Positions 1 to 64,000 of a stretch of DNA of 64,000 nt are shown one piece after another. The DNA lies in the IMG/VR virus record IMGVR_UViG_3300029203_000004; one strand, written 5' to 3'. Every line of letters starts with the position of its first letter. The first letter of the stretch is position 1. The DNA comes from a virus. The translations under genes were made by a program, and so were the position numbers. The notes beneath the pieces were generated by a model. It did not search any database, was not told where the DNA came from, and saw only the letters and a program-made list of their open reading frames with translations.

Positions 1-20
1 TTCGATTCTGTCACGCCCCT
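1..20 (+). tRNA. Possible 3' end of a tRNA gene truncated by the window edge
   Basis: Window opens with TTCGATT (T-loop consensus), then CTGTC, ACGCCCC and T. That spacing fits T-loop, T-stem 3' half, 7-nt acceptor 3' half and discriminator. The 5' part lies outside the window, so no fold can be verified. Confidence 0.3.
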
Positions 21-60
21 CATAAGTGGCACAAATTACATAACAGCATGTATTATAATC

Positions 61-339
61 ATGAAAAAAGAAGCATACATAAATGAAAACACTCCCGAAC
101 TAAGGGATTGGCTAAAAGGACAAGGACTTATACCTGAAACATATCCTGATTGTTGTGATTACAATGGTCTGACTGCACCATATCCAAATTCATTTGGAGA
201 AATGACAATGTATAAAGATGGTGTTAGGTATGAAGAGGATGATGATTTTGAGGAATTTATCATTTGTGAAAACGAAGAAATGTTTAAGGAAACCGTAATA
301 GAACTATTAAATAACAATAAATATGAAAACATTTTTTGA
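61..339 (+). CDS. Hypothetical small early protein
   Basis: ATG ORF of 92 aa, first of a tightly packed same-strand gene train; acidic C-terminal half; no recognisable motif. Confidence 0.55.
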   Translation: MKKEAYINENTPELRDWLKGQGLIPETYPDCCDYNGLTAPYPNSFGEMTMYKDGVRYEEDDDFEEFIICENEEMFKETVIELLNNNKYENIF

Positions 340-871
340 GTGTAAAATTCGCTACGAAAAAGTAGCAGAAAATGGGATGAATAAGAAAGTAAGTGAGCAA
401 TACCTAGTTGATGCGCTTAGCTTCACTGAGGCGGAAGCACGTATTATATCTGAAATGACACCGTTTATCAGTGGCGAGTTCACTGTTTCGGACATTAAAC
501 GCTCCAATTACAGCGAACTGTTCCCCTCTGAGGAAGATGCAGCCGATCGCTGGTTTAAGTGTAAGCTGTATTACATCACTCTGGACGAAAAAAGCGGAGC
601 GGAGAAAAAGACATCATGCTATATGCTTGTTCAGGCATCAGATTTGAGAGATGCTGTAAAGAAACTTGACGAAGGAATGAAAGGCACAATGGCAGACTAT
701 GTGATTTCATCCATAGCCGAAACTGCCATTATGGATGTATATCCGTATGAAGCGGAAAATGATTCTTGCTTATCGGAATACCCAAGTGGACACAAGACGG
801 AAGCTGTTATAGGCGGAAAGGGCGTCATTGTAGACAAAACGGGAAATTCAACTGTAGTTTTACCTATTTAA
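323..871 (+). CDS. Conserved phage protein, DUF4494-like
   Basis: 182-aa ORF. N-terminus FECKIRYEKVAENGMNKKVSEQYLVDALSFTEAEARIISEM...GEFTVSDIKRSNYSELF matches my recollection of the DUF4494 family. The family name is from memory, not a search. Confidence 0.55.
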   Translation: MKTFFECKIRYEKVAENGMNKKVSEQYLVDALSFTEAEARIISEMTPFISGEFTVSDIKRSNYSELFPSEEDAADRWFKCKLYYITLDEKSGAEKKTSCYMLVQASDLRDAVKKLDEGMKGTMADYVISSIAETAIMDVYPYEAENDSCLSEYPSGHKTEAVIGGKGVIVDKTGNSTVVLPI

Positions 872-883
872 ATTTAAGAAAGT

Positions 884-1411
884 ATGTCAAACGAACAACA
901 AAACCAGGTTTTCCATCATTGGAGAACTGGAAGTCAATCTGATTATGTGGGAGTAGAAATACTCCCTAACGGTCAGTCTATTATTGCTACAATATCCCAT
1001 ATCGTATGGGATGAGAATGCAAAGGTACAAGGTAGTAAGAAACCATCATGGATTGCTTACTTTAAAGAAACAAACCTTGTTCCTAAACCTATGCTGTTGA
1101 ACAGTACGAACCGTAAACGCCTTACCAAGCTGGCACAAACTGATTATCCTGAAACCATCCATGATTTCCGTGTAATATTATGCAAGGAACTGACACGTGA
1201 CCCAAGCGATGGAGGAAAGGTTTACGGATTGCGTATAGGGCGTGATGTTCCGCCACCACCACAGAAAGAGAAAATGACGGTGAACTCTGATAAGTTCAAG
1301 GCTGCATTGGAAGCATTGAAAAGTGGGAAATGCGACATTGGATACATCACGGCAAGCTATGATGTGGATGCGGAAGCTATGAAATTGTTTAACGAAGCGA
1401 CTAAGAAATGA
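884..1411 (+). CDS. Hypothetical protein upstream of the exonuclease (possible recombination partner, unproven)
   Basis: 175-aa ORF whose stop overlaps the start of the YqaJ-like exonuclease (ATGA overlap). The position resembles annealase-exonuclease pairs, but no motif was recognised. Confidence 0.55.
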   Translation: MSNEQQNQVFHHWRTGSQSDYVGVEILPNGQSIIATISHIVWDENAKVQGSKKPSWIAYFKETNLVPKPMLLNSTNRKRLTKLAQTDYPETIHDFRVILCKELTRDPSDGGKVYGLRIGRDVPPPPQKEKMTVNSDKFKAALEALKSGKCDIGYITASYDVDAEAMKLFNEATKK

Positions 1412-2214
1412 TGGAAGCGGAAGAAAAAGAAAAATTATGGCTTATGAAGAGGTGTGGTAAAATCACCTCTTCCGCCATTGGAAAACTTATGGTTTCCGGG
1501 AGAAGGGAAATGACATCTTCCGAACTAGAGATTGCAAAAAAACAGGGCGTAAAGAGAAAGACAGTTGACGTTCCTTTCGGAGATACAGCTATCTCTTATC
1601 TTTATCAGGTTGCAAGGGAGAGAAGGTTAAACAAACCATGCCGACATATATCCACTTCTGACATGGAGTGGGGAAAGGATCATGAAAAAGACGCTATAGA
1701 GTGTTTTAACCATAACACGTTCTCCAGACTAATGTCCTGTGCGGATGATTTTGACGAAATTGTTTTTGTCGATAATATCTATGATGGATATGGCGATTCT
1801 CCCGATGGATATGGATTTGATGTCAATGGTAAATTGTCTTATATAGCAGAAGTGAAATGCTTTACTTCTGAAAGTAAGATTGAATATTTGAGAGAAGCCA
1901 CAAAGGAACAGGCTATAGAGGAATACTATTGGCAGTTAATGTCGCATTTTCTTTCCCATCCCGATGTGGATAAAATGTATTATATCGTATATGACGGTAA
2001 ATCTGATGATGATCCATTTGATTTACGCCCGGTTAATGATCCGTCAAGGCTTTTGTATTGGGAACTTGACAGAAGCGATTATAAAGATGATATAGGCAGG
2101 ATGGAGGATAAGTTACAAATGGCTCTATCTTATCTTTCACTCAACGAACGTGATGCAAAAAAATACCCAATAAGCAAAGTAAATGACTACATTAATCAAG
2201 CACAACAAACCTAA
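1408..2214 (+). CDS. YqaJ-like PD-(D/E)XK recombination exonuclease
   Basis: GKITSSAIGKLM near the N-terminus, then GDSPDGYG ... YIAEVKCF, i.e. a PD...(D/E)xK nuclease signature spaced as in lambda-exo/YqaJ proteins. Confidence 0.7.
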   Translation: MMEAEEKEKLWLMKRCGKITSSAIGKLMVSGRREMTSSELEIAKKQGVKRKTVDVPFGDTAISYLYQVARERRLNKPCRHISTSDMEWGKDHEKDAIECFNHNTFSRLMSCADDFDEIVFVDNIYDGYGDSPDGYGFDVNGKLSYIAEVKCFTSESKIEYLREATKEQAIEEYYWQLMSHFLSHPDVDKMYYIVYDGKSDDDPFDLRPVNDPSRLLYWELDRSDYKDDIGRMEDKLQMALSYLSLNERDAKKYPISKVNDYINQAQQT

Positions 2215-2488
2215 TCGTGGGGATGAAATAATCATCCCCTATCTTGCCATAGAAAACAATATCAACTTTATCATGCTCAATGGGGGTGTAGGTGACGTTG
2301 AACTTATGGACGGAACGAAATGTAAGTCAACAAGCTGCACTCCTATCAAATTTGATGATGCAGGAGATGATATATATCGTATATATGGCATAGGAAAAGA
2401 AGCATGGAAAATGGCATGGCTGAAAAGAGTACATACCATGAGTGACGAAATTGTAAAACTAAAGTTAGATTTCAATGCCAGCAATTAG
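2183..2488 (+). CDS. Hypothetical protein
   Basis: 101-aa ATG ORF overlapping the 3' end of the previous gene in the same-strand train; no motif. Confidence 0.45.
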   Translation: MTTLIKHNKPNRGDEIIIPYLAIENNINFIMLNGGVGDVELMDGTKCKSTSCTPIKFDDAGDDIYRIYGIGKEAWKMAWLKRVHTMSDEIVKLKLDFNASN

Positions 2489-2858
2489 CGAATTATGGAT
2501 AGATTATCCAATATCTTACCGTGACGAAAAAGGAAGGTTCGTCAAAGGTCATAATTATGGATTTAAGAAAGGAAGGGAAGTGTCGGATGAGGAACGTGAA
2601 AAGAAAAGAGTTATTATGAATGAACTCATAAAGAAACGAAAGGAAAACGGTTCTTATCTCGGTCATAGAAACAACACAAGGGCTGTCATTGCGATAGAGG
2701 ATGGCACGAACAGATTCCTATGCTTTGAAGCCTGTTGTGACTGTGAGAGGAAATTAGGTATGCCACAACGCTCATGCAGTTCTTTCTGTAAGGGGAAAAA
2801 CGGGCATAGATGGAGGAACTTTAAATTGTTTTACGAAGATGAATACGGATTACGTTGA
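2475..2858 (+). CDS. NUMOD-type DNA-binding protein lacking a nuclease domain (homing-endonuclease remnant?)
   Basis: GRFVKGHNYGFKKGREVSDEEREKK resembles NUMOD3. AVIAIEDGTNRFLCFEACCDCERKLGMPQRSCSSFCKGK resembles the NUMOD1/IENR helix-turn-helix of GIY-YIG/HNH endonucleases. No HNH or GIY-YIG motif is present. Confidence 0.4.
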   Translation: MPAISELWIDYPISYRDEKGRFVKGHNYGFKKGREVSDEEREKKRVIMNELIKKRKENGSYLGHRNNTRAVIAIEDGTNRFLCFEACCDCERKLGMPQRSCSSFCKGKNGHRWRNFKLFYEDEYGLR

Positions 2859-3189
2859 CGAATTTGAAAACTACGACAGGAAGTTAATCAAACTAAATAG
2901 TGACACTGCCATTTTGCTGCATATATTCAAGAAAAAACCAAACCACCACTTCGAGGATTGGATGGTTCTTCAAGACAATGAGGAATACTTCAAAAAGGAA
3001 TGTGTTCCTGATTATGAAGATTCCGCCAGGCAGTTTGTCAAGCAGTTTGAAGGAGAAGAGTGCATGGCTTTTGTGATTGCATTGAAAAACGAACTTGAAA
3101 GAATGATACAAGAAGATGAGTACAAACGAAATCAGGCTAAGGGATTACCAGGAGGTGGGGATAACCCGTCTGAGAAATGCCCTGACTAA
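2839..3189 (+). CDS. Hypothetical protein
   Basis: 116-aa ORF in the gene train; its 3' end overlaps the helicase ORF start. Confidence 0.45.
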   Translation: MNTDYVDEFENYDRKLIKLNSDTAILLHIFKKKPNHHFEDWMVLQDNEEYFKKECVPDYEDSARQFVKQFEGEECMAFVIALKNELERMIQEDEYKRNQAKGLPGGGDNPSEKCPD

Positions 3190-4597
3190 TCATAAACACG
3201 TTATATTTTCAGCTTGTGTAAGTTACGGCAAAACGGTCATAATGAGTTTTATGGCTAAAGGTGCTGTCGAAAAGGGGAATAAGGTGCTTATCGTATCCCA
3301 CAGATCTGAACTTATGACACAGACAGGGGGAACGTTGGAAAGAGTTGGCATACAGGCTGAATACATCTCCCCTAAGCACAGGAACATACCTAAAGGTCTA
3401 GTAGTGTCCGCAATGGCTCAAACTCTCCGTAGAAGGCTAGAAAAGCCCGAATGGGTTGAATGGGTTAAGAGTGTATCTCTCTGCCTAATAGACGAAGGAC
3501 ACACCTCTGATGCGGACTTTCTCTTTGAATCTGGTTTGCTTGATGACAAGTATGTAGTAGGTCTTACAGGAACCCCGATGAGAAGTGGAAACCAAAGGCA
3601 GCTTGGCATGAACTATGAAGAGATTGTAGAAACCGCTCAGATACAGGATATGATGGACCGGGGAAACATAACCAAGTTGAGGACGTTTACAGTTGATGCA
3701 CCCGACTTGTCTAAGGTTAATACCGACTATCGTACAGGTGACTTTGATAGCAGGCAGATGGGGGCAGTGTTCAACAAGTCTGTACAGTACAAGGGGGTGA
3801 TTGAAAACTATATGCGTATCTGTCCGATGAAAAAAGCAATCTGTTTTGATGCCACACAGGCAAATGCGATAAGGATGTGTGCTGAATTTAATGAAGCTGG
3901 CATTCCTGCAAAATTCCTCATATCAGGTATAGACAAGAACAAGCCGGATGAGTTGGAGTTATATGAAAAATACAAGCATCTTACAGGAAACAGGGAACAG
4001 CTTATCAAGGATTTCCATGACGATAAATTCACCGTTATATGCAACAGTGGCATATTGTCTACGGGATACGATGAAACAAGTATAGAGGTTTGTATATTGA
4101 ACCGTGCTACCCAATCCGTTCAGTTTTATATCCAGGCAACTGGCAGGGCTATCCGGCTTCACCCAAATAAGACAGAAGCATTTCTCCTTGACTTCGGTGG
4201 TAACATATCGCGGCTCGGCAAGTTTGAGAAAGAACGTCAATGGACTTTATGGCATAACAAGGGGAAATGTGAAGGGATACAAGGAGTGAAAGAGTGTAAA
4301 CAGTGTGGTAAATATATTGCCATAACCGCTTCGGAATGCCCTTTCTGCGGATATGTATATCCTACCGAAAAGGAAATAAGAATCGCGGAACTGCAAGAAC
4401 TGGTAGGAGATTTAAAGTTCGAGCAAATGACACCTACGCAATTTTTCCAGTATGCGGAACTTAAAGGATACAATACTTACTGGGCGATACGGCAGTTGTA
4501 TATCAGAAATACGGAATCTGATTTTCGTAAAGCCATGAAAGAATGCGGATATTCCAGCAAGTTTATATGGGGTTATATCCAAAGAAACAAAAAATAA
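3116..4597 (+). CDS. Superfamily-2 DEAD/DEAH-type helicase
   Basis: LRDYQ (Q-motif region), SACVSYGKTV (Walker A variant), LIDEGH (DExH box), GLTGTP (motif III), QATGRAIR (motif VI), plus a C-terminal CxxC...CxxC zinc ribbon. Confidence 0.85.
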   Translation: MSTNEIRLRDYQEVGITRLRNALTNHKHVIFSACVSYGKTVIMSFMAKGAVEKGNKVLIVSHRSELMTQTGGTLERVGIQAEYISPKHRNIPKGLVVSAMAQTLRRRLEKPEWVEWVKSVSLCLIDEGHTSDADFLFESGLLDDKYVVGLTGTPMRSGNQRQLGMNYEEIVETAQIQDMMDRGNITKLRTFTVDAPDLSKVNTDYRTGDFDSRQMGAVFNKSVQYKGVIENYMRICPMKKAICFDATQANAIRMCAEFNEAGIPAKFLISGIDKNKPDELELYEKYKHLTGNREQLIKDFHDDKFTVICNSGILSTGYDETSIEVCILNRATQSVQFYIQATGRAIRLHPNKTEAFLLDFGGNISRLGKFEKERQWTLWHNKGKCEGIQGVKECKQCGKYIAITASECPFCGYVYPTEKEIRIAELQELVGDLKFEQMTPTQFFQYAELKGYNTYWAIRQLYIRNTESDFRKAMKECGYSSKFIWGYIQRNKK

Positions 4598-4601
4598 CAT
4601 T

Positions 4602-5330
4602 ATGAAAAACAACATTAATCCTTGGGAAGTGTTTGATGAGATTGAATGTTCCCATAACCCGGAATATATTGTTTGCGTGTCACATCTTAGACATTACACG
4701 AATATTTTTGGCATAGACAAAAGGCTTATAGATTTTCTTGGAATGGAAAAGAATACAATCTTAGATATTGAAACATTTTGTTTTGGCGGAATGGACGTTT
4801 TCGGGATAAAAGAAAATTATGTTTCCGTAATAGAAGATTGTAAAAGACAAAGGGAAGCAAAGAAAGAAGCCTTGGAGAAAAACAGGAAATTGATATCCAT
4901 GCTAAAATTAAAACGTGAAAATATGTGCGGCATAGGTACAAGAAAGGTAAAATTAATGCTTAATAAAAAGATAAAACAAGGAGATTTTACGGCTAAAATT
5001 TACCGTGTTGCATTGGAGATACAAGATTACAACATAAAGGCTAAAGACGCTCCATTTCCCTACTCAGAAAAGATGTATGCAAAGAAAGAAGATTTGATTG
5101 ACAAACTTATCGAAATATATAACGAAAGTAAGTTATCTTTTGGGTGCTCGGAGGATAAGGGAAAAAGAGTTTCTTTTATTATGTATTTTGATCTTCCTTT
5201 AGGGAATCAAATCTCTTTTCACTCTACAGTAAAAAGGAATATTCCTGCATATGAAAAAGAGTGGGATGGATTGGTAAACAGTACATTGGACAAGTTAGAA
5301 AAAGAAATAAAACAATACTTAAACATTTAA
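4602..5330 (+). CDS. Hypothetical protein
   Basis: 242-aa ATG ORF starting 5 nt after the helicase stop; Lys/Glu-rich centre; no motif. Confidence 0.6.
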   Translation: MKNNINPWEVFDEIECSHNPEYIVCVSHLRHYTNIFGIDKRLIDFLGMEKNTILDIETFCFGGMDVFGIKENYVSVIEDCKRQREAKKEALEKNRKLISMLKLKRENMCGIGTRKVKLMLNKKIKQGDFTAKIYRVALEIQDYNIKAKDAPFPYSEKMYAKKEDLIDKLIEIYNESKLSFGCSEDKGKRVSFIMYFDLPLGNQISFHSTVKRNIPAYEKEWDGLVNSTLDKLEKEIKQYLNI

Positions 5331-5332
5331 TC

Positions 5333-6256
5333 ATGGGAAAAAATTTACTTAACAGCGATGGTAAAATTGCCTTGTTTCATGAAGCTATAAGGCTTGACTT
5401 TAATCTGCCCAAATATGCCGTTATAGAGCAGAAAGATCCTAATCCAAGTGTAATGTCTTACGATTTCCTAAAACAATACATGGAAAGCAATGACAAGGAA
5501 GGAGTGGCGGAATTTAATCTTACCGTTTCACCTACAATGCTTGATTCTGTAAAAACAAACCAGGAACACAAGCAAGTAAGAACCTCTCTTCTTGGCATAA
5601 ACCATAAGGAAAACTCATGGTTTAAAAAGATTAAGGATTATGTAGACGAATATAGAAGATCCAAGTTTGACGTAATACATTTCTTTTCTGAGGTGAAGAT
5701 ACAGACAGAGAACGAGATGAAGCAATACAGGGATAGAATAAAAGACTATATACTGATGCTAGGTTATGCTGAAAGATCCGGTCAACACGCCTTGAAAGAA
5801 AAACTGTTCCGAAACATGGTGATATGTAAATACGAAAGCATATTGTTCAGTAAAGGATTATACAAGGCTATATCAGAGGAAAATCTTATGAAGTTTGCAA
5901 AAGGATGTCCGAAAAATCTATGCCTTGATTACATATCTGACTATACAAGAATCATACCATTTGACATAATTAGGAAAAAGACGGACATAGACAAATATGA
6001 AATATTTGATAATTATGTCATTCTCCACTACGACTTTGATAACAACGGAACAGATTTACCGTCTGACAAGAAAAAAGAAGAGGTGGAAAAAAGAAAAGAC
6101 CCTATTCTGTTTGGTATTATTGCAGGAAGTAACAAACTATACTTCATAGGTGACTGGATTGACGAGTATTGCGATTTGCGGTTCGATGATGTGGTAAAAC
6201 AATGCACGGACGATTTCTTGTCAGAAAACATTTCTTTGGATGATCTTGCAAAATAG
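5333..6256 (+). CDS. Hypothetical protein
   Basis: In-frame ATG at 5333 (MGKNLLNSDG) lies 3 nt after the previous stop. I prefer it to the overlapping track start at 5261. Confidence 0.6.
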   Translation: MGKNLLNSDGKIALFHEAIRLDFNLPKYAVIEQKDPNPSVMSYDFLKQYMESNDKEGVAEFNLTVSPTMLDSVKTNQEHKQVRTSLLGINHKENSWFKKIKDYVDEYRRSKFDVIHFFSEVKIQTENEMKQYRDRIKDYILMLGYAERSGQHALKEKLFRNMVICKYESILFSKGLYKAISEENLMKFAKGCPKNLCLDYISDYTRIIPFDIIRKKTDIDKYEIFDNYVILHYDFDNNGTDLPSDKKKEEVEKRKDPILFGIIAGSNKLYFIGDWIDEYCDLRFDDVVKQCTDDFLSENISLDDLAK

Positions 6257-6449
6257 CAACACAAAGCCTTGCAGGAACGGAGAGTATTGCTGCTGTCGCT
6301 GCAAGCATAGATACACAGTTATTGTAGATGGTTTGTTTGTTGGATACGTATGTTATATTCCTTGGTTTGAAAAAAACGTTGCCATGAAGATAAGAAACAG
6401 CGGACATGATATGTGCGAAGGATTTGAGATGGTTGATAACAAACTTTAA
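6240..6449 (+). CDS. Small Cys-rich protein (tentative)
   Basis: 69-aa ORF overlapping the previous stop, with a CRNGEYCCCRCKH cluster. Only positional support. Confidence 0.3.
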   Translation: MILQNSNTKPCRNGEYCCCRCKHRYTVIVDGLFVGYVCYIPWFEKNVAMKIRNSGHDMCEGFEMVDNKL

Positions 6450-6482
6450 CCTTTTATTTTTCTCATATATCCCATTTCGTGA

Positions 6483-6490
6483 TACCTTTG
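6483..6490 (+). promoter_or_regulatory. Bacteroidota-type -7 promoter box (TAccTTTG)
   Basis: Exact TAnnTTTG match about 22 nt upstream of the ATG at 6512. Confidence 0.4.
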
Positions 6491-6511
6491 CCAAATACAA
6501 TTTTTTTTATT

Positions 6512-6985
6512 ATGGTTGAGGAAAAACGGTCTGCGGAAGAAAAGAAAATGCAGAAAGATATAGTAGTTAGTTATAGGAACGAGAAGGAAGGTAAAGGGTG
6601 CAGGGGATTGCTTGTAGCGTTCTTTTCCGAACTTCTCCATCCTGCTGTAAGTGGTAACAAGTCGGCTGAATTTCGTGCTCTAGGAGCAAAGAAAAGTATG
6701 CCGGACCTTGCTTATATACATGACGGTAAGATATATGGCATAGAACTTAAAATGCCTGACAGTAACCATGACCGTAATCATATAATAGAACAAGCTGATG
6801 TGATGGCTACATATTTCTTTAGAGGATATTTCGTATGGTCTAAGGAAATGTTGTGGAATATACTTGACGCTATCGAGCGTGGTCAGCCGGGGATGTCAAA
6901 TACACTACAGATAAAAGATTATTGTATGCGTAACAGCAGTACAAAAGTAAGTTTTGAAAAAATAATTAAAGAGCTGTTTCAATGA
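6512..6985 (+). CDS. VRR-NUC-like nuclease
   Basis: KKSMPDLAYIHDGKIYGIELKMP gives a PD...E.K signature typical of VRR-NUC/PD-(D/E)XK folds. Start moved to the ATG downstream of the promoter box. Confidence 0.5.
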   Translation: MVEEKRSAEEKKMQKDIVVSYRNEKEGKGCRGLLVAFFSELLHPAVSGNKSAEFRALGAKKSMPDLAYIHDGKIYGIELKMPDSNHDRNHIIEQADVMATYFFRGYFVWSKEMLWNILDAIERGQPGMSNTLQIKDYCMRNSSTKVSFEKIIKELFQ

Positions 6986-7296
6986 AAGTTATATATAACA
7001 AAATAATTCCATTCAAGGGGTACAAGTGTATAAATTTGTTTGGGGTTCTTTTCGTAAGAAAAGGATGTACGATGCGTGAAAGCGATTACAATCACGAAGC
7101 GATTCATACAAAACAAATGAAAGAGCTTTTGTATGTTCCGTTTTACATTTTGTATCTTTTGGAATGGCTGTACAGGCTTACACAAAAAGGTAATGCGTAT
7201 AGGAATATATCGTTTGAGAAGGAAGCCTATGATAACGAGAACGACATGGATTACCTTGATAAAAGAGAACATTTTTCTTGGATTGAATACATTTGA
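6982..7296 (+). CDS. Small HExxH-motif protein
   Basis: 104-aa ORF with HEAIH followed by a hydrophobic stretch (LLYVPFYILYLLEWLY). Confidence 0.5.
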   Translation: MKVIYNKIIPFKGYKCINLFGVLFVRKGCTMRESDYNHEAIHTKQMKELLYVPFYILYLLEWLYRLTQKGNAYRNISFEKEAYDNENDMDYLDKREHFSWIEYI

Positions 7297-7307
7297 ATTT
7301 TACATTT

Positions 7308-8471
7308 ATGAATAAGATAGTTTTTGATAGAAAAGTTTTATATTCAACGTTAAACTCAGCCAAAGCCTGCCTTTCCGATACAGGCTTGACGATACTTAAA
7401 TGTTTCCGTTTTAAATATGTAGCATCAGAAAATTCAATAGAGGTTACTTCATACAATAACCTTAATGAGATGCGTTTGATCATTCCAGTTGTTGATTCAG
7501 ACTGTAATGACGGACAGGAGTTTGCAGTAGACGGAATAAGACTTGTAAAGCTGCTCAAAACAGTAAAGGATTCCATTGTTACGGTAAAGATATATGATAA
7601 GGATATAATATTCTCTTACAATGGCAGTGAAGCGTCTTTCTTTGCGGAAGATGTAGAATCTTATCCTGATATTAAAATGGGTAAGCGTGGTACCGGGATA
7701 AGGGTCAACTTGAACAGGAATGATCTGTATAGAGCATTAAAAAGGAACATAGGATTTAATGATATCAGTGACGTTGTGACCAGCCTTAGTGGAGTGGGGA
7801 TAAATTTTATTTGTTCCAATAATTGCATTGATATATGTTCGTCCGATAAGATTGTATTTGTAAGAGATGTTATAGAATGTCAGCCGGATATATCCAAGGA
7901 CTTGTGCATAAATGTAATGCCTACTTCGGTAAAGGAAGCGTTATCTTTTCTTGAGATGTTGTCAGAAGAAAATGTAACTGTTTCTGTATCTGATGATGAA
8001 AGGGTGATGTCTATATATTATGGGGATTTCGGTTCTGTCTTTAATTGTACGCTGATGGAGGTTAAGTTTGTAAACTACACACCATTGGTAAACAATATAA
8101 AATCAAACTTTAATTACTTTATTAAAGCAAGAAATAGCGACTTGATAGATTCCCTTTCAAGAATAAAGGTAATGTCAGATGTGTATAACATATCACATTT
8201 TGTTTGCAGGGAGGGGGATAATAAAATGGATATAACATACACAAATGATGCAGGGTATAAAATATCGGAAAATGTCGGAATTGAAGGATATTGTCAAGGG
8301 CGTTTGGATTGCAATCTGAATATTGAAAAGATGATTAACGCATTGAAGGTGTTCCCTGGGGATTATGTTACATTGGCATATACCAATCCTGATAATAATG
8401 CTCCTATATGTATCATTAACGAAGAGGGAGATTATAAATTAATGGGCGTAGTAAACATTTTTAAGAGTTGA
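7308..8471 (+). CDS. dnaN: DNA polymerase III beta sliding-clamp-like protein
   Basis: About 387 aa. N-terminus MNKIVFDRKVLYSTLNSAKACLSD...ILKCFRFKYVASENSIEVTSYNNLNEMRLIIPV...GQEFAVDGIRLVKLLKTV...IFSYNGSEASFFAEDVESYPDI follows the DnaN domain-I pattern (ED..FP). Length fits a three-domain clamp. ATG at 7308 preferred over TTG at 7293. Confidence 0.65.
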   Translation: MNKIVFDRKVLYSTLNSAKACLSDTGLTILKCFRFKYVASENSIEVTSYNNLNEMRLIIPVVDSDCNDGQEFAVDGIRLVKLLKTVKDSIVTVKIYDKDIIFSYNGSEASFFAEDVESYPDIKMGKRGTGIRVNLNRNDLYRALKRNIGFNDISDVVTSLSGVGINFICSNNCIDICSSDKIVFVRDVIECQPDISKDLCINVMPTSVKEALSFLEMLSEENVTVSVSDDERVMSIYYGDFGSVFNCTLMEVKFVNYTPLVNNIKSNFNYFIKARNSDLIDSLSRIKVMSDVYNISHFVCREGDNKMDITYTNDAGYKISENVGIEGYCQGRLDCNLNIEKMINALKVFPGDYVTLAYTNPDNNAPICIINEEGDYKLMGVVNIFKS

Positions 8472-8507
8472 TAACTATCGTTTAACCTATCGAATATACC
8501 GTTTTAT

Positions 8508-8515
8508 TATTTTTG
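8508..8515 (+). promoter_or_regulatory. -7 promoter box (TAttTTTG) for the integrase
   Basis: Exact TAnnTTTG match 20 nt upstream of the ATG at 8535, in a 63-bp intergenic gap. Confidence 0.4.
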
Positions 8516-8534
8516 CAACAAAAATATATAACTT

Positions 8535-9608
8535 ATGGAAAACGAAGAAAGAACAATTCAGATTCTCGCTGAAACAATAGATAGGTTAAACAAGACTATA
8601 GAATCACAGAACAGTCTGATTGAGGATTTAAGAAACAGACTTGAAACAATTCAGAACGAATATAGCCCTTCAATTATGACTGTAGGCGTATTGATAGAAA
8701 AATTGAATAATACAAAGACAAGAAGCGGAAAGGTAAGATTTGAAGCATTATCAAAACATATAATGCCATATCTTACCAATCAGCTTTATGACGAGTATGA
8801 TTTTGATGATGCCATTCCTATGTTCAAGGAAGTCCCGTCCGTTGAAAAGCCTGTCAATCGTGACATGATAGATGATATGATCAATGTTATAAAATCAAAG
8901 AGAAAGATAAGCGAATCATCCCAAAAGGCATATCTTTTAATGCTTAAAAGAATATTGTCCGAATCAAAAGAGATGAGCAAATATATCAATGATTATATTA
9001 TCTCACTGAACGTAAAATCTCCTTCAAATATATCTCTTACGGATGAAGAAATAGAATTATTCTGGAATGTCGAGCCGTTTAACGTTACAGAAAAAATTGT
9101 AAAGAAATTGTTTCTGATTCAATGCTATACTGCCATGAGATATTCCGATATTTTCAGATTGAAAGATTCTATGATGGAGGGAAATGTTATTTCGTATATA
9201 TCAAAAAAGACAGGTAAGAACGTTGAGGTTCCTGTACCTTCCAAGATTATAGAAATGATAAAAGAGGTTAGATCGTTCGATAAATACAACATAGAATCTT
9301 CCTTAAAGACTACTATGAATGAAGTTCTACCAACTCTTGGATGTAGAGCAGGTATAAACAAGCAGGTATTTGTAAGACGGGCAAATGTACTCATGAAAGG
9401 CCCGAAGTACCAGTTCATCAAAACACATACAGGACGTAGAACAGCTATTACAAGATGGGCTAATATGGGAATACCAGAAGGAGAACTTAAATCTATGGCT
9501 GGTCATTCTGATATAAGAACCACGAACAGATATATTACTGCAAGCGTATCAAATAAAACTAAAAATATTTTAACGGATGGAAATTTTGGAGAATGTGCTG
9601 TCAATTGA
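8535..9608 (+). CDS. int: Tyrosine recombinase / phage integrase
   Basis: Catalytic pattern AMRYSD (Arg I), HTGRRT (His-x-x-Arg), GHSD (His), TTNRYI (Tyr nucleophile), in the canonical order and spacing. Confidence 0.85.
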   Translation: MENEERTIQILAETIDRLNKTIESQNSLIEDLRNRLETIQNEYSPSIMTVGVLIEKLNNTKTRSGKVRFEALSKHIMPYLTNQLYDEYDFDDAIPMFKEVPSVEKPVNRDMIDDMINVIKSKRKISESSQKAYLLMLKRILSESKEMSKYINDYIISLNVKSPSNISLTDEEIELFWNVEPFNVTEKIVKKLFLIQCYTAMRYSDIFRLKDSMMEGNVISYISKKTGKNVEVPVPSKIIEMIKEVRSFDKYNIESSLKTTMNEVLPTLGCRAGINKQVFVRRANVLMKGPKYQFIKTHTGRRTAITRWANMGIPEGELKSMAGHSDIRTTNRYITASVSNKTKNILTDGNFGECAVN

Positions 9609-9612
9609 AAAA

Positions 9613-9981
9613 ATGAAACACCTGCAAGAACTTGGAGTGAATACAGGTAACGCATCAATGACTTGGATGTTATATCCTTATGAGGAAGGGAAACAACCAC
9701 AATTATCTTTACGAGAGTGGAAAACTTTCAAGGAACCGTTCAGAAAAGAACATTGTATTCCTGCATTTACTTTTCTTGACATCTTGGAACTGTTACCAAA
9801 AGAGATAAAAACAGGAACGGATACTTATTGGATTACAATGTACTTTAGTGACAATTGTTGGCATATATGTTATTCCATGTCTGACGAGTTTGATTATTAT
9901 CAAGAATTTTTATCTTGCTCATTAATAGATGCAGCTTATGAAATGCTATGTTGGTGCGTTGAGGAAAGATTAATATCATAA
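9613..9981 (+). CDS. Hypothetical protein, paralogue of 10825..11091
   Basis: MKHLQELGV...IDAAYEMLCWCVEE mirrors KQMKHLQELGL...IDAAYDMLCWCIEN in the other ORF. ATG at 9613 preferred over the start overlapping int. Confidence 0.55.
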   Translation: MKHLQELGVNTGNASMTWMLYPYEEGKQPQLSLREWKTFKEPFRKEHCIPAFTFLDILELLPKEIKTGTDTYWITMYFSDNCWHICYSMSDEFDYYQEFLSCSLIDAAYEMLCWCVEERLIS

Positions 9982-10223
9982 AGATAAAACGGAATTAATT
10001 AAAAACGAATTAGAAATGAATGATGGAGTTCACTTTGACCAAAATGGTAACGAGGTAATCGTAATCAATGGATTTGAATATTCACGAGAAGAATTTGATT
10101 CCCTTGTGAATATATGTGGAGATTGCAATATATAATAACAAGAAAGTAATGAGTAAAACAACAATTTATTACCTATTCCTAGTAGTAATGTATATGCTGC
10201 TAGGATAGGTGGAAAGGAGAGAT

Positions 10224-10616
10224 ATGAAACATACAGTAGAAGATGCAGCGAAGGAAGCGGCAGAAGATTGTTATGAATGCCAATACGATAATAGCTTAGA
10301 AATGAGGTTGGTTAAAGAGGCATTCAGACAAGGTGCCGAATGGCAGTCAAAGCAATCGCCTTGGATAAGTGTAAAGGAACGGTTGCCAGAGCCTAACAAG
10401 ATTGTCCTTTGCAGAATGGTATCAAATGGAGCGATTGTTAGTGGCTATATCGTTGTTTCATCCGGGAGATCGCCATACGTTGCGACAGACGGAGGATTTG
10501 AATTTGAGGATTGGAACGACTACGAGTGTGACATGTGGATGCCCATTCCTTCTTTCGATGATATACTCGAAGCCAACAAGGATGTGCTGGAACGGATTAA
10601 ACAGAAAGGAGATTGA
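10224..10616 (+). CDS. DUF551-like phage protein
   Basis: WISVKERLPEPNKIVLC...W.P motif typical of DUF551. The N-terminus (AA..AE...GAEWQ) is shared with 30940..31158. Confidence 0.55.
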   Translation: MKHTVEDAAKEAAEDCYECQYDNSLEMRLVKEAFRQGAEWQSKQSPWISVKERLPEPNKIVLCRMVSNGAIVSGYIVVSSGRSPYVATDGGFEFEDWNDYECDMWMPIPSFDDILEANKDVLERIKQKGD

Positions 10617-10621
10617 ACGGT

Positions 10622-10828
10622 ATGAAAGTCAAGAACGGAATAATAATAGACGGAGTGCTACATGAATTGCGAGTTGGAATATGTGATGAGTGCTCATTAC
10701 AAAATGAGTGCGATGATAGTTCAGAAATCATTTGCGATATAGCTTACGAAAACCAAAACATGGACCAGTGCTTTGTCAGTCGTGGGAAAATAACAGATAT
10801 TAAGATAGATAAGGAGGAAAAGAAATGA
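10622..10828 (+). CDS. Small Cys-rich protein, paralogue of 30728..30943
   Basis: MKVKNGIIIDGVLHE...C..C......FVSRGKITDIKIDKEEKK versus MEIKNGIIIDGVLHE...FVNRGKVTDIKTEEEKK. The same ATGA junction to the next ORF occurs in both copies. Confidence 0.6.
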   Translation: MKVKNGIIIDGVLHELRVGICDECSLQNECDDSSEIICDIAYENQNMDQCFVSRGKITDIKIDKEEKK

Positions 10829-11091
10829 AACAGGTATTGTCATTCAAGCAAATGAAGCATTTACAAGAACTTGGATTATACCATATCTACACCTTGCAGG
10901 ATATTCTCGATAAGCTGCCTTGCTTTATTGGCAATCAAGTGCTTACCATCCAAAAACTTGCGGATAGCTATACGTGCTTGTATATGGAATCTTATAAGAT
11001 TACAGAGAGTAAAGAACTCATTGATGCAGCATACGATATGTTGTGCTGGTGCATTGAAAACGGATATGTTAAAGTTGGGAAGAAGGAATAA
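10825..11091 (+). CDS. Hypothetical protein, paralogue of 9613..9981
   Basis: 88-aa ORF; shared motifs listed under 9613..9981. Confidence 0.55.
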   Translation: MKQVLSFKQMKHLQELGLYHIYTLQDILDKLPCFIGNQVLTIQKLADSYTCLYMESYKITESKELIDAAYDMLCWCIENGYVKVGKKE

Positions 11092-11093
11092 CA

Positions 11094-11252
11094 ATGAAAG
11101 CAAGAATAAAAAGAAAAATACAAAAAAGACCATTCCTATACAATGTAGGACAAGTTTTTAAGGCTTGTGATTGGCTTACTGAAATTCAGCGTGGAAATAT
11201 AGTTTGGCATCGGTATCATTCATTCGGTACTATTACTAAGCGTTATGTTTAA
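11094..11252 (+). CDS. Small basic ORF (52 aa, below the ORF-track cutoff)
   Basis: ATG at 11094 (MKARIKRKIQKRPF...) through TAA at 11250-11252. It fills an otherwise empty 177-bp gap, and its first codons (MKAR[IV]K) repeat those of the next gene. Confidence 0.3.
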   Translation: MKARIKRKIQKRPFLYNVGQVFKACDWLTEIQRGNIVWHRYHSFGTITKRYV

Positions 11253-11267
11253 ATAAATGATTAAACA

Positions 11268-11546
11268 ATGAAAGCAAGAGTAAAATTAACAGGAGAAATT
11301 GTAAATATCAAGGATTTATATGATGATGGCACTGCATTGGTGAATGATAAATATTTAAAAATATCAGAACTTGATTTCTTTAGTGAAACTATCGACTGGG
11401 AACAGCGTAGATACGAATTGGCAAAAGAAATCGTTAATGTGGTTATAGCAAACGATATTGGTGTTTGTTCTGATGTAGCTGCTAAATATTCGGTTAATTG
11501 TGCTAATGCCATAATTAAAAGATTAAAGGAGGTGAATAATGAATAG
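11268..11546 (+). CDS. Hypothetical protein
   Basis: 92-aa ATG ORF in the gene train. Confidence 0.5.
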   Translation: MKARVKLTGEIVNIKDLYDDGTALVNDKYLKISELDFFSETIDWEQRRYELAKEIVNVVIANDIGVCSDVAAKYSVNCANAIIKRLKEVNNE

Positions 11547-11745
11547 CGTACAGACACAAACACTTTCCATTAAAGGAGATGGAGGTGGCGAAGCGTATAT
11601 TGACTTTTGCGATGGACAATTATGTGTTTCTGTTGTCATAGAAGGAAAACAGGCGGATTTTCACTTTGAACCTGTCACTCTAGGAATGTTTGCCCATGCT
11701 TACAAGCTGCATTGTGAAGAGTGTGAAAAGAAGAAAGGAGAATAA
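11539..11745 (+). CDS. Hypothetical protein
   Basis: 68-aa ORF overlapping the previous stop by 8 nt. Confidence 0.45.
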   Translation: MNSVQTQTLSIKGDGGGEAYIDFCDGQLCVSVVIEGKQADFHFEPVTLGMFAHAYKLHCEECEKKKGE

Positions 11746-11747
11746 CC

Positions 11748-12092
11748 ATGAAAGTGTTAAGAGATAAAACTCCTGTCGCTCGTAAAGAGCACAGGTGCAA
11801 TTTTTGCGGTGGAGTAATTTCCATTGGAGAAAAATACAACAGACAGACCAATGTTTATGACGGTCGTGTTTATGACTGGGTATCCCACTGTGAATGTTCC
11901 GAGTTAGCCTGTGAACTTAATATGTTTGATGATTGCGATGAAGGACTTGACGATGATGGATTTATTGATAGACTTGATCAGTATGTTTACGACAATCATT
12001 ATGACGATAAAATAGATGATATTGCGAAGGATTGGCAATTACCACGTTATGAATTAGTAAAGAAAGTATTGAATGAATTAAACAAGAAATAG
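11748..12092 (+). CDS. Zinc-ribbon plus highly acidic small protein
   Basis: HRCNFCGG...HCEC at the N-terminus, followed by an Asp-rich tail (DDCDEGLDDDGFIDRLDQYVYDNHYDDKIDD). Confidence 0.5.
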   Translation: MKVLRDKTPVARKEHRCNFCGGVISIGEKYNRQTNVYDGRVYDWVSHCECSELACELNMFDDCDEGLDDDGFIDRLDQYVYDNHYDDKIDDIAKDWQLPRYELVKKVLNELNKK

Positions 12093-12094
12093 TT

Positions 12095-12388
12095 ATGACC
12101 GAAGAACTTGTGACATTGGAAACAGCAAAGTTGCTGAAAGAGAAAGGGATGTTTATAGATATAGAATTTCCTCCACAATCCGTTGCCCAAAAGTGGCTAC
12201 GTGAAACTAAGAACATTCATATATGTATATACAACTGTGCCTGTGGTTATGGATACGAAATATCTAAAGCTGACAATGGAACTCATATAGCTAGTTCTGC
12301 TTATAAAGAAACAAATGACGGAGAAAAATGGGATACCTATGAGGAAGCACTGGAAGCTGGTTTACAGGAAGCATTAAAACTTATATAA
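12095..12388 (+). CDS. Hypothetical protein
   Basis: 97-aa ATG ORF, 2 nt after the previous stop. Confidence 0.5.
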   Translation: MTEELVTLETAKLLKEKGMFIDIEFPPQSVAQKWLRETKNIHICIYNCACGYGYEISKADNGTHIASSAYKETNDGEKWDTYEEALEAGLQEALKLI

Positions 12389-12399
12389 AATGACGAAAA

Positions 12400-12609
12400 A
12401 TGAAAAGAATAGTTACTGTCCAAGATATGATTGACGAACTAATGTTAGTTGTCAATAAGGATGCTGAAATAAATATCGTAATGAATACAGGAGATTATCA
12501 AACTGAATACATTCCTGATCTATATGATTTTTCTGTCATTGATTTTACTGATGTACATCCTGATGATGGAAACTCGGAAAATAAAGTGGTAATAGAAATG
12601 TTTCGTTAA
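12400..12609 (+). CDS. Hypothetical protein
   Basis: 69-aa ATG ORF in the gene train. Confidence 0.45.
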   Translation: MKRIVTVQDMIDELMLVVNKDAEINIVMNTGDYQTEYIPDLYDFSVIDFTDVHPDDGNSENKVVIEMFR

Positions 12610-12643
12610 AAGAGAAATAAATAACACTCAAAACATAAAAGAA

Positions 12644-13126
12644 ATGAATACAACTTTTGAAAGATCGTCTAATAGTACCGATGAATGGTACACACCGAAA
12701 GAAATTATAGACGCATTGGGTGAATTTGACCTTGATCCATGTGCTCCCATGCACCCTCTTTGGCCTACTGCAAAAATCATGTACAACAAGCAGGACAATG
12801 GTCTTATACAAAATTGGGGAGGGCGAATTTGGCTTAACCCTCCGTACTCCAAACCGCTTATGTGGCAGTTTGTAGAGAAATTGGCAGAACCCGGCAACGG
12901 TATAGCACTACTTTTTAACCGATGTGACAGCAATAAGTTTCAAGACATCATCTTCAAGAAAGCAACCGGTATGATGTTTTTGAGGAATCGAATAAAATTC
13001 TTCCGTCCAGACGGAACTCGTGGGGATTCTCCTGGCTGTGGCAGTATTCTCATCGCTTTTGGTGAGGATAATGCAGAAATATTGAGAACCTGCGATATTG
13101 CAGGAAAGTACGTTAGAATCAATTAG
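12644..13126 (+). CDS. dam: Phage Dam-type DNA N6-adenine methyltransferase
   Basis: DEWYTPKEIIDALGEFDLDPCA followed by IWLNPPYS (NPPY catalytic motif), as in the small phage N6A methylase family. Confidence 0.85.
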   Translation: MNTTFERSSNSTDEWYTPKEIIDALGEFDLDPCAPMHPLWPTAKIMYNKQDNGLIQNWGGRIWLNPPYSKPLMWQFVEKLAEPGNGIALLFNRCDSNKFQDIIFKKATGMMFLRNRIKFFRPDGTRGDSPGCGSILIAFGEDNAEILRTCDIAGKYVRIN

Positions 13127-13137
13127 AATGACAAAAA

Positions 13138-13458
13138 ATGAATAAGGAAGAATTTTTAAGCAAAAGATACGCCATTGATTTAAAGCTAAAAGAATTGAAT
13201 GGAGAAAAGGAACAGTTGGAAAAGGAATACATTGAATCCAACCAAGTATTCCCTATTGGAAGCAAAGTCTGTATAACGGTCATGGCTCATGAAAGGATAT
13301 TAGTTCCCGAAGCGAAGAAGTTAGCCTATATTGCAGATTATGATATTGATGATAACGGAGAGGTTGTACCCTCTTTAAGACAGTTGGATTGCAATGGGGG
13401 CATGTCAGCAATACCTTTATTTGTTAATTTAAAGAAGGCTATAATTAAATTGGTATGA
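13138..13458 (+). CDS. Hypothetical protein
   Basis: 106-aa ATG ORF; coiled-coil-like N-terminus. Confidence 0.5.
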   Translation: MNKEEFLSKRYAIDLKLKELNGEKEQLEKEYIESNQVFPIGSKVCITVMAHERILVPEAKKLAYIADYDIDDNGEVVPSLRQLDCNGGMSAIPLFVNLKKAIIKLV

Positions 13459-14360
13459 AAGAAATAATAGATGAACAAATGGTTATGGATGAAAAAGAAC
13501 AATTAGCCATTACTAGAATACAAAAATTCAGTAAGATAGCTAAAACAATGGGGTTGGAAGTACATTTGGGTTTTTCGGGAGGAAAAGATAGTCAGGTATG
13601 TTATGACCTTTGTAAACGTGCCGGGATACCGTTCAAAGCCTTTTTCAACCATGCCTTTGAAAGTAATATTACATTAAGGTTCATAAAAGAAAACTATCCC
13701 GATGTAATATGGAGGCGTGATTATAAATTCGGGTTTATACAAAATATATGGAAAAACCACAAATCCATCCTTCCTACTGTACAAATAGCTTATTGTTGCA
13801 AGGATTATAAGCACAACCCTAAATATGTGGATGCGTGCAGTATTACGGGAGTAAGGAAAGCTGAAAGTAGGAGTAGAAGTGCTAGGACGGCATTTGAAGC
13901 GAAAAACAAAACGACTTTAAAGAAAAACAAAGAATTGTTTGATTCCTATTTTGAAGAACATTGTCAGTCTATTGGTGCTACTTCCATCATACAATTAAAG
14001 CCTATTATAGATTGGACGGATAAGGATGTATGGGATTATATCCATAAATATTCATTACCTATAAATCCCGAATATGATTATTGCAAAAGAGTTGGATGTA
14101 TTGTTTGCCCGAAAGCAAATTTAAATAGTAATTACATAGGACTTATAAAATATCCAAAACTTATTGACGCCTTTATTTCTGCAAGAGAAATGAGGAATGA
14201 CGTTGATTGGTTTATTAATATTGATGAAACTGATTATTCCAATGATAAATGTTATTATATATGTCGGTGGTTAAATCATTCCTTCATGCCGTTCACAAAG
14301 AAGCAGGAAGAAAGGTATAAACAGGTAAGAGAAATATATGATAAATTACATAACAAATAA
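13455..14360 (+). CDS. PAPS-reductase-like PP-loop protein
   Basis: HLGFSGGKDSQV is the SGGKDS PP-loop. The size and Cys-rich C-terminal half are typical of phage phosphoadenosine-phosphosulfate-reductase-family proteins. Confidence 0.8.
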   Translation: MKEIIDEQMVMDEKEQLAITRIQKFSKIAKTMGLEVHLGFSGGKDSQVCYDLCKRAGIPFKAFFNHAFESNITLRFIKENYPDVIWRRDYKFGFIQNIWKNHKSILPTVQIAYCCKDYKHNPKYVDACSITGVRKAESRSRSARTAFEAKNKTTLKKNKELFDSYFEEHCQSIGATSIIQLKPIIDWTDKDVWDYIHKYSLPINPEYDYCKRVGCIVCPKANLNSNYIGLIKYPKLIDAFISAREMRNDVDWFINIDETDYSNDKCYYICRWLNHSFMPFTKKQEERYKQVREIYDKLHNK

Positions 14361-14362
14361 TT

Positions 14363-14788
14363 ATGGCTATTATAGGAATTGACTTTGACGGAACAGTCGT
14401 GACACACGACTTTCCTAAAATCGGCAAGGACATAGGTGCCGTGCCTGTATTGAAAAAATTGGTTGAAAACGGACACAAACTTATCTTGTTTACCATGAGA
14501 AGTGATATTGATGAGGTGACTTCCGATGATTACAACATACACAAACAGGGAGGAAAGTATCTATCGGAAGCCGTAAAATGGTTTATGAACAACAACGTTC
14601 CCCTGTTCGGTATAAACGAGAATCCTGAACAGCACGCATGGACCACATCACCCAAACCTTATTGTCACATATATATTGACGATGCGGCATTGGGATGTCC
14701 ATTGAAATATGATGTAAACCTGTCAAACAGACCGTTTGTTGATTGGATGGAAGTAGAAAACACTCTTATAAAAAGAAAACTTATATGA
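14363..14788 (+). CDS. HAD-superfamily-like hydrolase
   Basis: IGIDFDGTVV (DxDGT nucleophile motif) at the N-terminus and IYIDD near the C-terminus. Confidence 0.55.
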   Translation: MAIIGIDFDGTVVTHDFPKIGKDIGAVPVLKKLVENGHKLILFTMRSDIDEVTSDDYNIHKQGGKYLSEAVKWFMNNNVPLFGINENPEQHAWTTSPKPYCHIYIDDAALGCPLKYDVNLSNRPFVDWMEVENTLIKRKLI

Positions 14789-15012
14789 ATAATTTTAGAT
14801 TATATATCGCCCGTGATGAAGGCATAAAGAAAGAAGGGGAATTGAACCTGTTCTATGACACCCCGCAACTTCTGTTTGATGTAGAAAACTGGACATCATA
14901 CTGGGGAAATGCCCGAAAGATAGCACAGATTCCATCATACATGTATCCGCAAGTCAAGGATAAAGAGTGTTATGTTTTCAAAAATCTTGAATTATACCAA
15001 AGTTTTAACTGA
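14785..15012 (+). CDS. Hypothetical protein
   Basis: ATG at 14785 forms an ATGA overlap with the previous stop; last gene of the + strand module. Confidence 0.5.
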   Translation: MNNFRLYIARDEGIKKEGELNLFYDTPQLLFDVENWTSYWGNARKIAQIPSYMYPQVKDKECYVFKNLELYQSFN

Positions 15013-15022
15013 TAAAAGAGAG

Positions 15023-15041
15023 GATAGGGAATTTCCCTATC
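15023..15041. terminator. Bidirectional hairpin between convergent modules
   Basis: GATAGGGA-att-TCCCTATC perfect 8-bp stem followed by a T-rich run (cttctctttt), 11 nt after the stop at 15012. Confidence 0.5.
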
Positions 15042-15201
15042 TTCTCTTTTCGTATTTTCTTTTCATTTTTCTTCTCTCCACCCGTGACATACCTATGCTT
15101 TGAGCAATACCGAACAGGATTTCCTTTTCCGAATCGTTAAGCATATCATACACTTCTTCTTTGCTCTTTCCGCTAATCATAGCCATAAAAATCTTTTTCA
15201 T
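15037..15201 (-). CDS. Small ORF (54 aa, below the ORF-track cutoff)
   Basis: ATG (15199-15201) MKKIFMAMISGKSKEEVYDMLNDSEKEILFGIAQSIGMSRVERRKMKRKYEKRR, TAG at 15037-15039. It sits 6 nt downstream of the previous minus-strand gene. Confidence 0.35.
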   Translation of the reverse strand: MKKIFMAMISGKSKEEVYDMLNDSEKEILFGIAQSIGMSRVERRKMKRKYEKRR

Positions 15202-15207
15202 AGTGAT

Positions 15208-15618
15208 TTATTTTAGTTTTTTCTTACAACAATCGCAAATCTCGTCTTTTATAGGCTTTGTAAATAAAGCACCTACATATCCTGCAAGGTATCCGGCTTC
15301 TTCTGATGAAGGCTTTATGCCATAATGATCAATTATATGACCAATCATGTGCTGTTTTTCATGCTCCAGTGTATTCATAAATTCTTCATCAGACGTACTG
15401 TGACTGATAATAATTACAGTGCACTTATTGTTTGAATACGTTACACCGTAATTGTATTTTTCAGTCTTTATCTTATCCGTTATCCTGTTCAGCAAATGAA
15501 AAGGACAGCCAATATATTCCAGTCTGTATATCGCTCTTAAATAAGAGTATTTATCCACAGAATAGAATACATCAACCGTCCAATCATATTCCTCAATGTA
15601 TAGTCTTTGTCGTACCAT
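15208..15618 (-). CDS. Small HExxH-motif protein, similar in layout to 48152..48556
   Basis: LEHEKQHMIGH then EEAGYLAGYVG. ATG at 15618 avoids overlap with the upstream gene. Confidence 0.55.
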   Translation of the reverse strand: MVRQRLYIEEYDWTVDVFYSVDKYSYLRAIYRLEYIGCPFHLLNRITDKIKTEKYNYGVTYSNNKCTVIIISHSTSDEEFMNTLEHEKQHMIGHIIDHYGIKPSSEEAGYLAGYVGALFTKPIKDEICDCCKKKLK

Positions 15619-15623
15619 AGCAA

Positions 15624-16031
15624 TCAGATATAATCCTCCCAAGAGAAAGGTGTTCCACAGGCTATACACTTTGCATAATACTCGTCAAGAGCACGGGTAG
15701 GGCTTCCGTCAACATCGTCAAGATAGTCTTTTACAAACATACAGGCATATTGCTCATTGACTATGGATGAACCCATATAGTCGGCACGTACCATATTCAA
15801 TACATAAACCTTGTTGTATTCCACATCATTCTTCAACTCAACATTGAATTGCTTCATCAATGCTTCTACTTGATCTTTGTCATACGGGTGTATTTTGTTT
15901 CCGTTCCTGTCTTTCATTTTGGAAACGGCATATTCACATAATTTCTTAGAGAAGTTCCATCCGTGTTCCGCAAGATATTTTTCCATTCCCGAAGGAAGTT
16001 TCTCATATACATCTAATCTCGTTCTTTCCAT
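15624..16031 (-). CDS. Hypothetical protein
   Basis: ATG at 16031 (MERTRLDVYEKL) lies just downstream of the terminator at 16053-16077. The longer track start would run into that hairpin. Confidence 0.55.
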   Translation of the reverse strand: MERTRLDVYEKLPSGMEKYLAEHGWNFSKKLCEYAVSKMKDRNGNKIHPYDKDQVEALMKQFNVELKNDVEYNKVYVLNMVRADYMGSSIVNEQYACMFVKDYLDDVDGSPTRALDEYYAKCIACGTPFSWEDYI

Positions 16032-16052
16032 AGCTTTTGTTTTTAAAAAGAT

Positions 16053-16077
16053 AGCCCGTAGCAAACCACTACGGGCT
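16053..16077 (-). terminator. Rho-independent terminator
   Basis: AGCCCGTA-gcaaaccac-TACGGGCT 8-bp stem, followed on the minus strand by atCTTTTTaaaaa, downstream of 16091..16339. Confidence 0.5.
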
Positions 16078-16090
16078 TAAACCAATTTAA

Positions 16091-16339
16091 TTAGCGTCTA
16101 CGTCTGGCGTAAGGACCAGTACCTTTGACTCCGCGTCTTTCTCCGTACTCATCATCATCATCCCACATTCTTTCGCCATAACCGCCTCCACTTCGTCCGC
16201 CACGTCCGCCACGTTCACCATAGCGATCTTCCATTTCTTCCATAGCGTCACGATAACCTTCTTTATACGCTTTTTCTAATTCCCGGTCCATATCTTCACC
16301 TTCAAAGCTACGGCCCATTCCATATACTTTCCAACCCAT
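16091..16339 (-). CDS. Low-complexity RGG / acidic small protein
   Basis: 82-aa ORF: GERGGRGGRSGGGYGERMWDDDDEYGERRG...ARRRR. Confidence 0.5.
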   Translation of the reverse strand: MGWKVYGMGRSFEGEDMDRELEKAYKEGYRDAMEEMEDRYGERGGRGGRSGGGYGERMWDDDDEYGERRGVKGTGPYARRRR

Positions 16340-16344
16340 AGTGT

Positions 16345-16893
16345 TTATTTTTTATTGTTGTTATTATTATTGTTTACATGTTGCACATCAGGCAATTTGA
16401 TACCAGAAGCAGCAAGTTGTGCAAGTATATCCTTTATCTGTGACAATTCACCTTTAAGTTCCTTCATCTCCTTGTCCTGCTGTGCCTTTTCGGCAAATGC
16501 AGGATTCAATGCTGTAAGCATCTCATCGCAGCTTTTGATTACTTTCTGATGGTATTCCACAGATTCCACAACCCTTACACTACTTATTTTCATTGCTTCT
16601 ATCTCTGCATTGATGGCATCCTTGCTTTCCGATACAACCACATTCCCGCCTACTTGGGAAAAGTCTGCTATACTAAGATTGGCTGGCAACTTTTGAAAAT
16701 CAAGAGTATCATCTCCAACCTTAACTTTCACATCCACAACCATTTCATTTTGCGGAAGAGGATATGCTGTATATCCGTTCTGATATTTAGGAACAGGATT
16801 TGAAACACTTACCACAGTGCCCACATCACATCTTGGGTTTTCCCCTTTATGCAATATGAAAAACTGCTGTCCTTGTCGTATTGATTGAAACAT
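16345..16893 (-). CDS. Hypothetical protein
   Basis: 182-aa ORF; coiled-coil C-terminal third and an Asn7 tail. Confidence 0.6.
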   Translation of the reverse strand: MFQSIRQGQQFFILHKGENPRCDVGTVVSVSNPVPKYQNGYTAYPLPQNEMVVDVKVKVGDDTLDFQKLPANLSIADFSQVGGNVVVSESKDAINAEIEAMKISSVRVVESVEYHQKVIKSCDEMLTALNPAFAEKAQQDKEMKELKGELSQIKDILAQLAASGIKLPDVQHVNNNNNNNKK

Positions 16894-16914
16894 ACTTATT
16901 CTAACTTTTTAATA

Positions 16915-17364
16915 TCATTTTACAGTGCTTCTAGCCTGTGCGGCAGTAGCAGGTGCAACGATATGGTTAACTACTTGAAATATCCCATTACATTTGTCGT
17001 AATAGACAAAGTATTTATTCCCCTGTGAAATTTCACTAGACGGAATCTGATCCCCAGAACCGTTTACCAAAGGAACCTTGCTTGTGGATGTTGATGTGGT
17101 ATTTGTCAATGTAGTGGCTACAGAAACAAGATACGCATCAGACCCAGCAGCAGGAACATGATTTACGCTTAAAAGCAAAATACCTTGATTTGGCAATCGT
17201 CTGAACAGACACGGGTTAATACCATAGATAACCTCTGAATTTGTCGTATCTGTCGTTACAGAAGATGTCCTAACAAACGGTATTCCTCCAAAGTCAAGTC
17301 TATGTACGCCTTTAAAACGGTTAGCGTTATATCCCATCATATAAGGATTAAAAAAATAACTCAT
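16915..17364 (-). CDS. Hypothetical protein
   Basis: 149-aa ORF, Thr/Ser-rich centre, first gene of this minus-strand run. Confidence 0.6.
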   Translation of the reverse strand: MSYFFNPYMMGYNANRFKGVHRLDFGGIPFVRTSSVTTDTTNSEVIYGINPCLFRRLPNQGILLLSVNHVPAAGSDAYLVSVATTLTNTTSTSTSKVPLVNGSGDQIPSSEISQGNKYFVYYDKCNGIFQVVNHIVAPATAAQARSTVK

Positions 17365-17391
17365 AACTTTTCCCTTTCTTTAAAATTTTAC

Positions 17392-17399
17392 TATTTTTG
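17392..17399 (+). promoter_or_regulatory. -7 promoter box (TAttTTTG)
   Basis: Exact TAnnTTTG match in the divergent gap upstream of the HNH gene. Confidence 0.35.
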
Positions 17400-17494
17400 C
17401 ATCGGGATAGATAGGAGTGATCAGCCTATTGAAAAGGGTTCGCTAACGCCCTTCCCTCTTTTTTCTATGTTAGCATCACTAAAACTAGTTAGCA

Positions 17495-18136
17495 ATGACA
17501 AACGAAGAATTTATTAAGAGCATCTCCTTGGAAGGAGAAATTTGGAAGGACGTAATCGGATATGAAGAAACATATATGGTTTCTTCATATGGTAGAGTTG
17601 TGTTTAAAGAACGTTTTAGAGATAATGGCAATGGTGGATACGTTATGCCACCAAAGCTATGTCATTTAATGGAAACGAAATTTGGATACTTACAAGCTCG
17701 CCTATATAAAGATAATAAAGAGAAAAAATGCTATGTTCATAGATTAGTTGCATCTGCACATATATCTAACCCTAATAATTATCCCATAATAGACCATATT
17801 GATACCAACAGGAAAAACAACAAAGTATCTAATTTAAGATGGTGTAATTCCTCTATGAATGCTCTAAATCCAATAACAAGAAAAAGAAACTCTTTATCTA
17901 AAATTGGAAATAGAAAAATTATTCTAGCAAACAGTAAATCTGTTGTTCGTATCAATCCAAGTAATCCTAATGATATTAAGATTTATGAATCACCCACTTT
18001 TGCTAAGAAAACAGAAGGATATAACCAAGGTCATATTTCCGCTGTATGTTTAGGTAAAAGAAAGTATCATAAAGGATATAAATGGATGTACCTATCCGAT
18101 TACGAAGCCCAATTCAATAAGTCAAAGAACTCTTAA
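17495..18136 (+). CDS. Free-standing HNH homing endonuclease (NUMOD4 + HNH_3 + NUMOD1-like)
   Basis: EIWKDVIGYEETYMVSSYGRV (NUMOD4); HRLVASAHISNP...IDHIDTNRKNNKVSNLRW (HNH_3); C-terminal IKIYESPTFAKKTEGYNQGHISAVCLGKRKYHKGYKW (NUMOD1-like). Confidence 0.85.
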   Translation: MTNEEFIKSISLEGEIWKDVIGYEETYMVSSYGRVVFKERFRDNGNGGYVMPPKLCHLMETKFGYLQARLYKDNKEKKCYVHRLVASAHISNPNNYPIIDHIDTNRKNNKVSNLRWCNSSMNALNPITRKRNSLSKIGNRKIILANSKSVVRINPSNPNDIKIYESPTFAKKTEGYNQGHISAVCLGKRKYHKGYKWMYLSDYEAQFNKSKNS

Positions 18137-18143
18137 CTAAACT

Positions 18144-19088
18144 TTAGCAATTGCAACCACAGTTGTCACCAGCAGCATAACCTGCACCAAAACCAGCCAT
18201 GAACGGATAACCTCCATAGCAACAATTTGGGTTAGGCACTATATAGGATGGAACTGGGCACGGAGCCTTAAGTTGTCCAACTATATTTGCAGTCTGAGCC
18301 TGTTGAGAAGCAGCCAGAGCCAAATTGCTGTTTTCCTGTCTAAGTGCATCTATCTTGTTTTGCATTTCACGCATTTCAAGCTGACAGAATTTATCATTGA
18401 TGATAGCTGTTTGAGCGTCTATCTTTGCGCCAAGAATGTTAAACTGAGTGTTTGCATTGCTTGTCAAAGTATTGGTCTGCTCTACAGTAGCCAAACGGCT
18501 ATCACATCCTTGACGTTCAATAGCTGTACGGATATCGCAGCAGCAAGAAGCAAGCTGAGAACCGATAGCTGCACTATTGGACTGAATTGAGTTGATGATC
18601 TGTTGAGAGGAAAGACCTACTTGGTTACCAACTTGCTGAATCTGTCCTTGAATTTGGCAGATAGCATTCTGCAACTGTTGAGTAGAGCAGTTCAAAGAAC
18701 TAGCCAACTGATTGATAGCTGTTCCGTTTCCTTGAATAGCGTTCATCAACAATTCACGTCCTGCTTCATTGTTCAATTGAGCAGGGATTCCGTTTGCTCC
18801 ATTGCCAAACCCGTTACCGAATCCGTTACCACCCCACAGGAAGAAGAGCAGGATAATCCAGATCCACCAACAACCAGCACCACCCCAAGCGTCTTGATTG
18901 TTTTTATTGCTCATAAGAGCGGCAACCATATTGGGGTCTAATCCTTTATTCTGCAACAGTGCAGGAATCATTGACATAATACCTGCGCTTTCTCCAGCGG
19001 CAGGATTGTCGAACATAAAAATTTTGTCTGAACCCATAATATTGTAATTTAATGTGTGTGTATTATAACTCCCGTAAAGACTGTGCAC
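18144..19088 (-). CDS. Membrane-anchored Gln/Asn-rich coiled-coil protein with a Cys-rich C-terminus
   Basis: Single hydrophobic span GCWWIWIILLFFLWGG, a (GNGF)n linker, a long Q/N/S-rich heptad-like region, and a tail CCYGGYPFMAGFGAGYAAGDNCGCNC. Alternative start at 19037 (MGSDKIF). Confidence 0.6.
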   Translation of the reverse strand: MHSLYGSYNTHTLNYNIMGSDKIFMFDNPAAGESAGIMSMIPALLQNKGLDPNMVAALMSNKNNQDAWGGAGCWWIWIILLFFLWGGNGFGNGFGNGANGIPAQLNNEAGRELLMNAIQGNGTAINQLASSLNCSTQQLQNAICQIQGQIQQVGNQVGLSSQQIINSIQSNSAAIGSQLASCCCDIRTAIERQGCDSRLATVEQTNTLTSNANTQFNILGAKIDAQTAIINDKFCQLEMREMQNKIDALRQENSNLALAASQQAQTANIVGQLKAPCPVPSYIVPNPNCCYGGYPFMAGFGAGYAAGDNCGCNC

Positions 19089-19141
19089 TCATCTTTACGA
19101 GTGTAAATTTACAACATGGATTGCCTAAACAAAAATAAAAA

Positions 19142-20124
19142 TCTGATTATCCGTTTATGCACCTGTTATATTCGCAATTACTAGTCTGTCAAAGAGTTTG
19201 TCTCCAAAATACCGTCTGTTTAATTTGTAAATAAACTCGTTGAGATACAACTGTAAGTATTTCCTTTTGATTTTATGGTAGTTGCCCAGCAATGTCCGTT
19301 TTGCATTACTGATTGCGATATGCACCCATTTGAGTGTTTCCTTGGTGGTTTTGGCGTCTGATTTCTCGGTGACGTGCAATTCCACCAGATCGGAGATGTC
19401 AACGTAAGAAGTGCTTTTGTCCGAAAATACGATGGCATCATCCTCCATGCAGTCCCTGACCACGCCGTTGATTCCTTCACTTTGATGGCTATCCAGTACC
19501 CTGGCCTTGAAATAACGCACATGCTTCTCCTTTTTGCCCGTTTCGATATCTTCCAACGGGGTGCTTTCGGCCATCACCGCAACGTTCTGCTTTCCCTCGG
19601 CTCCCCGGCCACGTGTACCCTTGCCTCGCTCGATTTCCTTACTGGCCACCGAAAAGTAACCCTCATCCAGTTCTATCATCCCTTCCAGTGTATACCTTGC
19701 ATCCCGGTTGCCCATCGCCCTGCGGAGTTTGTGTACCATCGCCCATACCGGTTCGTAACGCTTCAATCCTAATTGCTTCTGGAGTTCGTTGGTGGAGAAT
19801 CCCTTTTTTGTGCAACTCATCAGGAACATCGTTTTGTACCACACCAGAAACGGCAGCTTGGAGCTCTCCATGATCGTACCGCTGCGCAACGAGGTGCGGA
19901 AACGGCAACCTTTGCATTCATAACTCCATTTACCCTGTAACCAATAATGGGAAGTGCCCCCGCATCGCTTGCAGACAACCCCTTCCTTATCACGCTGCTC
20001 CTTGAAATGCAAACGACAATCTTCCTCCGAACCGAAATGAGCCGTAAAACTGAATATGTTCATAATCCCTGCTTTTTGAGCGCTAATATACTAAAAATAT
20101 TAGGTGTGTTTGCGGAGAATCAGA
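19142..20124 (-). mobile_element. IS1595-family insertion sequence (983 bp)
   Basis: Terminal inverted repeats TCTGATTATCCG (19142-) and TCTGATTCTCCG (reverse complement of 20113-20124). Flanked by a perfect 8-bp direct repeat AATAAAAA (19134-19141 and 20125-20132). Clearly more GC-rich than its surroundings. Confidence 0.8.
19155..20063 (-). CDS. IS1595-family (ISXO2-like) DDE transposase
   Basis: N-terminal zinc ribbon CKRCGG...CKGCRF, then the ...DEGYF... core typical of DDE_Tnp_IS1595. It fills the IS defined by the IRs and TSD. Confidence 0.85.
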   Translation of the reverse strand: MNIFSFTAHFGSEEDCRLHFKEQRDKEGVVCKRCGGTSHYWLQGKWSYECKGCRFRTSLRSGTIMESSKLPFLVWYKTMFLMSCTKKGFSTNELQKQLGLKRYEPVWAMVHKLRRAMGNRDARYTLEGMIELDEGYFSVASKEIERGKGTRGRGAEGKQNVAVMAESTPLEDIETGKKEKHVRYFKARVLDSHQSEGINGVVRDCMEDDAIVFSDKSTSYVDISDLVELHVTEKSDAKTTKETLKWVHIAISNAKRTLLGNYHKIKRKYLQLYLNEFIYKLNRRYFGDKLFDRLVIANITGA

Positions 20125-20253
20125 AATAAAAATTTCGCAGTATAACCTATTGTGTTTCAGATAGTTTAAAGTTGTTAAAATAAGTTATTTGCTTGTGTGT
20201 TGTTTTTCCTATTCGTATATTAGCGCAATAATTTTAAAATAGAGGAATTGAAG

Positions 20254-20472
20254 ATGAAAGAATTAAAAAAATGGAATAATAATCCAATAAAGATTACGTA
20301 TTTAATACCTAGTGGAAACAAGTATGCTTATATAAAATTAGGTGACACTGTTGATCTGACGAACGGAACATATAAAATAACCGCTTTGGATAATGAAGAA
20401 AACATTTTCCAAGCGGTTAATATGGAGAATAAAGATGATTGTGTTACAATGTATGCGTATGAGGTTGTCTAG
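20254..20472 (+). CDS. Hypothetical small protein
   Basis: ATG at 20254; 72-aa ORF convergent with the minus-strand genes. Confidence 0.4.
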   Translation: MKELKKWNNNPIKITYLIPSGNKYAYIKLGDTVDLTNGTYKITALDNEENIFQAVNMENKDDCVTMYAYEVV

Positions 20473-20837
20473 CTTTTAGTCTTGTATTTGCCCCTTGACT
20501 TCTTTGGACGTATAAGCCCGTTGTTTTTAAGAGCATCCAATGTTTCTTTCAAATAAACGGGTTTTGTCATTCCTTGTACTCTCACGGGAGATAATAACGG
20601 TTGTACGGGATGAAACTTAGTGCCTTTGTATGTAAGCCTTGCAAACTCGGTGTCACTCACATCAAGATACTTTATGGCATTTTCTCTATCAAAATAAGAC
20701 GGTATGATAGTTGATTTGTTTATTGCGTCAGTAAGGAAGTTGAACTGTTCCGCATCAACATTCGAGTTTCCGCTTTTCAATGCTAGAGATATTCCGTCAA
20801 GTAAGGAAGCTAATATAGTGTTATAATTCATGCCCAT
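20469..20837 (-). CDS. Hypothetical protein (basic C-terminus)
   Basis: 122-aa ORF, last of the run downstream of the RT. Confidence 0.55.
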   Translation of the reverse strand: MGMNYNTILASLLDGISLALKSGNSNVDAEQFNFLTDAINKSTIIPSYFDRENAIKYLDVSDTEFARLTYKGTKFHPVQPLLSPVRVQGMTKPVYLKETLDALKNNGLIRPKKSRGKYKTKS

Positions 20838-20840
20838 GAC

Positions 20841-21167
20841 TTACTCGATAGATGATATGTTTGCTGTTCCCGTAACACTCACCTTGCTTCCTGGTGTGAC
20901 TGAAAAATATTCCACCGTTCCTGCCGGGAGAAGCATTCCTGTTGGTGATATTCTGCTTGATCTGCTTTTCGTTTCCTGTACCAATGAGATACGGCATCCA
21001 TCCGATGTCGCTACTCTTATAAGGTTTGACAATGCTGTGTATTCCTTGTCGGTTACATCTTCCGATGCTGATATTCTTGCAGCTACGATACCTTTTAACG
21101 CTTCATCCTTTGAAGCGTTTTTGGTGGAGAAATACCCACCTATCTGTTGTTTATCATTGTTTTCCAT
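20841..21167 (-). CDS. Hypothetical protein
   Basis: 108-aa ORF, 3 nt from the next gene. Confidence 0.55.
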   Translation of the reverse strand: MENNDKQQIGGYFSTKNASKDEALKGIVAARISASEDVTDKEYTALSNLIRVATSDGCRISLVQETKSRSSRISPTGMLLPAGTVEYFSVTPGSKVSVTGTANISSIE

Positions 21168-21510
21168 ATCCTTTCAAGTAAGATTGTTTCACACTTTCGG
21201 CAAACTCGTTCAGCTTTACATAATCCGGGTCAAGTTTGTTTAAAATACCTTTTCTGAGAGCCGCTTCTTCCTCACCGTTGGGAAATTCATCCTTTATGGC
21301 GGCATCTACCGTTTTGTCGTATGATACAGGGTTCTTTACACGCTGTACATCGGCTTTCCACTTTTTGACGAACTTTTCCTGTACAATATTTCCCATATCG
21401 TCCGTTTCGGGTTCGTCAACTTGTTCAATGTTTAAATGAACATTGCTATATCCAGTGCCTAAATCAAAGATAAAGGCAGGCTTCTCGTCAAAAATCAAAC
21501 CTCTTTCCAT
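21154..21510 (-). CDS. Hypothetical acidic protein
   Basis: 118-aa ORF starting 3 nt after the RT stop. Its acidic composition is unlike Avd. Confidence 0.55.
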   Translation of the reverse strand: MERGLIFDEKPAFIFDLGTGYSNVHLNIEQVDEPETDDMGNIVQEKFVKKWKADVQRVKNPVSYDKTVDAAIKDEFPNGEEEAALRKGILNKLDPDYVKLNEFAESVKQSYLKGYGKQ

Positions 21511-21513
21511 AGT

Positions 21514-22803
21514 TTAAATATCTAATGTTCCATCAAAATAATAACCCCTATTGAATTTTATGACAACATCTTCCAATGGTAAAAGGCTTTTGTCTACTTG
21601 GGAAAGGAATGCTCCTAATGTTTCGTATCCGCCTTTCACAAAGCATTTTTCTCCTTTGAACAGTATCTGCATTCTTACCCATGTACTATTGTCCTTCTTT
21701 GTAGATGGTCTTACATCAAAATCAAGAATGTCTATATGCTCATCGACAAGTTTGTCTATCTTTATATCCTTTCCGTCAAACTTTCTTGACACTCTTATAT
21801 TTAAGTCACTAATCTTTGTCATGTGGCTATTATTATTAACTAAAACTTTATTAATTAAGTTTTTAGAATCACAGTGCATCAACATACCCATATAACTCGT
21901 AATTGATTTTGGGTTATTACGTTTTGACGCAAAGTTTTTCTTTATTCTCTTTCTTATTTTGGTATGACCGGGAGTAAAGACAAATCCACCGAAATCTATC
22001 CCTTCTGAAACGGGGAATATCCTGTAATTTTTCTTCATCTCCAACTTTTTTTCATACCACAGGTAATTTCTTATCCTCCACAGCCATTCATGCAACTGTT
22101 TCTTGTCGTGGGATAATATCACCATATCATCGGCAAATCTGAAATAATGCTTTACTTTGAACTGCTCCTTTATAACATGATCCAAAGACCTTAATACCAA
22201 ATGGCTTCCTATCTGAGCGTCAGGATTGCCAATAGCCAGACCTTTGTTGCTGTAATTAAGCGTATTCATAAGCCATAACGCATCCCTGTCTTTCAAGTCT
22301 TTGCTATATGCCTTCTTGTAAACGCTGTGTCTTACGGACGGATAAAACTTCTTAATATCCATTTTCAAAACGTATATTTTTCCGTTTTTGTCCATTTCAA
22401 GCAATGTCCGTTTCATCTTTCTCACAAGGGAATGCTTTTTAACCTTACTTGTAATACCCCTTTTGGGCAGACAGTTATATGAATCAAGTGTAAGGCTTTT
22501 TGTCCATCTGTCCATCATGGGTACCAAAAGGCTGTGCTGGATAATCCTGTCCGGGTAAAACGGGAGTTTGTGTATCTCCCTTACCTTTCCTGCATCAGTC
22601 ACTTTCTCTATCACCTCATACTTGCTTACATGGTATGATTTGTCTTTGAGCATCTGATAAACATTCTGATGATATTCATCCTTATGTTTCTCATAATCCC
22701 TCACACCCCTGTGATTCCTCTTTCCTTTCTTTGCCTTTTCAGCAGCAGAGATAATATTATCCATACTGCCTATCGTTTCAAAAATATTATTCAATCTTTT
22801 CAT
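21514..22803 (-). CDS. DGR reverse transcriptase with a C-terminal extension
   Basis: RT motifs: KMDIKKFYPS, GLAIGNPDAQIGSHL (DGR-type IGNxx[SA]Q motif 4), RFADDMVIL (YxDD-type). It lies directly downstream of a template repeat with A-specific mismatches to a VR. About 100 residues after the thumb region carry no RT motif. Confidence 0.9.
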   Translation of the reverse strand: MKRLNNIFETIGSMDNIISAAEKAKKGKRNHRGVRDYEKHKDEYHQNVYQMLKDKSYHVSKYEVIEKVTDAGKVREIHKLPFYPDRIIQHSLLVPMMDRWTKSLTLDSYNCLPKRGITSKVKKHSLVRKMKRTLLEMDKNGKIYVLKMDIKKFYPSVRHSVYKKAYSKDLKDRDALWLMNTLNYSNKGLAIGNPDAQIGSHLVLRSLDHVIKEQFKVKHYFRFADDMVILSHDKKQLHEWLWRIRNYLWYEKKLEMKKNYRIFPVSEGIDFGGFVFTPGHTKIRKRIKKNFASKRNNPKSITSYMGMLMHCDSKNLINKVLVNNNSHMTKISDLNIRVSRKFDGKDIKIDKLVDEHIDILDFDVRPSTKKDNSTWVRMQILFKGEKCFVKGGYETLGAFLSQVDKSLLPLEDVVIKFNRGYYFDGTLDI

Positions 22804-22962
22804 CTTACGTGCTTTTCTTTGTCCGTTGAGCCAAAGATAACTAACTTTCCATATACCTACAACTGTAAATGTACTAATAAGTTCCCATTCTCAAACAATG
22901 GGTTGTCTTGACATTTTCCATCTTCCTGACGAGGCTTCTGTATAGCAGTAATTTTTTTTAGC

Positions 22963-23072
22963 ACGTTAGCTGCCACCGATGTTCGTGTTCGCATTCGAAG
23001 GGGCATTGTTCGCATTACCATTCCGCAGAGAACAATTGTCGTTGTCCGACTTACCACCAAAGTAAACACCAC
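22963..23072 (-). repeat. DGR template repeat (TR)
   Basis: 110-bp gap-free alignment to 23246-23355 (offset 283). 18 of 19 mismatches fall at TR adenines (minus-strand sense). AAY-rich, with an in-frame TAA, so non-coding. Confidence 0.85.
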
Positions 23073-23205
23073 CATTCTACAGACCGCCTTTTTTCAACTA
23101 ACCGCCTTTGACAGACTTATTTAACTTTGCTGACGCATTTGGTTAGATTTTTAATTATGCAAACTTAAACATTATTAATATATTTTGCAAGTTTTGGGAG
23201 GGGGA

Positions 23206-23224
23206 TTTTTCACTTCGTGAAAAA
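23206..23224 (-). promoter_or_regulatory. Hairpin abutting the stop codon of the DGR target, just 3' of the VR
   Basis: TTTTTCAC-ttc-GTGAAAAA 8-bp stem, flanked by G-runs (gggaggggg / gggttggg). The position matches the VR-proximal hairpin/cruciform described for DGR homing. Confidence 0.45.
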
Positions 23225-25324
23225 TTAGGGTTGGGTTATTGTACAACGAAAGCCGCCACCGAAGTTCGTGAACGCAACCGAAGGGGCATGGTACGCACTA
23301 CCAGGCCGCAGAGAACAATGGTCGTTGATCGACAGACCACCAAAGAAAACACCACGCCTTCCAATCTTACCCGAACCTGCATTTCCCGTAAACCAGTTGT
23401 AATGGCATTCCCCCGTGTGAAGATTGCTTCCCTTGACCTCTCCAATAAGAGAGTTCTTAAAGTTCTTCGTTATGCATCCTTCACCTCTAGCCATAGAACC
23501 GACAAATTCATATGTATTCTCAAAACCGTAAGATTCCCCAGGATTCTTTTCTGTGGCTACATTGTCCGTAGTCAGATTGTTCACGTCATAGGTCTGATAG
23601 ATGTCTATGGATGTAGAATCGTGCATGACACAATCTATCCCACTGTACCACATCCATATATCTCCCCACCCGGCAATACGTCCGCGAATGATAGGCTGTG
23701 TGAAGCATATCTCTATTTCACGGTTTGTAACTGCCGCATTGTCAGGAATACTCCATCCGCTAGTTACAGTTGCATTGACAAACTTGGCTACGATACCCGA
23801 CATCTCCCCGTCAGCCAATCCGTTATGACCTTGGAAGTTGTAGTATTTGTATTTTGTGCTTTCATATTCAAACTCGGTGTCGGGAGCGACATTGTGTTCC
23901 TTTGCGTATGACATGGCAAGCTGCGCTTCAAACATCTTCATGCAAGGACGGTAGTTGTTTATAAGCTGTGAAAAATTGTAAGCAGTTCCTGTTTCTGATG
24001 CTTTAAATCCTTGCCCGTTCATCTTGTAATACACATAAGTCTGACCGTCCGCCTTCTTGAATCTGACGCCTGTCATTTTCCCCCAGCTTGACGCATCGGG
24101 GGCTGAATCGTTGGATGATATTCCTTTTCCGCAAACAGACTGTGCGTGTAGGTCTTTTGTTCTAAACTTAATAAAGAGAAGCGTACACCACACTTCAAGG
24201 TCAAGGGCGAAGGCATTGGCATAAGGATAGTTCTTCGTAATGTCCGGGTTCTTTGCCCTGGCGTATTTCTCAAAATCAAAACGTGATACATTTGTCGTAG
24301 GCCATCCATTTCCTTCCATTATGTTTACGCCTAGATTTCCTACTGATGTTGCTCCTTTTACCGTGTTGTCAAAAATAGATCTCTGCTTCCCATCCTTTAT
24401 CGTGGAGTAACCGATACTCATTCCGAACGGTTTTATCTCTATGGCCGTATCGCCACCGTATGTAAACGGAGCGTCACTGACTAGCCTTCTTTCGTATGTA
24501 TCATCCGTTCCTCCGTTGATTATCCAGAAAGGCTTGGTGTTTACAAGCATAATATCGCTTCCGTCATCTGTTACATCAGTTCCGTCAATAACAATATTTG
24601 ACGGGCTACCGTCAGTCATTTTGAAGAAATTGGTCTGGTCAAGGAATCCTACTACCTTACCGTCCTTTACCTTTGCCGCACGGAAAGAGTTGAGGATAGG
24701 ATGTGATGTCTTGAACTCTTCCTTTCCTATCCATGTCTGAAATACAGGGTCTGTCTGCCCTCTTCTCATTTCCACTCCATATATATTCCCCTGCTGCATC
24801 TTTATCTGTTCGAGAAGCGTTTTGTAGTCATTGGTGAAATCATTTGTGGATAACTCCTTACCGTCCACCTTGTCTACCTTCTTGTCTAGGGCTGTTTTCT
24901 GTGCGGTGGATACAGGCTTTTCTGCATCGGACGTATTGTCCACATTAGACAGACCTATATTGTCTTTCGTTATATTGACATTCCCTGTCCTGTAAGACTG
25001 TTCGGCATTACCTTTCACGCCTATGACGGTATTCTTCTGTGCGCCTTTCTCTATCCCGTCAAGTTTGGTTTTTAACTGGGTAGTAAAGTTGTTGTCGGTA
25101 TGAACATAGTTTTCGTCCATTACCATGCCTTGTCTTATCTTGGACACCGTGACGGATTTGTTCTCTTTAGGGCTTCCCGTCACACATGGTATCATCTCTT
25201 CTCCCGTAGCGGTCTCAACGGGAGGCATCTGTGAAATTTTAAGATTATCTTCCATTATTTTTATAGTATTAATATACGATCTTACACCAAATAAATTTTG
25301 ATAACTTTTAGTTATAAAAGTCAT
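23225..25324 (-). CDS. DGR target: tail-fibre / receptor-binding protein with C-terminal VR
   Basis: N-terminal fibre-like repeats (NFTTQLKTKLDGIEKGA..., LSTNDFTNDYK). The C-terminus carries the VR. Alternative ATG at 25255 (MEDNLKISQ). Confidence 0.8.
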   Translation of the reverse strand: MTFITKSYQNLFGVRSYINTIKIMEDNLKISQMPPVETATGEEMIPCVTGSPKENKSVTVSKIRQGMVMDENYVHTDNNFTTQLKTKLDGIEKGAQKNTVIGVKGNAEQSYRTGNVNITKDNIGLSNVDNTSDAEKPVSTAQKTALDKKVDKVDGKELSTNDFTNDYKTLLEQIKMQQGNIYGVEMRRGQTDPVFQTWIGKEEFKTSHPILNSFRAAKVKDGKVVGFLDQTNFFKMTDGSPSNIVIDGTDVTDDGSDIMLVNTKPFWIINGGTDDTYERRLVSDAPFTYGGDTAIEIKPFGMSIGYSTIKDGKQRSIFDNTVKGATSVGNLGVNIMEGNGWPTTNVSRFDFEKYARAKNPDITKNYPYANAFALDLEVWCTLLFIKFRTKDLHAQSVCGKGISSNDSAPDASSWGKMTGVRFKKADGQTYVYYKMNGQGFKASETGTAYNFSQLINNYRPCMKMFEAQLAMSYAKEHNVAPDTEFEYESTKYKYYNFQGHNGLADGEMSGIVAKFVNATVTSGWSIPDNAAVTNREIEICFTQPIIRGRIAGWGDIWMWYSGIDCVMHDSTSIDIYQTYDVNNLTTDNVATEKNPGESYGFENTYEFVGSMARGEGCITKNFKNSLIGEVKGSNLHTGECHYNWFTGNAGSGKIGRRGVFFGGLSINDHCSLRPGSAYHAPSVAFTNFGGGFRCTITQP
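23246..23355 (-). repeat. DGR variable repeat (VR)
   Basis: Encodes GVFFGGLSINDHCSLRPGSAYHAPSVAFTNFGGGFR, ending 6 codons before the target stop. It differs from the TR almost only at TR-adenine positions. Confidence 0.85.
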
Positions 25325-25497
25325 AATTATTTTGGTGCTAAGGTAAGAATAAAATGCCTAAATTTATATATATTATAAGTTTTTTTTTGCAAATTAAGCA
25401 TTAAGATAAAAGTTCCTCTTTTATCTTTGGTGTCCGCTTGTATATCAGTGCCGATGATAATCAATAAAAATAGTTTTGCATTCCAATATTTTTTTCG

Positions 25498-25505
25498 TAT
25501 CTTTG
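25498..25505 (+). promoter_or_regulatory. -7 promoter box (TAtcTTTG) upstream of tnpB-1
   Basis: Exact TAnnTTTG match 27 nt upstream of the ATG at 25532. A second match (TAgtTTTG) lies at 25471-25478. Confidence 0.35.
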
Positions 25506-25531
25506 AGTATTAAAAATCAAATAAAATCGCC

Positions 25532-26770
25532 ATGTTGAGAGCTTATAAATATAGAATCTATCCGACAGAAGAACAGAAGGTTTTGCTTGCCAAGACCTTC
25601 GGCTGCTGCCGCTTTGTCTATAACTGGGCACTCAAAATGAAGATTGAAGCCTACAAGCAGGAAAAGAAATCTATTGGCAATGTTGAACTGACCAATCGCA
25701 TGAAGAGGGAATTGAAAACGGAATATGAGTGGTTAGGTGAGGTAAATTCGCAATCTTTGCAAAGTGCGTTGAGAAACCTTGACGCCGCCTTTAAGAACTT
25801 TTTCCGTGATACTCATGCAGTAGGCTTTCCTAAATTAAAAAACAAAAAGGACAGGCAGAGTTTTCAGTGCCCCCAGCATTGTGTCGTGGATTTCGGCAAA
25901 GGAACAATAACCATACCGAAAGTAAAGGATATTCCTGCTGTGTTTCACCGCAAATTCAAGGGAATGGTCAAAACCGTCACCATCAGCATGACACCATCGA
26001 GAAAATACTTCGCTTCCGTATTGGTTGACACAGACATTGAAGAACTTCCGGTAACACCGATACATGACGATACGTGTTTGGGTATAGATTTGGGTATCAA
26101 ATCACTTGCCGTATGTTCTGATGGGAGAACGTTTGACAACCCGAAAAACCTGCAACGAAACCTTGACCGTTTAAAATTGCTTCAAAAGCGGTTGAGCCGC
26201 AAACAGAAAGGTTCTTCAAACCGCAACAAGGCACGCATCCGCGTAGCTAGGCTGCATGAACATATTGCCAATTGCCGTAAAGATAACCTTCACAAAATCA
26301 CCCATACTCTCACGCACGATAGCCAAGTGCGTACCATCTGCATGGAGGATTTGAACGTGAAAGGAATGATGCAAAACCACCACTTGGCACAGGCAGTAGG
26401 TGACGCATCTTTCGGGATGTTTCTTACGCTGCTTAAATACAAATGCAGTTGGTATGGTGTGAACCTCATTCAGATAAACCGATTTGCCCCAAGTTCAAAG
26501 ACTTGCGGAAAATGCGGTTATGTGTATAAAGGATTGAAATTGAGCGATCGCAGTTGGATCTGTCCGGAATGTGGCACACACCATGACCGTGACTTCAATG
26601 CAGCTTGCAATATAAAGGAATTTGGCTTAAAAGCCCTACCCACGGAGCGTGGGAAAGTTAAGCCTGTGGACTGTCCTCTTGTGGATGACCGACCTCGTGT
26701 CCTAAAAAGCAATGACAGGAAGAAGCAGGAAAAGAGAGGATGTGTTGGCATCTCCAATCCGCTAAACTAA
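25532..26770 (+). CDS. tnpB: TnpB (IS200/IS605-family OrfB, RuvC + zinc finger), copy 1
   Basis: MLRAYKYRIYPTEEQ N-terminus. RuvC D/E/D in GIDLGIK, CMEDLNVKGM, HDRDFNAACNI. Zinc finger CGKCG...CPECG. No tnpA adjacent. Confidence 0.9.
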   Translation: MLRAYKYRIYPTEEQKVLLAKTFGCCRFVYNWALKMKIEAYKQEKKSIGNVELTNRMKRELKTEYEWLGEVNSQSLQSALRNLDAAFKNFFRDTHAVGFPKLKNKKDRQSFQCPQHCVVDFGKGTITIPKVKDIPAVFHRKFKGMVKTVTISMTPSRKYFASVLVDTDIEELPVTPIHDDTCLGIDLGIKSLAVCSDGRTFDNPKNLQRNLDRLKLLQKRLSRKQKGSSNRNKARIRVARLHEHIANCRKDNLHKITHTLTHDSQVRTICMEDLNVKGMMQNHHLAQAVGDASFGMFLTLLKYKCSWYGVNLIQINRFAPSSKTCGKCGYVYKGLKLSDRSWICPECGTHHDRDFNAACNIKEFGLKALPTERGKVKPVDCPLVDDRPRVLKSNDRKKQEKRGCVGISNPLN

Positions 26771-26785
26771 AGATTTAGCGGTAGC

Positions 26786-28480
26786 TCACTCCGTTAATAT
26801 TAAACCATCGTTTTCAAGCAATATGCTGTATCCATTTTCAGTGATTACGGTATTCCGAAGAACCTCTAGCGTTATCCTTGAATCAGCAAGCTTCCATGAA
26901 TTGTCAGAAAACGGCATATACCCGTCTTTCTTTACAGACAGCGACATCGTGCCATTTGCCATACCCCGTACTTTCACTGTACCGTCAGACAACGTTTTGT
27001 ACTGTACGCCTCCCACCGTGACCGTTGCGTCCTGTATGGGTGAGCCTGATACGTCCACCACCGTTATCGTTACGATAGCCTTCGGTATATAGTAGTCAAT
27101 CAAATCCTGCTCGGTGAATCCGTCATTCTGTTTGGTGGGAACTGAATCGAAACCGATGGAGTTGTAGAAAGCTGAACTAATCCATCCGCTATTATGGTCA
27201 GTATTGCTAAAGAATATAGGAGTTTTAGTTTTATCACCTGTCACATCATTGTTTACTATGGTGATTATTTGCTTTTTGTTTAACAAAGCGGAAACTATTG
27301 TAGATTCATTCAGTGTTCCATCAATATAGGTCTTGCCGTTTGAGTTCCTACTATTATAAGCAATACTACCTTTGTCATTGAATACGGCAAACAGCCAAGG
27401 TTCAGTAGTATTCAGTCTTTGGTCATAGATAAACTTTCCATCAACAAACGGATTAATAGTAGTAAACAACACCTTAACGCCATGCTGTAAGTTCTGTATT
27501 TGCCCATAATCATCTACCCCATCAGTTACTAGGGCGTTGGGATATCTAGGTATAAACTCTATTGTTACATCCATATCTCCTGTACTTCCTGTAACTCCTA
27601 TGGCGTTATACAATGAAGTGGTTCCTTCGGGATAGGTTAATGTCACCTCATGCTCCCCGTTGTCAAAAGTATAAAATCCGCCATTTCTGTTTACCAAACT
27701 AACTTGTCTGCCATCAGAAAGACCTGTAACCTTAAACTTATGCGTTGGGTTAGAGTTTGCCGGAACTATGTTTACCATGTTATCTGTGGTGGATAGTTTC
27801 TTAGTAATATGTATAACCCTGTTATCCGTAACAGTAACATTTGCTCTATCGGGTAGAATATTGGTGCTAGAAATGTCATACCCTCCCACACCGCTCATTG
27901 CAGCGAACAGGAAATTGTTAAGTTTCAATCGTCTGTTGTTTCCACTGAAATCCTGCAAGTATGGATTGGCTTTTAGTATTTCGTTTGTGGGAACGGATTG
28001 TCCTGACGGTAGCTGGGTAATGGTAAGACCTATGTAATCAGTTACTCCACTTACTCCCATAAAAGCAACAGTTGTAGCAAAACTATGAGGAAGTACATTT
28101 TCTCCGTCTTTTAACTTAATATTTGTGATTTGATTACTATTTTCATCCAACTTCACTCTATATACTAAGTTTTTATCACCAAGACCTTCTATAAATACGG
28201 AAAATGATTCTGTTTCTTTTCCTATGGATGCTATTCTAAAATTGTCTATCAAACCATTAACCACAATCTTATTGTTGGTTATACTAACAGAATTAGGGTT
28301 ATAATTTTGCCAATCATTAAAATTCTGTGTATAAACATCCACAGGCTTTGTCATATCATACCAAAACACCATGTGTTCTTTCACCCATTTTTCTATCACC
28401 TTGCTTATGTCGGTTTTCGCCTTTCCTGCCGACTTGACAAGACCAAGTTTTCCTATGTTAAAAAGCCCTATCTTTCTCAT
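26786..28480 (-). CDS. Tail fibre / receptor-binding protein with a C-terminal carboxypeptidase-regulatory-like beta-sandwich
   Basis: 564 aa. C-terminus ITVVDVSGSPIQDATVTVGGVQYKTLSDGTVKVRGMANGTMSLSVKKDGYMPF fits the CarboxypepD_reg pattern. Located among the fibre genes. Confidence 0.55.
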   Translation of the reverse strand: MRKIGLFNIGKLGLVKSAGKAKTDISKVIEKWVKEHMVFWYDMTKPVDVYTQNFNDWQNYNPNSVSITNNKIVVNGLIDNFRIASIGKETESFSVFIEGLGDKNLVYRVKLDENSNQITNIKLKDGENVLPHSFATTVAFMGVSGVTDYIGLTITQLPSGQSVPTNEILKANPYLQDFSGNNRRLKLNNFLFAAMSGVGGYDISSTNILPDRANVTVTDNRVIHITKKLSTTDNMVNIVPANSNPTHKFKVTGLSDGRQVSLVNRNGGFYTFDNGEHEVTLTYPEGTTSLYNAIGVTGSTGDMDVTIEFIPRYPNALVTDGVDDYGQIQNLQHGVKVLFTTINPFVDGKFIYDQRLNTTEPWLFAVFNDKGSIAYNSRNSNGKTYIDGTLNESTIVSALLNKKQIITIVNNDVTGDKTKTPIFFSNTDHNSGWISSAFYNSIGFDSVPTKQNDGFTEQDLIDYYIPKAIVTITVVDVSGSPIQDATVTVGGVQYKTLSDGTVKVRGMANGTMSLSVKKDGYMPFSDNSWKLADSRITLEVLRNTVITENGYSILLENDGLILTE

Positions 28481-28728
28481 TTTTCTCCCATTTTAGCCCA
28501 TTCCTCAGATAAAAGCAGCTTCTCAAACTCTCTTGTGCCAGTGTCGTATGTGTCGTAAGGGAAAGGGTGTTCCGTTCCGTCCTCAGGTAACGTCATAGGC
28601 ATCACTTCCATAACCTTCTCGGTATGGATCATATAATACAGACCGTCTGTCGATCGTCTGAAAACGGACAGATCATCTTCCGAAAACATAATCTCGGCAT
28701 CTATTTTTGGTACTATAGAAAACTGCAT
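28477..28728 (-). CDS. Hypothetical protein
   Basis: 83-aa ORF whose stop overlaps the start of the downstream fibre gene. Confidence 0.5.
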   Translation of the reverse strand: MQFSIVPKIDAEIMFSEDDLSVFRRSTDGLYYMIHTEKVMEVMPMTLPEDGTEHPFPYDTYDTGTREFEKLLLSEEWAKMGEK

Positions 28729-28803
28729 ATTATGAATTTTATCTATTATCGCAAAGATAATTAAAAAAAGTTAAACGTATTGGTTGCATACAGTTTTATG
28801 TCG

Positions 28804-28811
28804 TATATTTG
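28804..28811 (+). promoter_or_regulatory. -7 promoter box (TAtaTTTG) for the methylase island
   Basis: Exact TAnnTTTG match 26 nt upstream of the ATG at 28837. Confidence 0.4.
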
Positions 28812-28836
28812 CTGAAAATTTAAAAAAAATATAACG

Positions 28837-29994
28837 ATGAATGTATTAAGCCTTTTCGATGGGATGTCGTGCGGACGGATAACACTTTCCGAACTTGGCA
28901 TTTCAGTAGAAAAATACTATGCGTCCGAAGTGGACAAGTTTGCCATAAAGGCAACCATGCAGAATTTTCCTGACATCATACAGGTTGGTGATGTAAGAGA
29001 ACTTGAAGTAAGCAGACTGGATAAGATAGATTTGATAATCGGAGGATCGCCATGTACTAATCTGTCCATGTCTGGCAAGAGAAAAGGGCTTTCAACGAAA
29101 GAAGGCATGGAGGTTCTAGACTTGCAAACGTATCTTGAATTGAAGGAGAACGGTTTTGAATTTGAAGGGCAATCCTATCTGTTTTGGGAATACATACGTA
29201 TATACCACGAACTTATTAAGCGTGGTGACAATCCCAAATTCTTCCTTGAAAATGTGGAAATGGGAAAGAAATGGGAATCTGTGTTCAATGAAACAATGGG
29301 TAGGAAAGGAATACATATCAACTCCGCACTTGTATCGGCACAAAACAGAAGGCGCATATACTGGACGGATATCCATGACGATATTCCACAGCCGGAAGAT
29401 AGGGGAATACTTTTAAAGGATATCCTTGAAGAAGAGGTTGATGAAAAATATTTCTTGTCTGACAAGATGATTGAATGCTTGAAGGGCAGGGTAAAGACGG
29501 AAAAATTCAGTCCTGTCCAGTTTAGCCCTATCAAGTTTCCGTATGAACAAAAGGCTCGCACTATAAATACAAGATTGTTCAAGATGGGTGACAATGACAA
29601 TTACATACAGGTGGATAATGATCCGATATGTGTTGCGATGCGAGGGCGTGAATCAGCCTGCCTTACTCCAAAAAGAACCGAATATGGAAAAAAGATAAGA
29701 AAGGAATATGAAGCCGGGATTGTAAAGGAACAGAGAAAGAACATCCAACAGCTTGAACCTAGGGAAGATGGAAAAACCAATTGCCTTACAACAGTACAAA
29801 AGGACAACTTGGTATTGGTTGATAACGGTAATTTTCGCATTCGTAGGCTTACCCCAACCGAGTGTGCACGGCTTCAAACTATTCCCGAATGGTATATATG
29901 GGATGGAATATCCGATACTCAGCGTTACAAGATGCTTGGGAACGGATGGAATATAGAAACAATCAAACATATATTTAAATATTTAAGACGATGA
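28837..29994 (+). CDS. dcm: DNA (cytosine-5) methyltransferase
   Basis: Motif I LSLFDGMSCG, motif IV GGSPCTNLS, motif VI FLENV, motif VIII AQNRRRIYW, motif X LGNGWN. Confidence 0.9.
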   Translation: MNVLSLFDGMSCGRITLSELGISVEKYYASEVDKFAIKATMQNFPDIIQVGDVRELEVSRLDKIDLIIGGSPCTNLSMSGKRKGLSTKEGMEVLDLQTYLELKENGFEFEGQSYLFWEYIRIYHELIKRGDNPKFFLENVEMGKKWESVFNETMGRKGIHINSALVSAQNRRRIYWTDIHDDIPQPEDRGILLKDILEEEVDEKYFLSDKMIECLKGRVKTEKFSPVQFSPIKFPYEQKARTINTRLFKMGDNDNYIQVDNDPICVAMRGRESACLTPKRTEYGKKIRKEYEAGIVKEQRKNIQQLEPREDGKTNCLTTVQKDNLVLVDNGNFRIRRLTPTECARLQTIPEWYIWDGISDTQRYKMLGNGWNIETIKHIFKYLRR

Positions 29995-30702
29995 ATGTAC
30001 TAAGTTTATGTGACGGGATAGCTTGCGGACGTATTGCACTAGAAAGAATGGGATATACAGTGGAAAGATATTGATTTATTGATTGGCGGAACACCATGCC
30101 AGGATTTCTCACAGTTAGGGAAAGAGAAACTGAACTTCGATGGCGAGCGTTCGGGATTATTCTTTGAATATGTCAATATACTGAACCATATCAGACAGTT
30201 TAACCCTAACATAAAGTTCATGCTCGAAAATGTGAAGATGAAATCCGATTGGGCTGACTTGATTTCGTCACATCTTGGAGTAGACTATGTGTATATCAAC
30301 AGTTCCGATTTCTCCGCGCAAATGAGAGCAAGATACTACTGGTGCAATTGGGAAATACCTGCATGGAAGGACAAGGGAATACTGTTCAAGGACATCATTA
30401 CGGACGGGTATGTGGAGAAAGACAAATCATGGTGTATGCTTGAATCATGGAACAGGTTTGCCAAGAACCCCGAATCGTTGTTAAGAAGATATAAAAAATC
30501 ACTCACACCGTTGATATTCAACTCACCCGACTGTAATCCCGAAAAAGGTTTCAGAACGCCCAATATTACGGAAGCGGAAAGATTGCAGACAGTTCCAGAA
30601 GGATACACAAAGTCAGTACAGCCACATATAGGGATGGGGCTTCTAGGAAATGGATGGACTGTAGATGTTGTTAGTCATATTTTTAAAGGACTTATATCAT
30701 AA
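29991..30702 (+). pseudogene. Second C5-methyltransferase, disrupted by an internal deletion and frameshift
   Basis: ATG at 29991 (ATGA overlap with dcm) gives MNVLSLCDGIACGRIALERMGYTVERY, then TGA at 30072. The +1 frame continues from 30061 as WKDIDLLIGGTPCQDFS...ENV...QMRARYYW...GNGW. The roughly 40 residues normally between motifs I and IV are missing. Confidence 0.7.
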
Positions 30703-30727
30703 AAAAAGTCAGATAAGTGGATTTATT

Positions 30728-30943
30728 ATGGAAATAAAGAATGGAATAATAATAGATGGTGTGTTGCATGAAATGAGCAAAACATTCAATGAAAATTTCG
30801 ATTGCAGCGAATGTTCATTGTGTAAAGAATGCAAAGAGTGTAAGATGGAGCATGAATCATACCTGTGTAATGTGATGGGATGTTTCTGTTTTGTCAATCG
30901 TGGCAAAGTAACGGATATTAAAACAGAGGAGGAAAAGAAATGA
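30728..30943 (+). CDS. Small Cys-rich protein, paralogue of 10622..10828
   Basis: ATG at 30728 (MEIKNGIIIDGVLHEM...). Several CxxC pairs; conserved C-terminus. Confidence 0.6.
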   Translation: MEIKNGIIIDGVLHEMSKTFNENFDCSECSLCKECKECKMEHESYLCNVMGCFCFVNRGKVTDIKTEEEKK

Positions 30944-31158
30944 AACAGACATTAGAAAAAGCGGCTCATTCTTTTGCTGAAAGCAGAAGCAGCGGAAGTA
31001 TGTTTCCGGCATATTATATGGGGTTTATCGCTGGCGCAGAGTGGCAGAAAGAACAAGCTATCGAAGTTCTTTCCTCCGTTTTAGAGAATTGGGTACATGG
31101 CGGTGATGCAGACTGTATCATTGCGGAGTTTGAGGAAAAACTAATGAAAACGAAATAA
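30940..31158 (+). CDS. Hypothetical protein sharing the N-terminal motif of 10224..10616
   Basis: MKQTLEKAAHSFAE...GFIAGAEWQKEQ versus MKHTVEDAAKEAAE...FRQGAEWQSKQ. Confidence 0.5.
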   Translation: MKQTLEKAAHSFAESRSSGSMFPAYYMGFIAGAEWQKEQAIEVLSSVLENWVHGGDADCIIAEFEEKLMKTK

Positions 31159-31163
31159 ACACT

Positions 31164-31190
31164 CCCCCTTGCTGGTAAACGGCAAGGGGG
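31164..31190. terminator. Bidirectional terminator hairpin
   Basis: CCCCCTTGC-tggtaaacg-GCAAGGGGG 9-bp GC-rich stem between convergent genes. Confidence 0.55.
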
Positions 31191-31200
31191 ATGATTGTGC

Positions 31201-32304
31201 TTATAACCCAGGACCCATAGAAAGAAGCAATGTACTTCCCTTATATGCAGCACTGTTAAGGCTTACCCATACCCTTGCAGTTCCTGCATTAATCAGTTCC
31301 GATGATATTAATATTCTCACCTTCTTGTCAATGCTGGAATTGGCGGATACTTGGAAATCTTCTATTGTTTCTCTTGATTCACCTATAACCATAGGATCTT
31401 CAAATTTCTTACTTGCAAACCTAGACATACAACTATTATTACGGAAAGAAATAAGGCTACTCGAACCGTTTCTTACTCTTACGGTAACTTCAATATATCC
31501 CATAACGGATGGCATCACTTCACCAAGTATTGTTATGCTTACGTAAGAACCAACTATCTCTATATCTCTTTTACTTACCATTGGAACAGTGTATGCTATA
31601 TGAGCAATATCGGAGTCATCCTGCTTCAATATAGCTGTACTAAGGAAAGGATAAACTTCCCAATCACCAGCAGTCATACCCCACGAGTTTACAGTAACCG
31701 TAGCGTATCCTGTTCCTATCTTCTTGTCGGCAGTAACACGCCTAGACATCTGACTGGTCTTGTGCTTAACATAGACACCGAAATAGCAATCAGCTATCTC
31801 GGCAAAGTCACCCATGTTAAGAAAATCAGTATCATGCCCCTCCGATGGCATCATTATAGCCGCAGAACAGACAAAATTACTACTTGTAAACTGATTGGTA
31901 GCAGTATCCGGGCAGGAGAATCTACTTATCGGTGGACTGGCAAGATGGTTGTATCCGTTAAAGTCGGTAAGACGACATGGGAATCTACCACCTGTCGGTG
32001 CTGTATATTCCCATCCGTTCATGCTTCCATCTGCGTGTTTTGGCGCATCCCAGTATCCTGCCATTTGAAAAGGTTTGACACCACAGTTCCCATCCCATCC
32101 TTGCCACCATTTTTCATTTGGTCCAGGTGCAAGGCTTTCGTAACGTACAGGTTTGTACCGTGCCCACGGGTTTATTTTCCCGTGGGTGTTTGCGCACGCA
32201 TACCCTAATTCATAACCATCACTAGTAGGACCGATGCCAAGAGTGGCGTAAACGTCACCAGCAAGGTTTATCGGGGCTGTAATCTTTCCATTAGAATGAC
32301 TCAT
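31201..32304 (-). CDS. Fibre-associated protein, paralogue of 62699..63709 (conserved N-terminus, divergent C-terminus)
   Basis: MSHSNGKITAPINLAGDVYATLGIGPTSDGYELGYAC versus MAHSNGKITAPVGLDSDVYPTLGIGPTSDGYDLGYAC. It lies immediately downstream of the giant fibre gene. Confidence 0.6.
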   Translation of the reverse strand: MSHSNGKITAPINLAGDVYATLGIGPTSDGYELGYACANTHGKINPWARYKPVRYESLAPGPNEKWWQGWDGNCGVKPFQMAGYWDAPKHADGSMNGWEYTAPTGGRFPCRLTDFNGYNHLASPPISRFSCPDTATNQFTSSNFVCSAAIMMPSEGHDTDFLNMGDFAEIADCYFGVYVKHKTSQMSRRVTADKKIGTGYATVTVNSWGMTAGDWEVYPFLSTAILKQDDSDIAHIAYTVPMVSKRDIEIVGSYVSITILGEVMPSVMGYIEVTVRVRNGSSSLISFRNNSCMSRFASKKFEDPMVIGESRETIEDFQVSANSSIDKKVRILISSELINAGTARVWVSLNSAAYKGSTLLLSMGPGL

Positions 32305-32320
32305 AATATTTTTTTATTTA

Positions 32321-35300
32321 TTAATTGTTAATTCCTAATCTATTTTCCAATTCTCTTACTCTTTTCTTTAATCTTGTAACTTCATCGTCAACTTCCTGCA
32401 ACCCCTTCCATACAACAGGAATAAGTCTTTCATAATCTATGGTGTAATAGTCCTTGAATATATCACTGACCCACTGACTGTAACCGCCGGAAAGTAAATC
32501 CTGGGCGATAAGACCATAATTCCATTTTTTATGATTGAATATCTCGGAATTTCTCTTGGCAAGATTGTTCCAGTGATATTTCACGCTCCGGAATTTGCGG
32601 ATAATACCCATAGCATCATAACCCTGAATATCGGTTTTCAACCTTATATCGGAAGAGGATGCCTTGGCAGTAATTGCTCCAGTGGCTATTATATTCCCAT
32701 TAGATTTTATAGAACCATTCACCGTCAATTTATATCCCGTGTCACCGCCATCTGGATTTTGCCCAATATATACTTGCCCACCCCTTGGTTGGAGCGATAA
32801 GTTACATCTTGATTGATACTGCGTAGGATAACTATGAGATTGTCCGTCTGTCGCATCAATAGAAGTCTGCAAACATATATTTCCGTCACTTCTTGCATCA
32901 GTTATACGCCCACTGTAAACCTTTAATGTAGCATCTCCAGTTTGCACAAATATACTTGTTGAAGTCATTTGCCCACCAACATCTCCAGAACCATTAAACG
33001 GCTGACCAAAAATATTTCTAGTATTGACAAGAACATTTGCCGCATGGGAAAGACCTGCTGTTACTGCAACAACAGTGTATTTTGAACCGCCAGGTGTTCC
33101 CGTAGTGCCATTATTTTGTGTGGTCACATACCCATAAGGGTATTGTTCCACTATCTTTATTGCAATATACGGGTCATAACTGTCCTTGACACATTTCATC
33201 CATACTCTCCATGTTATGCCATCATCCGTTGTACATCTTAATTCGGGAAGCCAACTTTGCCCGAAATTTGTCACGTAGAAAATATAACCTGCATTATTAT
33301 CTCTACCTCTTCTTATTCTAAGAACTGCACGCCCATTCATACCACCACCCGTTTCCACTCTACATAAGTCAAATATTACGTATGCTCTTAATTGTTCCTG
33401 CCCAGTAGGAATCACGAACCTTAAAAATTCTATATAGTCATAATTATTATATTGGGAAACAAAACCATCGTATTTACGATTCTGATAATATGCTCCATGT
33501 TGTCCGTCCAGTAAATCCGCACTTAGATTATCTACGGTTGTATTGCTTGAAACTATCAAAGGTGATAACCCTGTGGCAACAGTTGACATGAATCTCGGTG
33601 CTCTTACATCATTTGGAGTGACACGTAAAACCAGCTTGTTGTTATGGTCTACGACACCAAATCCTGCACTATCCGTACTACTTCCTCTAAGGTTTCCTAT
33701 ATACCAGTAGGTGTCATGCCAGTTGAACCTTAATCCGTTTCTTATAGAAGTAAGCCCACCATCATCGTTCTTGATAACTCCGTTATCTTTATAGATATTG
33801 GTAATATCACAATTTTCCACTCCCTTGAATACGATTGCGCCGGAAGTGGAAGCGGATGTAAGGGTTCCAGTCATAGTATCGCCAGCCTTTTTCACCCATC
33901 TACCGTCCAATACGGAAGTAGGGATATGACTTGCATCTATGACTTTACTTGAATCAGCCTTTTTCAATTCAGCCCACATAGCGTCAGCGTCAAGTCCTCC
34001 CTGCCCAGCCATGTCGTACAGTTTCTTTATCGTGTACGCATTAAACGTATTGTCAAGGTCTGAATCGGAGAAGGTTGTGCCGTCAGTAAGGTTTGCGAAG
34101 CTGTAAACGGTATTTACAACACCGCTGCCACCACCGCTACCACCTGTTTTCACGCCAAGAGCAGATACCCAACCGTCCGAGTAGAATCCTACCGTGTTTC
34201 CGTCTGTTCTATGCTTCACTCTCAGAGCCTTGTTTGCAGAATCGTAAACAAGTTGGGCATCTCCTATCTGTATATATTCGTTTGCTGTAAGTCGTGCTGC
34301 GGAAACGCCACCTGTAAATCCTGCTGAAACGCCATTGAGGTGTCCTTGTTTGTTTATTTGTATTACTCCTACATCTGACGTATCTCCATTAGGACGGAAA
34401 TAAATCATACCCTCATTTCCATAGCTTGATATGACGGTATTGCCTGTCGTGTTACGGAAAACAGTATTTCCGCCATAAGACAGACCGATACCACTATTCA
34501 TCAGAATATTCTTGGTAAATGTCTTTTGTCCCGAAATAGTCTGAGCAGTAGTCAAGGTAACGGCATCAGTAATCCCGTACCCTGCCAAAGTGGTAGGATT
34601 ATCACCAACTGTAACACGCCCGTAGGTGTCTACTGTAACTTTCGTATATGTACCAGCATTCACCCCCGTGGTAGCCAGTGACAATGTGCGGTTTGCGGAC
34701 AGGTTTCCACCTCCCGTAAGACCAGTTCCTGCACTTATCGTTATGGTCTTGTCCGCTTTCAGTGCAAGAAGTTCGGCTAGGTTGTCGCTTTCCGTAAGAC
34801 CGTCAAGAAACGCTTCAAGTTCTTTCCATTTGTTGATAATGTTATCGGCATCGCTTCCTTCTAGGAAGTTATTCAACTTGTTGCTTAACTGTGTTACAGT
34901 ATTATTCAGCGTACCCAAGTCCTGTTGTCTAGCGAATGTTTCCCCGAATACGGCAGTGATGGTTTTCCCGTCAGAACTAAGTGCCATGTTTGTTACGGCA
35001 TTTCCACTTCCCGACTGGGTGATGTTTTTTATACCACCACCTTCCTTCGCCATTTTCCAAATCTCGTTTATCGTGTACGCATTAAACGTATTGTCAAGGT
35101 CTGAATCGGAGAAGGTTGTGCCGAGATTGGAAAAACCATATACGTTTTTCACAAGTCCGTCACCACCGCTTCCTCCGCTTCCTCCAGGCGATACGCCTAA
35201 AGCGGAAATCCATCCTCTGGTATAGAAGCCTATTTCCGTACTTCCATCTATATGCTCAAATGTTACTGCCTTGTTTACGGAATCATATATAATCTTTATA

Positions 35301-38242
35301 TCGCCAACCTGCAACGCCTGTGTTTTTACCGTTCCGCTTATGTTGGCATCTACAGCATAAATATTCTCCCATCTCTTCGATTCAAGACCAAGTGTGGATG
35401 CGTTGTTCACGCTAGGAACTACATTTGCCGTAGACAACTGACCAGTGAATATCTTGCTTGCAGTAACTGTCTGTTCCGTATCAAGCGTTACAAATTTATT
35501 GTCAGGAAGATGGGATATGTGAATTTTCTTTGTCGGATCATCCTTTCCCAACTCCTGCCACAATTTGTCCGTATTCATTCCGCCTTCCTTGGCTAGCTTC
35601 CATATCTCGTTGATGGTATATGCGTTGAATGTATTGCTAAGGTTGGAATCGTCAAACGTCTTACCTAAATCGGCAAATCCGTACACGGCCTTAATCAGTC
35701 CGCCTTCACCACCTCCCGGTTCTCCGCTACCACTCTGTGCGCCCAACGCTGATATCCATTGGTTTGTATAGAACGCTGACTTGCATCGTAACGCTTGGTT
35801 TACTTCATCCCATTCAAACCATCCGTTGAACTTCTGAAACGATGCAATAAGGTCATTAAGTAGCTGTTCAGAGAAAATATTTGTTCCGCTTCCCGTACCA
35901 CTTCCACCCAATGTTACATTTGTCGTATTCTGTGTTGAAGCAGTCTGATTCTCCTGTGCCAGCCGTTCATAGAAAGACAGTATCTTTCTTCTTGCAATGG
36001 TGCATGAATATGACGGGAACATATTCTCCTTGGAATATTTAATCTCCAAAGACTGTATCTGTAACTGCATATCCACTATCTGACCGTTATCAGAGAAATC
36101 GAACACGCCTATTCCATCATCCCTTACCTTTAGCATATTTCCTTCTATGAAGTCAATGAAAAGGTTAGGATGCTCTGCGACAAATCCGCTAGATATGTCA
36201 AGTGAAACGGTTCGGTTCTCATGGTCATATCTTGACAGGTAGTCAAGAGCCGCCTTTTCAAGCGTGTTCTCAGCCATTGTCACATAAGATTCGGGCATGA
36301 CGATATTCAGAATGACAAACTCCGTTCCTGCTGCAATTGAAGGAGATTTACCATCCGTATAAAGCGGAAGTTTGGCATTGTCGCTATCCGTTCTGTAGCA
36401 TGATATTTTATATCGTGCCCCCTTGTTGAACATGGCAACATCCTCTTCCGTTTCCCCCGTATCACCGTTCACCTCACCGTAAAGAGGAATAATACCGTTT
36501 TTGTTTATCTTAAATTCCGTGCCTGTATAAGTTCCTGTACGCATACTGAACACCGCGTCCGTCACAGAAGCGTATTTGTAATAGAATCTGTCCTGTGAAC
36601 CGTCCTGATTACCGAAATGTATATTGCAGGTCATTTCCTCACTAAAGCCTATCTTGCAACTCCCGGCAGGAACATCGGAATCAAACGTGAACTCAACACG
36701 GATAGTAACTGTCGTATTCTGACCTTTTTCTATATATCCTACAAGAGCGGTCTTGTCGTAAGGTATTTCAAGCATACCAGTAGCACCTTCCTCTCCGATA
36801 ACAACCTCTTTCAAAGGAGAAGCCTGACCCAATACACGGTTTAAAACCATACGTAGGTTAATCTTCACCTTTTTCCCTACAGCATCACTTCCTATTGGTA
36901 ATATACTGAAAAGCATCTTCCCGGAGAATGTGGCAGTAACCTTTACAGGCTGGTCATAATATGCCCTTGTACCATATATATCAAAACTCTCGAAATCCCT
37001 GTAATTGTCAAACAGAGCATGGGGCTTGTACTGGGGCTGCACGTTGTCATTTATCTTGTCGGATGAATCACCGTCCTCATATACCTTGTACCCTAGGTTG
37101 AATCCGGGAGAGGTCATATAAATGAAGAAACTGTCACTATCATCACTCTTTATAGGAGTAGACCCGATGATTTTATCTATCCGTGTAGATGCGCTAGCAC
37201 CCTCACCTGCCACCTTACCCGATTGAGGATCGGGTTCTCCATCCGCCTTGTATGTATCCCATTCGGGAAGTCCTGACGGGTACAAATCACCAAGTTTTTT
37301 CCCTCTGATGGAAGGATATATCCCACTGAATGTATTTGATATGGTTTTTCCTCTCACACCATAGTTCTTCAATCCGTATTCGCTGTCAATATAATATCTT
37401 ATATTCCCTGCGGAATCATTCGGAAGAAGGATGTACGGGCAATAACGTGATTCATCGGCAGGCTTAGCGTCCTTCTTGTATTCGGGCGGAACGTTTCTGC
37501 TTCCGCCTTGTGGTATGATTCGGGTTATAACAGGTGTACTTGTGTCTACGGAAGAGGAAACTTTTACAGCACCCCCACCGTCACCTTGCTTGAATGTCCA
37601 GTTTACGGACGGTCTTGTCTTGTCCGTAATGGTTATTATCCCACCGTTTGCTGTCGTTGAGAAGTAATAATTGAGATAAAACTTGTCATAGAAGTTCTTC
37701 AATGCTTCAAACAGGTTGGTGCCATCGGTTATGTCAATCATATCCTCTGTCAGTTCGCCTTCCGCATCCACATTCAATGTCCATGTACCAATGCCTGTAT
37801 ATCCCACGCCCAATGAAGCATTGTAAGATTCTATATTTGCTTCTATACGTGCGGCAAGCTGTTTTGCATCACCCCAAAACTGGAACAGACCGCCATGTGT
37901 GTATCTTATCTTGTTTATCTCACCGCCTGTTCCGCTTACTATGTCAAGAAACGCCACATTCTGCAAAAGCACCTCCTTACCGTAAAACAAAAGGGAGTAT
38001 TTGTATTTTCCTGCTTCATTAAGATTATCTCCCGATGGGGCTTGGTACAGGATGAATGTATTACCGTTATATACGACTGTATCGTATTCCGATTCGCTCT
38101 TTGAGTTGTATGCCTTGAACTCTATCGGAACAACGGAAACGACTTCACAAGTCAATTTTCTCACTTCCTGCAAAGACGGGCTGTATGAAAAATCAGCACT
38201 CTCCGCAATAACCCTATTTCCTCTTTTAATCTGTAAAATCAT
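32321..38242 (-). CDS. Giant tail-associated (Tal-like) fibre protein with a C-terminal S74 intramolecular chaperone domain
   Basis: 1973 aa. Three internal modules FY[TS]..W[IV]SALG...G-rich...VY.F..L...F.DS.L.NTFNAYTI. The C-terminus SSSDIRLKTDIQ...YGLIAQDL...RLIPV followed by a coiled coil matches the Peptidase_S74 / endosialidase-chaperone pattern. Confidence 0.8.
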   Translation of the reverse strand: MILQIKRGNRVIAESADFSYSPSLQEVRKLTCEVVSVVPIEFKAYNSKSESEYDTVVYNGNTFILYQAPSGDNLNEAGKYKYSLLFYGKEVLLQNVAFLDIVSGTGGEINKIRYTHGGLFQFWGDAKQLAARIEANIESYNASLGVGYTGIGTWTLNVDAEGELTEDMIDITDGTNLFEALKNFYDKFYLNYYFSTTANGGIITITDKTRPSVNWTFKQGDGGGAVKVSSSVDTSTPVITRIIPQGGSRNVPPEYKKDAKPADESRYCPYILLPNDSAGNIRYYIDSEYGLKNYGVRGKTISNTFSGIYPSIRGKKLGDLYPSGLPEWDTYKADGEPDPQSGKVAGEGASASTRIDKIIGSTPIKSDDSDSFFIYMTSPGFNLGYKVYEDGDSSDKINDNVQPQYKPHALFDNYRDFESFDIYGTRAYYDQPVKVTATFSGKMLFSILPIGSDAVGKKVKINLRMVLNRVLGQASPLKEVVIGEEGATGMLEIPYDKTALVGYIEKGQNTTVTIRVEFTFDSDVPAGSCKIGFSEEMTCNIHFGNQDGSQDRFYYKYASVTDAVFSMRTGTYTGTEFKINKNGIIPLYGEVNGDTGETEEDVAMFNKGARYKISCYRTDSDNAKLPLYTDGKSPSIAAGTEFVILNIVMPESYVTMAENTLEKAALDYLSRYDHENRTVSLDISSGFVAEHPNLFIDFIEGNMLKVRDDGIGVFDFSDNGQIVDMQLQIQSLEIKYSKENMFPSYSCTIARRKILSFYERLAQENQTASTQNTTNVTLGGSGTGSGTNIFSEQLLNDLIASFQKFNGWFEWDEVNQALRCKSAFYTNQWISALGAQSGSGEPGGGEGGLIKAVYGFADLGKTFDDSNLSNTFNAYTINEIWKLAKEGGMNTDKLWQELGKDDPTKKIHISHLPDNKFVTLDTEQTVTASKIFTGQLSTANVVPSVNNASTLGLESKRWENIYAVDANISGTVKTQALQVGDIKIIYDSVNKAVTFEHIDGSTEIGFYTRGWISALGVSPGGSGGSGGDGLVKNVYGFSNLGTTFSDSDLDNTFNAYTINEIWKMAKEGGGIKNITQSGSGNAVTNMALSSDGKTITAVFGETFARQQDLGTLNNTVTQLSNKLNNFLEGSDADNIINKWKELEAFLDGLTESDNLAELLALKADKTITISAGTGLTGGGNLSANRTLSLATTGVNAGTYTKVTVDTYGRVTVGDNPTTLAGYGITDAVTLTTAQTISGQKTFTKNILMNSGIGLSYGGNTVFRNTTGNTVISSYGNEGMIYFRPNGDTSDVGVIQINKQGHLNGVSAGFTGGVSAARLTANEYIQIGDAQLVYDSANKALRVKHRTDGNTVGFYSDGWVSALGVKTGGSGGGSGVVNTVYSFANLTDGTTFSDSDLDNTFNAYTIKKLYDMAGQGGLDADAMWAELKKADSSKVIDASHIPTSVLDGRWVKKAGDTMTGTLTSASTSGAIVFKGVENCDITNIYKDNGVIKNDDGGLTSIRNGLRFNWHDTYWYIGNLRGSSTDSAGFGVVDHNNKLVLRVTPNDVRAPRFMSTVATGLSPLIVSSNTTVDNLSADLLDGQHGAYYQNRKYDGFVSQYNNYDYIEFLRFVIPTGQEQLRAYVIFDLCRVETGGGMNGRAVLRIRRGRDNNAGYIFYVTNFGQSWLPELRCTTDDGITWRVWMKCVKDSYDPYIAIKIVEQYPYGYVTTQNNGTTGTPGGSKYTVVAVTAGLSHAANVLVNTRNIFGQPFNGSGDVGGQMTSTSIFVQTGDATLKVYSGRITDARSDGNICLQTSIDATDGQSHSYPTQYQSRCNLSLQPRGGQVYIGQNPDGGDTGYKLTVNGSIKSNGNIIATGAITAKASSSDIRLKTDIQGYDAMGIIRKFRSVKYHWNNLAKRNSEIFNHKKWNYGLIAQDLLSGGYSQWVSDIFKDYYTIDYERLIPVVWKGLQEVDDEVTRLKKRVRELENRLGINN

Positions 38243-38248
38243 TGGTCT

Positions 38249-38746
38249 TTAAAGCGTTGGTTGGTCAATACTGAAATTTAACGAAAATGTATAGGCGGAC
38301 ACAAGTTGGTCCGGGTTCTGCAAGTCCTGAACGTCCTGATAACTCATCTTTGCGCCTGTTTCAAAACCAGTGCATCTTATCACCTGCTTTGCCGATTCAC
38401 CCCATATATCATTCCATATAGAGAAAGAGGATGAACCGTATGGCGTACCGGGAGTGGCAGGTATCACATTGGTTATATATGAATAGAACGAACGGATATT
38501 CGTCTTTACCGTTTCCACATCTCCCAAAGCGGCAAATGTTATGCTTCCTTCCGTTGGCTGGTAAACAGGCGTGACAGGTTCGTACACCTTCTGACCGTTC
38601 TTGTCATACCATTTTTCGGCATAGGCTTCCTTTCTTGTCGGCAAATCCCATAATCCCTTGCTTTCAAGTATATACAGCCTGTATGTGGCATACAAATCCT
38701 TTGCCGTATCGCTTCCTTTCTTTATAAAATATTTAGATATAGCCAT
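38249..38746 (-). CDS. Putative distal tail protein (by position)
   Basis: 165-aa ORF between the tape measure and the Tal-like gene. Called on synteny only. Confidence 0.45.
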   Translation of the reverse strand: MAISKYFIKKGSDTAKDLYATYRLYILESKGLWDLPTRKEAYAEKWYDKNGQKVYEPVTPVYQPTEGSITFAALGDVETVKTNIRSFYSYITNVIPATPGTPYGSSSFSIWNDIWGESAKQVIRCTGFETGAKMSYQDVQDLQNPDQLVSAYTFSLNFSIDQPTL

Positions 38747-38821
38747 TCGTGTACATTGTTTATTAGTGCAAAAATAACAAAAATAGTCTTAGAAACCATC
38801 TAGTTTTAAAAAATAATTTTC

Positions 38822-38829
38822 TATATTTG
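38822..38829 (+). promoter_or_regulatory. -7 promoter box (TAtaTTTG) for tRNA-Cys
   Basis: Exact TAnnTTTG match ending 10 nt before the first tRNA nucleotide. A minus-strand box (TAttTTTG, 38769-38776) faces the distal-tail gene. Confidence 0.4.
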
Positions 38830-38839
38830 CATCACAATC

Positions 38840-38911
38840 GGTGCTTTGGATGAGTGGTTTAGTCAACGGTCTGCAAAACCGACAACAGCGGTTCGATTCC
38901 GCTAAGCACCT
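38840..38911 (+). tRNA. tRNA-Cys: tRNA-Cys (GCA)
   Basis: Acceptor GGTGCTT/AAGCACC; T-arm AGCGG-TTCGATT-CCGCT; anticodon loop CT-GCA-AA on a 4-bp stem; GG in the D-loop; discriminator U73 (the Cys identity element). No encoded CCA. Confidence 0.8.
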
Positions 38912-38948
38912 CAAGTGATTGGATTTTTTTTTGTTCATAATCAAACTG

Positions 38949-38982
38949 GAACGCCCTGCCAACTGTGAAGCTAGCAGGGCGT
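38949..38982. terminator. Terminator hairpin after tRNA-Cys / after the tape-measure gene
   Basis: AACGCCCTGC-(14 nt)-GCAGGGCGTT 10-bp stem followed by tgtttta, 6 nt from the tape-measure stop. Confidence 0.5.
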
Positions 38983-38987
38983 TTGTT

Positions 38988-41900
38988 TTAGTCAATTATA
39001 ACTTTTATCGCATTTCCGCCTGACCTTGGGGCAATGGAAACGACACTCAGAAGTGCTGTCTTTATCGCCATAGTTGCGGCAAGCTGCTGGGTGAGAACCT
39101 CCAACTGTGACTGCTGTATGGCTGTCATGTTCGTTCCTCCCGTTCCTGCCGAACCACCATTTAACGATACCAACTGACGGAGAAGATCGCTTTGTACAAC
39201 CATTTCGTATCTCATCCCGTTAAGATACCCCAACGCTTGATTAAATGTATTCTCGTCAACTCCTGCAATGGCATTGGACAGACCTTCCGCATTTTCCTCC
39301 GTTTCAGTAAGCATACCACCAAGGGCGTTGTTTATCTCATTGACTACACCTCCGGCTTCCGCAAAGGCTGATTCCAATGAACCCATTACATTTCCTAGTA
39401 TTATAAGTTCATCCTTATCTATCTTGTTATCCGCAAACATACCACCTTTGCCGTCTGCTCCGAACAATGTGGTCTGTACCTGTTGCATTGCCTTTTCTAT
39501 GTACTGTTGCTGTACCCAACTCTTAACAACATCTCTCATAACGTCTGCCACAGTGTCCTTATAAGCCTTTGCAGCATCCTCGCCTTTCAGCCATGCTTCA
39601 ACAAGAGCATCACCTATCTGGCTAGCCCAGTCTTTCAAGTCAATGCTGTACAATTCACTTGCAAGAGTTTCTGTATAATATCTTATCTCATACTCTAATT
39701 CTTTTATGGTCTGTTTGTATCCTTCTACCTTTTCCCTGTCGGACTTTTTCTTATCTTCTTCGGCAGCAAGAATATCCTTTTGAATCTGCAACTGTTCTTT
39801 TAAGTTGGAAACCTGTTGGGATGTCACCTCATCAAGTCTTGCCGGGTCTATAATGTGCTCAAATTCCTTTTCAAGCATATTATATATATTGGTCAACTTC
39901 TTTGATTCAAATTCAAGATCTTCTATATGCTTTTGGAGCCTTTTGTCATGCTGTCTGTTAAATGTAGCGATAACATCAAGAGGCATGGATATTGCCGAGC
40001 CTATCGCACCTGCAAAATCACCGCTTTTGAATGAATCCCATGATTTCTTCACGCCTTCATTCATAACTCCCATAGCTTCCGAGAACTGGTTCATTTCTCG
40101 CATAAATCCGCTCTCGGTATCCTTACCCATAGAATCCATGAGGTTGGACACGGATGCTATTATCTGCTGCATGGCTTTTATGGCATTGTATATGTTGGTT
40201 ATGATAAAGTCGATAAGATTTACCGTCTGCAAAGCGTTCTGTGCGGCAGCCATCATTCCTTTACCAGTCTTGACAGCTTCCTGTCCGCTCTTATATCTTG
40301 ATTCGGCTTCCGACTTGGCACTCAAAGCGGCATTGGCGGCTTCTTCATCACCATTCTTCATTGCGTCCTCATATGCCTTGGAAGCATTTTTGATGTCAGC
40401 CATAGCCTGTTGCATATCATTCATACCTGCCATCATCTTTGACTTTTCAGCATCATATCTCTTGTTGTACAGACCTTCAATACCATCTTTCATGTATGTT
40501 TGCAAGTCAGACTGATTGTTCTTCATCATCTTCTCTATCTGCTTGTCCACACGTTCAAGTTCCTTCATGTATTCCTTTGCACTGATAGCACCAGATCTGA
40601 ATGCACTATTAAGCATTTCCCTTGTCTTGTCAGCTACAGTATTTGCAGCTTCCATAGACATTGCTTCCACCGCACCGAAGAAGTTTTGATAGTCGGTAGT
40701 CAACTTAAACAAGTCCATCTCTTCGCTTTTCTGCAATGCGGAAATCAAGGATGTATTACCCATTCCTTCTGCGGTTGCGATCTTTTTACGGTACTTTTCT
40801 CTGATAATATCCACCTGGGTATAACAATCTCCATATTCAGCCAAATCATTAGCATATTGTCTAGCCATCTCACCGAAATAGCCTTTCCATGCGTCAATCA
40901 TACCTTGGATAACTTGTTTCTGTTCATCACCTATATTCTTATTCCCCTTAATAGCCTCCTGTACCTGATTGATATACTGGTTCATTGAGGTGAATGAAGA
41001 TGTGTCGGGCACGACAGAAACGCCAAGGTCAAGATTCATTCCTGCCAATGCGGATTGCAAATTGTTATATATACCTGCTGCAAAACTTTCAGCCATGGTA
41101 GATGTGTCACCGCTGAATTGAACGGCAAGGTCTAAGGCAAGGTCTGAATCACCCGTTATCCCAAGTATGTCACTGTAAAAGTCATACTTGTTCTTGTATC
41201 TGTCAAACTCATCCGTAATCCTCTTCATCACCTTCTTGGCTGCATCAACATAAATTTCAGAGGACAATTCGGCTGCTTTCCTTGCATTTTTAACAGCATC
41301 CTGTGGAACACGTGTTTCCAATTCCTTTGCAGCCTTGTTGTAATTGTCAACAATAGCCTGTTTGTCATATACAATATCCACGCCAAGTTTTAACGCCTGT
41401 GAACCGTAGATGGCTTCAATCTGCTTTTTGGCTTCTTCCTTGCCTATGTTAATGCTCAAATCCTTGAACTTGGAATAGGCGGATTCAAGCAATGACAACC
41501 TGTTTTTCCAAAGGTCAGCAAGAGGGTCTCTTTTTTGTGCTTCCTTCTTCTGCTTTTCCAGTTCAAGGTTGAATTGTTTTGCCGTTCCCGTAGCCTTTGA
41601 CATCGCTTCGTTGGCAGCGTTAAACTCGCTTATTATTTGCCTTAATGTTTCAAGTTCTTCGGGATCTACCAATCCTGTCAGTTCGTATTTATCACCTACT
41701 TTTTTCAGTTTACCTTCTTTGGAAAATTTGTCAATAGTTTTCTGATAGTTTTCTATTGTACTCTTTGAATCTTTATATTCCTTTTTTACGGCATTGAAAA
41801 AATCCTCTACAGTCTTTACATCTGACGTTTTGATTGTTATGGTCCACGCTTTCCCTGTAATCTCGTCAAGTGATTTTTTCCATCCTGTCAAACCTGCTTG

Positions 41901-44900
41901 CGCTTCCCTATCATCAAGTTCAAATTGAATATGCCATCTTTCTTTTGCTAGTTCGTTCAATTTCTTTCTGGCATTTTCCCCTAATTCATTAGCTACTGCA
42001 AACTCATCGAGATGTATCTTTAATTGTTTCTGTTGCTCATCAGTAAGGTTTTTTACATCTATATTGCCAAATACATCTTTAAGTTTTTTCTCAGTATATT
42101 TTGCAAATGAATTAAAGGATGATTCAAGTTTTTTTACTTCATCTGTGATGCCCATCCTTAACTTCTCATATTCCTTCAACAATTCCTCACTGTCAAAATG
42201 GGCTTTGTTCTTGAATATTTCAAATGTCCGTGCATCTCCTGACGTTTCAGCCAAAGAACGTATCTTCTCTACAATAGTAGCTGCCGAAGCCCCTTTGTTT
42301 ATCAGTTCGGTAAGTTCGTTTCTCCATTCCTTAGTACCCTTACCCATGTTTATAATTTCCTTGGATGCCTGTACTATCTGGCCACGAAACTCTTCTATAT
42401 CCTTACTTGCCGAAGTGAGTTTTACAGACGATTTCTCATAATCTTTAAGCATATCAGAGAATGAATCACCAAATACGCCCGTAGATGTTGCCTTGTCCGC
42501 CTTGAACATTATATCCGCATTTTCAGCAGCACGTTTATAAACCTGCTCTAGTTCCGATGCTGACTTTTGCAGATATTCCACACGAGATCTCTGATCATCT
42601 ATTTTCTTACTGTTTTGTACTATATATTGCCCCATATTGCCATATTTAGACAATATTCCAGTCAGTGTTTCTTCATACGTCTGCAACTGTTTCGTGTCAA
42701 GCTGTTCAAGGTTTTCCGGGGTGAGTTTATCGAAGTTTATCTTGTCAAGGTCTTTTTGCAAATCACTGTATGATTCACGGAAAGACTTTGCACTATCCTT
42801 TATCTTCTGATTGAACTCTTCCGAACGTGCAGACATAATATGAAACGCTTCCGCTACAAGTCCTGCAACAGTAAGTATCGTCATGAGCGGATTAGCCTTT
42901 ATCGTAAGCCACAATGTTTTCAATGAATTTGTCAAACCGAATGTTGCCAGTTTGAATCTGTTCATCAACATTGTCGTTTTTGTCATAGACAACATTCTTG
43001 CAGCTTCCGCACCTGTCAGTTTAAGTTCGGTGACAAGAAGATGCCGTTCAGCCTGTGTCAGCATATTCGTGGCAAGAATACGTTTTGCCATCTCTGCTGA
43101 CATCTTTCCCGAATTAACGGCAGCAACTATCTCTACGGCAGACAGTTTTGACGCTGTCGCTATCTTCCACCTCTCGGCAGTAGTGAGCGTTCTGTACATT
43201 GCAGCCTGTTTAAGCAACTGGGCTTCCCGTAATTTCTCAGCCTTAATAGCATTAGTTGTTGCGACAACTTCTTTTCCTAGCATGGCTGTTCTAGCCAACT
43301 GCAATCCTTTCAATGCGGCATATCCTACAGCAACACCCTCTATTGCTTTGGAGAAATATCTCCAGTTGTTCATCGCATCGGTTATGCTTCCAACAATTCC
43401 TTTCAGAACGGAATCATTCGCCTCGCCTATGTCATTCATCATAATCTTGTATGAATCGGCAAGGTTACTTACCATACCTTTCAAAGATGCAGCTTGTATT
43501 TCCTGCATTTTGTAGAACATACCACCATCTTCCGTCATTGTGGTAAACATCTCCCGAATATACTCAAAAGGAATCTGACGTGTTGATATGGCGTTGAACA
43601 CATCATCAGTAGTTTGAGCCACGCCTCTTACTTCTTCCAGTTTTTTTCTTAATGCGTCCAATGCAGGAATACCAGCTTCTGTCAACTGACGTAATTCCTG
43701 TCCCCTTAACACACCTGCGCTTCTTATCTGTCCATAAGCTAGAATAATACGCCCCATATCAACACCAAGACCTGCGGAAACGTCCGCAAGGCTTTTCATT
43801 GTACCGTACAATTCATTGACAGGTATCTGGAATGCTGCAAGCTGTTTGGTATATCCAACCAAATCGCTGAACTGGAAAGGAGATATTACAGCAAGACCCT
43901 TAATCTGACTGAATATCTGGTCTGCCCGTCTTGCATCCTGTATGATGGCACGCAATGACACCTGTTGTAACTCGAACTCTCCACGAATGGCAACAAGTTC
44001 CTGAAACATATCTCTGAAAAAGTAGAATCCTGCATAAGTCTTTATCGTATTGACAAACTCACGCATCATTCTGCTCTGCTTTGTCAGTTCCTCGGTAAAT
44101 TCCTTTGAACTTGTGGCATTTTTCTGATTGGTCTGCTGCATCTTTGTTCCATAGGATGTAGCTTCGTTTACAAACTTGTTGTGTTCCTGTATCTTCCTGT
44201 TGAGAAGAGTAAGGGTACGGTTATAGTTTGCATCAGTCGTATTAAGCGCATTACGTCTGTTTGTCAATTCAGAAATAAGATTGTTAGCCTGATTGATAGA
44301 CGTAGGATTGATATTAAGCAATTCATTCGTTGATGTTTTTCTTAAAGATGATTGCAACTTCTCCAATCTGCCTTGCAATTTCTGAATAAGAGTGTCAATC
44401 TTTGTTATTTGATTGCTGTTAAAAGGAATATTAACCTTAAAATTATTCAATACTTCAAGGCGTTTCTGTATAGCGGCAATCTTCTTGTTCAAATCCTCAG
44501 CACTTCCCTCAGGCATACCAAGGGCAAGTCCAGACTGACCAGAAAGGTATTGTATATAATTCTGATTGGCCTGCTGCATCTTTTTCTGCTTTGATGCTTG
44601 TTTATCCATCTCCTTTGTCCGTGCAATCTCCATCTCGTATTGCTGGCGTAGAAGATTAAGTTCCCTTTCATCGGAAATGGACAATTTAGGCACACTGTTA
44701 GCAGTAAGGGAATATGCGGTTTTCAATCTGTTCAATTCAGCCACAAGATCATCTATCACTTTCTTCTGGCTTTCAAGATTGGCTTTTCTTGTATCCATCC
44801 CCTTATCTCCGCCTGCATTGCCTATGTTACGGTAAGTCTTTTCCAGCTTGTCATACTCTCTTGTCGCTTCGACAATCTTGTTTGACAATTCTTCCATCTG

Positions 44901-45155
44901 AACAAGTATATCCATTTTCTTGTTCGACTTCCCTTTCCCTACCTTGGACGCGTTTTCATTAGCTTTGTTTATCTTATCTACAACCTCGCTAAGTTCGTCA
45001 TTCATTTTGCCTATATCGGTCAACATAGGCTTGAAGGACATCTCCTGGTTAAAAGTGTCCTGCAACTTCTTCTGTATATCCTTTATCTGTTTGTCAAGAC
45101 CGGAATCATCTAGACCGATCTTAAACTTTAATGCTCCTAAATCAACATCAGCCAT
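38988..45155 (-). CDS. Tail tape-measure protein
   Basis: 2055 aa, overwhelmingly helical/coiled-coil. Contains the TP901-type TMP core (...ISPFQFSDLVGYTKQLAAFQIP...GQIRSAGVLRGQELRQLTEAGIP...). Confidence 0.9.
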   Translation of the reverse strand: MADVDLGALKFKIGLDDSGLDKQIKDIQKKLQDTFNQEMSFKPMLTDIGKMNDELSEVVDKINKANENASKVGKGKSNKKMDILVQMEELSNKIVEATREYDKLEKTYRNIGNAGGDKGMDTRKANLESQKKVIDDLVAELNRLKTAYSLTANSVPKLSISDERELNLLRQQYEMEIARTKEMDKQASKQKKMQQANQNYIQYLSGQSGLALGMPEGSAEDLNKKIAAIQKRLEVLNNFKVNIPFNSNQITKIDTLIQKLQGRLEKLQSSLRKTSTNELLNINPTSINQANNLISELTNRRNALNTTDANYNRTLTLLNRKIQEHNKFVNEATSYGTKMQQTNQKNATSSKEFTEELTKQSRMMREFVNTIKTYAGFYFFRDMFQELVAIRGEFELQQVSLRAIIQDARRADQIFSQIKGLAVISPFQFSDLVGYTKQLAAFQIPVNELYGTMKSLADVSAGLGVDMGRIILAYGQIRSAGVLRGQELRQLTEAGIPALDALRKKLEEVRGVAQTTDDVFNAISTRQIPFEYIREMFTTMTEDGGMFYKMQEIQAASLKGMVSNLADSYKIMMNDIGEANDSVLKGIVGSITDAMNNWRYFSKAIEGVAVGYAALKGLQLARTAMLGKEVVATTNAIKAEKLREAQLLKQAAMYRTLTTAERWKIATASKLSAVEIVAAVNSGKMSAEMAKRILATNMLTQAERHLLVTELKLTGAEAARMLSMTKTTMLMNRFKLATFGLTNSLKTLWLTIKANPLMTILTVAGLVAEAFHIMSARSEEFNQKIKDSAKSFRESYSDLQKDLDKINFDKLTPENLEQLDTKQLQTYEETLTGILSKYGNMGQYIVQNSKKIDDQRSRVEYLQKSASELEQVYKRAAENADIMFKADKATSTGVFGDSFSDMLKDYEKSSVKLTSASKDIEEFRGQIVQASKEIINMGKGTKEWRNELTELINKGASAATIVEKIRSLAETSGDARTFEIFKNKAHFDSEELLKEYEKLRMGITDEVKKLESSFNSFAKYTEKKLKDVFGNIDVKNLTDEQQKQLKIHLDEFAVANELGENARKKLNELAKERWHIQFELDDREAQAGLTGWKKSLDEITGKAWTITIKTSDVKTVEDFFNAVKKEYKDSKSTIENYQKTIDKFSKEGKLKKVGDKYELTGLVDPEELETLRQIISEFNAANEAMSKATGTAKQFNLELEKQKKEAQKRDPLADLWKNRLSLLESAYSKFKDLSINIGKEEAKKQIEAIYGSQALKLGVDIVYDKQAIVDNYNKAAKELETRVPQDAVKNARKAAELSSEIYVDAAKKVMKRITDEFDRYKNKYDFYSDILGITGDSDLALDLAVQFSGDTSTMAESFAAGIYNNLQSALAGMNLDLGVSVVPDTSSFTSMNQYINQVQEAIKGNKNIGDEQKQVIQGMIDAWKGYFGEMARQYANDLAEYGDCYTQVDIIREKYRKKIATAEGMGNTSLISALQKSEEMDLFKLTTDYQNFFGAVEAMSMEAANTVADKTREMLNSAFRSGAISAKEYMKELERVDKQIEKMMKNNQSDLQTYMKDGIEGLYNKRYDAEKSKMMAGMNDMQQAMADIKNASKAYEDAMKNGDEEAANAALSAKSEAESRYKSGQEAVKTGKGMMAAAQNALQTVNLIDFIITNIYNAIKAMQQIIASVSNLMDSMGKDTESGFMREMNQFSEAMGVMNEGVKKSWDSFKSGDFAGAIGSAISMPLDVIATFNRQHDKRLQKHIEDLEFESKKLTNIYNMLEKEFEHIIDPARLDEVTSQQVSNLKEQLQIQKDILAAEEDKKKSDREKVEGYKQTIKELEYEIRYYTETLASELYSIDLKDWASQIGDALVEAWLKGEDAAKAYKDTVADVMRDVVKSWVQQQYIEKAMQQVQTTLFGADGKGGMFADNKIDKDELIILGNVMGSLESAFAEAGGVVNEINNALGGMLTETEENAEGLSNAIAGVDENTFNQALGYLNGMRYEMVVQSDLLRQLVSLNGGSAGTGGTNMTAIQQSQLEVLTQQLAATMAIKTALLSVVSIAPRSGGNAIKVIID

Positions 45156-45177
45156 AGTTATTGTTTTTTAATTATTG

Positions 45178-45185
45178 CAAAAATA
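45178..45185 (-). promoter_or_regulatory. -7 promoter box (TAttTTTG) directly upstream of the tape-measure gene
   Basis: Reverse complement of CAAAAATA, 23 nt upstream of the ATG at 45155. Confidence 0.35.
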
Positions 45186-45277
45186 GCAAAAATAAGCACA
45201 AGAGCATGATTTACAACAAACAAAAATCCATTAGTATTTTTTAACATATTTAAAATGGTAGATAAAAACGATTATGT

Positions 45278-45285
45278 TATCTTTG
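45278..45285 (+). promoter_or_regulatory. -7 promoter box (TAtcTTTG) for the + strand three-gene island
   Basis: Exact match 22 nt upstream of the ATG at 45307. It shares TTTGCAATAA with the divergent box. Confidence 0.4.
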
Positions 45286-45306
45286 CAATAAAATAATTTT
45301 TTAACT

Positions 45307-45648
45307 ATGGCTATAGAAGAAAACAAAGTAACACTTGTTGGCGTAAATTCAGCCAGCGTAACATTCAGCAATGAAGCTAATGTGGAAAAACAATACAAGG
45401 TGAATGCGAATGTAAACGTATCAAACGGTAAAACCATTGATTCATTTGATGGCGGAGAGGTGAAGTCATTGGAATCAGAGAACCAACTCGCTACATTCTA
45501 TTTCAATCAGAACGGTGGTATCGCAATCAACTACAACGATCATCCCGACTTGGAAGCACAAATTGCTATCATTACTATCATCAACTCTTTCGTAACCGAT
45601 GTTACAAAATACATCAACACGAAAGGCATCTCATCAGTTTCAATCTAA
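45307..45648 (+). CDS. Hypothetical protein
   Basis: 113-aa ATG ORF, first gene of an opposite-strand island inside the tail module. Confidence 0.55.
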   Translation: MAIEENKVTLVGVNSASVTFSNEANVEKQYKVNANVNVSNGKTIDSFDGGEVKSLESENQLATFYFNQNGGIAINYNDHPDLEAQIAIITIINSFVTDVTKYINTKGISSVSI

Positions 45649-45662
45649 AAAAGGCAAGAAAA

Positions 45663-46193
45663 ATGACGAACCAAGAAATGTTTTTAAAGAGATTAACTCT
45701 CTTGAATATCCCCTTATCACTAGAAGGGAAGGAACTTCCATCAGAACTGAAAGCAAAAATCATGCTTATGCGTGTCGCTTACGACAAAGCTGCAAAAGCA
45801 TTCGATGATGATATGCAACAGGTTCTTAAAGAAATAAAGAAGGAAGGATATGACGAGCGCGCACAGAAAATCAATCACATGAAAGAGATTGACGGAAAGG
45901 AAGATGCGACAAAAGAGGAAAAGAAAGAAGCGGATGAAATCAGAAAAACAGAAGAAGATTTCAACAAGGAAACAGAAGAACTGAACAAAGCATACTCCGA
46001 AGCATACCAAGAGAAAATGAAAGAGGAATGTGATATGAAGCCTAGAAAATTCGCTTTTGAAGGATTCGCTAAAATCATTGAACTTATTGGTACTGACGGT
46101 GCAATTAAAGTGAAATGGAACTCTCCCGAAGCATTGGAAATACCGAAGGAGGAATTTATCTCGCTTATCGCAACAAATCTAGTAGATGAATAA
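45663..46193 (+). CDS. Hypothetical Lys/Glu-rich protein
   Basis: 176-aa ATG ORF with a charged helical centre. Confidence 0.55.
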   Translation: MTNQEMFLKRLTLLNIPLSLEGKELPSELKAKIMLMRVAYDKAAKAFDDDMQQVLKEIKKEGYDERAQKINHMKEIDGKEDATKEEKKEADEIRKTEEDFNKETEELNKAYSEAYQEKMKEECDMKPRKFAFEGFAKIIELIGTDGAIKVKWNSPEALEIPKEEFISLIATNLVDE

Positions 46194-46662
46194 GCCGTTT
46201 TCTATATTGCTATTTTTTTTGTTACTGTCGTGTTCTTGTTCACGCAAGCTACTTCCATCTTCGACAAATACAACTATAGTAGACCATAACACGACAGTAA
46301 CGGAAAGAGTAGTATGGCAATCAAAAATAATAACTCTTCCAACAGAACACATACAACATACAACATTTGAAGATAGTTCACACTTGGAAACATCATTAGC
46401 CATATCAGACGCTAAAATAATGTCGGATGGCAGGCTTTTTCATAGTTTGAAAAACAAGAAAGACTTTTTACAAGACAGTATTCCATCCTTGGACAAAGAA
46501 ACGGTAGTGACGAAAGATTCGATAATAACCGTAGAGAAAATTGTAGAAGTAAAGGTAGAAAAGGAATTGTCTAAATGGCAAAAAATACTAATCAATCTTG
46601 GATACATAGGTATCGGTTTCATATTGTTTTCAGGTTACAAAATAGCCAGAAAGTTCGTGTAA
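46186..46662 (+). CDS. Lipoprotein with a C-terminal transmembrane helix (u-spanin-like architecture)
   Basis: Signal peptide plus lipobox FFLLLSC; a Thr/Val/Ile-rich (beta-prone) middle; C-terminal TMD ILINLGYIGIGFILFSGYKIA. Confidence 0.5.
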   Translation: MNKPFSILLFFLLLSCSCSRKLLPSSTNTTIVDHNTTVTERVVWQSKIITLPTEHIQHTTFEDSSHLETSLAISDAKIMSDGRLFHSLKNKKDFLQDSIPSLDKETVVTKDSIITVEKIVEVKVEKELSKWQKILINLGYIGIGFILFSGYKIARKFV

Positions 46663-46673
46663 CTTTCGGGCTT

Positions 46674-46772
46674 AGGTAATTATATACGTTTATACACATA
46701 CATATTGACGTTTCACCGTCCCGACTACTGCCGACCACTCCACGTCCTCAACCCCTTCTACCAAGGGTGATA
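46674..46772 (-). ncRNA. 3' omega-RNA scaffold / right-end region of the tnpB-2 element
   Basis: Covers the last 25 sense codons plus the stop of tnpB-2 and the 16 nt after the stop. About 95% identical (5 mismatches in 99 nt) to the gene-less copy at 61330-61428. Homology stops at AATTACCT, which I take as the element boundary. Confidence 0.5.
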
Positions 46773-47862
46773 TTAGTCCGAACCGTTTGATGTTTACCGA
46801 AGCGAGAATGTCACGATCATTGTGCCTTCCGCATTTCGGGCAAACCCATTCACGGTCACTGAGTTTCAATTCACTATTAACGTATCCGCATATACACGTC
46901 TTGGAACTTGCTTCAAAACGTCCGATACGTATAAGGTTGCGTCCATACCATTCGCACTTGTATTCAAGCTGTCGGAAAAACTCGCTCCATGAAACGGATG
47001 ATATGGATTTTGCAAGACGGTGGTTTTTCAACATACCCTTTACATTCAAATCCTCAATGATTATCGTTTGGTTTTCACGGACAATCTTTGATGTGACTTG
47101 ATGCAGGAAATTGTTGCGTTGGTTGGAAACCTTCTCATACTGTCTTGCCAATATTTTCCTTGCCCGTTCTCTTCGGTTGGAACCTTTCTTTGTCTTTGAG
47201 AATCTTCTTTGCAACACCTTTAGTCTTGTTTCCGATTTCTCAAGATATTTGGGATTGGCATACACATCACCGTTCGAACAAACTGCAAAATCCTTTATAC
47301 CGACATCTATACCGATAGACGTATCATATCTGACAGCAGGCTTTACAGGTATTTCCTTTCCATCGTCAACAAGAACAGAAATGAAATATTTACCTGTTGG
47401 TGTCTTGCTTACCGTGACAGAACATACCTTACCGTCAAACTTTCTGTTCGGAAAGAATTTAACCCATCCGATCTTTGGAAGTCTTACCTTGTTGTTGTCA
47501 AGGTCAACAGACACCGAATTTATAGCCTTGTATGACTGTCGGCTGTAATGCTTCGCCTTGAAATTTGGGAAGCCTGTCTTTTCACGGAAGAACTTCACGA
47601 ACGCGCTGTCCATATTTCTTATGGATTGTTGCAGGCACTCGTTTGATACTTCCGAAAGCCATTTCTTTCCATCTTCCTTTTTAAGTTCTGTAAGCATCTT
47701 AGCCAGTTCAACCCATCCTATCTTCGTCTTGTCACGCTGATACGCTTCTATACGTTTACCGAGCATATAGTTATATACAAACCTACAACACCCGAAAGAT
47801 TTGTTGAAGAAAACAATTTGCTCAGGAGTAGGATTAAGTCTATATTTATATGCTCGTTTCAT
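46690..47862 (-). CDS. tnpB: TnpB (IS200/IS605-family OrfB), copy 2
   Basis: MKRAYKYRLNPTPEQ. RuvC D/E/D in GIDVGIK, IIEDLNVKGM, NDRDILASVNI. Zinc finger C.C...CPKCG. Roughly half identical to copy 1 by eye. No tnpA. Confidence 0.9.
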   Translation of the reverse strand: MKRAYKYRLNPTPEQIVFFNKSFGCCRFVYNYMLGKRIEAYQRDKTKIGWVELAKMLTELKKEDGKKWLSEVSNECLQQSIRNMDSAFVKFFREKTGFPNFKAKHYSRQSYKAINSVSVDLDNNKVRLPKIGWVKFFPNRKFDGKVCSVTVSKTPTGKYFISVLVDDGKEIPVKPAVRYDTSIGIDVGIKDFAVCSNGDVYANPKYLEKSETRLKVLQRRFSKTKKGSNRRERARKILARQYEKVSNQRNNFLHQVTSKIVRENQTIIIEDLNVKGMLKNHRLAKSISSVSWSEFFRQLEYKCEWYGRNLIRIGRFEASSKTCICGYVNSELKLSDREWVCPKCGRHNDRDILASVNIKRFGLISPLVEGVEDVEWSAVVGTVKRQYVCV

Positions 47863-47926
47863 ATTGCAAATATAACTATAAATTAAATTATAACATAACT
47901 AATTTTGTTAAATAGTGTTTAATTTG

Positions 47927-48127
47927 TTATAAATGCCATTTATTGCAGACGATATTGCCGCCTAAAATCAAACTACCCGTCACACGTACATCACCATCAA
48001 TAATGATAGCTTGTGACAAATCAAACTCTTTTGGTATATCACTACCATCTAAGGCTATTATCTCATAAAGCCCCTCTGTCGGGCTAAAGCCCCCCCCCTG
48101 TGCTCCCTCGCTTCGCTTCGGTCGCAC
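47927..48127 (-). CDS. Small conserved protein with a GTG start, a 5' G9 tract and pentanucleotide repeats
   Basis: The C-terminal 45 aa (EIIALDGSDIPKEFDLSQAIIIDGDV...) are conserved at protein level with the frame at 63696-63863. The only start is GTG. It is in the same frame as upstream ORF 48152..48556, separated by one TAA and 8 sense codons. Confidence 0.4.
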   Translation of the reverse strand: MRPKRSEGAQGGGFSPTEGLYEIIALDGSDIPKEFDLSQAIIIDGDVRVTGSLILGGNIVCNKWHL

Positions 48128-48151
48128 ACCAAATTTCCGTTTACAAACAAA

Positions 48152-48556
48152 TTAATCTTCATGTTTATTGTTTTTTAAATATTTCGCAACACTATCCATT
48201 ACACACTCAACACACCAACCTAAAAGGTATGCAAAGTGCTCATCCTGCCCTTTTTCATACCCCATAGAAATATCACAATACGCAAATACATTACAAACAT
48301 AATGAATAGATTCATGAGCAACAGTTCTCACCCCTATACCATTGTTGGATAACCAAATAAGTACACCTAAATTATTTGTACTTTTTTCTCTTACAAAAAT
48401 AGTCATGCCATTACAGCCCTTAATTTCATCTTTTGATGTATCTATCGGGTCATGATTAAGTTTGGTGAATTTTCTATGTATTTCCCCCCATTGATCATCC
48501 CCCACTGCAACATACAGTTTAAGGGGATATATTTTAGGATCGTATTTTGTTATCAT
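48152..48556 (-). CDS. Small HExxH-motif protein
   Basis: AHESIHYVCNVF...DEHFAYLLGW; same layout as 15208..15618. Confidence 0.55.
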   Translation of the reverse strand: MITKYDPKIYPLKLYVAVGDDQWGEIHRKFTKLNHDPIDTSKDEIKGCNGMTIFVREKSTNNLGVLIWLSNNGIGVRTVAHESIHYVCNVFAYCDISMGYEKGQDEHFAYLLGWCVECVMDSVAKYLKNNKHED

Positions 48557-48798
48557 CGCAAAATGTCTTTTAGTAATATATCGGGATGCTCTTCTTTAGG
48601 TTTAGATTCCTTGAATCTATATATAAAGCCACTTGCATCCTTGTTAGCTTCCTTATATAAATCTTCTGTAAGAGAAGCCTTGTACAACTTAACTTTCTCT
48701 TCAAAATGATAATCAAGTTTAGGCTGGTCCATTATTACTGCCTGTATATAACTCCATGAATATTTCCATAGCAAAGCCCAGTCCTTGATTACCATCAA
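48553..48798 (-). CDS. Hypothetical protein
   Basis: 81-aa ORF overlapping the next start by 4 nt. Confidence 0.5.
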   Translation of the reverse strand: MMVIKDWALLWKYSWSYIQAVIMDQPKLDYHFEEKVKLYKASLTEDLYKEANKDASGFIYRFKESKPKEEHPDILLKDILR

Positions 48799-48812
48799 TC
48801 CTCCGAATAGCC

Positions 48813-49352
48813 TTAAATCTCCTCTGAATTGGGGGAAATCTTTTTGGATAGATCCTCGTGAGCCGATTTTGCATCGAGAGATAATTTCATGGCATCCTTC
48901 TTGCTTAATGTCGCTGTCGTATCTATCAAGAACGCTAAACGGATTGTATTTGTAAAAAAATCACTTACATTAGCCCCCTCCACGATGGCTTCTATCAACG
49001 GAGTTAGTTCCTTATGGTCATAGTGCCTGCTTAACCACCAAGCGTATATACGTCTTGCAAAAGGAATTATCTCAAAAAACCAATAGTTATTCAATACTCC
49101 TGCCGCTGCAACTTTGTACGGAATAGATGCGTCATTTTTCATAATTGCAATCATTTCCTTTTTCGCTGTATCGGGATTGATAATGTCACGTATCAACAGC
49201 TTGTCTACAATATAATCGTATGCACCTAGTCTAAGACCACGCACCTTGAATTTCTTATTGCCAACCATAACCTCTTTGTATTTATGAGTGGCAAACTTCT
49301 GCATCTTTATCTGATCATCTAAGTCAGGTTGTTTCCAGTTGAATATTCCCAT
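48813..49352 (-). CDS. Hypothetical protein (tail-chaperone position)
   Basis: 179-aa ORF between the major tail protein and the tape measure. No frameshift site recognised. Confidence 0.5.
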   Translation of the reverse strand: MGIFNWKQPDLDDQIKMQKFATHKYKEVMVGNKKFKVRGLRLGAYDYIVDKLLIRDIINPDTAKKEMIAIMKNDASIPYKVAAAGVLNNYWFFEIIPFARRIYAWWLSRHYDHKELTPLIEAIVEGANVSDFFTNTIRLAFLIDTTATLSKKDAMKLSLDAKSAHEDLSKKISPNSEEI

Positions 49353-49354
49353 TT

Positions 49355-49867
49355 TTAAACTAACTTGAACGGTTTAATCATTAATTTTCCTTTCACATCT
49401 ACCTTTGATATGTTCTTTGGCGTATTTGTATAAACGAACACCTTGGTATATTTAGACGATACAATATCAAGTTTGGCATCGTCAATCAAAGAAACATGAA
49501 CTATGCTGTTATCAAGCGCAACAAGGCTTACACGGCTGTTATCCTTGACATACATTTCTCCTATACCGAAATCGTTGAATGTGACAACACAATCACACGA
49601 ACCATTAAAAATAGACCATTTAGGATTGCTTATGAAAAGATTGGTATCATCAACAAAGATATTAAACTTCTCCCTAACACCAGCAAACTCCTTCTTGATT
49701 ATTTCATTTGACGGGAACCTGTTTAACAGGCAGAAGTCAATGCCTCTGATATATTTCTCGCATAATTCATATTTGTCCGGGTTTCCCCATCCATTTGTCC
49801 ATTCCTTACACAGTCCAAGGCTTATAGCTTTTAGCTTTAATTTATCAGACAATTCTTTATCTGTCAT
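49355..49867 (-). CDS. Hypothetical protein (tail-chaperone position)
   Basis: ATG at 49867 (MTDKELSDKLK) preferred over the longer track start. Confidence 0.5.
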   Translation of the reverse strand: MTDKELSDKLKLKAISLGLCKEWTNGWGNPDKYELCEKYIRGIDFCLLNRFPSNEIIKKEFAGVREKFNIFVDDTNLFISNPKWSIFNGSCDCVVTFNDFGIGEMYVKDNSRVSLVALDNSIVHVSLIDDAKLDIVSSKYTKVFVYTNTPKNISKVDVKGKLMIKPFKLV

Positions 49868-49984
49868 GGTGTTATTTTTTACAGCAAAAATACAACAAAG
49901 GTTAACAAAAATCAAACACAATCAGTTAAAAAACAATAAAAGCCGGACGAAAACGCCCGGCTAATAATTCATCACCCGTCTACA

Positions 49985-50599
49985 TCAAGCACCCACTCCC
50001 GAATTGTCAAGTTCGAGAACCATCATGGTTTTCAAATACTGAGTGTTAACTTCCAATGCTGTCACAGTAACGGAGAATCCAAGGTATCCAGCGTTACTTG
50101 GAGCACCTGTGAAGCTGACAGCCCATGATGCCTTCGGGAAGAAGATCATACGGTCACCAGTACCGTTGATAATACCGATAGGACGTACAAACTGCTTGAA
50201 TGAGCTTGCACCAAACGCTTTCAGTTTCTGAGAAGCTCCCTTGCCGAAAACATCCGCAGTGTCAGTCAAACTATCCAATTCCAACTCAGCCTTTGCTTCA
50301 TTTCCTTGCGTAAAGAAAGCGAAAGCAGCTTTTGATGTAGACATACCTGTAAAGGTAAATGCCATAGTTCCCGGTGTGATATTTTGGAATACGGTAGCAC
50401 CCTGTTCGTTCTTTGTTTCAGAAGTATCAGCGTCAGTACCAGAAGATTCCGTAGTACCAGACTCAATATTTGGAAGAATCTTCGGATTCCTAAAACTTGA
50501 ATATTGAGTACTATCGGTGATTTCAATCGCATCAAATGTCAAAGCAGCCGACTGCCCGTTCAAGTAAGCAGGGCTAGTGTCTAAATTTACTCGTGCCAT
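49985..50599 (-). CDS. Putative major tail protein
   Basis: ATG at 50599 (MARVNLDTSPAYLNG...). About 204 aa, beta-rich, placed after the connector genes and before the chaperone-position genes. Called on synteny. Confidence 0.5.
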   Translation of the reverse strand: MARVNLDTSPAYLNGQSAALTFDAIEITDSTQYSSFRNPKILPNIESGTTESSGTDADTSETKNEQGATVFQNITPGTMAFTFTGMSTSKAAFAFFTQGNEAKAELELDSLTDTADVFGKGASQKLKAFGASSFKQFVRPIGIINGTGDRMIFFPKASWAVSFTGAPSNAGYLGFSVTVTALEVNTQYLKTMMVLELDNSGVGA

Positions 50600-50690
50600 T
50601 CTATTTTCTGTATTTAAAAAGTTATTGTTAATTGTTGAAAACGTATCTACCGATGCGCCTCCACTGTTTTTTCTCACGTTTCTCATGCAG

Positions 50691-51104
50691 CTAATCCTTT
50701 GAAATATCAACATTCAACAGGACGGACATATAATAGAACCCAACCCCGTCAAACATTGGTGGTAAAACATTAAATATCTCGAAATGAAGCTGCACAGTCT
50801 TTTGCGGGAACAGTTCTACCATTTTCTCACTCAACGCATCCATGACAGACGGATATACGTTCCCTGGCAATGCCCTTACAAACAGAGTAACCGTAGCCAT
50901 CGTTTCGCCTTTCCCGAAGTGACCGTAAGGGCCGCTCTCGGTATTGCTGACAATTCTTGTATTGTTGTTTACGACAATAAAACTAGTTACCTTATCATCA
51001 ACACTTGCAGGACGCTGCACCTTATATACATCGTCAGCAATCTTCTTGTCCAATACAATATTGTACAAGGTGGTATTTATTGTTGAAGGATTAAAGTAGC
51101 CCAT
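50691..51104 (-). CDS. Head-tail connector / tail terminator-position protein
   Basis: 137-aa ORF in the connector block; synteny only. Confidence 0.45.
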   Translation of the reverse strand: MGYFNPSTINTTLYNIVLDKKIADDVYKVQRPASVDDKVTSFIVVNNNTRIVSNTESGPYGHFGKGETMATVTLFVRALPGNVYPSVMDALSEKMVELFPQKTVQLHFEIFNVLPPMFDGVGFYYMSVLLNVDISKD

Positions 51105-51108
51105 AACT

Positions 51109-51612
51109 TCACTTAAAATATTTGTTTAACATATTAGCTGCAATTTTCTTAAAAACCACAGTATATTTACCCCCTTTTAAATCTATCTTTGTCTTAATCC
51201 AAGAATCTGAAAGAACGTTCAACAGGTGATAGTTCTCAACATACTTGGCATAATACATGACAGCAGCGACAACCAGTTCATATTTTTCAGAACCATCGGA
51301 TTTATAACTGTTGAAGAAATCTTCGGCAAGTTCACGCCCCCAATACTCGACATTGTTACGTTTCCTAGGCTCATTTGCAACTTTCGTTGCATTTGCCCAC
51401 ACAATCTTCTTTAGGACCCCATCTTTGTAAATGCCACATCCATAACTATCTTCAAGATTGAAAGTTTGGTTGGTAAAGCCCTCCAAGTCTTTTATATCAT
51501 CCATGATATTCGTAGCAATATACTCCATGAACTGCATGATAGAAGCATCCAAGGCAAGCTGGACATTACTACCAAACTCTTTCAATACTTTATCGTTGTT
51601 ATTTGCCTGCAT
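51109..51612 (-). CDS. Head-tail connector-position protein
   Basis: 167-aa ORF; synteny only. Confidence 0.45.
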   Translation of the reverse strand: MQANNNDKVLKEFGSNVQLALDASIMQFMEYIATNIMDDIKDLEGFTNQTFNLEDSYGCGIYKDGVLKKIVWANATKVANEPRKRNNVEYWGRELAEDFFNSYKSDGSEKYELVVAAVMYYAKYVENYHLLNVLSDSWIKTKIDLKGGKYTVVFKKIAANMLNKYFK

Positions 51613-51973
51613 TTTTTGTACTTGTTTTTCTTGTTACTGGTTTACTCAGTTTCTCAATCTGCTTTTTTAGCAAATCTCGATCATCTTTAGCGCATTTCAG
51701 TTCTGTTTTAATATCATTCAGTTCATTGTAAAGCTCCTGTATCTTCTGATAAGCATCGTGGAGAGATTGCTGATAACTCAAAATTTCCTCTTGCGCCTTC
51801 TTCAACTGAGCACCCTGAATAGCAAACCCCTTTTCAAGATTGTCCAAGGTAGAAGAATCAATTTCAGTTTCCATCTTTTCCTTCTTCTGCTTAAACATTA
51901 ACATTGAAGTTAGAAGGGTTATGCCATTTGTACCCAACAAAGCAAGTATTATTTCCGTCCAATTGATTGTCAT
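51599..51973 (-). CDS. N-terminal TM helix plus coiled-coil protein
   Basis: IILALLGTNGITLLTSMLMF followed by about 80 aa of heptad-like sequence. Confidence 0.45.
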   Translation of the reverse strand: MTINWTEIILALLGTNGITLLTSMLMFKQKKEKMETEIDSSTLDNLEKGFAIQGAQLKKAQEEILSYQQSLHDAYQKIQELYNELNDIKTELKCAKDDRDLLKKQIEKLSKPVTRKTSTKNAGK

Positions 51974-51979
51974 AGTATT

Positions 51980-52333
51980 CTAGTTTTCTATTTGGTTAAA
52001 GTATATCACCGTACCAAATTCCATATTGTTAAATGGAGGTTTCTTTATCTCACGCCAACTATTGCTGTTGTCCGAAAACGGATGGTTGAAATTCTGCCAA
52101 TCCAACAGACACCCGGAAGGTATGGTTACATCGTTATCTTCTAGGTAGGCGGCATATTCGGATTTGTCAACATCATTCGTTTCCGAACCTGTGTCCTTTT
52201 CCTGTATGTTTGCCCTTCCTTCGTATATCATCTCCCAATATGGGGTAGTCTGATATTTATCCGAACTGTTCTTGTTCTGGTAAATTCTAACCATATCAGG
52301 AAACATATCCTCACCTAAAATACTCTTTCCCAT
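51980..52333 (-). CDS. Head-tail connector-position protein
   Basis: 117-aa ORF; synteny only. Confidence 0.45.
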   Translation of the reverse strand: MGKSILGEDMFPDMVRIYQNKNSSDKYQTTPYWEMIYEGRANIQEKDTGSETNDVDKSEYAAYLEDNDVTIPSGCLLDWQNFNHPFSDNSNSWREIKKPPFNNMEFGTVIYFNQIEN

Positions 52334-52334
52334 A

Positions 52335-52931
52335 CTACCATCTTAATCTAGTTATTTCAACATCTGTTCCAACATCCAAATTCAAACCCCATTTGGCGTA
52401 TAAATCCTTTGCGCGTTGCTCCAATCTTTTCTTGTCATTGATAGAAATAGTCTTGCTTGTGTCAGTAATTGACCAGTTTCCGGCTTTCTTTGTCTTTCCC
52501 TGTATCGTTGAAGGGGCAGTACAAACAATGAGCAACAAATCAGCATAAGCCAAATCCTTCTTCATCTCAGACGTTTCACGGCTGTCATCAGACAAACGGA
52601 ATCCCCATTTCTGGGCAACACTGATATACGATGTGTTTTTCAACTCATAGTCAATCTGTGCTTTCAGATATTCACGCATAGACATATAAAAATATGCTTC
52701 CACCTTCATGTTACCCTTTGCTGTTATCTGAGGCGTAACCTGAATAGTGTACGGATTATCTGAAACTTTCAGCCTATCTTCCGGCTTCAATGTTTCATTG
52801 TCAGCAATAAGCCAATATCCGAACTCCACACTTTCTTCGGGAATAGCTTGGAGCGTGAGAGTATCTCCAATGAAATACTCCCCTGCGCCCTTTGCTGTGC
52901 CTTCTCCATTTATATCAATAATGACTTTCAT
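52335..52931 (-). CDS. Connector-position protein with an N-terminal Listeria-Bacteroides-repeat-like domain
   Basis: GEYFIGDTLTLQAIPEESVEFGYW resembles the List_Bact repeat. It lies directly downstream of the capsid gene. Confidence 0.45.
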   Translation of the reverse strand: MKVIIDINGEGTAKGAGEYFIGDTLTLQAIPEESVEFGYWLIADNETLKPEDRLKVSDNPYTIQVTPQITAKGNMKVEAYFYMSMREYLKAQIDYELKNTSYISVAQKWGFRLSDDSRETSEMKKDLAYADLLLIVCTAPSTIQGKTKKAGNWSITDTSKTISINDKKRLEQRAKDLYAKWGLNLDVGTDVEITRLRW

Positions 52932-52942
52932 GGTTCAACTTT

Positions 52943-54070
52943 TTACAATCCTGTATTTGACTGCTCGTCAACCTTCATGATGATAAGGTTTTTCGGATTC
53001 TTCATCACAGGACACGCCCACAATTCACCTGAACTCTTTTCTGCATACGGTTCAGAAGAATACTGATGCAAGAATGCAATACGTCCGCCTTCCAAAGAGG
53101 AAATCTGTACAGCCGGGTTGGTATCCTGCAAATACATTGACGGTGAGTTCTTGATACGGAAGAACTGACCGCTCTGAACAAGAACAACGGTGTTCTTTTC
53201 AAAAGACGGTTTGGCTTCCTCAATCACGCCAAGTTTGTTCCATTTTGATTTTTCCTCAATAGGGATAATCACAGGAATAGAGAACACCTTCATCAGCACA
53301 TCAACAATTTCCTGATTGTTCATAGGATAGATTGTAGTAGATGCTGCGGCAGGAACAAGACGTGCCTGTACTGCTGCTGTCACTTTCGGGTGCATCAAGA
53401 AATTATCATACAAATCCTTTGACATTTCAAAATGATCGTATGGTACACCGTCATTATCGGCAATCTTGCACATTCTTTGAAGGTCTTTAATAGGATCTGC
53501 ATTTTCGTTCGGTGTCCAGTCTGTATCGCTAAACCATTTCTGTTTTAACGCTTTCAACTTATGTTTTGCAGGAACACGATAGTCGATCTGAACAGGAATT
53601 GAGTTAGTGCCACTGGCTGTATAGTTAAGCATACCTGTAGAAAGAGCCTGATAAGTCATACAGTTCAACTCGGTATGGAAGCCTTGGATACACGCTTCCA
53701 TCTTTGTGAACCACTTCTCACGGATCTTGTCAAGCAATGCACCTTGCGGAATGTCAAGTTCATAGAACTCCTGAATATCGGTTTCCATAAACTGAATGGC
53801 GTGACCCATCTTCGGAATACGGCCCGAATACCATTCAAATCCCGTAGTGTCCATAATAGGCTTTTCAGCCAAAGGAGCCAGCATTACAGGACGGGTAGCC
53901 TGTGTGTATTCGTCAACCATGACATTCCATGATTTACTCATCTGAGGAACATCCCAATCTCCGTAGCTTCTCCAGTTTTCGTTATCAAATTTCTGATTGG
54001 CATAATCCATAAGTTCCTGCATCTCCCCAGAAAAATGCCAATCATAGAAACTAAATGTCGATCTTTGCAT
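52943..54070 (-). CDS. Major capsid protein
   Basis: 375 aa, placed after the scaffold and decoration-position genes and before the connectors. Size and position fit a lambda gpE-like / HK97-fold MCP. No motif check was possible. Confidence 0.65.
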   Translation of the reverse strand: MQRSTFSFYDWHFSGEMQELMDYANQKFDNENWRSYGDWDVPQMSKSWNVMVDEYTQATRPVMLAPLAEKPIMDTTGFEWYSGRIPKMGHAIQFMETDIQEFYELDIPQGALLDKIREKWFTKMEACIQGFHTELNCMTYQALSTGMLNYTASGTNSIPVQIDYRVPAKHKLKALKQKWFSDTDWTPNENADPIKDLQRMCKIADNDGVPYDHFEMSKDLYDNFLMHPKVTAAVQARLVPAAASTTIYPMNNQEIVDVLMKVFSIPVIIPIEEKSKWNKLGVIEEAKPSFEKNTVVLVQSGQFFRIKNSPSMYLQDTNPAVQISSLEGGRIAFLHQYSSEPYAEKSSGELWACPVMKNPKNLIIMKVDEQSNTGL

Positions 54071-54087
54071 AAAACAAAAAATTTTAA

Positions 54088-54747
54088 TTAATTATACAAT
54101 GTGTAACGGAAAACGCAAGGATATGATTCATCATCCTTCATCGCCTTTTTAATTGCCGGAGCTACTGGCGGAATACGTTTTTCCAAAATCTCACTTGTCA
54201 CCATCCATGCACCGTTGAAAGGATAGAGAGTGGCACCGGGAATGGTGTCAACATCATAAGGCAGGATAGCATTAGGAATAACCTTGAATTTTGCGCTAGC
54301 ACCAACCTGTGTAACTTCAACCAAAATATCGGTCAATTCCAATTTACCTGCATCCCCGGACAATGTAAGGATGTCATATTCGTCATGAGACGAATCAATA
54401 GCGTTAATGGTATAACCAGTTGTAGTACCTGCGGCAGTAGTAGGTGCTTTACCGACAACCATGCCAACCTTGGCAACTGTATTACCTATGATTTTTTCAA
54501 CTTTTACCGTAGCACCAGAATCCGATTTCTCGTACATTCTGAATGAATAGTGAATGTCACCGCCATTCTGCTTTGAGGAATCACATTTAATCATGGTACC
54601 AGCCGGAAGTTTGTTCCCAACTGTAGGCATACGTTCTACTGGAACGTTACATCCTACCAACAGTACGTGCAAAGACGTATCATTAGAAAAGATATGTCTT
54701 GCGCCACCAATCTTACTATAACTTGTTGCAAGAACTCCTGCTTTCAT
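54088..54747 (-). CDS. Putative head decoration or auxiliary capsid protein
   Basis: 219-aa beta-rich ORF between the scaffold and the MCP; synteny only. Confidence 0.4.
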   Translation of the reverse strand: MKAGVLATSYSKIGGARHIFSNDTSLHVLLVGCNVPVERMPTVGNKLPAGTMIKCDSSKQNGGDIHYSFRMYEKSDSGATVKVEKIIGNTVAKVGMVVGKAPTTAAGTTTGYTINAIDSSHDEYDILTLSGDAGKLELTDILVEVTQVGASAKFKVIPNAILPYDVDTIPGATLYPFNGAWMVTSEILEKRIPPVAPAIKKAMKDDESYPCVFRYTLYN

Positions 54748-54758
54748 AATTAAAAAAA

Positions 54759-55511
54759 CTATTTGTTAATTTTACTGTAATATCGGCTGACAATGTTGTT
54801 TTCCTTGTTAGCCTTATCTTCTTCTCTCTTTCTATCTATGAATGACTTTACATCGCTAGAACCACCCTTGTCAGAGATGAAAGGATTAATGCCATCCTTT
54901 GTGTATTTAGTACACGTTTCATTGTACTTTCCCTGTATTTTCAGAAGAATGCTTGTATCTTCCTCTTCGGGCGAAATCTGAATGTTCTCAAAAATGATGT
55001 TGCGCAACAACTCGTTAGGCATACCTGCTTCCGGGCGTTTAATCAAATCAGACAGCTTCTTGCGCTTTTCAGTTACAATCTGCTTCTGCTTTTCCTCCTG
55101 CTCTTTAGCTTCAAACTCTTTCTTGAACTTTTCAAACTCTTCAAGTTTAGCCTTGACATCATCGGGCAACTCAAACTGTTTCTGTTCTGATGATGGTGGT
55201 TGTTGTTGTGGCGGTTGTTGTTGTGACGAATGTGATTTTTCCCATTCCTTTTTCAAGTTGGATATCTCCTGTTCCTTGATTGTATCCCACTCTTTGCGCT
55301 TATCAGACGCAAACGCTCTTACCTGACCTGCCACAGTGTTCTTTAAATGATTCACAACACTTTCATTCCAGAACTTTTCCGCATTTTCCTGCGGTGCGAA
55401 CGCTGAGAACTCATTAATTGTCTGTTCGATTGTACGATCTGTAATAACGGAGCTACTTTCTCCCAACGCATTCTTGATACCTTCAAAAATGACTTTTACA
55501 TTTTCATCCAT
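54759..55511 (-). CDS. Putative scaffolding protein
   Basis: 250 aa, highly charged and helical (QQQPPQQQPP, EEKQKQ...), first gene of the head operon. Confidence 0.55.
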   Translation of the reverse strand: MDENVKVIFEGIKNALGESSSVITDRTIEQTINEFSAFAPQENAEKFWNESVVNHLKNTVAGQVRAFASDKRKEWDTIKEQEISNLKKEWEKSHSSQQQPPQQQPPSSEQKQFELPDDVKAKLEEFEKFKKEFEAKEQEEKQKQIVTEKRKKLSDLIKRPEAGMPNELLRNIIFENIQISPEEEDTSILLKIQGKYNETCTKYTKDGINPFISDKGGSSDVKSFIDRKREEDKANKENNIVSRYYSKINK

Positions 55512-55628
55512 ATACTATTTATTTTTTATGTGATTCATGCACAAGACCTTTGCGCACAGTAAGTACCTCTTACCGATGCAAATGTAGTTAAAAAATGTGT
55601 ATAAGCAAAAAAATATTTAAAAAAATAT

Positions 55629-55636
55629 TATATTTG
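55629..55636 (+). promoter_or_regulatory. -7 promoter box (TAtaTTTG) for terminase
   Basis: Exact match 19 nt upstream of the ATG at 55655, in the divergent gap. Confidence 0.4.
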
Positions 55637-55654
55637 CGGGATACATAGAAAACG

Positions 55655-57370
55655 ATGGAAGAAATTGACTTAAAATACCGAGGATTAAAGACTAAGGATG
55701 TTGTCAAATCGCTGAAACGATATGGCAAAAGGGGAATCATACCATATAAAAGCCTTGATTTCGTCCAAAGATATATAGAGGACAGAAGAAGCAAGGGGTA
55801 CAAGGTAAATATGCTTGCCCCACAGAAAGGTTCACAGGAGGCATTTCTAAGGAACAGGGCAGGGATAAAGATACTTCACGGGAATCGTGGGGGAGGAAAA
55901 TCCGTATGCCTTGGAATGGATATACTGAGTTCATGCAACCATCCGTCATTTTCCGCACTTGTTTTCCGTAAGGACAAGACATCCGCAGAAAAAGCGGACG
56001 GTATTCTTAAAGTGGTTTCAAAGATGGTTGAACCTTATGGTGAGTATATTGATTCAAAACGCCTTTCAAGACTTGACGCAGGAGGTGAAATACGATATGA
56101 TTATTTCGGTGATGCCTGCCTGTCGGGAGAAAAAGGCGTAAATGAATTTAAGGATAGACAACAGGGTGGTAACGTTGTGAAGGTGGCGATAGACGAGTGC
56201 TCACAGGCAACGGAACCTATCATAAACTACCTTCAAACGGTATTGCGTTCATCATCAGGACTAAGAACAAGTCTTATAGGCGCGTGCAACCCAAATCCGT
56301 ACAGCGATTTCTGGAGAGCAATGGTATCATGGTGGGTAGACGATGATGGAATAGCAATTCCAGAAAGATCGGGGAAAGTAAGATATTTCTTTCAATATGG
56401 AGATACTATACATGAAACAGCATGGGGTGACAGCCCACAAGAAGTATTTGCTCAGGCAAAAGATTATATCATCGCAAGATTCGGTAAAAATACCAAAATT
56501 GACGAAACAAACTGTAAAAGATACATCAAGAGCATAACCTTTATAGCTTCCGGGCTGGAAGATAACAAGATACTTATGGCTTCCAATCCCGACTATCAGA
56601 AAAACCTTGGAGGAACAGCACAGGAAGTATCCATAAACGCATTAGGTTCATGGAAGCTGATAAAAGGGGGAAACGAGTGGATAACCCGTGACGAAATGGA
56701 GGAAATGTTCTCATCGCAGCCTGTGTTTGACGATTACTTTGAATGTGCTACACTGGATATAGCATACGGTCTTGGTGACGTTTGTGTAATGGGGCACTTC
56801 ATAGGACATCACTTACAAGACCTGGAATGGTCAAACACATTAAAGCCAAGGGATTTAAACCGATGGGTAAGAAACAATCTACGGAAATGGGGAATCGGTG
56901 AAAACAGACTGGCATTTGACGGTCTTGGAGCACCTACATTTCGTGACGCATTCCCCGAAAGCCTGGCAATACTTAGAGGCGTTCCGAAAAGACTAGACAA
57001 AAGCAAGGATGATCAGCCTGTAAGATTCTATTTCGATCTAAGGGCACAGCTTGCCGATGAGATGGTAACACGTATAAAAGGAACAAACCTAGGATATTGC
57101 GGATTCAGTATAAACCCGGAACTTCTTGACAAACCGTATGTGAACAAAACAATACGGGAAGCACTGATGGATCAGAGAAGAGCAATAAGACGTGACGTGG
57201 AAAGGGAAAACGGGAAACTAAGACTGCTGAAAAAACAGGAGGCAAAAAAGATTGTAGGATGCTCGCCCGACTTGATAGAAGGAACATTTTTATACAGGAC
57301 ATATTTTGATATATGCGATGTAATGATTGACATACCTAACGATATAATGGATGAATTAAAATATTTATAA
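55655..57370 (+). CDS. terL: Terminase large subunit
   Basis: Walker A GNRGGGKS, Walker B VKVAIDECSQ; 571 aa; followed by the portal. No small-subunit ORF is seen upstream. Confidence 0.85.
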   Translation: MEEIDLKYRGLKTKDVVKSLKRYGKRGIIPYKSLDFVQRYIEDRRSKGYKVNMLAPQKGSQEAFLRNRAGIKILHGNRGGGKSVCLGMDILSSCNHPSFSALVFRKDKTSAEKADGILKVVSKMVEPYGEYIDSKRLSRLDAGGEIRYDYFGDACLSGEKGVNEFKDRQQGGNVVKVAIDECSQATEPIINYLQTVLRSSSGLRTSLIGACNPNPYSDFWRAMVSWWVDDDGIAIPERSGKVRYFFQYGDTIHETAWGDSPQEVFAQAKDYIIARFGKNTKIDETNCKRYIKSITFIASGLEDNKILMASNPDYQKNLGGTAQEVSINALGSWKLIKGGNEWITRDEMEEMFSSQPVFDDYFECATLDIAYGLGDVCVMGHFIGHHLQDLEWSNTLKPRDLNRWVRNNLRKWGIGENRLAFDGLGAPTFRDAFPESLAILRGVPKRLDKSKDDQPVRFYFDLRAQLADEMVTRIKGTNLGYCGFSINPELLDKPYVNKTIREALMDQRRAIRRDVERENGKLRLLKKQEAKKIVGCSPDLIEGTFLYRTYFDICDVMIDIPNDIMDELKYL

Positions 57371-57376
57371 TTACCT

Positions 57377-58900
57377 ATGGAAATTTTAAAATTAGACGTT
57401 TTATTACGAAAAGAACCGTTCAAAGTGGCACTTCCGTCAAGATGTGACGATGGGAGAGGTGGAGGAACAAAGAAAAAGCCAAGACGCTCCACTTTGATAT
57501 ACAAATATATGTCACAGGATGATTTCCTAGCGCAATGGGATACATCAGGACATTATATACATAACAGACCCGACTGGAAAGACAGTATCCCGTCAGACGA
57601 GGATGCCACATCATCGGATGATGAAAGCGCGAATGTAGGTGCTCAGAAAAGAAAAAAGAAATTGGCATCAACTCCATACGTACTGCAAAGACGAGCATTT
57701 CCTCTTCAAAGGATGATACATAAGAAAAGGGTATCACACCTGTGTACCAATCCTCTTAAATTTCAGATAAAGAAAAGCGCGTCAAACCAGCAGAACAGGG
57801 ATAAGCTGACAACATACAAGGAATACTGGACTGATTCTCTCATGGAAACAGCCAAGTTTGAACTTATAAGCGAAGCCGGAAAGGTAGGGGATGCTGCCAT
57901 ATATATATATAAGGATAAGGACGAGATAAAATACAGGTCTTTCAGCTACTCAAAAGGAGATATACTGTATGAACATAAAAACAGAAGAGGGGAAAGAATA
58001 GCTTTCGCAAGGGAATATACAACCACATACATATCGGCTGACGGAGAAGAACATACAGACACACTTGTCGATGTATGGACTAAAGATGAGTTTTACACGC
58101 TTGATTCCAACGGAGATATAGCAACGGATATTGACGAAAACGGAAATATCATACAACTGCATCAATTCCATAACCTTGGATTTATACCTGTAGTATATCT
58201 ACGGCTTGAACTTCCATTTTGGGGGGCAGTACAGGACTTGATAGACGATTTCGAGTTCTTAATGTCCATGATAGGAGAATACAACACACGACAGGCATTC
58301 CAAATGCTACTTATCAAGACAAACGGAAGAATAAACATTCAAAGAAACGGATTGGGAGGAACTTCCATTTTACGTGTAGGAGCAGAAGATGATGCACAAT
58401 TCATGGGTAAAATGGACGCTTCAAACTCACTTTTCACCGAAATAGATAACATATACAACGGGATACTTGACGGAAGCGGTGTCGTTCCGCCAATGCAATC
58501 ATCGTCAGGTGACAGACCTACTGGAACAACGGCAATGTATTACGAGCCGGAAATGGAATGGGCGAGAAGTGATGCACAAATGATGAATACAGCCATAAAT
58601 GACATGGCCAATATATTCAAATACTATGTAGGAGTAATGGAAGGTGACGCAACAGGTTATAACGCTCTAAGAATAAACGCTACCATAGAGCCATACTCAT
58701 ACATAGACTTCTCTGAATGGAACAATACACTCGTTCAACTTGTAAACTCCCGAATAATATCATTACAGACAGCAAGAGAAGAAAGTGACTTCTCTGCAAA
58801 TAATGAAGATGATAGAATGGACGAACAAGACAGAAGATTAAACGATATGGAAGCTAGGGTAGTGATAGAAGAAAACAACGAAAACAACGATAACAGCTAA
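57377..58900 (+). CDS. Portal protein
   Basis: 507 aa, immediately after terL. Acidic C-terminal tail. An alternative start at the internal MSQDDF is possible. Confidence 0.7.
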   Translation: MEILKLDVLLRKEPFKVALPSRCDDGRGGGTKKKPRRSTLIYKYMSQDDFLAQWDTSGHYIHNRPDWKDSIPSDEDATSSDDESANVGAQKRKKKLASTPYVLQRRAFPLQRMIHKKRVSHLCTNPLKFQIKKSASNQQNRDKLTTYKEYWTDSLMETAKFELISEAGKVGDAAIYIYKDKDEIKYRSFSYSKGDILYEHKNRRGERIAFAREYTTTYISADGEEHTDTLVDVWTKDEFYTLDSNGDIATDIDENGNIIQLHQFHNLGFIPVVYLRLELPFWGAVQDLIDDFEFLMSMIGEYNTRQAFQMLLIKTNGRINIQRNGLGGTSILRVGAEDDAQFMGKMDASNSLFTEIDNIYNGILDGSGVVPPMQSSSGDRPTGTTAMYYEPEMEWARSDAQMMNTAINDMANIFKYYVGVMEGDATGYNALRINATIEPYSYIDFSEWNNTLVQLVNSRIISLQTAREESDFSANNEDDRMDEQDRRLNDMEARVVIEENNENNDNS

Positions 58901-58903
58901 ACT

Positions 58904-59179
58904 ATGGGAAAATTTACGAACTTACTAAGAAAAATAAGAAGGGCATTAGACTATATATGCCTTAACAATTTGAGAGTTGACGGAATGGAACACCTCATTG
59001 CAGGAATACTTGTAGTAAGCATGGCGCAATGGTTTTTCTCCGTATGGACAGCAATAGCACTAACCTTGTTCATTCTTGTAGGAAAAGAAATCGTCTACGA
59101 TAAGTGGCTTAGACAAGGAGTGCCCGAATGGAGAGATGTATTCTGGGGAGCAGTAGGTATGGTGCTTGGATTAATGTAA
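58904..59179 (+). CDS. Small membrane protein (holin-like topology)
   Basis: 91 aa with hydrophobic spans HLIAGILVVSMAQWFFSVWTAIALTLFILVG and FWGAVGMVLGLM. Confidence 0.45.
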   Translation: MGKFTNLLRKIRRALDYICLNNLRVDGMEHLIAGILVVSMAQWFFSVWTAIALTLFILVGKEIVYDKWLRQGVPEWRDVFWGAVGMVLGLM

Positions 59180-59232
59180 AAAAAATCACACCACAAGTTT
59201 TGATATATAAAAAATTATGCTTTTCTTTGTGG

Positions 59233-59418
59233 TGAACGTCATAACATAATAATATTTGGCAAAATAAATCGAACAGATTTTGTACAAGATATTAAGAATC
59301 CCTCTAAGGTGGCAGAAAGGAAACAATCTGCGACTTCTATGCCCTGCGTATGTTGTGACGTTCACACCTACGGAGGGTTTCTTTTTATCACAATTCGTTA
59401 AAATATGAACGTCACAAC
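59233..59418 (+). promoter_or_regulatory. Three copies of a 13-mer (TGAACGTCAYAAC) plus a structured leader upstream of and over the antirepressor start
   Basis: 59233-59245 TGAACGTCATAAC. 59352-59364 GTTGTGACGTTCA is the inverted copy. 59406-59418 TGAACGTCACAAC overlaps the ATG at 59405. CCCTCTAAGGTG (59300-59311) pairs with CACCTACGGAGGG (59365-59377) and is followed by TTTCTTTTT. Confidence 0.4.
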
Positions 59419-60160
59419 GAATGAACTTATTCCTATTAGTGATAATAACGGTAAGAGAGCCGTTAATGCACGTGATTTGCATTCTTTCCTTGAAAGTAAA
59501 AGGGATTTTTCAACATGGATTAAAGATCGCATTAAATCTTATGATTTTATTGAAGGTGTTGATTTTCAATCATTCACCGAAATTGTGGAGCGAGAAATAG
59601 GAGCTACAAAACGAATTGAATATGCTCTGTCAATCAGTATGGCAAAAGAGCTATCTATGATTGAGAACAACGAACGGGGAAGGCAAGCTAGAAAATATTT
59701 TATCGCATGTGAGGAAAACAAGCATGAGCTTTCCCGAAAGGAGCTTGCATTAATGGTAATACAAGCCGAAGAGGAAAAAGAACGGTTGGCTTTGGAGAAT
59801 AAAAAGCAACAGAAACAAATAGAAAAACTACAGCCCAAAGCGGACTTCGCCGACAAAGCCTTTGCAATGGAAGGCAAGTGCGATATAGGACAGGCGGCAA
59901 AGATACTTGGCTTGCCTTTTGGGAGAAACTCTTTGTTCAAGAAACTTCGTGAAGCAGGAGTATTCTTTGCTAATAGGAATGAGCCAAAACAGAAGTATAT
60001 TGATGCTGGGTATTTCGAGATGAAAGAAAAGCCTATTCCAAGAGAGAATCACCCAGGTTTTGTCGTGATGGTTGTTCTATGCACACAAAAAGGTCTTGCA
60101 TACATTAATCACCTGTTTGGCGGAAAACCGTCCGATGGAAAATTGGCGAGAATAGTATAG
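59405..60160 (+). CDS. Phage antirepressor (AntA-like N-domain + KilAC/ANT C-domain)
   Basis: NARDLHSFLESKRDFSTWIKDRIKSYDFIEGVDF (AntA-like). KADFADKAFAMEGKCDIGQAAKILGLPFGRNSLFKKLREAGVFF...KQKYIDAGYF (KilAC). Confidence 0.75.
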   Translation: MNVTTNELIPISDNNGKRAVNARDLHSFLESKRDFSTWIKDRIKSYDFIEGVDFQSFTEIVEREIGATKRIEYALSISMAKELSMIENNERGRQARKYFIACEENKHELSRKELALMVIQAEEEKERLALENKKQQKQIEKLQPKADFADKAFAMEGKCDIGQAAKILGLPFGRNSLFKKLREAGVFFANRNEPKQKYIDAGYFEMKEKPIPRENHPGFVVMVVLCTQKGLAYINHLFGGKPSDGKLARIV

Positions 60161-60192
60161 CACTGTACATAATGTATTATTACTAAAAAACA

Positions 60193-60216
60193 AGGAGCGA
60201 CAAAAACATCGCTCCT
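60193..60216. terminator. Bidirectional terminator hairpin
   Basis: AGGAGCGA-caaaaaca-TCGCTCCT 8-bp stem between convergent genes. Confidence 0.5.
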
Positions 60217-60240
60217 ATATTTCCTTTAACGTATAATTGA

Positions 60241-60669
60241 TCACTTTATCGTAACCCAAACCTGTTCGCCACGCTTTATCGCATCGTCAATCAACTTGTT
60301 CAATTTGTCAGAAGTATAGCGTGATTCGGTAAGCCTGCCTTTTGATGTATTGTTGCCTACAAGGATACACCCAGCAGAATCCTTTGCTGTATTCCCAGCG
60401 TGAAAAAGAATACCCTCAAAATGAGGCACATTCAACAACCTTGGCATATTACGCCCGAATTTTGGTGACCAGTTGTATATCACCTGGTATCTACCGTAAG
60501 GGATAGCAGATTCAGCATAAACCTTCTTCTCGTTTCCATCAAACACTCCATTCTTATTCACGTCAACAACACGATCTTCAAGCGTATTACTGAAAAACTC
60601 ACCATCAATATACAAACGCCCTATAGTATAATCAGGCTTACACCATTTTCTTTCTACTAATAGTTCCAT
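60241..60669 (-). CDS. DUF5675-like protein (possible cell-wall enzyme)
   Basis: TIGRLYIDGEFFSNTLED...AIPYGRYQV...LLNVPHFEGILFHAGNTAKDSAGCILVG matches my recollection of the DUF5675 family (H...GC signature reminiscent of YkuD-type enzymes). Confidence 0.65.
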   Translation of the reverse strand: MELLVERKWCKPDYTIGRLYIDGEFFSNTLEDRVVDVNKNGVFDGNEKKVYAESAIPYGRYQVIYNWSPKFGRNMPRLLNVPHFEGILFHAGNTAKDSAGCILVGNNTSKGRLTESRYTSDKLNKLIDDAIKRGEQVWVTIK

Positions 60670-60712
60670 AGTTAAAATGTATTTAGTTTTACAAAGTTAC
60701 AAAATAAACACA

Positions 60713-60720
60713 TACATTTG
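60713..60720 (+). promoter_or_regulatory. -7 promoter box (TAcaTTTG) for the Panacea-domain gene
   Basis: Exact match 38 nt upstream of the ATG at 60758. Confidence 0.4.
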
Positions 60721-60757
60721 CACACATAATAAAACATTTTATAAAGCATATACAAAA

Positions 60758-61198
60758 ATGTATAAATCAAGACAAATAGCAGATTGGATAATACATAAGA
60801 CACATGGCAATATAACACATTCAAAATTACAAAAATTGTTATATTATTGCCAAGCGTGGCATTATACAATTTTCAATGAGGTTTTATTTGATGAAAGAAT
60901 TGAAGCATGGGCGCACGGCCCTGTTGTACCATCCCAATTCAGCAGATTTAATAACATAGATTTTTTCCAAAACATAAAAGTAAAAGATTGTGAGAACATT
61001 AAACTGAAAAGTAAAACAGAACAATTACTGAACGAAGTTGTTGGAATATACAATAAATGTACTGATAGACACCTTGAATTATTGGTAAAAAGAGAAGATC
61101 CTTGGAGAGAAACAAGAGGGAATATACCAGAGTTTAAGAAATGCCAAAAAGAAATAAAATTGGACCTAATGAAACAATATTATATAAATCTAAATTAA
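60758..61198 (+). CDS. Panacea (DUF4065 / SocA / GepA-like) domain protein
   Basis: ITHSKLQKLLYYCQAWHYTIFNEVLFDERIEAWAHGPVVPSQF is the DUF4065 core pattern (KLQKLLYY...AW..GPV). ATG at 60758 preferred. Confidence 0.7.
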   Translation: MYKSRQIADWIIHKTHGNITHSKLQKLLYYCQAWHYTIFNEVLFDERIEAWAHGPVVPSQFSRFNNIDFFQNIKVKDCENIKLKSKTEQLLNEVVGIYNKCTDRHLELLVKREDPWRETRGNIPEFKKCQKEIKLDLMKQYYINLN

Positions 61199-61254
61199 AG
61201 TTGAAAACCCAATTTTTGTCGCATAAAACAGTTGGAAATATAAAACATTATATT

Positions 61255-61262
61255 TACCTTTG
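61255..61262 (+). promoter_or_regulatory. -7 promoter box (TAccTTTG) upstream of the orphan omega-RNA-like segment
   Basis: Exact TAnnTTTG match in ORF-free DNA, 68 nt upstream of 61330. It shares TACCTTTGCA.TAT with the box at 61695. Confidence 0.35.
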
Positions 61263-61329
61263 CATTATCATAAAGCATCCGTTAATGGATATAGCTTAAA
61301 TAGTTATTTTCATGCAAAAACTAAATTAG

Positions 61330-61428
61330 TATCACCCTTGGTAGAAGGGGTTGAGGACGTGGAGTGGTCGACAGTAGTCGGGGCGGTGAAGCGTCAATAT
61401 GTACGTATATAAACGTATATAATTACCT
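61330..61428 (+). ncRNA. Gene-less copy of the tnpB-2 3' end / right end (orphan omega-RNA scaffold or IS remnant)
   Basis: 99 nt with 5 mismatches to the reverse complement of 46674-46772. No tnpB ORF is attached. It is bracketed by a promoter box (61255) and a strong terminator (61434-61472). Confidence 0.55.
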
Positions 61429-61433
61429 TAATA

Positions 61434-61472
61434 AGCAAGAAATAGATTGGACCCTTTTTCTTGCTTTTTTTT
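61434..61472 (+). terminator. Rho-independent terminator
   Basis: AGCAAGAAA-(14 nt)-TTTCTTGCT 9-bp stem running into T8. Confidence 0.6.
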
Positions 61473-61643
61473 ATGTACAAACATAAAGTCATTGAATTAA
61501 GTCTTTCTTATAGAATCTATAGTTCCCATATTTTTAGGTATTACAAAACAATTAACATTATTTATCTATTTAAACATTGCAAATATATCATATTTTCTGT
61601 TACTTTGCACTATGTAAATGAACCATTACGATGTTTTTACTTT

Positions 61644-61686
61644 GGCAGCAGGCAGATGTGAATCTTTACTGTTGCCTTTTTTGTTT
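61644..61686 (+). terminator. Second rho-independent terminator in the non-coding block
   Basis: GGCAGCAG-(17 nt)-CTGTTGCC 8-bp stem (one G-U pair) followed by TTTTTTGTTT. Confidence 0.5.
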
Positions 61687-61694
61687 AAAATACA

Positions 61695-61702
61695 TACCTT
61701 TG
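61695..61702 (+). promoter_or_regulatory. -7 promoter box (TAccTTTG) only 4 nt from the ATG at 61707
   Basis: Exact TAnnTTTG match. The spacing implies a leaderless or near-leaderless transcript if it is used. Confidence 0.35.
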
Positions 61703-61706
61703 CACT

Positions 61707-61922
61707 ATGGACAACGAAAGAGAAATATTATCCAAACTTGACGCTATCATACAGAACCAAAAGGTTTTGTACGAGAATCAAATTGTAATCTTTCAAACTC
61801 TAGCATCAATCGGGCAAAAAGTTTACAGCCAAAGTGATTTCAAGAGTTTGATGATAAACATGGTAGCAAACGGTATAACAGAAAGAGTAGAATCCAATGA
61901 TCAACAAAGAAGAAATATCTAA
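61707..61922 (+). CDS. Hypothetical small protein
   Basis: 71-aa ATG ORF overlapping the next gene. Confidence 0.45.
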   Translation: MDNEREILSKLDAIIQNQKVLYENQIVIFQTLASIGQKVYSQSDFKSLMINMVANGITERVESNDQQRRNI

Positions 61923-62709
61923 GATTGCAGACTATTACTTCCAGGTAAAAAGACTTGCCAACGGTATAAAATCGTCAACCAAAGGGCGTGCGGAGAAGTT
62001 CTCTAAGGACCTTCTAGCCGTATTCCTTTTGGCAGGGGTTAAATCGTTCAAGTCAATATCAAAACTCCCGGATAGTCAAAAAGAAAAAGTGCTTGAACTT
62101 ACCAAAAAGTTCCGTGAGGATATATATAACGACATATACCAATATGTATTGGAAAGCAATAAACTGTCACTCGAATTAAACAATGATCTTGGATGGGAGT
62201 ATATTTCAATGACGGACAACGGAATTAAGGAATATATGGAAAGGACATACGGTGGAGAAACGACAAAGCAGAGAATAAACACAAATACAAACAGATTCCG
62301 CGCTGTTGTTGAAGTATATCTTGCCAATACATTACTGTCCACAAAAACGAACAATATAGAGAAGATAACGGATGAGGTTCAAAAAAAGATATGGAACAAC
62401 ATATCATCACCATATAACGTATCATTTATTCCGCCAAGCAAACAGAAACACTATGGGAGAGGATATGCCACAAATGGTATAAGCCAGTTGTATGTTATAG
62501 AACAGCAGATGATTCTAGGAATTTTCAATGAAGCAAATTACAACTCATGGAAAAACATTCCAAATTTCAAGGGATGGAGGACAGCAGTAACGTCTAAAAA
62601 TCCATGCCAGTTCTGCATTGACGAGCAATACAGAATACACACAGACAGACCTAAGCTGCCGTTCCATGCCCATTGCTTGTGTATATTGTATCCAGTGTTT
62701 AATATATAA
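61897..62709 (+). CDS. Head morphogenesis / minor capsid protein (SPP1 gp7 / Mu F-like)
   Basis: C-terminal NPCQFCIDEQYRIHTDRPKLPFHAHCLCILYPV fits the Phage_Mu_F ending (C..C ... P.H..C.C). Confidence 0.7.
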   Translation: MINKEEISKIADYYFQVKRLANGIKSSTKGRAEKFSKDLLAVFLLAGVKSFKSISKLPDSQKEKVLELTKKFREDIYNDIYQYVLESNKLSLELNNDLGWEYISMTDNGIKEYMERTYGGETTKQRINTNTNRFRAVVEVYLANTLLSTKTNNIEKITDEVQKKIWNNISSPYNVSFIPPSKQKHYGRGYATNGISQLYVIEQQMILGIFNEANYNSWKNIPNFKGWRTAVTSKNPCQFCIDEQYRIHTDRPKLPFHAHCLCILYPVFNI

Positions 62710-63709
62710 TAACTTGATAATCAACATACCATTGAGTAACATTACCATAAGACGGGGGATTTCCAGCATCAACCACATCATTACGAGTAAATGATTTAGG
62801 AATATTTGTGCACGAAGGCATCAATATATTACCTGACCATTGACCTGTATAAGATCCATCTTTCGCTCTCCATCTATATCTAGCGTATGGTCTGCCGGAT
62901 GAAGCAACGTAATCACTAGAAGTGTTATTTGTAATGTTCAATCTGCATTTAGAAGAAGTAGAGCCATTTGTCAACTGTCCGTAAACAGAGAATCCAGAAG
63001 CGTTGGCTGTTGTATCTCCAAGTGTAATAGAAAGACTTTGTGTAACCACTATCGGCTTACGAATAAATCCGTCAGATGTAGTAGGAATTAAGCATAATAC
63101 ATTTCCACTGTAATCACAAAAATAACCCTTAAGATAAATATATGTATCCCCCATAGATATGAGATTATTGCGATTAAGGGTAATTGAAATTTTTCCTGTA
63201 CTATCAATACTACTTACAACAAAAACTCCAGAATCTACCAACCTCTTTAATTGATTATATACTTCTACCTTTATCTTCATATTAGACCAAGTAAATCCCC
63301 CAAGTATTTTACCCCAATTATACCTAGAATCAGCCCAATATGGTGAAATTGTAAGTACAAACGTTGTCTTTGTAGCATCTACAGGATTAGTTAGAATATC
63401 TTTATCTATTGTAAGAGGTTTAGCCCCATGATCGTATCCATCAAAATCAGTAAGCCTATACCATGTTTTAGGTCTATCATATACTAATTTCTTATTTACA
63501 GAATCATAAATTATACCAGGTAAACTAGCGTTGTCAAATGAAGGGCTAGACGCTTCTTTGGGTTTTATATAACTCCACATATTAATTTTTTCGCTAAGAC
63601 AAGCATACCCTAAATCATAACCATCACTAGTAGGACCGATGCCTAAGGTAGGATATACATCACTATCCAATCCGACAGGTGCAGTGATTTTTCCGTTAGA
63701 GTGAGCCAT
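62699..63709 (-). CDS. Fibre-associated protein, paralogue of 31201..32304
   Basis: ATG at 63709 (MAHSNGKITAP...). The N-terminal ~45 aa and the underlying nucleotides are conserved with 31201..32304; the rest is divergent. Confidence 0.6.
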   Translation of the reverse strand: MAHSNGKITAPVGLDSDVYPTLGIGPTSDGYDLGYACLSEKINMWSYIKPKEASSPSFDNASLPGIIYDSVNKKLVYDRPKTWYRLTDFDGYDHGAKPLTIDKDILTNPVDATKTTFVLTISPYWADSRYNWGKILGGFTWSNMKIKVEVYNQLKRLVDSGVFVVSSIDSTGKISITLNRNNLISMGDTYIYLKGYFCDYSGNVLCLIPTTSDGFIRKPIVVTQSLSITLGDTTANASGFSVYGQLTNGSTSSKCRLNITNNTSSDYVASSGRPYARYRWRAKDGSYTGQWSGNILMPSCTNIPKSFTRNDVVDAGNPPSYGNVTQWYVDYQVIIY

Positions 63710-63863
63710 AATCACCCCCTTTCTCTATAACGGTATAAGAACCTTTACAAACAACAATGCCATTATAACTGATACTACGACAATGAATATCGCCATCAAT
63801 TATAACAGCATCAGAAATATCATAATCACTAGGAAGTTCCTTGCCACATAGTGTTATAACTTC
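63696..63863 (-). other. Conserved reading frame paralogous to 47927..48127, but without any ATG/GTG/TTG start
   Basis: Translates to EVITLCGKELPSDYDISDAVIIDGDIHCRSISYNGIVVCKGSYTVIEKGGDYGSL*. About half the aligned residues are identical to the 48-kb copy despite many synonymous nucleotide differences. The frame is open back to a TAG at 63918-63920 inside the tandem array and contains no canonical start. Confidence 0.4.
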
Positions 63864-64000
63864 GACTGCCCCTGTGCAGCTAGACTGCCCCTGTGCAGCT
63901 AGACTGCCCCTGTGCAGCTAGACTGCCCCTGTGCAGCTAGACTGCCCCTGTGCAGCTAGACTGCCCCTGTGCAGCTAGACTGCCCCTGTGCAGCTAGACT
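63864..64000. repeat. Perfect 19-bp tandem repeat, at least 7.2 copies, running off the window
   Basis: Unit GACTGCCCCTGTGCAGCTA (period 19, first copy at 63864, next at 63883, and so on), with no variant positions seen. Each unit carries TAG on both strands, so every frame on either strand hits a stop within 3 units. Confidence 0.9.

Follow-up and report, generated by a model that had tools for sequence, protein, structure and literature searches.

The prototype DGR is that of Bordetella phage BPP-1, which has the order mtd-avd-TR-brt. Avd is a basic protein, ∼120 aa long, that folds as a four-helix bundle. Other DGRs do without it. Architecture A/lineage 3 of Wu et al. 2018 consists of a TR-RT core that lacks avd and has its target upstream, and occurs mostly in Bacteroides and its relatives; in the same study ∼20% of DGR RTs had C-terminal extensions of unknown function. 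Described cases close to the locus reported here are the DGR of the Bacteroides-associated Hankyphage (Bacteroides phage p00, BK010646) and those of the crAss-like phages crAssphage LMMB, cr50_1/cr55_1/cr7_1 and crAssE-Sib, which have the order target-VR(IMH)-TR(IMH*)-RT and no avd (PMC7290462).

The DNA analysed here, referred to as the window, is a stretch of 64,000 nucleotides from IMG/VR virus record IMGVR_UViG_3300029203_000004. We conclude, with a probability of roughly 93%, that it carries a functional DGR of the Avd-less, Bacteroidota-associated kind in an uncultured, long-tailed gut phage of ∼95 kb. The order target-VR-TR-RT and the presence of RT relatives in Bacteroidota and phages place the locus, as judged from its sequence, in this kind. 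The kind is already known, and the locus is a new example of it in which the RT is fused to a small protein that is encoded apart in related elements. The tail fibres of gut phages commonly have DGRs, which makes the element as such unsurprising. Its value is that of a clean natural example, in which the different VRs are almost as numerous as the ∼60 near-identical genomes that carry them and relatives without TR and RT provide a built-in negative control.

All features of the cassette lie on the minus strand. The original prediction, made from the sequence of the window, had placed TR at 22963..23072 and VR at 23246..23355, aligned without gaps over 110 nt at an offset of 283. Re-alignment bore out the coordinates, strand, offset and absence of gaps. 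A recount likewise gave 19 mismatches, 18 at TR adenines and one a G-to-A change, and the codons read for TR and VR, including the in-frame TAA of TR, were right. The probability of finding at least 18 of 19 mismatches on A is ∼1e-12 (hypergeometric; 28 adenines among 110 TR bases). With TR adenines treated as wildcards, VR mismatches TR at 1 of 82 positions, and the next best site in 64 kb does so at 44 of 82. The same scan found no second VR in the 64-kb window; ∼30 kb of the phage genome lies beyond it. VR lies within the target gene's coding 3′ end, spanning residues 657-693 of a 699-aa protein; column 110 is residue 693, and VR ends six codons short of the stop codon, as had been stated.

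The mutagenised span comprises columns 10-93, that is, 22980-23063 in TR and 23263-23346 in VR, corresponding to residues 660-688. It contains 25 TR adenines, all at codon position 1 or 2, the last variable one being column 93. Beyond the span, the 3′ segment opens with the GC-rich TCGGTGGC, and the two repeats end in non-identical elements: IMH of VR (23246-23262, TCGGTGGCGGCTTTCGT) and IMH* of TR (22963-22979, TCGGTGGCAGCTAACGT, with the in-frame TAA). TR has A, A and A at columns 102, 106 and 107, where VR has G, T and T, and the same bases are found in 53/56, 56/56 and 55/56 unique related TR/VR pairs. Because these columns are nearly fixed across pairs, they are markers of IMH versus IMH* and not products of mutagenesis, which accounts for just 15 of the 18 A-site differences. 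The G-to-A mismatch is at column 27 (TR 23046, VR 23329). This column is A/G polymorphic among the TRs of related phages, so the lone change could have been left behind by a TR with A at this column, or could be a rare error at a non-A base. As a point against a functional DGR, the mismatch is compatible with VR not having been fully rewritten since its TR changed.

Assembled relatives show how the two repeats vary in nature. Across 56 unique related pairs, TR and VR differ at 54.3% of TR-A sites, against 0.9-1.7% where TR has C, G or T. The entropy of VR amounts to 1.47 bits at TR-adenine columns and 0.18 at the others; 74 of 78 VRs are distinct, against 13 distinct TRs at 60 loci. Polymorphism limited to TR-adenine columns, which the original prediction proposed to look for in reads, was found on these assemblies in their place. 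An ordinary partial gene duplication, in which a pseudo-copy of the fibre 3′ end diverged by normal mutation or recombination beside an unrelated RT, would explain the existence of the repeat and nothing beyond it. It is at odds with the adenine bias (p ∼1e-12), with the ∼40-fold higher frequency of substitution at TR adenines in the 56 pairs, with an invariant TR facing a hypervariable VR and with the avoidance of third codon positions by the adenines. This explanation is vanishingly improbable and is already refuted by these observations.

The close relatives also show the diversification to be recent. Two of them, L009 and L015, are identical over 1200 nt of upstream and 1400 nt of downstream flank, yet 18 A sites distinguish their VRs. 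Between L009 and the window there is one flank difference and, in VR, 16 A-site and 2 non-A differences. Genomes with identical flanks have VRs that differ at 15-20 A sites. By comparison, the closest pair of relatives without RT and TR has 5 flank differences and a VR that differs at just 2 positions. Mutagenic retrohoming has thus occurred recently in natural relatives, as established at the population level from assemblies.

These data bear on whether the cassette of the window itself still works. It might be a DGR by descent only, inactive in this genome, with a frozen VR whose mismatches are historical. The G-to-A change at column 27 would fit such a history, as would the two IS elements that flank the region in the window. 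About one close relative in four has lost both TR and RT, which makes loss a common event in the lineage. Nevertheless, neither IS insertion interrupts the cassette, and its RNA elements (below) are all intact. The RT ORF is also intact and is the commonest variant, matching a cluster of 1703 sequences with 100% identity across the aligned region. Moreover, the TR of the window is identical to that of nine relatives, every one of which has RT, and TR-identical genomes with almost identical flanks carry at least eight different VRs. We therefore consider inactivity unlikely and retain the reading of a functional DGR. Where TR and RT have been lost, a homing endonuclease gene often takes their place.

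The RT gene (21514-22803) is an intact 429-aa ORF that starts 160 nt past TR, in agreement with the predicted position of an RT gene after TR. The core (residues 1-329, 21817..22803) has the catalytic motif FADD, the motif 4 sequence IGNPDAQ and a Pfam match to RVT_1. The protein matches phrog_1423 (7.5e-77), and its best PDB match is the Bordetella DGR RT 8ub7 (E 3e-21), ahead of group II (6e-6) and of a chain deposited as a retron-type RT (3e-5). Relatives of the RT with 35-57% identity in Bacteroidota genomes and ∼45-50% identity in other phages have an A-biased TR/VR directly upstream of RT, and an adenine-biased TR/VR pair adjoins RT in 37 of the 39 relatives' loci examined; a scan for related loci with P0137 as query returned none. 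On these matches the RT is assigned to the DGR group and not to the retron or group II intron RTs. In favour of another class (retron, group II intron or a defence class, for example Drt), whose RT would not act on the repeat, are sub-threshold NCBIfam matches to group II, retron St85, Drt3a and Drt2 models. All fall far under the curated cut-offs (e.g. 64 versus 300 bits), no intron RNA domain and no retron msr/msd match was detected with Rfam, the best solved relative is a DGR RT, and homologues across Bacteroidota consistently adjoin A-biased TR/VR pairs. Membership of another RT class, to which we assign next to no probability, appears refuted for practical purposes.

The pattern [ILV]GxxxSQ in motif 4 is a diagnostic used by DGR detection tools and is not universal. 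In the window the serine is replaced by alanine and the glutamine is kept. Within the clade most members have SQ, the closest have AQ or SQ, and one (P0125) has IGWVLGV. The RT of crAssE-Sib also has a non-canonical motif 4, SP (PMC11054128). Since adenine mutagenesis is seen directly, we treat the motif as diagnostic and not as defining; its AQ form may make motif-based DGR finders overlook the clade.

The last ∼100 residues of the RT (330-429; 21514..21816 with the stop codon) form an additional domain that is predicted to be β-rich, with an OB-like strand order (AF2 model, mean pLDDT 85.7). Foldseek returned only weak, non-significant matches to it, all of them OB-fold domains, and neither Pfam nor NCBIfam holds a family for the domain or its stand-alone homologues. 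By tblastn and ORF checks, the domain is homologous to a separate ∼100-aa ORF in most Bacteroidota relatives. In 42 of 80 related species genomes that ORF and the stop codon of RT overlap, and in ∼22 others it is located close by; a representative search recovered both stand-alone and fused forms. It is not CH1, an acidic protein of 160-169 aa.

No avd was found: the 173-nt VR-TR and 159-nt TR-RT spacers are free of ORFs, and the small ORFs nearby match no model in Pfam or NCBIfam. In addition, only ∼17 nt separate TR from the downstream strand of the RNA duplex described below, which is too short for an Avd-binding stem-loop. The locus accordingly has neither component of the canonical Avd-dependent type (Bordetella type, architecture B, with avd and stem-loop). 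One neighbour, orf118 (21154-21510), was weighed as a stand-in for Avd and discarded: the protein is acidic (pI 4.8), relatives without TR and RT keep it at 97-100% identity, and its place in other phages is on the opposite side of the TR-RT module. The original prediction had called the TR/VR pair a textbook one. The adenine-specific differences uphold that description; the DGR as a whole departs from the textbook form in the absence of avd, the motif 4 sequence IGNPDAQ and the ∼100-aa extra C-terminal domain of RT.

Several RNA and DNA elements surround TR. An inverted repeat that begins in the target stop codon, ATTTTTCAC-GAA-GTGAAAAAT (23205..23225), is a candidate target-side hairpin/cruciform, or terminator. 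It is invariant among close relatives, with a DNA fold of -6.8 kcal/mol (z = -3.75); GC-rich hairpins occur downstream of VR in more distant relatives. In the VR-TR spacer, TAAGTTTG (23160..23167) fits TAnnTTTG, the Bacteroidota -7 promoter box, and is a candidate promoter for a TR RNA on the strength of this resemblance; a sigma-70 scan gave nothing at 23160..23167.

TR is bracketed by a predicted long-range RNA duplex, which the MFE and centroid folds both contain, between GGCGGTCTGTAG (23077..23088) and CTATACAGAAGCC (22933-22945). The latter strand is followed by hairpin P1 (CGTC-AGGAA-GATG, 22919-22931) and then by an A-run, GAAAATG (22912-22918). The duplex covaries across 28 DGRs, and hairpin and A-run show covariation too. 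Double changes occur in 13 of 16 pairs, and 95.3% of cells are paired, compared with 69.8% after shuffling and 35-44% after sliding, the percentage paired being inflated by the choice of strands partly by complementarity. RNAduplex comparison of native with non-native pairing on long flanks (-22.1 versus -19.7 kcal/mol) was uninformative because long sequences pair spuriously, and an anchored alignment was used instead. Duplex, hairpin P1 and A-run together resemble the "cPRT Stop" of the Bordetella RNP architecture (bioRxiv 10.1101/2023.10.23.563531). A short Sp:TR primer duplex, sought by eye, is possible in the window as CTGC with GCAG at TR columns 100-103, with no conserved equivalent seen in relatives.

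The TR-RT spacer contains a further conserved RNA structure (22823..22902), composed of P2 (CCCATT...AATGGG, 22884-22902), P3/P4 (22839-22883), in which the motif TATTAGTA is conserved and a loop reads AGTTGTA, and the motif GGCTCAACGG (22823-22832). In an RNAalifold analysis of nine sequences, 20 of 24 pairs stay paired through changes on both sides. A covariance model built for this RNA (R1) has a single match in the window, at 22821-22934, and 10 non-training matches in more distant DGRs; every match lies just upstream of an RT gene. No Rfam family matches within 20000-26000, and the whole 313-nt RNA folds no better than shuffled sequences (z = +0.53).

The target gene (23225..25324) is an ORF of 699 aa whose product resembles a tail fibre or receptor-binding protein; translation probably starts at Met24 (25255), since most homologues have 676 aa. 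In many relatives an apparent insertion of ∼265 nt in the target gene proved to be tblastn running on into TR, and not an intron. The name tail fibre is suggested by PHROG tail-fibre matches on residues 60-180, by the gene neighbourhood and by the structural likeness of the model to crAss-like tail-collar-fibre proteins. Specifically, the best Foldseek match in BFVD is a 99%-identical fragment named "Receptor binding complex", followed by crAss-like tail collar fibre proteins. Two distant homologues contain an Mtd_N domain. The target may bind a receptor. The C-terminus has the motif RRGVxFGG..CSLR..A..AP......GGGFRC. A C-type lectin fold had been expected for the VR domain and was not confirmed: the AF2 model of residues 190-699 has a pTM of 0.80 but a pLDDT of 42-58 over VR, Foldseek against PDB found nothing below E 0.07, and the VR domain had no match in Pfam, in a PDB sequence search or in two PDB profile searches. 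Such a fold has indirect support from the motif given above, from BFVD matches of the model to crAss-like DGR targets and, at E 5e-3, to a protein annotated as TvpA, and from the receptor-binding protein of crAssE-Sib, a sequence homologue (E 1e-28) that has been modelled as TaqVP-like (PMC11054128). The central claim of the original prediction, an active-looking DGR that diversifies a fibre-like C-terminus, is supported by the identity of the RT and by the variation of VR at A columns.

We envisage a transcript that would begin in the VR-TR spacer, cross TR and continue into the leader of RT, and in which the segment just upstream of TR would pair with the segment just downstream, followed by the small hairpin and A-run, in an arrangement that might allow cis-priming. 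The RT, with its fused ∼100-aa accessory domain possibly standing in for Avd, would copy TR to cDNA, misincorporating opposite the 25 template adenines of columns 10-93. The cDNA would then replace VR up to the IMH boundary and rewrite residues 660-688 of the tail-fibre-like protein, with a potential diversity of up to ∼1e15 DNA variants or 5e14 protein variants.

Because the RT extension is homologous to a separate ORF in relatives, cassettes of this kind may not be accessory-free. We tentatively suggest, at slightly less than even odds, that supposedly accessory-free DGRs of Bacteroidota and their phages use another accessory, ∼100 aa long, β-rich and OB-like, which, joined to a conserved RNA scaffold, would make up a DGR ribonucleoprotein of a second type. 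In most members the accessory ORF would overlap the stop codon of RT, and here, in the Hankyphage and in others it would be fused to RT, an arrangement that we put forward with the same reserve. The scaffold, no more firmly assigned, could consist of the cPRT-Stop-like duplex, hairpin and A-run together with the TTAGTA/TTGGTA stem. If so, the window would hold a natural single-chain version of the RNP, handy for reconstitution. How Avd-less DGRs work was an open question in 2018. An RT fused to a small protein that is separate in relatives offers a candidate replacement for Avd, and the covarying RNA elements may, by analogy, extend the Bordetella cis-priming scaffold to an Avd-less lineage. 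With a single-polypeptide RT, both the accessory and the RNA scaffold are directly testable in vitro.

The phage lineage is absent from GenBank's phages as searched: megablast of 21000-26000 and 38000-62000 yielded nothing useful. Its TerL is 31-33% identical to those of LoVEphage and Dulem virus 40. Relative to Wu et al. 2018, the locus shares the TR-RT core, upstream target and lack of avd of architecture A/lineage 3. Relative to BPP-1, it shares A-specific transfer from TR to VR in a tail-fibre 3′ end, IMH/IMH* differences at the 3′ ends of the repeats, and the RNA duplex of TR-upstream and TR-downstream segments followed by a short stem-loop and adenosines. Unlike BPP-1, it has no Avd and no room between TR and the duplex strand for an Avd-binding stem-loop, its RT has the C-terminal extra domain and AQ in place of SQ in motif 4, its post-VR inverted repeat is AT-rich and lies ∼20 nt beyond IMH, and its target has no detectable sequence similarity to Mtd.

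The crAss-like DGRs have the same gene order as the window, a patchy presence among close relatives (PMC7290462), tail collar fibre proteins that the target model resembles, and, of the RTs annotated in GenBank phages, the nearest ones (36-40% identity). Their RT matches cover residues 1 to ∼310 only, with the exception of crAssE-Sib (residues 13-428). The phage of the window, which has a 2055-aa tape-measure protein, is not itself crAss-like, as ruled out by the annotation of the tape-measure protein, MCP and TerL. The Hankyphage is an unrelated phage of ∼43 kb with a different target protein, an RT of only ∼29% identity, a 64-aa ORF between VR and TR, and a hairpin and A-run that do not directly adjoin the duplex strand. 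Nevertheless, it has in common with the window an association with Bacteroides, the order VR-TR-RT, the lack of a ∼120-aa avd gene, a TTGGTAG motif in the TR-RT spacer and a 434-aa RT that aligns over its full length, C-terminal domain included (hhalign probability 100%).

Re-alignment of the template repeat (TR; 23072-22963, minus strand) and the variable repeat (VR; 23355-23246, minus strand) reproduced the gapless alignment at an offset of 283 and the 19 mismatches of the original prediction. The TR base is adenine at 18 of these, and the remaining one is a G-to-A change at column 27 of the 110-nt alignment. With 28 adenines among the 110 TR bases, the hypergeometric p for this bias is ~1e-12. 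When adenines were treated as wildcards, the VR was the sole other match to the TR in 64 kb, with 1 mismatch at 82 non-adenine positions; the next-best match had 44 of 82. The codon reading of both repeats, the in-frame TAA of the TR, and the end of the VR six codons before the target-gene stop were all as described.

The count of 18 adenine-site mismatches was correct, but three of them do not stem from mutagenesis. At columns 102, 106, and 107 the TR has A, A, and A and the VR has G, T, and T, and the same differences recur in 53, 56, and 55, respectively, of 56 related TR/VR pairs. Because they are nearly uniform across these pairs, we assign them to the IMH and IMH*, the segments at the 3′ ends of the VR and TR that mark the boundary of mutagenesis. 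Mutagenesis extends over columns 10-93, where 12 of the 25 adenines occupy codon position 1, the other 13 position 2, and none position 3. In theory this span could yield ~1.1e15 DNA or 5e14 protein variants. About two thirds of related TRs have A at column 27; in the 17 pairs where the TR has G there, the VR has G (14), A (2), or T (1). TRs of different lineages also vary at columns 34, 57, 66, 70, 76, 77, and 79, with adenines gained or lost (with column 27 first, these are window positions 23046, 23039, 23016, 23007, 23003, 22997, 22996, and 22994). One variant TR (locus L055) has only 20 adenines. Since related TRs switch between A and non-A at certain columns, the set of mutable sites evolves.

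A scan of IMG/VR returned 80 related loci on contigs of up to ~98 kb, with target proteins mostly 90-98% identical. Both TR and reverse transcriptase (RT) gene are present in 60, and in these the TR/VR mismatches lie almost all at TR adenines, as in the window. Among the 56 unique TR/VR pairs, the VR differs from the TR at 54.3% of TR-A sites (778/1433) and at 1.7, 0.9, and 1.1% of C, G, and T sites. A columns of the VR have an entropy of 1.47 bits and the other columns 0.18 bits, and 74 of 78 VRs are distinct as against only 13 of 60 TRs. Two related loci, L009 and L015, have identical flanks (1200 nt upstream of the VR, 1400 nt downstream of the TR) but 18 A-site differences; the window and L009 have 1 difference in the flanks versus 16 A-site and 2 non-A differences in the VR. 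TR and RT are absent from about a quarter of the relatives, and the closest pair of this kind differs at 5 flank and only 2 VR positions, a weak control because it is just one close pair. These comparisons of VR, TR, and flanks show, for the lineage rather than for this one genome, that TR-dependent diversification is recent, bearing out at that level the description of the DGR as active-looking.

In relatives without TR and RT, homology to the window ends in the VR-TR spacer and restarts exactly at the RT stop codon. The breakpoints correspond to about 23134, 23150, or 23096 and to 21510-21512 in the window, with at least three junction types. One such group has the gap filled by a 211-aa HNH_3 + NUMOD4 + AP2 homing-endonuclease ORF (L032 8213-8848; L063 8244-8879). 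Directly upstream of the target gene is an IS605-family TnpB gene (25532-26770, plus strand; HTH_OrfB_IS605, OrfB_IS605, and Cas12f1-like TNB domains), which loci L001, L008, L019, and L020 have at the same site and most other relatives have elsewhere or lack. An IS1595-family transposase (19155-20063, minus strand; DDE_Tnp_IS1595 and zinc ribbon) lies between a 314-aa gene and small genes downstream of the RT; this insertion looks genome-specific, because no close copy was present at that site in any of the 80 related loci. With a third transposase gene (46690-47862, minus strand; phrog_506, E 1e-129) near the tape-measure gene, inside the minus-strand structural block, there are three IS-type genes in 64 kb, many for a phage.

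The RT gene is followed by an acidic 118-aa ORF (21154-21510, minus strand) that by eye resembles 111-aa ORFs located between target gene and TR in other phages with related DGRs (L081 3299-3634; L088 3329-3664). If these are homologous, the side of this conserved gene on which the TR-RT module lies varies between phages, which would suggest that the module moves as a unit. The 314-aa protein (18144-19088, minus strand; phrog_16490) has a Gly/Trp-rich N-terminal part and a Cys-rich C terminus ending CGCNC, and is a conserved cassette neighbour even in a distantly related phage (L088 5441-6418). Megablast of the phage against the GenBank phage collection gave no match. The same target gene occurs on >100 IMG/VR contigs, and the phage lineage appears to be abundant in the human gut.

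The VR lies within a 699-aa ORF (23225-25324, minus strand) that matches tail-fibre PHROGs over N-terminal residues 60-180 only. Most homologues begin at Met24; the additional 23 residues at the N terminus are confined to genomes carrying the upstream TnpB insertion. An AF2 model of residues 190-699 had a pTM of 0.80, with low confidence over the VR, and matched no PDB structure. Its matches among predicted viral structures were a "Receptor binding complex" fragment with 99% identity, tail collar fibre proteins of crAss-like phages (E 3e-9 to 3.5e-4), and a protein annotated as TvpA (E 5e-3). A fragment 99% identical to the target has been deposited under the name "Myoviridae sp. ct04y17". The RBP of crAssE-Sib, a phage with a known avd-less DGR, is a sequence homologue of the target and was modelled as TaqVP-like by its authors (PMC11054128). 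Given the low model confidence over the VR, the lack of a PDB match, the viral-structure matches, and the crAssE-Sib homology, a C-type lectin fold is plausible rather than shown.

The RT gene does follow the TR, as a 429-aa ORF (21514-22803, minus strand) that begins 160 nt past it, encodes an RVT_1 domain, and matches phrog_1423 (7.5e-77). Among solved structures the RT is closest to the Bordetella phage DGR RT (8ub7, E 3e-21); matches to a group II intron RT (6e-6) and to chains deposited as retron-type RT (3e-5) were weaker, and NCBIfam matches to group II, retron, and Drt models fell far under the cut-offs. Motif 4 is IGNPDAQ rather than IGxxxSQ; the catalytic box reads FADD. Two RT homologues (P0125 and P0126; 59 and 56% identity) have IGWVLGV or IGWSIGV at motif 4, with both Ser and Gln lost. 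No ORF is present in the VR-TR (173 nt) or TR-RT (159 nt) spacer, and no gene resembling that for the accessory protein Avd was found among small ORFs neighbouring the cassette.

The clade's ordinary DGR RTs are 317-320 aa long, with alignments spanning 75% of the query; the C-terminal extension is common to a subclade of 425-460 aa, down to ~29% identity. The confident model of the extension (pLDDT 85.7) comprises five strands, the third and fourth separated by a helix, as in the OB-fold order. Only non-significant Foldseek matches were obtained (E 0.07-1), the best being mostly OB-fold domains of RPA, SSB, RuvBL DII, and HIN. In short-RT relatives the homologue is a separate ORF of 96-103 aa, with a 3-21-nt overlap between its start codon and the RT stop (for example L171 4447-4746 and L180 4447-4737); these stand-alone proteins are basic (mean pI 8.8). 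Across 80 species genomes the domain is fused in 8, overlaps the RT stop in 42, is nearby in ~22, and has no match in 8 (2 being cut contigs). Both forms were also recovered when a single sequence was searched against 1.8 billion representatives. No Pfam or NCBIfam family covers the domain, it is distinct from CH1 of Wu et al., and the literature searched, with incomplete coverage, held no description of it. The fusion speaks for the domain acting together with the RT, and we infer that it replaces Avd.

Conserved blocks emerged when the TR-RT spacers of distant relatives were aligned. A strand just upstream of the TR, GGCGGTCTGTAG (23088-23077, minus strand), pairs with CTATACAGAAGCC (22945-22933, minus strand) ~17 nt past the TR, and the latter is directly followed by a 4-bp hairpin (22931-22919, minus strand) and an A-run. 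Choosing the duplex strands partly by complementarity inflates the paired fraction, although an independent GGYKG motif and the hairpin plus A-run served as anchors. The anchored alignment covers 28 DGRs: pairing is seen in 95.3% of cells, versus 69.8% after shuffling and 35-44% after sliding the partner, and both sides change at 13 of 16 pairs. Folded as a single sequence, the window RNA forms the duplex in both MFE and centroid structures, at an overall energy no better than shuffles. RNAalifold of 9 sequences gave three more helices farther downstream, with 20 of 24 pairs compensatory. A covariance model built from the same sequences had one match in the window (22821-22934, minus strand) and found 10 more distant non-training DGRs (E <0.01), every match being directly upstream of an RT gene and on its strand. 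Rfam had no match in the TR/RT region. The octamer AAGGCGGT occurs twice just upstream of the TR, 18 nt apart (23101-23108 and 23083-23090, minus strand); the second copy is within the upstream duplex strand, and the first could give an alternative pairing register.

Best bacterial relatives of the RT, taking one genome per species, are in Bacteroides (57%), Phocaeicola, and Prevotellaceae, then across Bacteroidota. The nearest annotated GenBank-phage RTs are from crAss-like phages (36-40% identity); those of crAssE-Sib and Hankyphage match over nearly the full length at ~28-29%. A crAss-like phage as host was ruled out by a 2055-aa tape-measure protein, an HK97-type MCP match, an integrase-family gene, and TerL, which is only 31-33% identical to those of Dulem virus 40 and LoVEphage. 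Of 39 related loci (29 genome and 10 viral), 37 have an A-biased TR/VR pair whose TR lies 100-250 nt ahead of the RT. In many cases just ~100-120 nt separate the nearest VR from the TR, too little to accommodate avd.

The cassette is thus a real DGR, recently active at lineage level, of the known Avd-less Bacteroidota/phage type. The RNA scaffold applies to the whole avd-less lineage, as does the fused accessory-like domain, and together they make the question of Avd-independent retrohoming testable. In the Bordetella RNP, described in a paper whose survey was limited to Avd-containing DGRs, the "cPRT Stop" consists of a duplex between avd and the spacer RNA Sp, a short stem-loop, and adenosines making A-minor contacts (bioRxiv 10.1101/2023.10.23.563531). 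The duplex, hairpin, and A-run of the window match this layout. However, the Bordetella segment between TR and duplex strand holds an Avd-binding stem-loop (bioRxiv 10.1101/2023.10.23.563531), for which that of the window is too short. The cassette shares architecture A of Wu et al., whose lineage 3 lacks avd, and the same avd-less architecture has been described in crAssphage LMMB (PMC7290462). Hankyphage has the same order of elements and a 434-aa RT in which, as in the window, the C-terminal domain is fused.

What the first reader, a model, noticed from the sequence alone, without database searches (positions are those of the whole stretch)
61199..61472. Gene-less copy of the TnpB-2 omega-RNA / right-end segment with its own promoter box and terminator
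61330-61428 (+) matches the reverse complement of 46674-46772 with 5 mismatches in 99 nt. That region covers the last 25 sense codons plus the stop of tnpB-2 and the 16 nt after the stop. In IS200/IS605 elements this part forms the 3' portion of the omega/reRNA scaffold.

Homology starts abruptly at TATCACCC and ends at AATTACCT in both copies. At 61 kb no tnpB ORF is attached.

The five differences would change 4 of 25 residues if translated, so this copy is not kept as coding sequence.

The segment sits in ORF-free DNA, 68 nt downstream of an exact TAccTTTG promoter box, and is followed 5 nt later by a strong terminator (9-bp stem plus T8).

Two readings are possible:
- A stand-alone guide RNA gene used in trans by the phage's intact TnpB, whose guide would start at about 61429 (TAATAAGCAAGAAATAG...).
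- A decayed IS remnant or PATE.

The first reading would be a natural trans-encoded TnpB guide in a phage.
Basis: partly seen in the sequence, partly recalled or inferred. Interest (0 to 1): 0.72.

Follow-up and report, generated by a model that had tools for sequence, protein, structure and literature searches.

The report
Orphan TnpB right-end/guide-scaffold remnant
A 100-base piece of a phage-borne TnpB transposon, carrying its right end and guide-RNA scaffold but no gene, sits between a promoter and terminator that were there first; it is a recurring relic in related gut phages and might still supply a guide RNA, which is untested.

Summary
The repeat is real. Window 61327-61428 (+) matches the reverse complement of 46674-46775, the 3' end of tnpB-2 plus 16 nt, at 94% over 102 nt.

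It is not peculiar to this genome. The same module occurs 63 times in 62 IMG/VR phage loci. Thirty-five copies are attached to a 98-99% identical tnpB, in at least 12 insertion sites. Twenty-seven are gene-less.

The gene-less copies fall into four groups:
- 137-143-bp mini-elements (left end 39 nt + right end 99 nt) at six sites.
- A second mini type.
- Two left-end-less types. One is the window's type and is present in 14 further phage contigs.

Six sister phages carry the empty allele. It already has the TAccTTTG box and the terminator, so these signals are native and not dedicated to the orphan.

The parent element is not a canonical IS200/IS605. It has GG-initiated terminal inverted repeats and makes 7/8-bp target duplications after an AAA motif.

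The 99 nt form a conserved, covarying three-hairpin RNA module. The orphan matches the family model as well as the gene-attached copy does.

Best reading: a left-end-less relic of a PATE/MITE-like mini-element. Trans use by the intact TnpB-2 against the empty allele is possible but unproven, and the idea is already in the literature.

The parts
61330..61428 (+). Orphan right-end / guide-RNA-scaffold module. It is 99 nt, and homology to the tnpB-2 copy extends to 61327. Predicted hairpins: H1 61332-61354, H2 61356-61395 (long-range GACG/CGTC closing an inner hairpin), H3 61398-61421, then the tail UUACCU.
   Evidence: Homologous modules with covariation in relatives.
61415..61427 (-). Right terminal inverted repeat GGTAATTATATAC. 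It matches the left-end terminus GGCATTTATAAC of the full-length element.
   Evidence: Relatives have a 12/13 TIR, GGCACTTATATAC / GGCACTTATATCC.
61319..61329 (+). Left junction AACTAAATTA+G. The 10-mer is native to the locus but identical to the left-end-internal 10-mer that precedes the same junction (..AAATTAG|TATCACC) in the 138-bp mini-elements.
61255..61262 (+). TAccTTTG box, a Bacteroidota -7-type promoter motif. It is native and also present in the empty alleles.
61433..61472 (+). Intrinsic-terminator-like hairpin plus T8. It is native and also present in the empty alleles.
61428..61445 (+). TTAATAAG (the right copy of the predicted 8-bp target duplication) plus the following bases. 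If the RNA is used by TnpB-2, this is the would-be guide. It matches the empty allele, where it is preceded by AAA.
46674..47937 (-). Full-length 1264-bp TnpB-2 element. Left end 47863-47937, tnpB-2 CDS 46690-47862, right end/scaffold 46674-46772.
57364..57376 (+). Unoccupied target of a full-length insertion seen in other phages (L026/L036/L040/L046; TSD TATTTATA). It also happens to read TATAATTACCT like the right-end terminus.

Best explanation
**What it is**
The segment is a non-autonomous, left-end-less remnant (a 'solo right end') of a small transposon family. The family lives in a clade of uncultured Bacteroidota phages, and its only gene is an ISDra2-like TnpB.

**The parent family (shown)**
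- The 1264-bp parent element has GG-initiated terminal inverted repeats.
- It inserts with a 7/8-bp target duplication just after an AAA motif.
- It has spawned gene-less mini-elements, joined at ..AAATTAG|TATCACC.. (39 nt of left end + 99 nt of right end).

**How the window copy arose**
- It carries that same junction (shown).
- Its right junction (ACC|TTAATAAG) is exactly what a canonical insertion at AAA|TTAATAAG would give (shown).
- A mini-element therefore most likely inserted between a pre-existing promoter box and terminator. It then lost left-end bases 1-28 through a deletion between two copies of AACTAAATTA (inferred).
- It can no longer transpose. It is inherited and shuffled by recombination among related phages, where occupied and empty alleles coexist (shown).

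**Possible activity**
- The 99 nt are the complete structured 3' module of the family's guide RNA (shown computationally).
- The module lies in sense orientation inside a native transcription unit, so it is probably transcribed (inferred).
- The RNA could load into the intact TnpB-2 made from 46.7 kb. It would direct TnpB-2 to the empty allele of co-infecting phages, converting them by homologous repair (inferred; about 0.2-0.3 likely).
For: **Family census**
- 63 exact 25-mer matches in 62 IMG/VR loci: 35 gene-attached and 27 gene-less.
- Mini-elements of 137-143 bp sit at six sites. One (L055) is at the very site of the window's tnpB-2.
- The window-type orphan occurs in 14 further contigs with an identical left junction.

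**Empty alleles and ends**
- Six empty alleles contain the same promoter box, the 10-mer and the terminator.
- Target duplications were verified against empty sites for five independent full-length insertions: TAAACGAA, TAAGAAAT, TTAGGTAT, TACGTAAC, TATTTATA. Each is preceded by AAA. A sixth, approximate case is L034. L145 in a 71%-identical relative shows the same.
- TIRs.

**RNA module**
- Three hairpins, z = -2.0 to -2.4.
- Among 25 distinct variants, 99.5% of stem cells are paired and only wobble-compatible alleles occur. 10 of 500 shuffles reach this.
- Hairpin 1 covaries across relatives: GC/UA/CG and AU/CG/UA/GC.
- The orphan scores 121.8 bits against 121.9 for the gene-attached copy.

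**TnpB-2 is intact**
- E = 3e-79 to ISDra2 TnpB, with the D/E/D residues conserved.
- The core is under purifying selection: segregating sites 25/16/94 by codon position.
Against: - The predicted progenitor junction (left TSD + left-end start at this locus) was not found in IMG/VR or JGI metagenomes; only chance hits came back.
- A native 10-mer identical to left-end sequence lies exactly at the junction. By chance this is unlikely. Integration may therefore have been homology-directed and not transposition followed by deletion.
- The mini-elements themselves mostly lack clean target duplications: L009 has 2-3 bp and L028 a degenerate ~6 bp. Some may have spread by gene conversion of full-length copies and not by transposition.
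- The transposase is unidentified.

Against the functional part:
- 8 of 14 orphan-bearing contigs, one of them 93.5 kb, show no tnpB-2.
- In 7 of 15 copies the bases right after the terminus differ (TACCT expansions, a 4-nt deletion, or other flanks). That would destroy a guide matching the empty allele.
- The would-be guide is buried in the terminator stem.
Confidence: 0.75

Rival explanations
1. It is a dedicated stand-alone guide-RNA gene. The orphan is kept by selection because its transcript, loaded in trans into the phage's TnpB-2, cuts a specific target. That target could be the empty allele of competing phages or another site, giving the phage or the locus an inheritance advantage.
For: - Sense orientation between a conserved TAnnTTTG box and a terminator.
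- Scaffold as intact as in gene-attached copies.
- Structure-preserving polymorphism.
- Intact, conserved TnpB-2 in the same genome.
- A natural target exists: the empty allele reads AAA|TTAATAAGCAAGAAATAG, the same AAA|T context as every verified insertion target.
- Gene-less copies tend to be co-oriented with a neighbouring gene (crude ORF calls).
Against: - Promoter and terminator pre-date the insertion.
- The guide region is not conserved: 7 of 15 copies are altered right after the terminus.
- More than half of the orphan-bearing contigs show no tnpB-2.
- Diversity in the orphan (1.5%) is no lower than in the shared flank, so there is no sign of extra constraint.
- Its variants look imported from other family copies, i.e. 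gene conversion, which would keep it intact without selection.
- There is no second match to the guide in the window.
Confidence: 0.2
2. It is the last surviving piece of a full-length tnpB element that once sat at this locus and decayed in place.
For: In-situ reduction does occur in the family. Mini-elements L055, L015 and L006 sit at sites that hold full-length copies in other phages.
Against: - Everything upstream of the junction, including the last 10 nt, is native and present in the empty alleles. No tnpB or left-end remnant exists.
- The junction is nucleotide-identical to that of mini-elements at six other sites. This points to a shared mini-element ancestor and not an independent local decay.
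- No full-length copy with this right flank appeared among about 50 examined.
Confidence: 0.05
3. It is an intragenomic segmental copy, made in this phage by ectopic recombination of the tnpB-2 3' end, with no element biology behind it.
For: The two window copies are in one genome and 94% identical.
Against: - The identical orphan with identical junctions is present in 14 other contigs, 8 of them without detectable tnpB-2.
- Its right boundary is the transposon terminus, and its left boundary is the mini-element junction.
Confidence: 0.01

Closest known systems
PATEs: gene-less IS200/IS605 derivatives that retain the ends and often an omega-RNA (Meers et al., bioRxiv 10.1101/2023.03.14.532601)
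   Same: - No protein gene.
- Derived from a TnpB element.
- Retains the right end with the guide-RNA scaffold.
- Any nuclease activity would need TnpB supplied in trans, which that paper states explicitly.
   Different: - The window copy has lost the left end, so it is not a complete PATE. The family's complete minis (137-143 bp) are the true PATE analogues.
- The family has TIRs and 7/8-bp target duplications, which IS200/IS605 elements and their PATEs do not have (PMC13565253).
- The setting is a phage population with occupied and empty alleles.
ISDra2 TnpB and its omega/reRNA (PDB 8exa, 8bf8, 8h1j)
   Same: - TnpB-2 aligns over residues 3-366 at E = 3e-79 with the RuvC D/E/D residues conserved.
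- The structured RNA module overlaps the 3' end of the gene and ends at the transposon terminus.
   Different: - ISDra2 is moved by a Y1 TnpA, has TAM TTGAT, and has no TIR or TSD.
- Here no tnpA lies in the element, the ends are inverted repeats and insertions duplicate 7/8 bp after AAA.
- The scaffold is only about 99 nt. The 71%-identical relatives have about 145-165 nt.
TnpB/Fanzor genes carried by TIR/TSD (DDE-type) transposons (Yoon et al. 2023, PMC10711439; review PMC13565253)
   Same: - A TnpB-family gene as the sole cargo of a non-autonomous TIR element that makes short TSDs.
- The TIR forms the 3' end of the RNA scaffold, and the TSD lies at the scaffold-guide boundary.
   Different: - Those cases are mostly eukaryotic or from giant viruses.
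- Prokaryotic examples are described as rare and linked to other IS families (ISL2, IS630 and IS1031 as written in the review).
- Here the partner transposase is unknown and the host is a tailed phage of Bacteroidota.
IS1595/Merlin-type DDE elements and their MITEs
   Same: - Termini begin with GG and the TSD is 8 bp (PMC8101967).
- A complete IS1595-family IS with an 8-bp TSD sits in the same window.
   Different: - That IS has different IRs (TCTGATT..) and a different target register.
- It is absent from the other phage contigs.
- No DDE gene has been tied to the TnpB-2 ends. The resemblance is a lead, not a membership.

Membership tests
IS200/IS605 family (IS1341-type, tnpB-only) - parent element | Encodes a TnpB (OrfB_IS605, RuvC D-E-D, zinc ribbon) | tested here: met
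   Pfam hits at 1e-28, 4e-21 and 5e-21. Alignment to ISDra2 TnpB with the catalytic residues conserved.
IS200/IS605 family (IS1341-type, tnpB-only) - parent element | No terminal inverted repeats and no target-site duplication; insertion 3' of a 4-5-nt target | tested here: not met
   - TIR GGCATTTATAAC / GGTAATTATATAC, and 12/13 identical in relatives.
- 7/8-bp duplications confirmed against empty sites in five insertions.
- The family definition is taken from PMC13565253.
IS200/IS605 family (IS1341-type, tnpB-only) - parent element | Structured guide RNA overlapping the 3' end of tnpB and ending at the right end | tested here: met
   Conserved three-hairpin module, covariation in hairpin 1, invariant GGACG..GAAACGTCAA. 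This is computational only. No Rfam family matches.
PATE/MITE-like non-autonomous mini-element | No ORF; both transposon ends retained | tested here: not met
   The window copy has the right end only. At most 11 nt resemble the left end, and 10 of them are native. The criterion is met by the family's 137-143-bp minis in other phages.
PATE/MITE-like non-autonomous mini-element | Multiple copies at different sites sharing one internal deletion junction | tested here: met
   The junction AAATTAG|TATCACC is shared by minis at six sites plus two left-end-less loci.
Functional trans-acting omega/reRNA gene | Complete scaffold able to bind its TnpB | tested here: inconclusive
   The orphan holds every predicted hairpin and scores like the gene-attached copy. 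Whether upstream coding sequence is also needed is unknown.
Functional trans-acting omega/reRNA gene | Is transcribed and processed | not testable with these tools
   Only a TAnnTTTG box (95 in the window against 71 expected) and a terminator. Both are native.
Functional trans-acting omega/reRNA gene | Cognate intact nuclease in the same genome | tested here: met
   Met in the window. Not met in 8 of 14 other orphan-bearing contigs, which may be incomplete genomes.
Functional trans-acting omega/reRNA gene | Guide conserved and matching a TAM-flanked target | tested here: inconclusive
   A target exists: the empty allele preceded by AAA. But 7 of 15 copies have altered bases at the guide start, and the TAM is only inferred.
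IS1595/Merlin-type DDE transposon (non-autonomous member) | GG-initiated TIRs and 8-bp TSD | tested here: met
   Family traits from PMC8101967.
IS1595/Merlin-type DDE transposon (non-autonomous member) | Mobilised by a DDE_Tnp_IS1595 transposase recognising these ends | tested here: inconclusive
   The window's IS1595-family IS has unrelated termini and target register, and is absent from sister phages. No partner was found.

The most novel reading that the evidence does not exclude
The orphan is an RNA-only gene drive. It is transcribed from the native promoter and borrows TnpB-2 in trans. It guides cleavage of the unoccupied allele (AAA|TTAATAAGCAAG..) in co-infecting sister phages and is copied in by homologous repair. 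On this reading it parasitises the TnpB element, which sits in a TIR/TSD-type and not an IS605-type transposon. The same logic would apply to the family's 138-bp minis.
Probability: 0.2. Interest if true: 0.72.

Novelty: new member of a known kind. Interest (0 to 1): 0.4.

Why it matters
The orphan on its own is an ordinary kind of object: a relic of a non-autonomous transposon derivative.

The comparative picture around it is useful. It offers a natural phage population in which four things coexist and can be tested together:
- one TnpB family at 98-99% identity;
- its gene-less guide-bearing minis;
- a solo right end;
- matched occupied and empty alleles.

This makes three questions directly testable:
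- Can TnpB guides act in trans from gene-less loci?
- Does TnpB drive homing between co-infecting phages?
- How does an ISDra2-like TnpB co-function with a TIR/TSD-type (apparently DDE-like) transposition mechanism? That arrangement is described as rare in prokaryotes.

The analysis also yields a candidate target/TAM motif (AAA followed by a T-initial 8-mer) and a compact scaffold of about 99 nt.

Tried and rejected
- **Known phages:** DNA search of both loci against 50,697 phage records gave no relative of the orphan locus and only weak tnpB hits. By capsid protein the phage is only distantly related to Parabacteroides phages, 29% identity.
- **Rfam:** gathering and permissive scans gave no omega-RNA-type family, only chance hits on the terminator.
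- **Bacterial genomes:** the 25-mer of the module has no exact match in 185,579 genomes. At this identity the family appears to be confined to phages.
- **Progenitor search:** I looked for the predicted left TSD + left-end junction at this locus. There was one chance hit in IMG/VR and six chance hits in JGI metagenomes, none real.
- **Window's IS1595-family transposase as the mobilising enzyme:** rejected. Its termini differ, its target register differs, and it has no homologue in sister phage contigs.
- **Upstream 128 nt as a diverged left end or decayed tnpB 5' region:** rejected. Position-by-position comparison of my own shows identity beyond the 11-mer at background level, and the sequence is present in the empty alleles.
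- **Diversity comparison:** orphan versus flanks has no power, about 1.5% in both.
- **Generic promoter/terminator scan:** uninformative for Bacteroidota promoters, and it missed the large-loop terminator.

Full report
**Observation**

The repeat is real. The longest inverted repeat in the window pairs 46674-46775 with 61327-61428 (102 nt, 94%). Within TATCACCC..AATTACCT there are 5 mismatches in 99 nt, and similarity ends abruptly at both sides.

The 46.7-kb copy is the 3' end of ORF 46690..47862 (-). This is a 390-aa TnpB carrying HTH_OrfB_IS605, OrfB_IS605 and Cas12f1-like_TNB. It aligns to ISDra2 TnpB at E = 3e-79 with the RuvC D/E/D residues in place. The 61-kb copy has no tnpB attached.

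TACCTTTG lies 67 nt upstream. A 10-bp stem plus T8 starts 4 nt downstream (-12.3 kcal/mol, z = -3.2).

**The module is a family, not a one-off**

An exact 25-mer from the segment occurs 63 times in 62 IMG/VR loci.
- Thirty-five copies are attached to a tnpB 97.7-99.5% identical to TnpB-2.
- Twenty-seven are gene-less.
- A protein-based scan found 181 related loci; the best 80 were kept and inspected, and they fall at 98-99%, about 71%, 62-66% and 52% identity.
- No exact match exists in 185,579 bacterial and archaeal genomes.

The phage is uncultured and only distantly related to Parabacteroides phages.

The full-length element is 1264 bp. Its left end is conserved: GGCATTTATAAC..AAAATTAG TTATG..TATATTTGCAAT-ATG. 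It occupies at least a dozen different sites.

**The parent element is not a canonical IS200/IS605**

Comparison with unoccupied sites in sister contigs and in the window shows genuine 7-nt duplications. They become 8 nt if the terminal T is counted. Five independent insertions show this: TAAACGAA, TAAGAAAT, TTAGGTAT, TACGTAAC and TATTTATA. A sixth is approximate. Each is preceded by AAA in the empty site. Other copies have small flanking deletions or recombinant flanks.

The termini are imperfect inverted repeats, GGCATTTATAAC / GGTAATTATATAC. In the 71%-identical relatives the TIR is 12/13 (GGCACTTATATAC), and one of them (L145) again shows the duplication after AAA.

IS200/IS605 and IS607 elements have neither TIRs nor TSDs (PMC13565253; PMC6188088 abstract). 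TnpB homologues inside TIR/TSD transposons are well known for Fanzors (PMC10711439). They are described as rare in prokaryotes (PMC13565253).

GG termini and 8-bp TSDs are hallmarks of IS1595/Merlin elements (PMC8101967). However, the complete IS1595-family IS that happens to lie in the window (19142-20124, TSD TTTTTATT) is not the partner:
- its termini and target register differ;
- it is a widespread Bacteroidota IS;
- it is absent from the sister phages.

The mobilising enzyme remains unknown.

**Gene-less copies**

| Class | Composition | Where found |
|---|---|---|
| B | Left-end bases 1-39 joined to the last 99 nt (..AAATTAG\|TATCACC..), 137-143 bp | Six sites; L055 sits where the window has tnpB-2 |
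| C | A variant left end with a different junction | Two sites; L006 sits where L018 has a full-length copy |
| A (window type) | Class-B junction, unrelated sequence further upstream | 14 further contigs |
| D | Class-B junction, unrelated sequence further upstream | Three contigs, one site |

**The empty allele of the window locus**

Relatives of the upstream SocA/Panacea-domain gene include six contigs that read ..TACCTTTG..(about 70 nt)..AAAAAACTAAATTA|ATAAGCAAGAAATAGATTGGACCCTTTTTCTTGCTTTTTTTT.

Three things follow.
- The promoter box and the terminator are native and pre-date the insertion.
- The right junction ACC|TTAATAAG is what a canonical insertion at AAA|TTAATAAG would give.
- The 10-mer AACTAAATTA at the left junction is native, yet identical to the left-end sequence that precedes the junction in the minis.

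The simplest history is insertion of a class-B mini, followed by a deletion between the two 10-mers. I could not find the intermediate. The coincidence of the 10-mer is unexplained: it occurs once in the window against 0.45 expected. Homology-directed integration is an alternative.

The promoter-orphan-terminator cassette occurs behind two different upstream contexts and before several downstream ones, so it is shuffled by recombination.

**The 99 nt as RNA**

They fold into three hairpins plus a long-range GACG/CGTC helix (z = -2.0 to -2.4).

Among 25 distinct family variants, 99.5% of stem cells pair. Variable stem positions show only compatible combinations, for example GU/AU/GC, UG/CG/UA and GC/GU/AU. 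Ten of 500 column shuffles do as well.

In the divergent relatives the 3' module is longer (about 145-165 nt) but homologous:
- hairpin 1 shows true compensatory changes;
- GGACG..GAAACGTCAA is invariant;
- the terminus ..ATATAAnnnCCT is conserved.

Protein homology between TnpB-2 and those relatives stops at residue 363. This is exactly the orphan's left boundary.

Among 43 intact tnpB-2 genes the core has segregating sites 25/16/94 by codon position, which indicates protein constraint. Codons 363-390 have 7/6/4, and 9 of 12 variable codons change the residue. So the tail is constrained as nucleic-acid structure and not as protein.

The orphan's five 'non-synonymous' differences are ordinary family polymorphisms. 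A covariance model scores the orphan 121.8 bits against 121.9 for the gene-attached copy, with nothing else in the window above 13.

**Could it work as a guide in trans?**

For:
- sense orientation inside a native transcription unit;
- complete predicted scaffold;
- intact TnpB-2 in the same genome;
- a natural target (the empty allele) with the same AAA context as all verified insertion targets. In the occupied allele the corresponding bases are TTACC, which would give self/non-self discrimination.

Against:
- the signals are not dedicated to the orphan;
- 8 of 14 other orphan-bearing contigs, one of them 93.5 kb, show no tnpB-2;
- 7 of 15 copies have TACCT expansions, a small deletion or a different flank right at the guide start;
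- the guide lies in the terminator stem;
- there is no excess conservation;
- the orphan's variants suggest refreshment by gene conversion from other copies.

That gene-less PATEs carry omega-RNAs to be used in trans has already been stated (bioRxiv 10.1101/2023.03.14.532601).

**Verdict**

The object is a left-end-less relic of a PATE/MITE-like mini-element. The mini-element belongs to a phage-borne, TIR/TSD-type TnpB transposon. It is a new member of a known kind.

Its possible role as an RNA-only homing element remains open, at about 0.2 probability, and is now concretely testable.

Noticed in passing
window 19142-20124 (-): A complete 983-bp IS1595-family insertion sequence.
- ORF 19155..20063 carries DDE_Tnp_IS1595 plus the zinc ribbon.
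- IRs are TCTGATTCTCCG / TCTGATTATCCG, with a perfect 8-bp TSD TTTTTATT.
- The transposase is 100% identical to copies in many Bacteroidota genomes (Bacteroides faecalis, B. luti, B. gallinarum, Odoribacter, Chryseobacterium and others) and absent from IMG/VR contigs.
- This suggests a recent hop from the host, and it names the host phylum.
   Followed up: yes
window 21514-25324 (-): A diversity-generating retroelement.
- Reverse transcriptase ORF 21514..22803.
- Template repeat 22953-23072 and variable repeat 23236-23355, the latter inside the 3' end of ORF 23225..25324.
- 20 of 23 mismatches are A-to-N on the coding strand.
   Followed up: partly
window 25532-26770 (+): A second, different TnpB (412 aa, tnpB-1) with its own unrelated 3' region. 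No orphan copy of its 3' region was seen in the window.
   Followed up: partly
window 63864-64000: A perfect 19-nt tandem repeat, GACTGCCCCTGTGCAGCTA, with at least 7 copies. It runs off the end of the window.
   Followed up: no
Right-end termini in L004, L005, L008, L011, L038, L047; L022, L026, L033, L051: The very end of the element is unstable. The last five bases are present one to three times (ACCT, ACCTTACCT, ACCTTACCTTACCT), and the last 14-29 nt are tandemly duplicated in several copies, gene-attached and orphan alike.
   Followed up: partly
window 61255-61472 and empty alleles L063/L065/L066/L071/L076/L083: Without the orphan, the locus is a ~110-nt promoter-to-terminator unit with no ORF, conserved in sister phages. 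A third haplotype (L067, L075, L078, L079) has a different terminator. It could be a native small RNA that the insertion interrupts.
   Followed up: no
window ~2.7 kb, ~28.77 kb, 57364-57376, ~58.9 kb, ~63.5 kb: The window holds the unoccupied versions of five sites that carry full-length TnpB-2 elements in other phages (the L052, L034, L026, L051 and L041 sites). The 57.37-kb site also reads TATAATTACCT, identical to the element's own terminus.
   Followed up: partly
window 60677-61198 (+), 59405-60160 (+), 8535-9608 (+), 28837-29994 (+): Neighbouring genes:
- a SocA/Panacea-domain antitoxin-like protein directly upstream of the orphan;
- an AntA/KilAC antirepressor;
- a tyrosine integrase, which suggests a temperate lifestyle;
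- a C5 cytosine methyltransferase.
   Followed up: partly

Follow-up and report, generated by a model that had tools for sequence, protein, structure and literature searches.

A perfect 19-nucleotide repeat array in a human-gut phage as a candidate frameshift switch turning two accessory genes beside the tail-fibre system on and off

Introduction

What purpose might be served, in the genome of a tailed phage, by a tandem array of identical 19-nucleotide units, each with a stop codon of its own? The array considered here lies at the very end of a 64-kb stretch of phage DNA (the window, a term that we use for the stretch at its full length). An earlier reading of the window by sequence inspection (the original prediction) proposed three roles: a copy-number-dependent switch for the downstream fibre-associated genes, an iteron or protein-binding array, and a terminal or packaging-related repeat. 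The first of these is the best fit to the evidence. To judge from comparison with related sequences, the array is most likely a random on/off frameshift switch for a pair of accessory genes adjoining the tail-fibre system, and its layout and variation suggest that it is probably a slipped-strand contingency locus resembling the opa genes of Neisseria in arrangement.

The phage and its relatives

Gene content over 64 kb identifies the window as part of a tailed phage genome (Table 1); in addition to the head, tail and packaging genes listed, it encodes an anti-repressor and a SocA-like protein. The nearest virus record, G002 (IMG/VR, 75.6 kb, classed as having direct terminal repeats), has 55% of sampled words in common with the window, and the other nearest record, G001, is a 3.2-Mb metagenome bin labelled as uncultured Odoribacter. 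A megablast search of the phage GenBank collection with the last 2 kb of the window gave no match. Exact-pattern scans found the 19-nt repeat in 96 IMG/VR stretches, 35 metagenome stretches and three MAG contigs. The 35 metagenome stretches come from human gut wherever the record gives a source, and the array recurs, with flanks that are all but identical, in over 100 phage contigs from the human gut. As the repeat occurs in human-gut records and in an Odoribacter-labelled bin, the host is one of the gut Bacteroidales. The sequence that follows the window end was deduced from these relatives.

Table 1. Positions of the features discussed, in window coordinates
Feature	Position	Strand	Remarks
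DGR-type reverse transcriptase	21514-22803		
Third Ig-like paralog, 367 aa	31201..32304	-	directly after the 1973-aa tail-fibre gene; without leader or repeat
Tail-fibre protein, 1973 aa	32321..38242		
2055-aa ORF	38988-45155		probably the tape measure, by size and position
IS605-family TnpB element	46690..47862	-	OrfB_IS605, HTH_OrfB_IS605 and Cas12f1-like TNB domains
Cassette-2 small ORF, 66 aa	47927..48127	-	open from the GTG frame
Cassette-2 linker, 33 nt	48071..48103	-	1.7 copies of the diverged 19-nt unit ACAGAGGGGCTTTAGCCCG (B type)
Cassette-2 leader	48104..48162	-	ATG 48162-48160; DNA nearly identical to the leader preceding the 19-mer array in relatives
Major head protein	52943-54070		
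Large terminase	55655-57370		
Probable portal gene	57377-58900		directly after the large terminase; without family match
Downstream Ig-like gene	62699..63709 or to 63715	-	336 aa from ATG 63709, or 338 aa from GTG
3' domain of small ORF, 55 codons + TAA	63696..63863	-	starts EVITLCG...
Predicted 9-bp hairpin enclosing the Ig-like ATG	63698..63718	-	prediction; one compensatory change seen
Predicted 25-bp RNA hairpin in small-ORF domain	63756..63812	-	z about -4.4; 0/200 shuffles as stable
19-nt tandem array (cassette 1)	63864..64000	-	at least 7.2 perfect copies; unit on gene strand TAGCTGCACAGGGGCAGTC; cut by the window end

The array

Tandem Repeats Finder reports an array of period 19 with 7.2 copies, 100% matches, a score of 274 and the unit GACTGCCCCTGTGCAGCTA, in agreement with the raw sequence; the next-best array in the 64-kb window scores only 57. 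The final base of the window still belongs to the array, and 7.2 must accordingly be taken as a minimum copy number. The description originally given, of a perfect head-to-tail 19-bp array with at least seven copies that reaches the window end, is thus borne out, as is the accompanying statement on stop codons, which can be read directly from the sequence: every unit holds the palindrome CTAG and so places TAG on both strands, and with a period of 19 a TAG is met in every frame within 57 nt. A protein-coding amino-acid repeat was rejected on these grounds, no more than 2.74 units being readable through. The unit has internal dyads (CTGC-N6-GCAG and AGCT), and both strands of the array fold into hairpins more stable than those of shuffled sequences (z -2.6 and -3.0). 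A CRISPR-repeat mimic was also considered and rejected: the units are without spacers, and in the bacterial collection the unit is found in only three stretches, all of them metagenome-bin contigs that also carry this phage cassette.

A small ORF carries the array

In G002 the array comprises 2.74 copies and lies inside an intact 92-amino acid ORF on what corresponds to the minus strand of the window (L001 1442..1720). The order of reading is ATG, a 59-nt leader, the 19-nt repeats, a 55-codon domain and a stop codon, with the ATG overlapping the stop of an upstream 94-amino acid gene. The leader encodes a conserved peptide, MKI(N/S)LF..GNLVCDRSEAREHRG, and the repeats are translated as the linker SLAAQGQSSCTGAV. 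Proteins of 92 amino acids are predicted on many contigs, one variant on 120, and it is from these and from L001 that the position of the array within the small ORF is deduced. In the window itself the start of the small ORF is absent because the ATG lies beyond both the array and the window end. What remains is the 55-codon domain, which the original prediction had described as a start-less conserved frame with the array upstream of it; the relatives correct this picture, placing the array inside the gene to which that frame belongs. The further description of the array as non-coding on both strands holds for the long allele of the window but fails for short alleles, in which the repeats are translated, as a linker, within an ORF of 74 or 92 amino acids.

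A second cassette of the same design, discussed below, allows the coding potential of the ORF to be assessed. The domains of cassettes 1 and 2 share 46% amino acid identity (E 2e-11) with conservative replacements and only ~60% identity at the DNA level, and where the two leader variants disagree in the alignment, the changes are synonymous or conservative when read from the ATG. On this pattern of substitution, leader and domain are both real coding sequence.

The small protein belongs to no family in Pfam or PHROGs and its AlphaFold2 model is poor (pLDDT 39.5). A profile search against 1.8 billion representatives returned its own family and repeat-protein noise only (Kelch-like and SprB-repeat proteins), and an Atlas feature search gave weak bactofilin leads only (0.76-0.81). 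The leader (MKINLFVNGNLVC) was examined by eye as a possible lipoprotein or other signal peptide, a reading rejected because the hydrophobic core is too short and too polar and the lipobox poor. At the RNA level, leader, array and domain have no match in Rfam. The domain is predicted to contain a 25-bp hairpin (Table 1) that is rich in G-U pairs and hence specific to the mRNA strand; variation within it over 53 haplotypes is mostly pair-preserving.

Reading-frame consequences of array length

As the unit is 19 nt long, gain or loss of one unit shifts the reading frame by one. Two array lengths yield a product that includes the domain, as judged by translation only. With 52 nt (2.74 copies) the domain is in frame with the ATG and a 92-amino acid protein results, whilst with 33 nt (1.74 copies) it is in frame with a putative GTG start, located 31 nt downstream of the ATG and after a TAA in the GTG frame, giving a 74-amino acid protein that has no leader peptide. 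At 14 nt (0.74 copies) the domain falls in the frame that has no start codon, and the allele is OFF. At 71 nt or more (at least 3.74 copies) the TAG at the unit junctions stops all frames, leaving a 37-amino acid stub; the products of OFF alleles as a whole are, again by translation only, stubs of 31-37 amino acids. With its lower bound of 7.2 copies, the cassette-1 allele of the window is OFF, since arrays of 3.7 copies or more meet TAG in all frames.

These states are well represented among relatives. Unique haplotypes of the A type (those with the unit seen in the window's array) comprise 18 that are ON from the ATG, 17 that are ON from the GTG and 40 that are OFF; the corresponding figures for the B type, with the diverged unit of cassette 2, are eight, eight and six. 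TAG acts as an ordinary stop codon in this phage, where it ends neighbouring genes, and read-through by a phage suppressor tRNA was rejected as the sole tRNA in the window, and likewise in G002, is a tRNA-Cys. A promoter-spacing switch was rejected as well: the array follows the start codon, and inspection of the leader showed no Bacteroides-type -33/-7 elements with proper spacing.

A second cassette

The original prediction noted a paralogous site in which the repeat core is expanded into a C9 run. Both site and run exist, but the C9 is not all that is found there, for the site also has a 19-nt direct repeat of its own, in 1.7 copies (Table 1). Reading on the minus strand, the cassette-2 leader is followed by GCACAG and a run of nine G residues in the first unit, the latter corresponding to C9 at 48090-48098 on the plus strand. 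The G9 run adds 3 nt, and the GTG frame stays open.

The B unit is diverged from the A unit but homologous to it, with the same period of 19 and TAG in the same phase. In relatives it is present in 0.6 to 4.6 copies, and the in-frame proteins of B-type cassettes match the 2.6-copy (ATG) and 1.6-copy (GTG) forms. Conservation of period, stop phase and leader, when the domains have diverged to 46% identity, argues that the layout is maintained rather than accidental. The cassettes also recombine, since in P0125 A-type repeats are joined to a B-type domain.

In G002 the small ORF of cassette 2 is accompanied by a gene for a 405-amino acid Ig-like protein. This second Ig-like paralog is absent from the cassette-2 site of the window, where an IS605-family TnpB element stands in its place (~1250 bp replacing 1247 bp).

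Copy number varies amongst close relatives

The original prediction called for related genomes to be checked for copy-number variation, and such variation was found: from 14 to 166 nt in steps of 19 nt. A-type linkers measure 14, 33, 52, 71, 90, 109, 128, 147 and 166 nt (n = 8, 21, 27, 32, 13, 2, 3, 2 and 1, respectively), that is, 0.7 to 8.7 copies with no preferred value, between a leader and a domain start that are constant. B-type linkers measure 11, 30, 49, 68 and 87 nt (n = 2, 10, 12, 3 and 4). All of these values come from short-read assemblies, so that long arrays may be undercounted and part of the differences may reflect assembler noise.

Array length differs in seven out of seven pairs of haplotypes separated by one to four SNPs per 800 nt of flank. 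Three further pairs with identical flanks differ by one or two units, a difference guaranteed by de-duplication on flank and length. When ON and OFF states were mapped onto a tree built from 700 nt of downstream flank (85 distinct sequences), 31 changes were needed, against a mean of 28 (range 21-34) for shuffled labels; a four-state label on the same tree required 41 changes against 38.5. As the counts match those for shuffled labels, the state of the tract carries no phylogenetic signal. In three haplotypes (L106, L126 and L145) variant units are homogenised along entire arrays, and a 20-nt unit is present in two others (L132 and L135), both of which point to repeated contraction and re-expansion. 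The suggestion of recent expansion or ongoing slippage is therefore supported by differences in steps of 19 nt among near-identical relatives. Units may be gained and lost frequently and reversibly within a single phage population, the one indirect sign of this being that assemblies break at the tract.

At the level of sequence the locus displays the features by which contingency loci are recognised: a perfect non-triplet repeat inside an ORF, length changes by whole units, alternation between intact and truncated predicted products, and OFF alleles that are otherwise intact.

The Ig-like proteins and their link to the small ORF

The end of the small ORF overlaps the start of the 338-amino acid Ig-like gene by ~14 nt, its stop codon lying 11 nt past the ATG at 63709. 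AlphaFold2 models this protein with good confidence (mean pLDDT 86.6) as two Ig/FN3-like beta sandwiches preceded by an N-terminal part, and the fold of the model matches scFv, FN3, RbmA and phage FN3/Big structural proteins. No family was found for it in Pfam or PHROGs. The N-terminal ~45 amino acids are conserved and common to three Ig-like paralogs, the third of which adjoins the tail-fibre gene and has no leader ORF, indicating that members of the family can be expressed without one. A common N-terminus, varied C-termini and the adjoining fibre gene fit the idea that the Ig-like proteins would be interchangeable binding proteins attached to the virion or to its fibres.

How might an array in one ORF affect expression of the next? 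A frameshift that joins the small protein to the Ig-like one is not a general solution, for the ORFs of B-type cassettes are separate, with the small-ORF stop 3 nt before the Ig-like ATG. Translational coupling is plausible, as the stop of the small ORF either overlaps or abuts the ATG and the ATG is enclosed in a predicted hairpin. On this model of the transcript, translation of the Ig-like gene may depend on translation of the small ORF.

A proposed mechanism

In the mechanism that we propose, the perfect, hairpin-prone 19-nt units would misalign during replication or recombination, entire units would be gained or lost, and the frame would move by one each time. Two lengths (1.74 and 2.74 copies) would be ON and the many others OFF. 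As the genome has a DGR as well as two cassettes, a single burst could hold several configurations of binding proteins, and the pay-off would be heterogeneity in host binding.

Alternative explanations

The array could instead be a neutral, unstable minisatellite, a hot spot of mutation whose changes in length would break or restore an expendable accessory gene by chance, with no bet-hedging benefit. We regard this as unlikely. ON alleles are not enriched (35 ON versus 40 OFF in the A type), array length drifts as far as 8.7 copies, well away from either ON length, and loss of the window's cassette-2 Ig-like gene to an IS element implies that the module is dispensable. A neutral tract, however, would not be expected to leave its OFF alleles free of secondary decay: the 55-codon domain frame is open in 39 of 40 of them and the ORFs downstream are full length, at 336, 359 or 405-420 amino acids, from which sequence evidence we conclude that OFF alleles are not decaying. 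Nor does neutrality account for the retention of the 19-nt period, TAG phase and leader in two cassettes despite 46% domain identity, or for a leader that keeps two starts in two frames.

A second possibility is that the seven or more copies in the window are an assembly artefact, an unresolved de Bruijn loop around a tract that is in truth short. The array touches the window end, 19 related arrays sit at genuine contig ends and have sizes, such as 55, 74 and 77 nt, that k-mer overlaps typically produce, four contigs have the array at both ends, and the assembly of the nearest MAG, G001, breaks at the tract. The caveat, raised in the original prediction, that the array might be a contig-end effect consequently stands, and as contigs of relatives break at the tract, the array of the window may itself be at a contig end. 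Such breaks are nonetheless to be expected where tracts are long or heterogeneous. An assembler neither breaks nor loops on a tract shorter than its k, and a break therefore points to a tract that truly exceeds k or to several lengths present together; arrays of 109-166 nt have unique flanks on both sides in independent assemblies; and the tract itself is present on more than 100 contigs from many samples. The tract itself is real, and that a short tract lies behind the seven or more copies of the window is in our view improbable. Its precise length is another matter. By our reckoning the 71, 90, 128 and 147-nt classes are the shortest flank-phased lengths that exceed k-1 for k = 55, 77, 127 and 141, and some of their members may be longer tracts that were collapsed, so that the exact copy numbers of long arrays, that of the window included, are uncertain. 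The ON/OFF calls are unaffected by such collapse, as all four lengths are OFF.

Could copy number tune replication or transcription, with the array acting as a set of iterons or binding sites for a regulator? The iterons of the phage lambda origin, likewise located within a gene, are also ~19 bp long; the present unit shows dyad symmetry; and cassette 1 of G002 ends the replication module, with an SSB-like gene ~1 kb upstream and a primase/helicase ~9 kb upstream. Against this, copy number is unconstrained, running from 0.7 to 8.7 with no preferred value, the units are strictly head to tail without spacers or an adjacent AT-rich region, and the ORF that holds the array has no replication-protein family in Pfam or PHROGs. 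Each genome has a second array with a diverged unit in the head-tail region, and both arrays occupy the same codon position in paralogous ORFs, a coincidence that a frame-based model explains and a binding model does not. This second suggestion of the original prediction is very doubtful.

Its third suggestion, a terminal or packaging (pac/cos) repeat of the phage genome, is scarcely credible: some related contigs have the array at both of their ends and look terminally redundant, but assembly breaks explain this, there are two arrays per genome, the array lies inside an ORF with TerL ~6.5 kb away on the other strand, and in the 75.6-kb relative it is internal, ~20.6 kb into a record with direct terminal repeats elsewhere. 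There is little support for the array being a set of iterons, a terminal repeat or purely an artefact.

Comparison with known systems

The layout that most closely resembles the proposed frameshift switch is that of the Neisseria opa genes, in which CTCTT pentamer repeats are found in the region encoding the leader peptide at ~11 paralogous loci. In both cases a non-triplet repeat follows a conserved leader at the 5' end of an ORF and unit changes turn translation ON or OFF, as is predicted for the present locus; in both, paralogous loci share leader and repeat, differ in their variable parts and recombine (here in P0125). There are several differences. The present unit has 19 nt against 5 nt in opa, the carrier is a phage rather than a bacterium, there is no sequence homology, and the leader is not a recognisable signal peptide. 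Moreover, the stop codon in each unit allows two short ON lengths here, whereas in opa every third length is ON.

A phage-borne example is neuO of the E. coli K1 prophage CUS-3, in which the copy number of heptanucleotide AAGACTC repeats in the 5' coding region sets ON and OFF. Like the small ORF, neuO is carried by a phage and has, close to its 5' end, a tandem repeat with a unit that is not a multiple of three. Its 7-nt unit, however, has no in-unit stop, it is a single locus, and it encodes a lysogenic-conversion enzyme that acts on the host capsule rather than a candidate virion-associated module.

Other phages switch tropism by means of a DGR, as in Bordetella phage BPP-1, or through invertible tail-fibre segments controlled by Gin and Cin in Mu and P1. 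The purpose is probably the same, diversification of host-binding proteins, but the mechanism is mutagenic retrohoming or inversion rather than repeat slippage. The present phage encodes a DGR-type reverse transcriptase too. The DGRs of gut Bacteroidetes phages have been described (PMC8008677), in a paper that does not describe a 19-nt repeat switch.

The nearest precedents from phages, together with the T2 and T4 loci discussed below, are the hypermutable polyG tracts in receptor-binding-protein genes of Campylobacter Fletcherviruses (Sorensen et al., Cell Rep 2021, cited in bioRxiv 10.1101/2025.10.21.683753). As far as that work is represented in the citing preprint, the tracts affect host-recognition genes and give mixed progeny, in a setting where the hosts have phase-variable surfaces; the repeat there is a homopolymer of 7-11 G inside the receptor-binding-protein gene itself, as opposed to an array of 19-nt units in a small upstream ORF. 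The feature here that resembles such polyG is the G9 run, present only in cassette 2 of the window. Reversible frameshifts arising from polymerase slippage have also been reported in coliphages T2 and T4 and proposed to serve bet-hedging (Gomez, Barrick, Waters, bioRxiv 10.1101/2025.10.21.683753). That survey scanned homopolymers of 6 nt or more only, and found runs spread over all gene classes; unlike the present case, it involves neither multi-copy long-unit arrays nor a dedicated leader cassette (bioRxiv 10.1101/2025.10.21.683753). In the literature that we searched, phage-encoded contingency loci appear only as homopolymer runs (Fletchervirus polyG, T2/T4), and no description was found, for gut phages, of a multi-locus repeat switch with long, stop-bearing units. 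What sets the present case apart is a 19-nt unit with its own stop, in a conserved leader common to two paralogous cassettes.

Implications for gut phages

The phage lineage that carries this cassette occurs in many human-gut metagenomes. A broader proposal, which we advance tentatively and would not yet expect to hold in full, is that abundant human-gut Bacteroidales phages carry dedicated opa-like cassettes at two loci, each made up of a conserved leader, a 19-nt repeat with its own stop and a variable small domain, that independently switch alternative Ig-like fibre-accessory proteins and that, together with the DGR, these could yield progeny of mixed tropism able to track the phase-variable capsules of their hosts. 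If true, this would be the first long-unit, multi-locus contingency system to be described in a phage. Should the array switch as predicted, it would offer gut phages a new bet-hedging route against Bacteroidales with phase-variable surfaces and would explain why assemblies of these phages frequently break or falsely circularise at the tract, and tract length would become a simple marker of phage subpopulations in long-read viromes.

Gene exchange and rearrangement around the repeat cassettes

Whilst in G002 (a related 75.6-kb phage record) cassette 2, the paralogous B-type repeat cassette, is associated with a gene encoding a 405-aa Ig-like protein (1247 bp), the same site in the window is occupied by an IS605-family TnpB element of ~1250 bp. 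That the element lies at the exact site of the G002 gene indicates that the window's phage has exchanged the putative binding-protein gene for the TnpB element. A second stretch, matching the 3' end of the element and with a counterpart in G002, looks like a TnpB-less mini-element or omega-RNA remnant. The stretch from the probable portal gene to cassette 1 (the A-type cassette carrying the 19-nt array) includes an accessory island of three genes (window 59405-61198). Elsewhere in the window, a reverse transcriptase gene and its 699-aa neighbour probably comprise a diversity-generating retroelement whose target is a fibre.

Selected features of the window and of G002
Feature	Location	Strand	Remarks
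Reverse transcriptase	window 21514-22803	-	phrog_1423 match, E 3e-76
699-aa protein adjoining reverse transcriptase	window 23225-25324	-	tail-fibre-like matches
IS605-family TnpB gene	window 46690-47862; element ends to ~47937	-	OrfB_IS605, HTH, Cas12f1-like TNB domains
Anti-repressor Ant	window 59405-60160	+	phrog_63, E 2e-53
DUF5675 protein	window 60241-60669	-	
SocA/Panacea antitoxin-domain protein	window 60677-61198	+	
Short copy of 3' end of TnpB ORF and element	window 61260-61412	+	peptide ...SPLVEGVEDVEWS.VVG.VKRQYV..
Counterpart of TnpB-end stretch	G002 24573-24711		two element ends adjoining, gene absent
Predicted RNA hairpin in small-ORF domain	window 63756-63812	-	25 bp, rich in G-U; z about -4.4

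Within the 55-codon small-ORF domain 3' of the array, changes in the predicted hairpin across 53 haplotypes mainly convert G-U to A-U or G-C, and pairing is thus preserved. No counterpart of the hairpin was found in the B-type cassette (z -0.3).

Four IMG/VR contigs, each ~92-97 kb, carry the 19-mer array at both start and end: 3300045988_138725 (array loci L017/L063), 3300045988_133172 (L020/L061), 3300045988_144683 (L027/L051) and 3300045988_140835 (L052/L073). Terminal-repeat or circularity calls on these contigs may be based on the tandem 19-mer rather than on true genome ends. In the predicted protein P0114 (109 aa), a natural deletion joins the 94-aa gene found upstream in relatives straight to the repeat and domain, a fusion showing that the repeat region also serves as a breakpoint for larger rearrangements.
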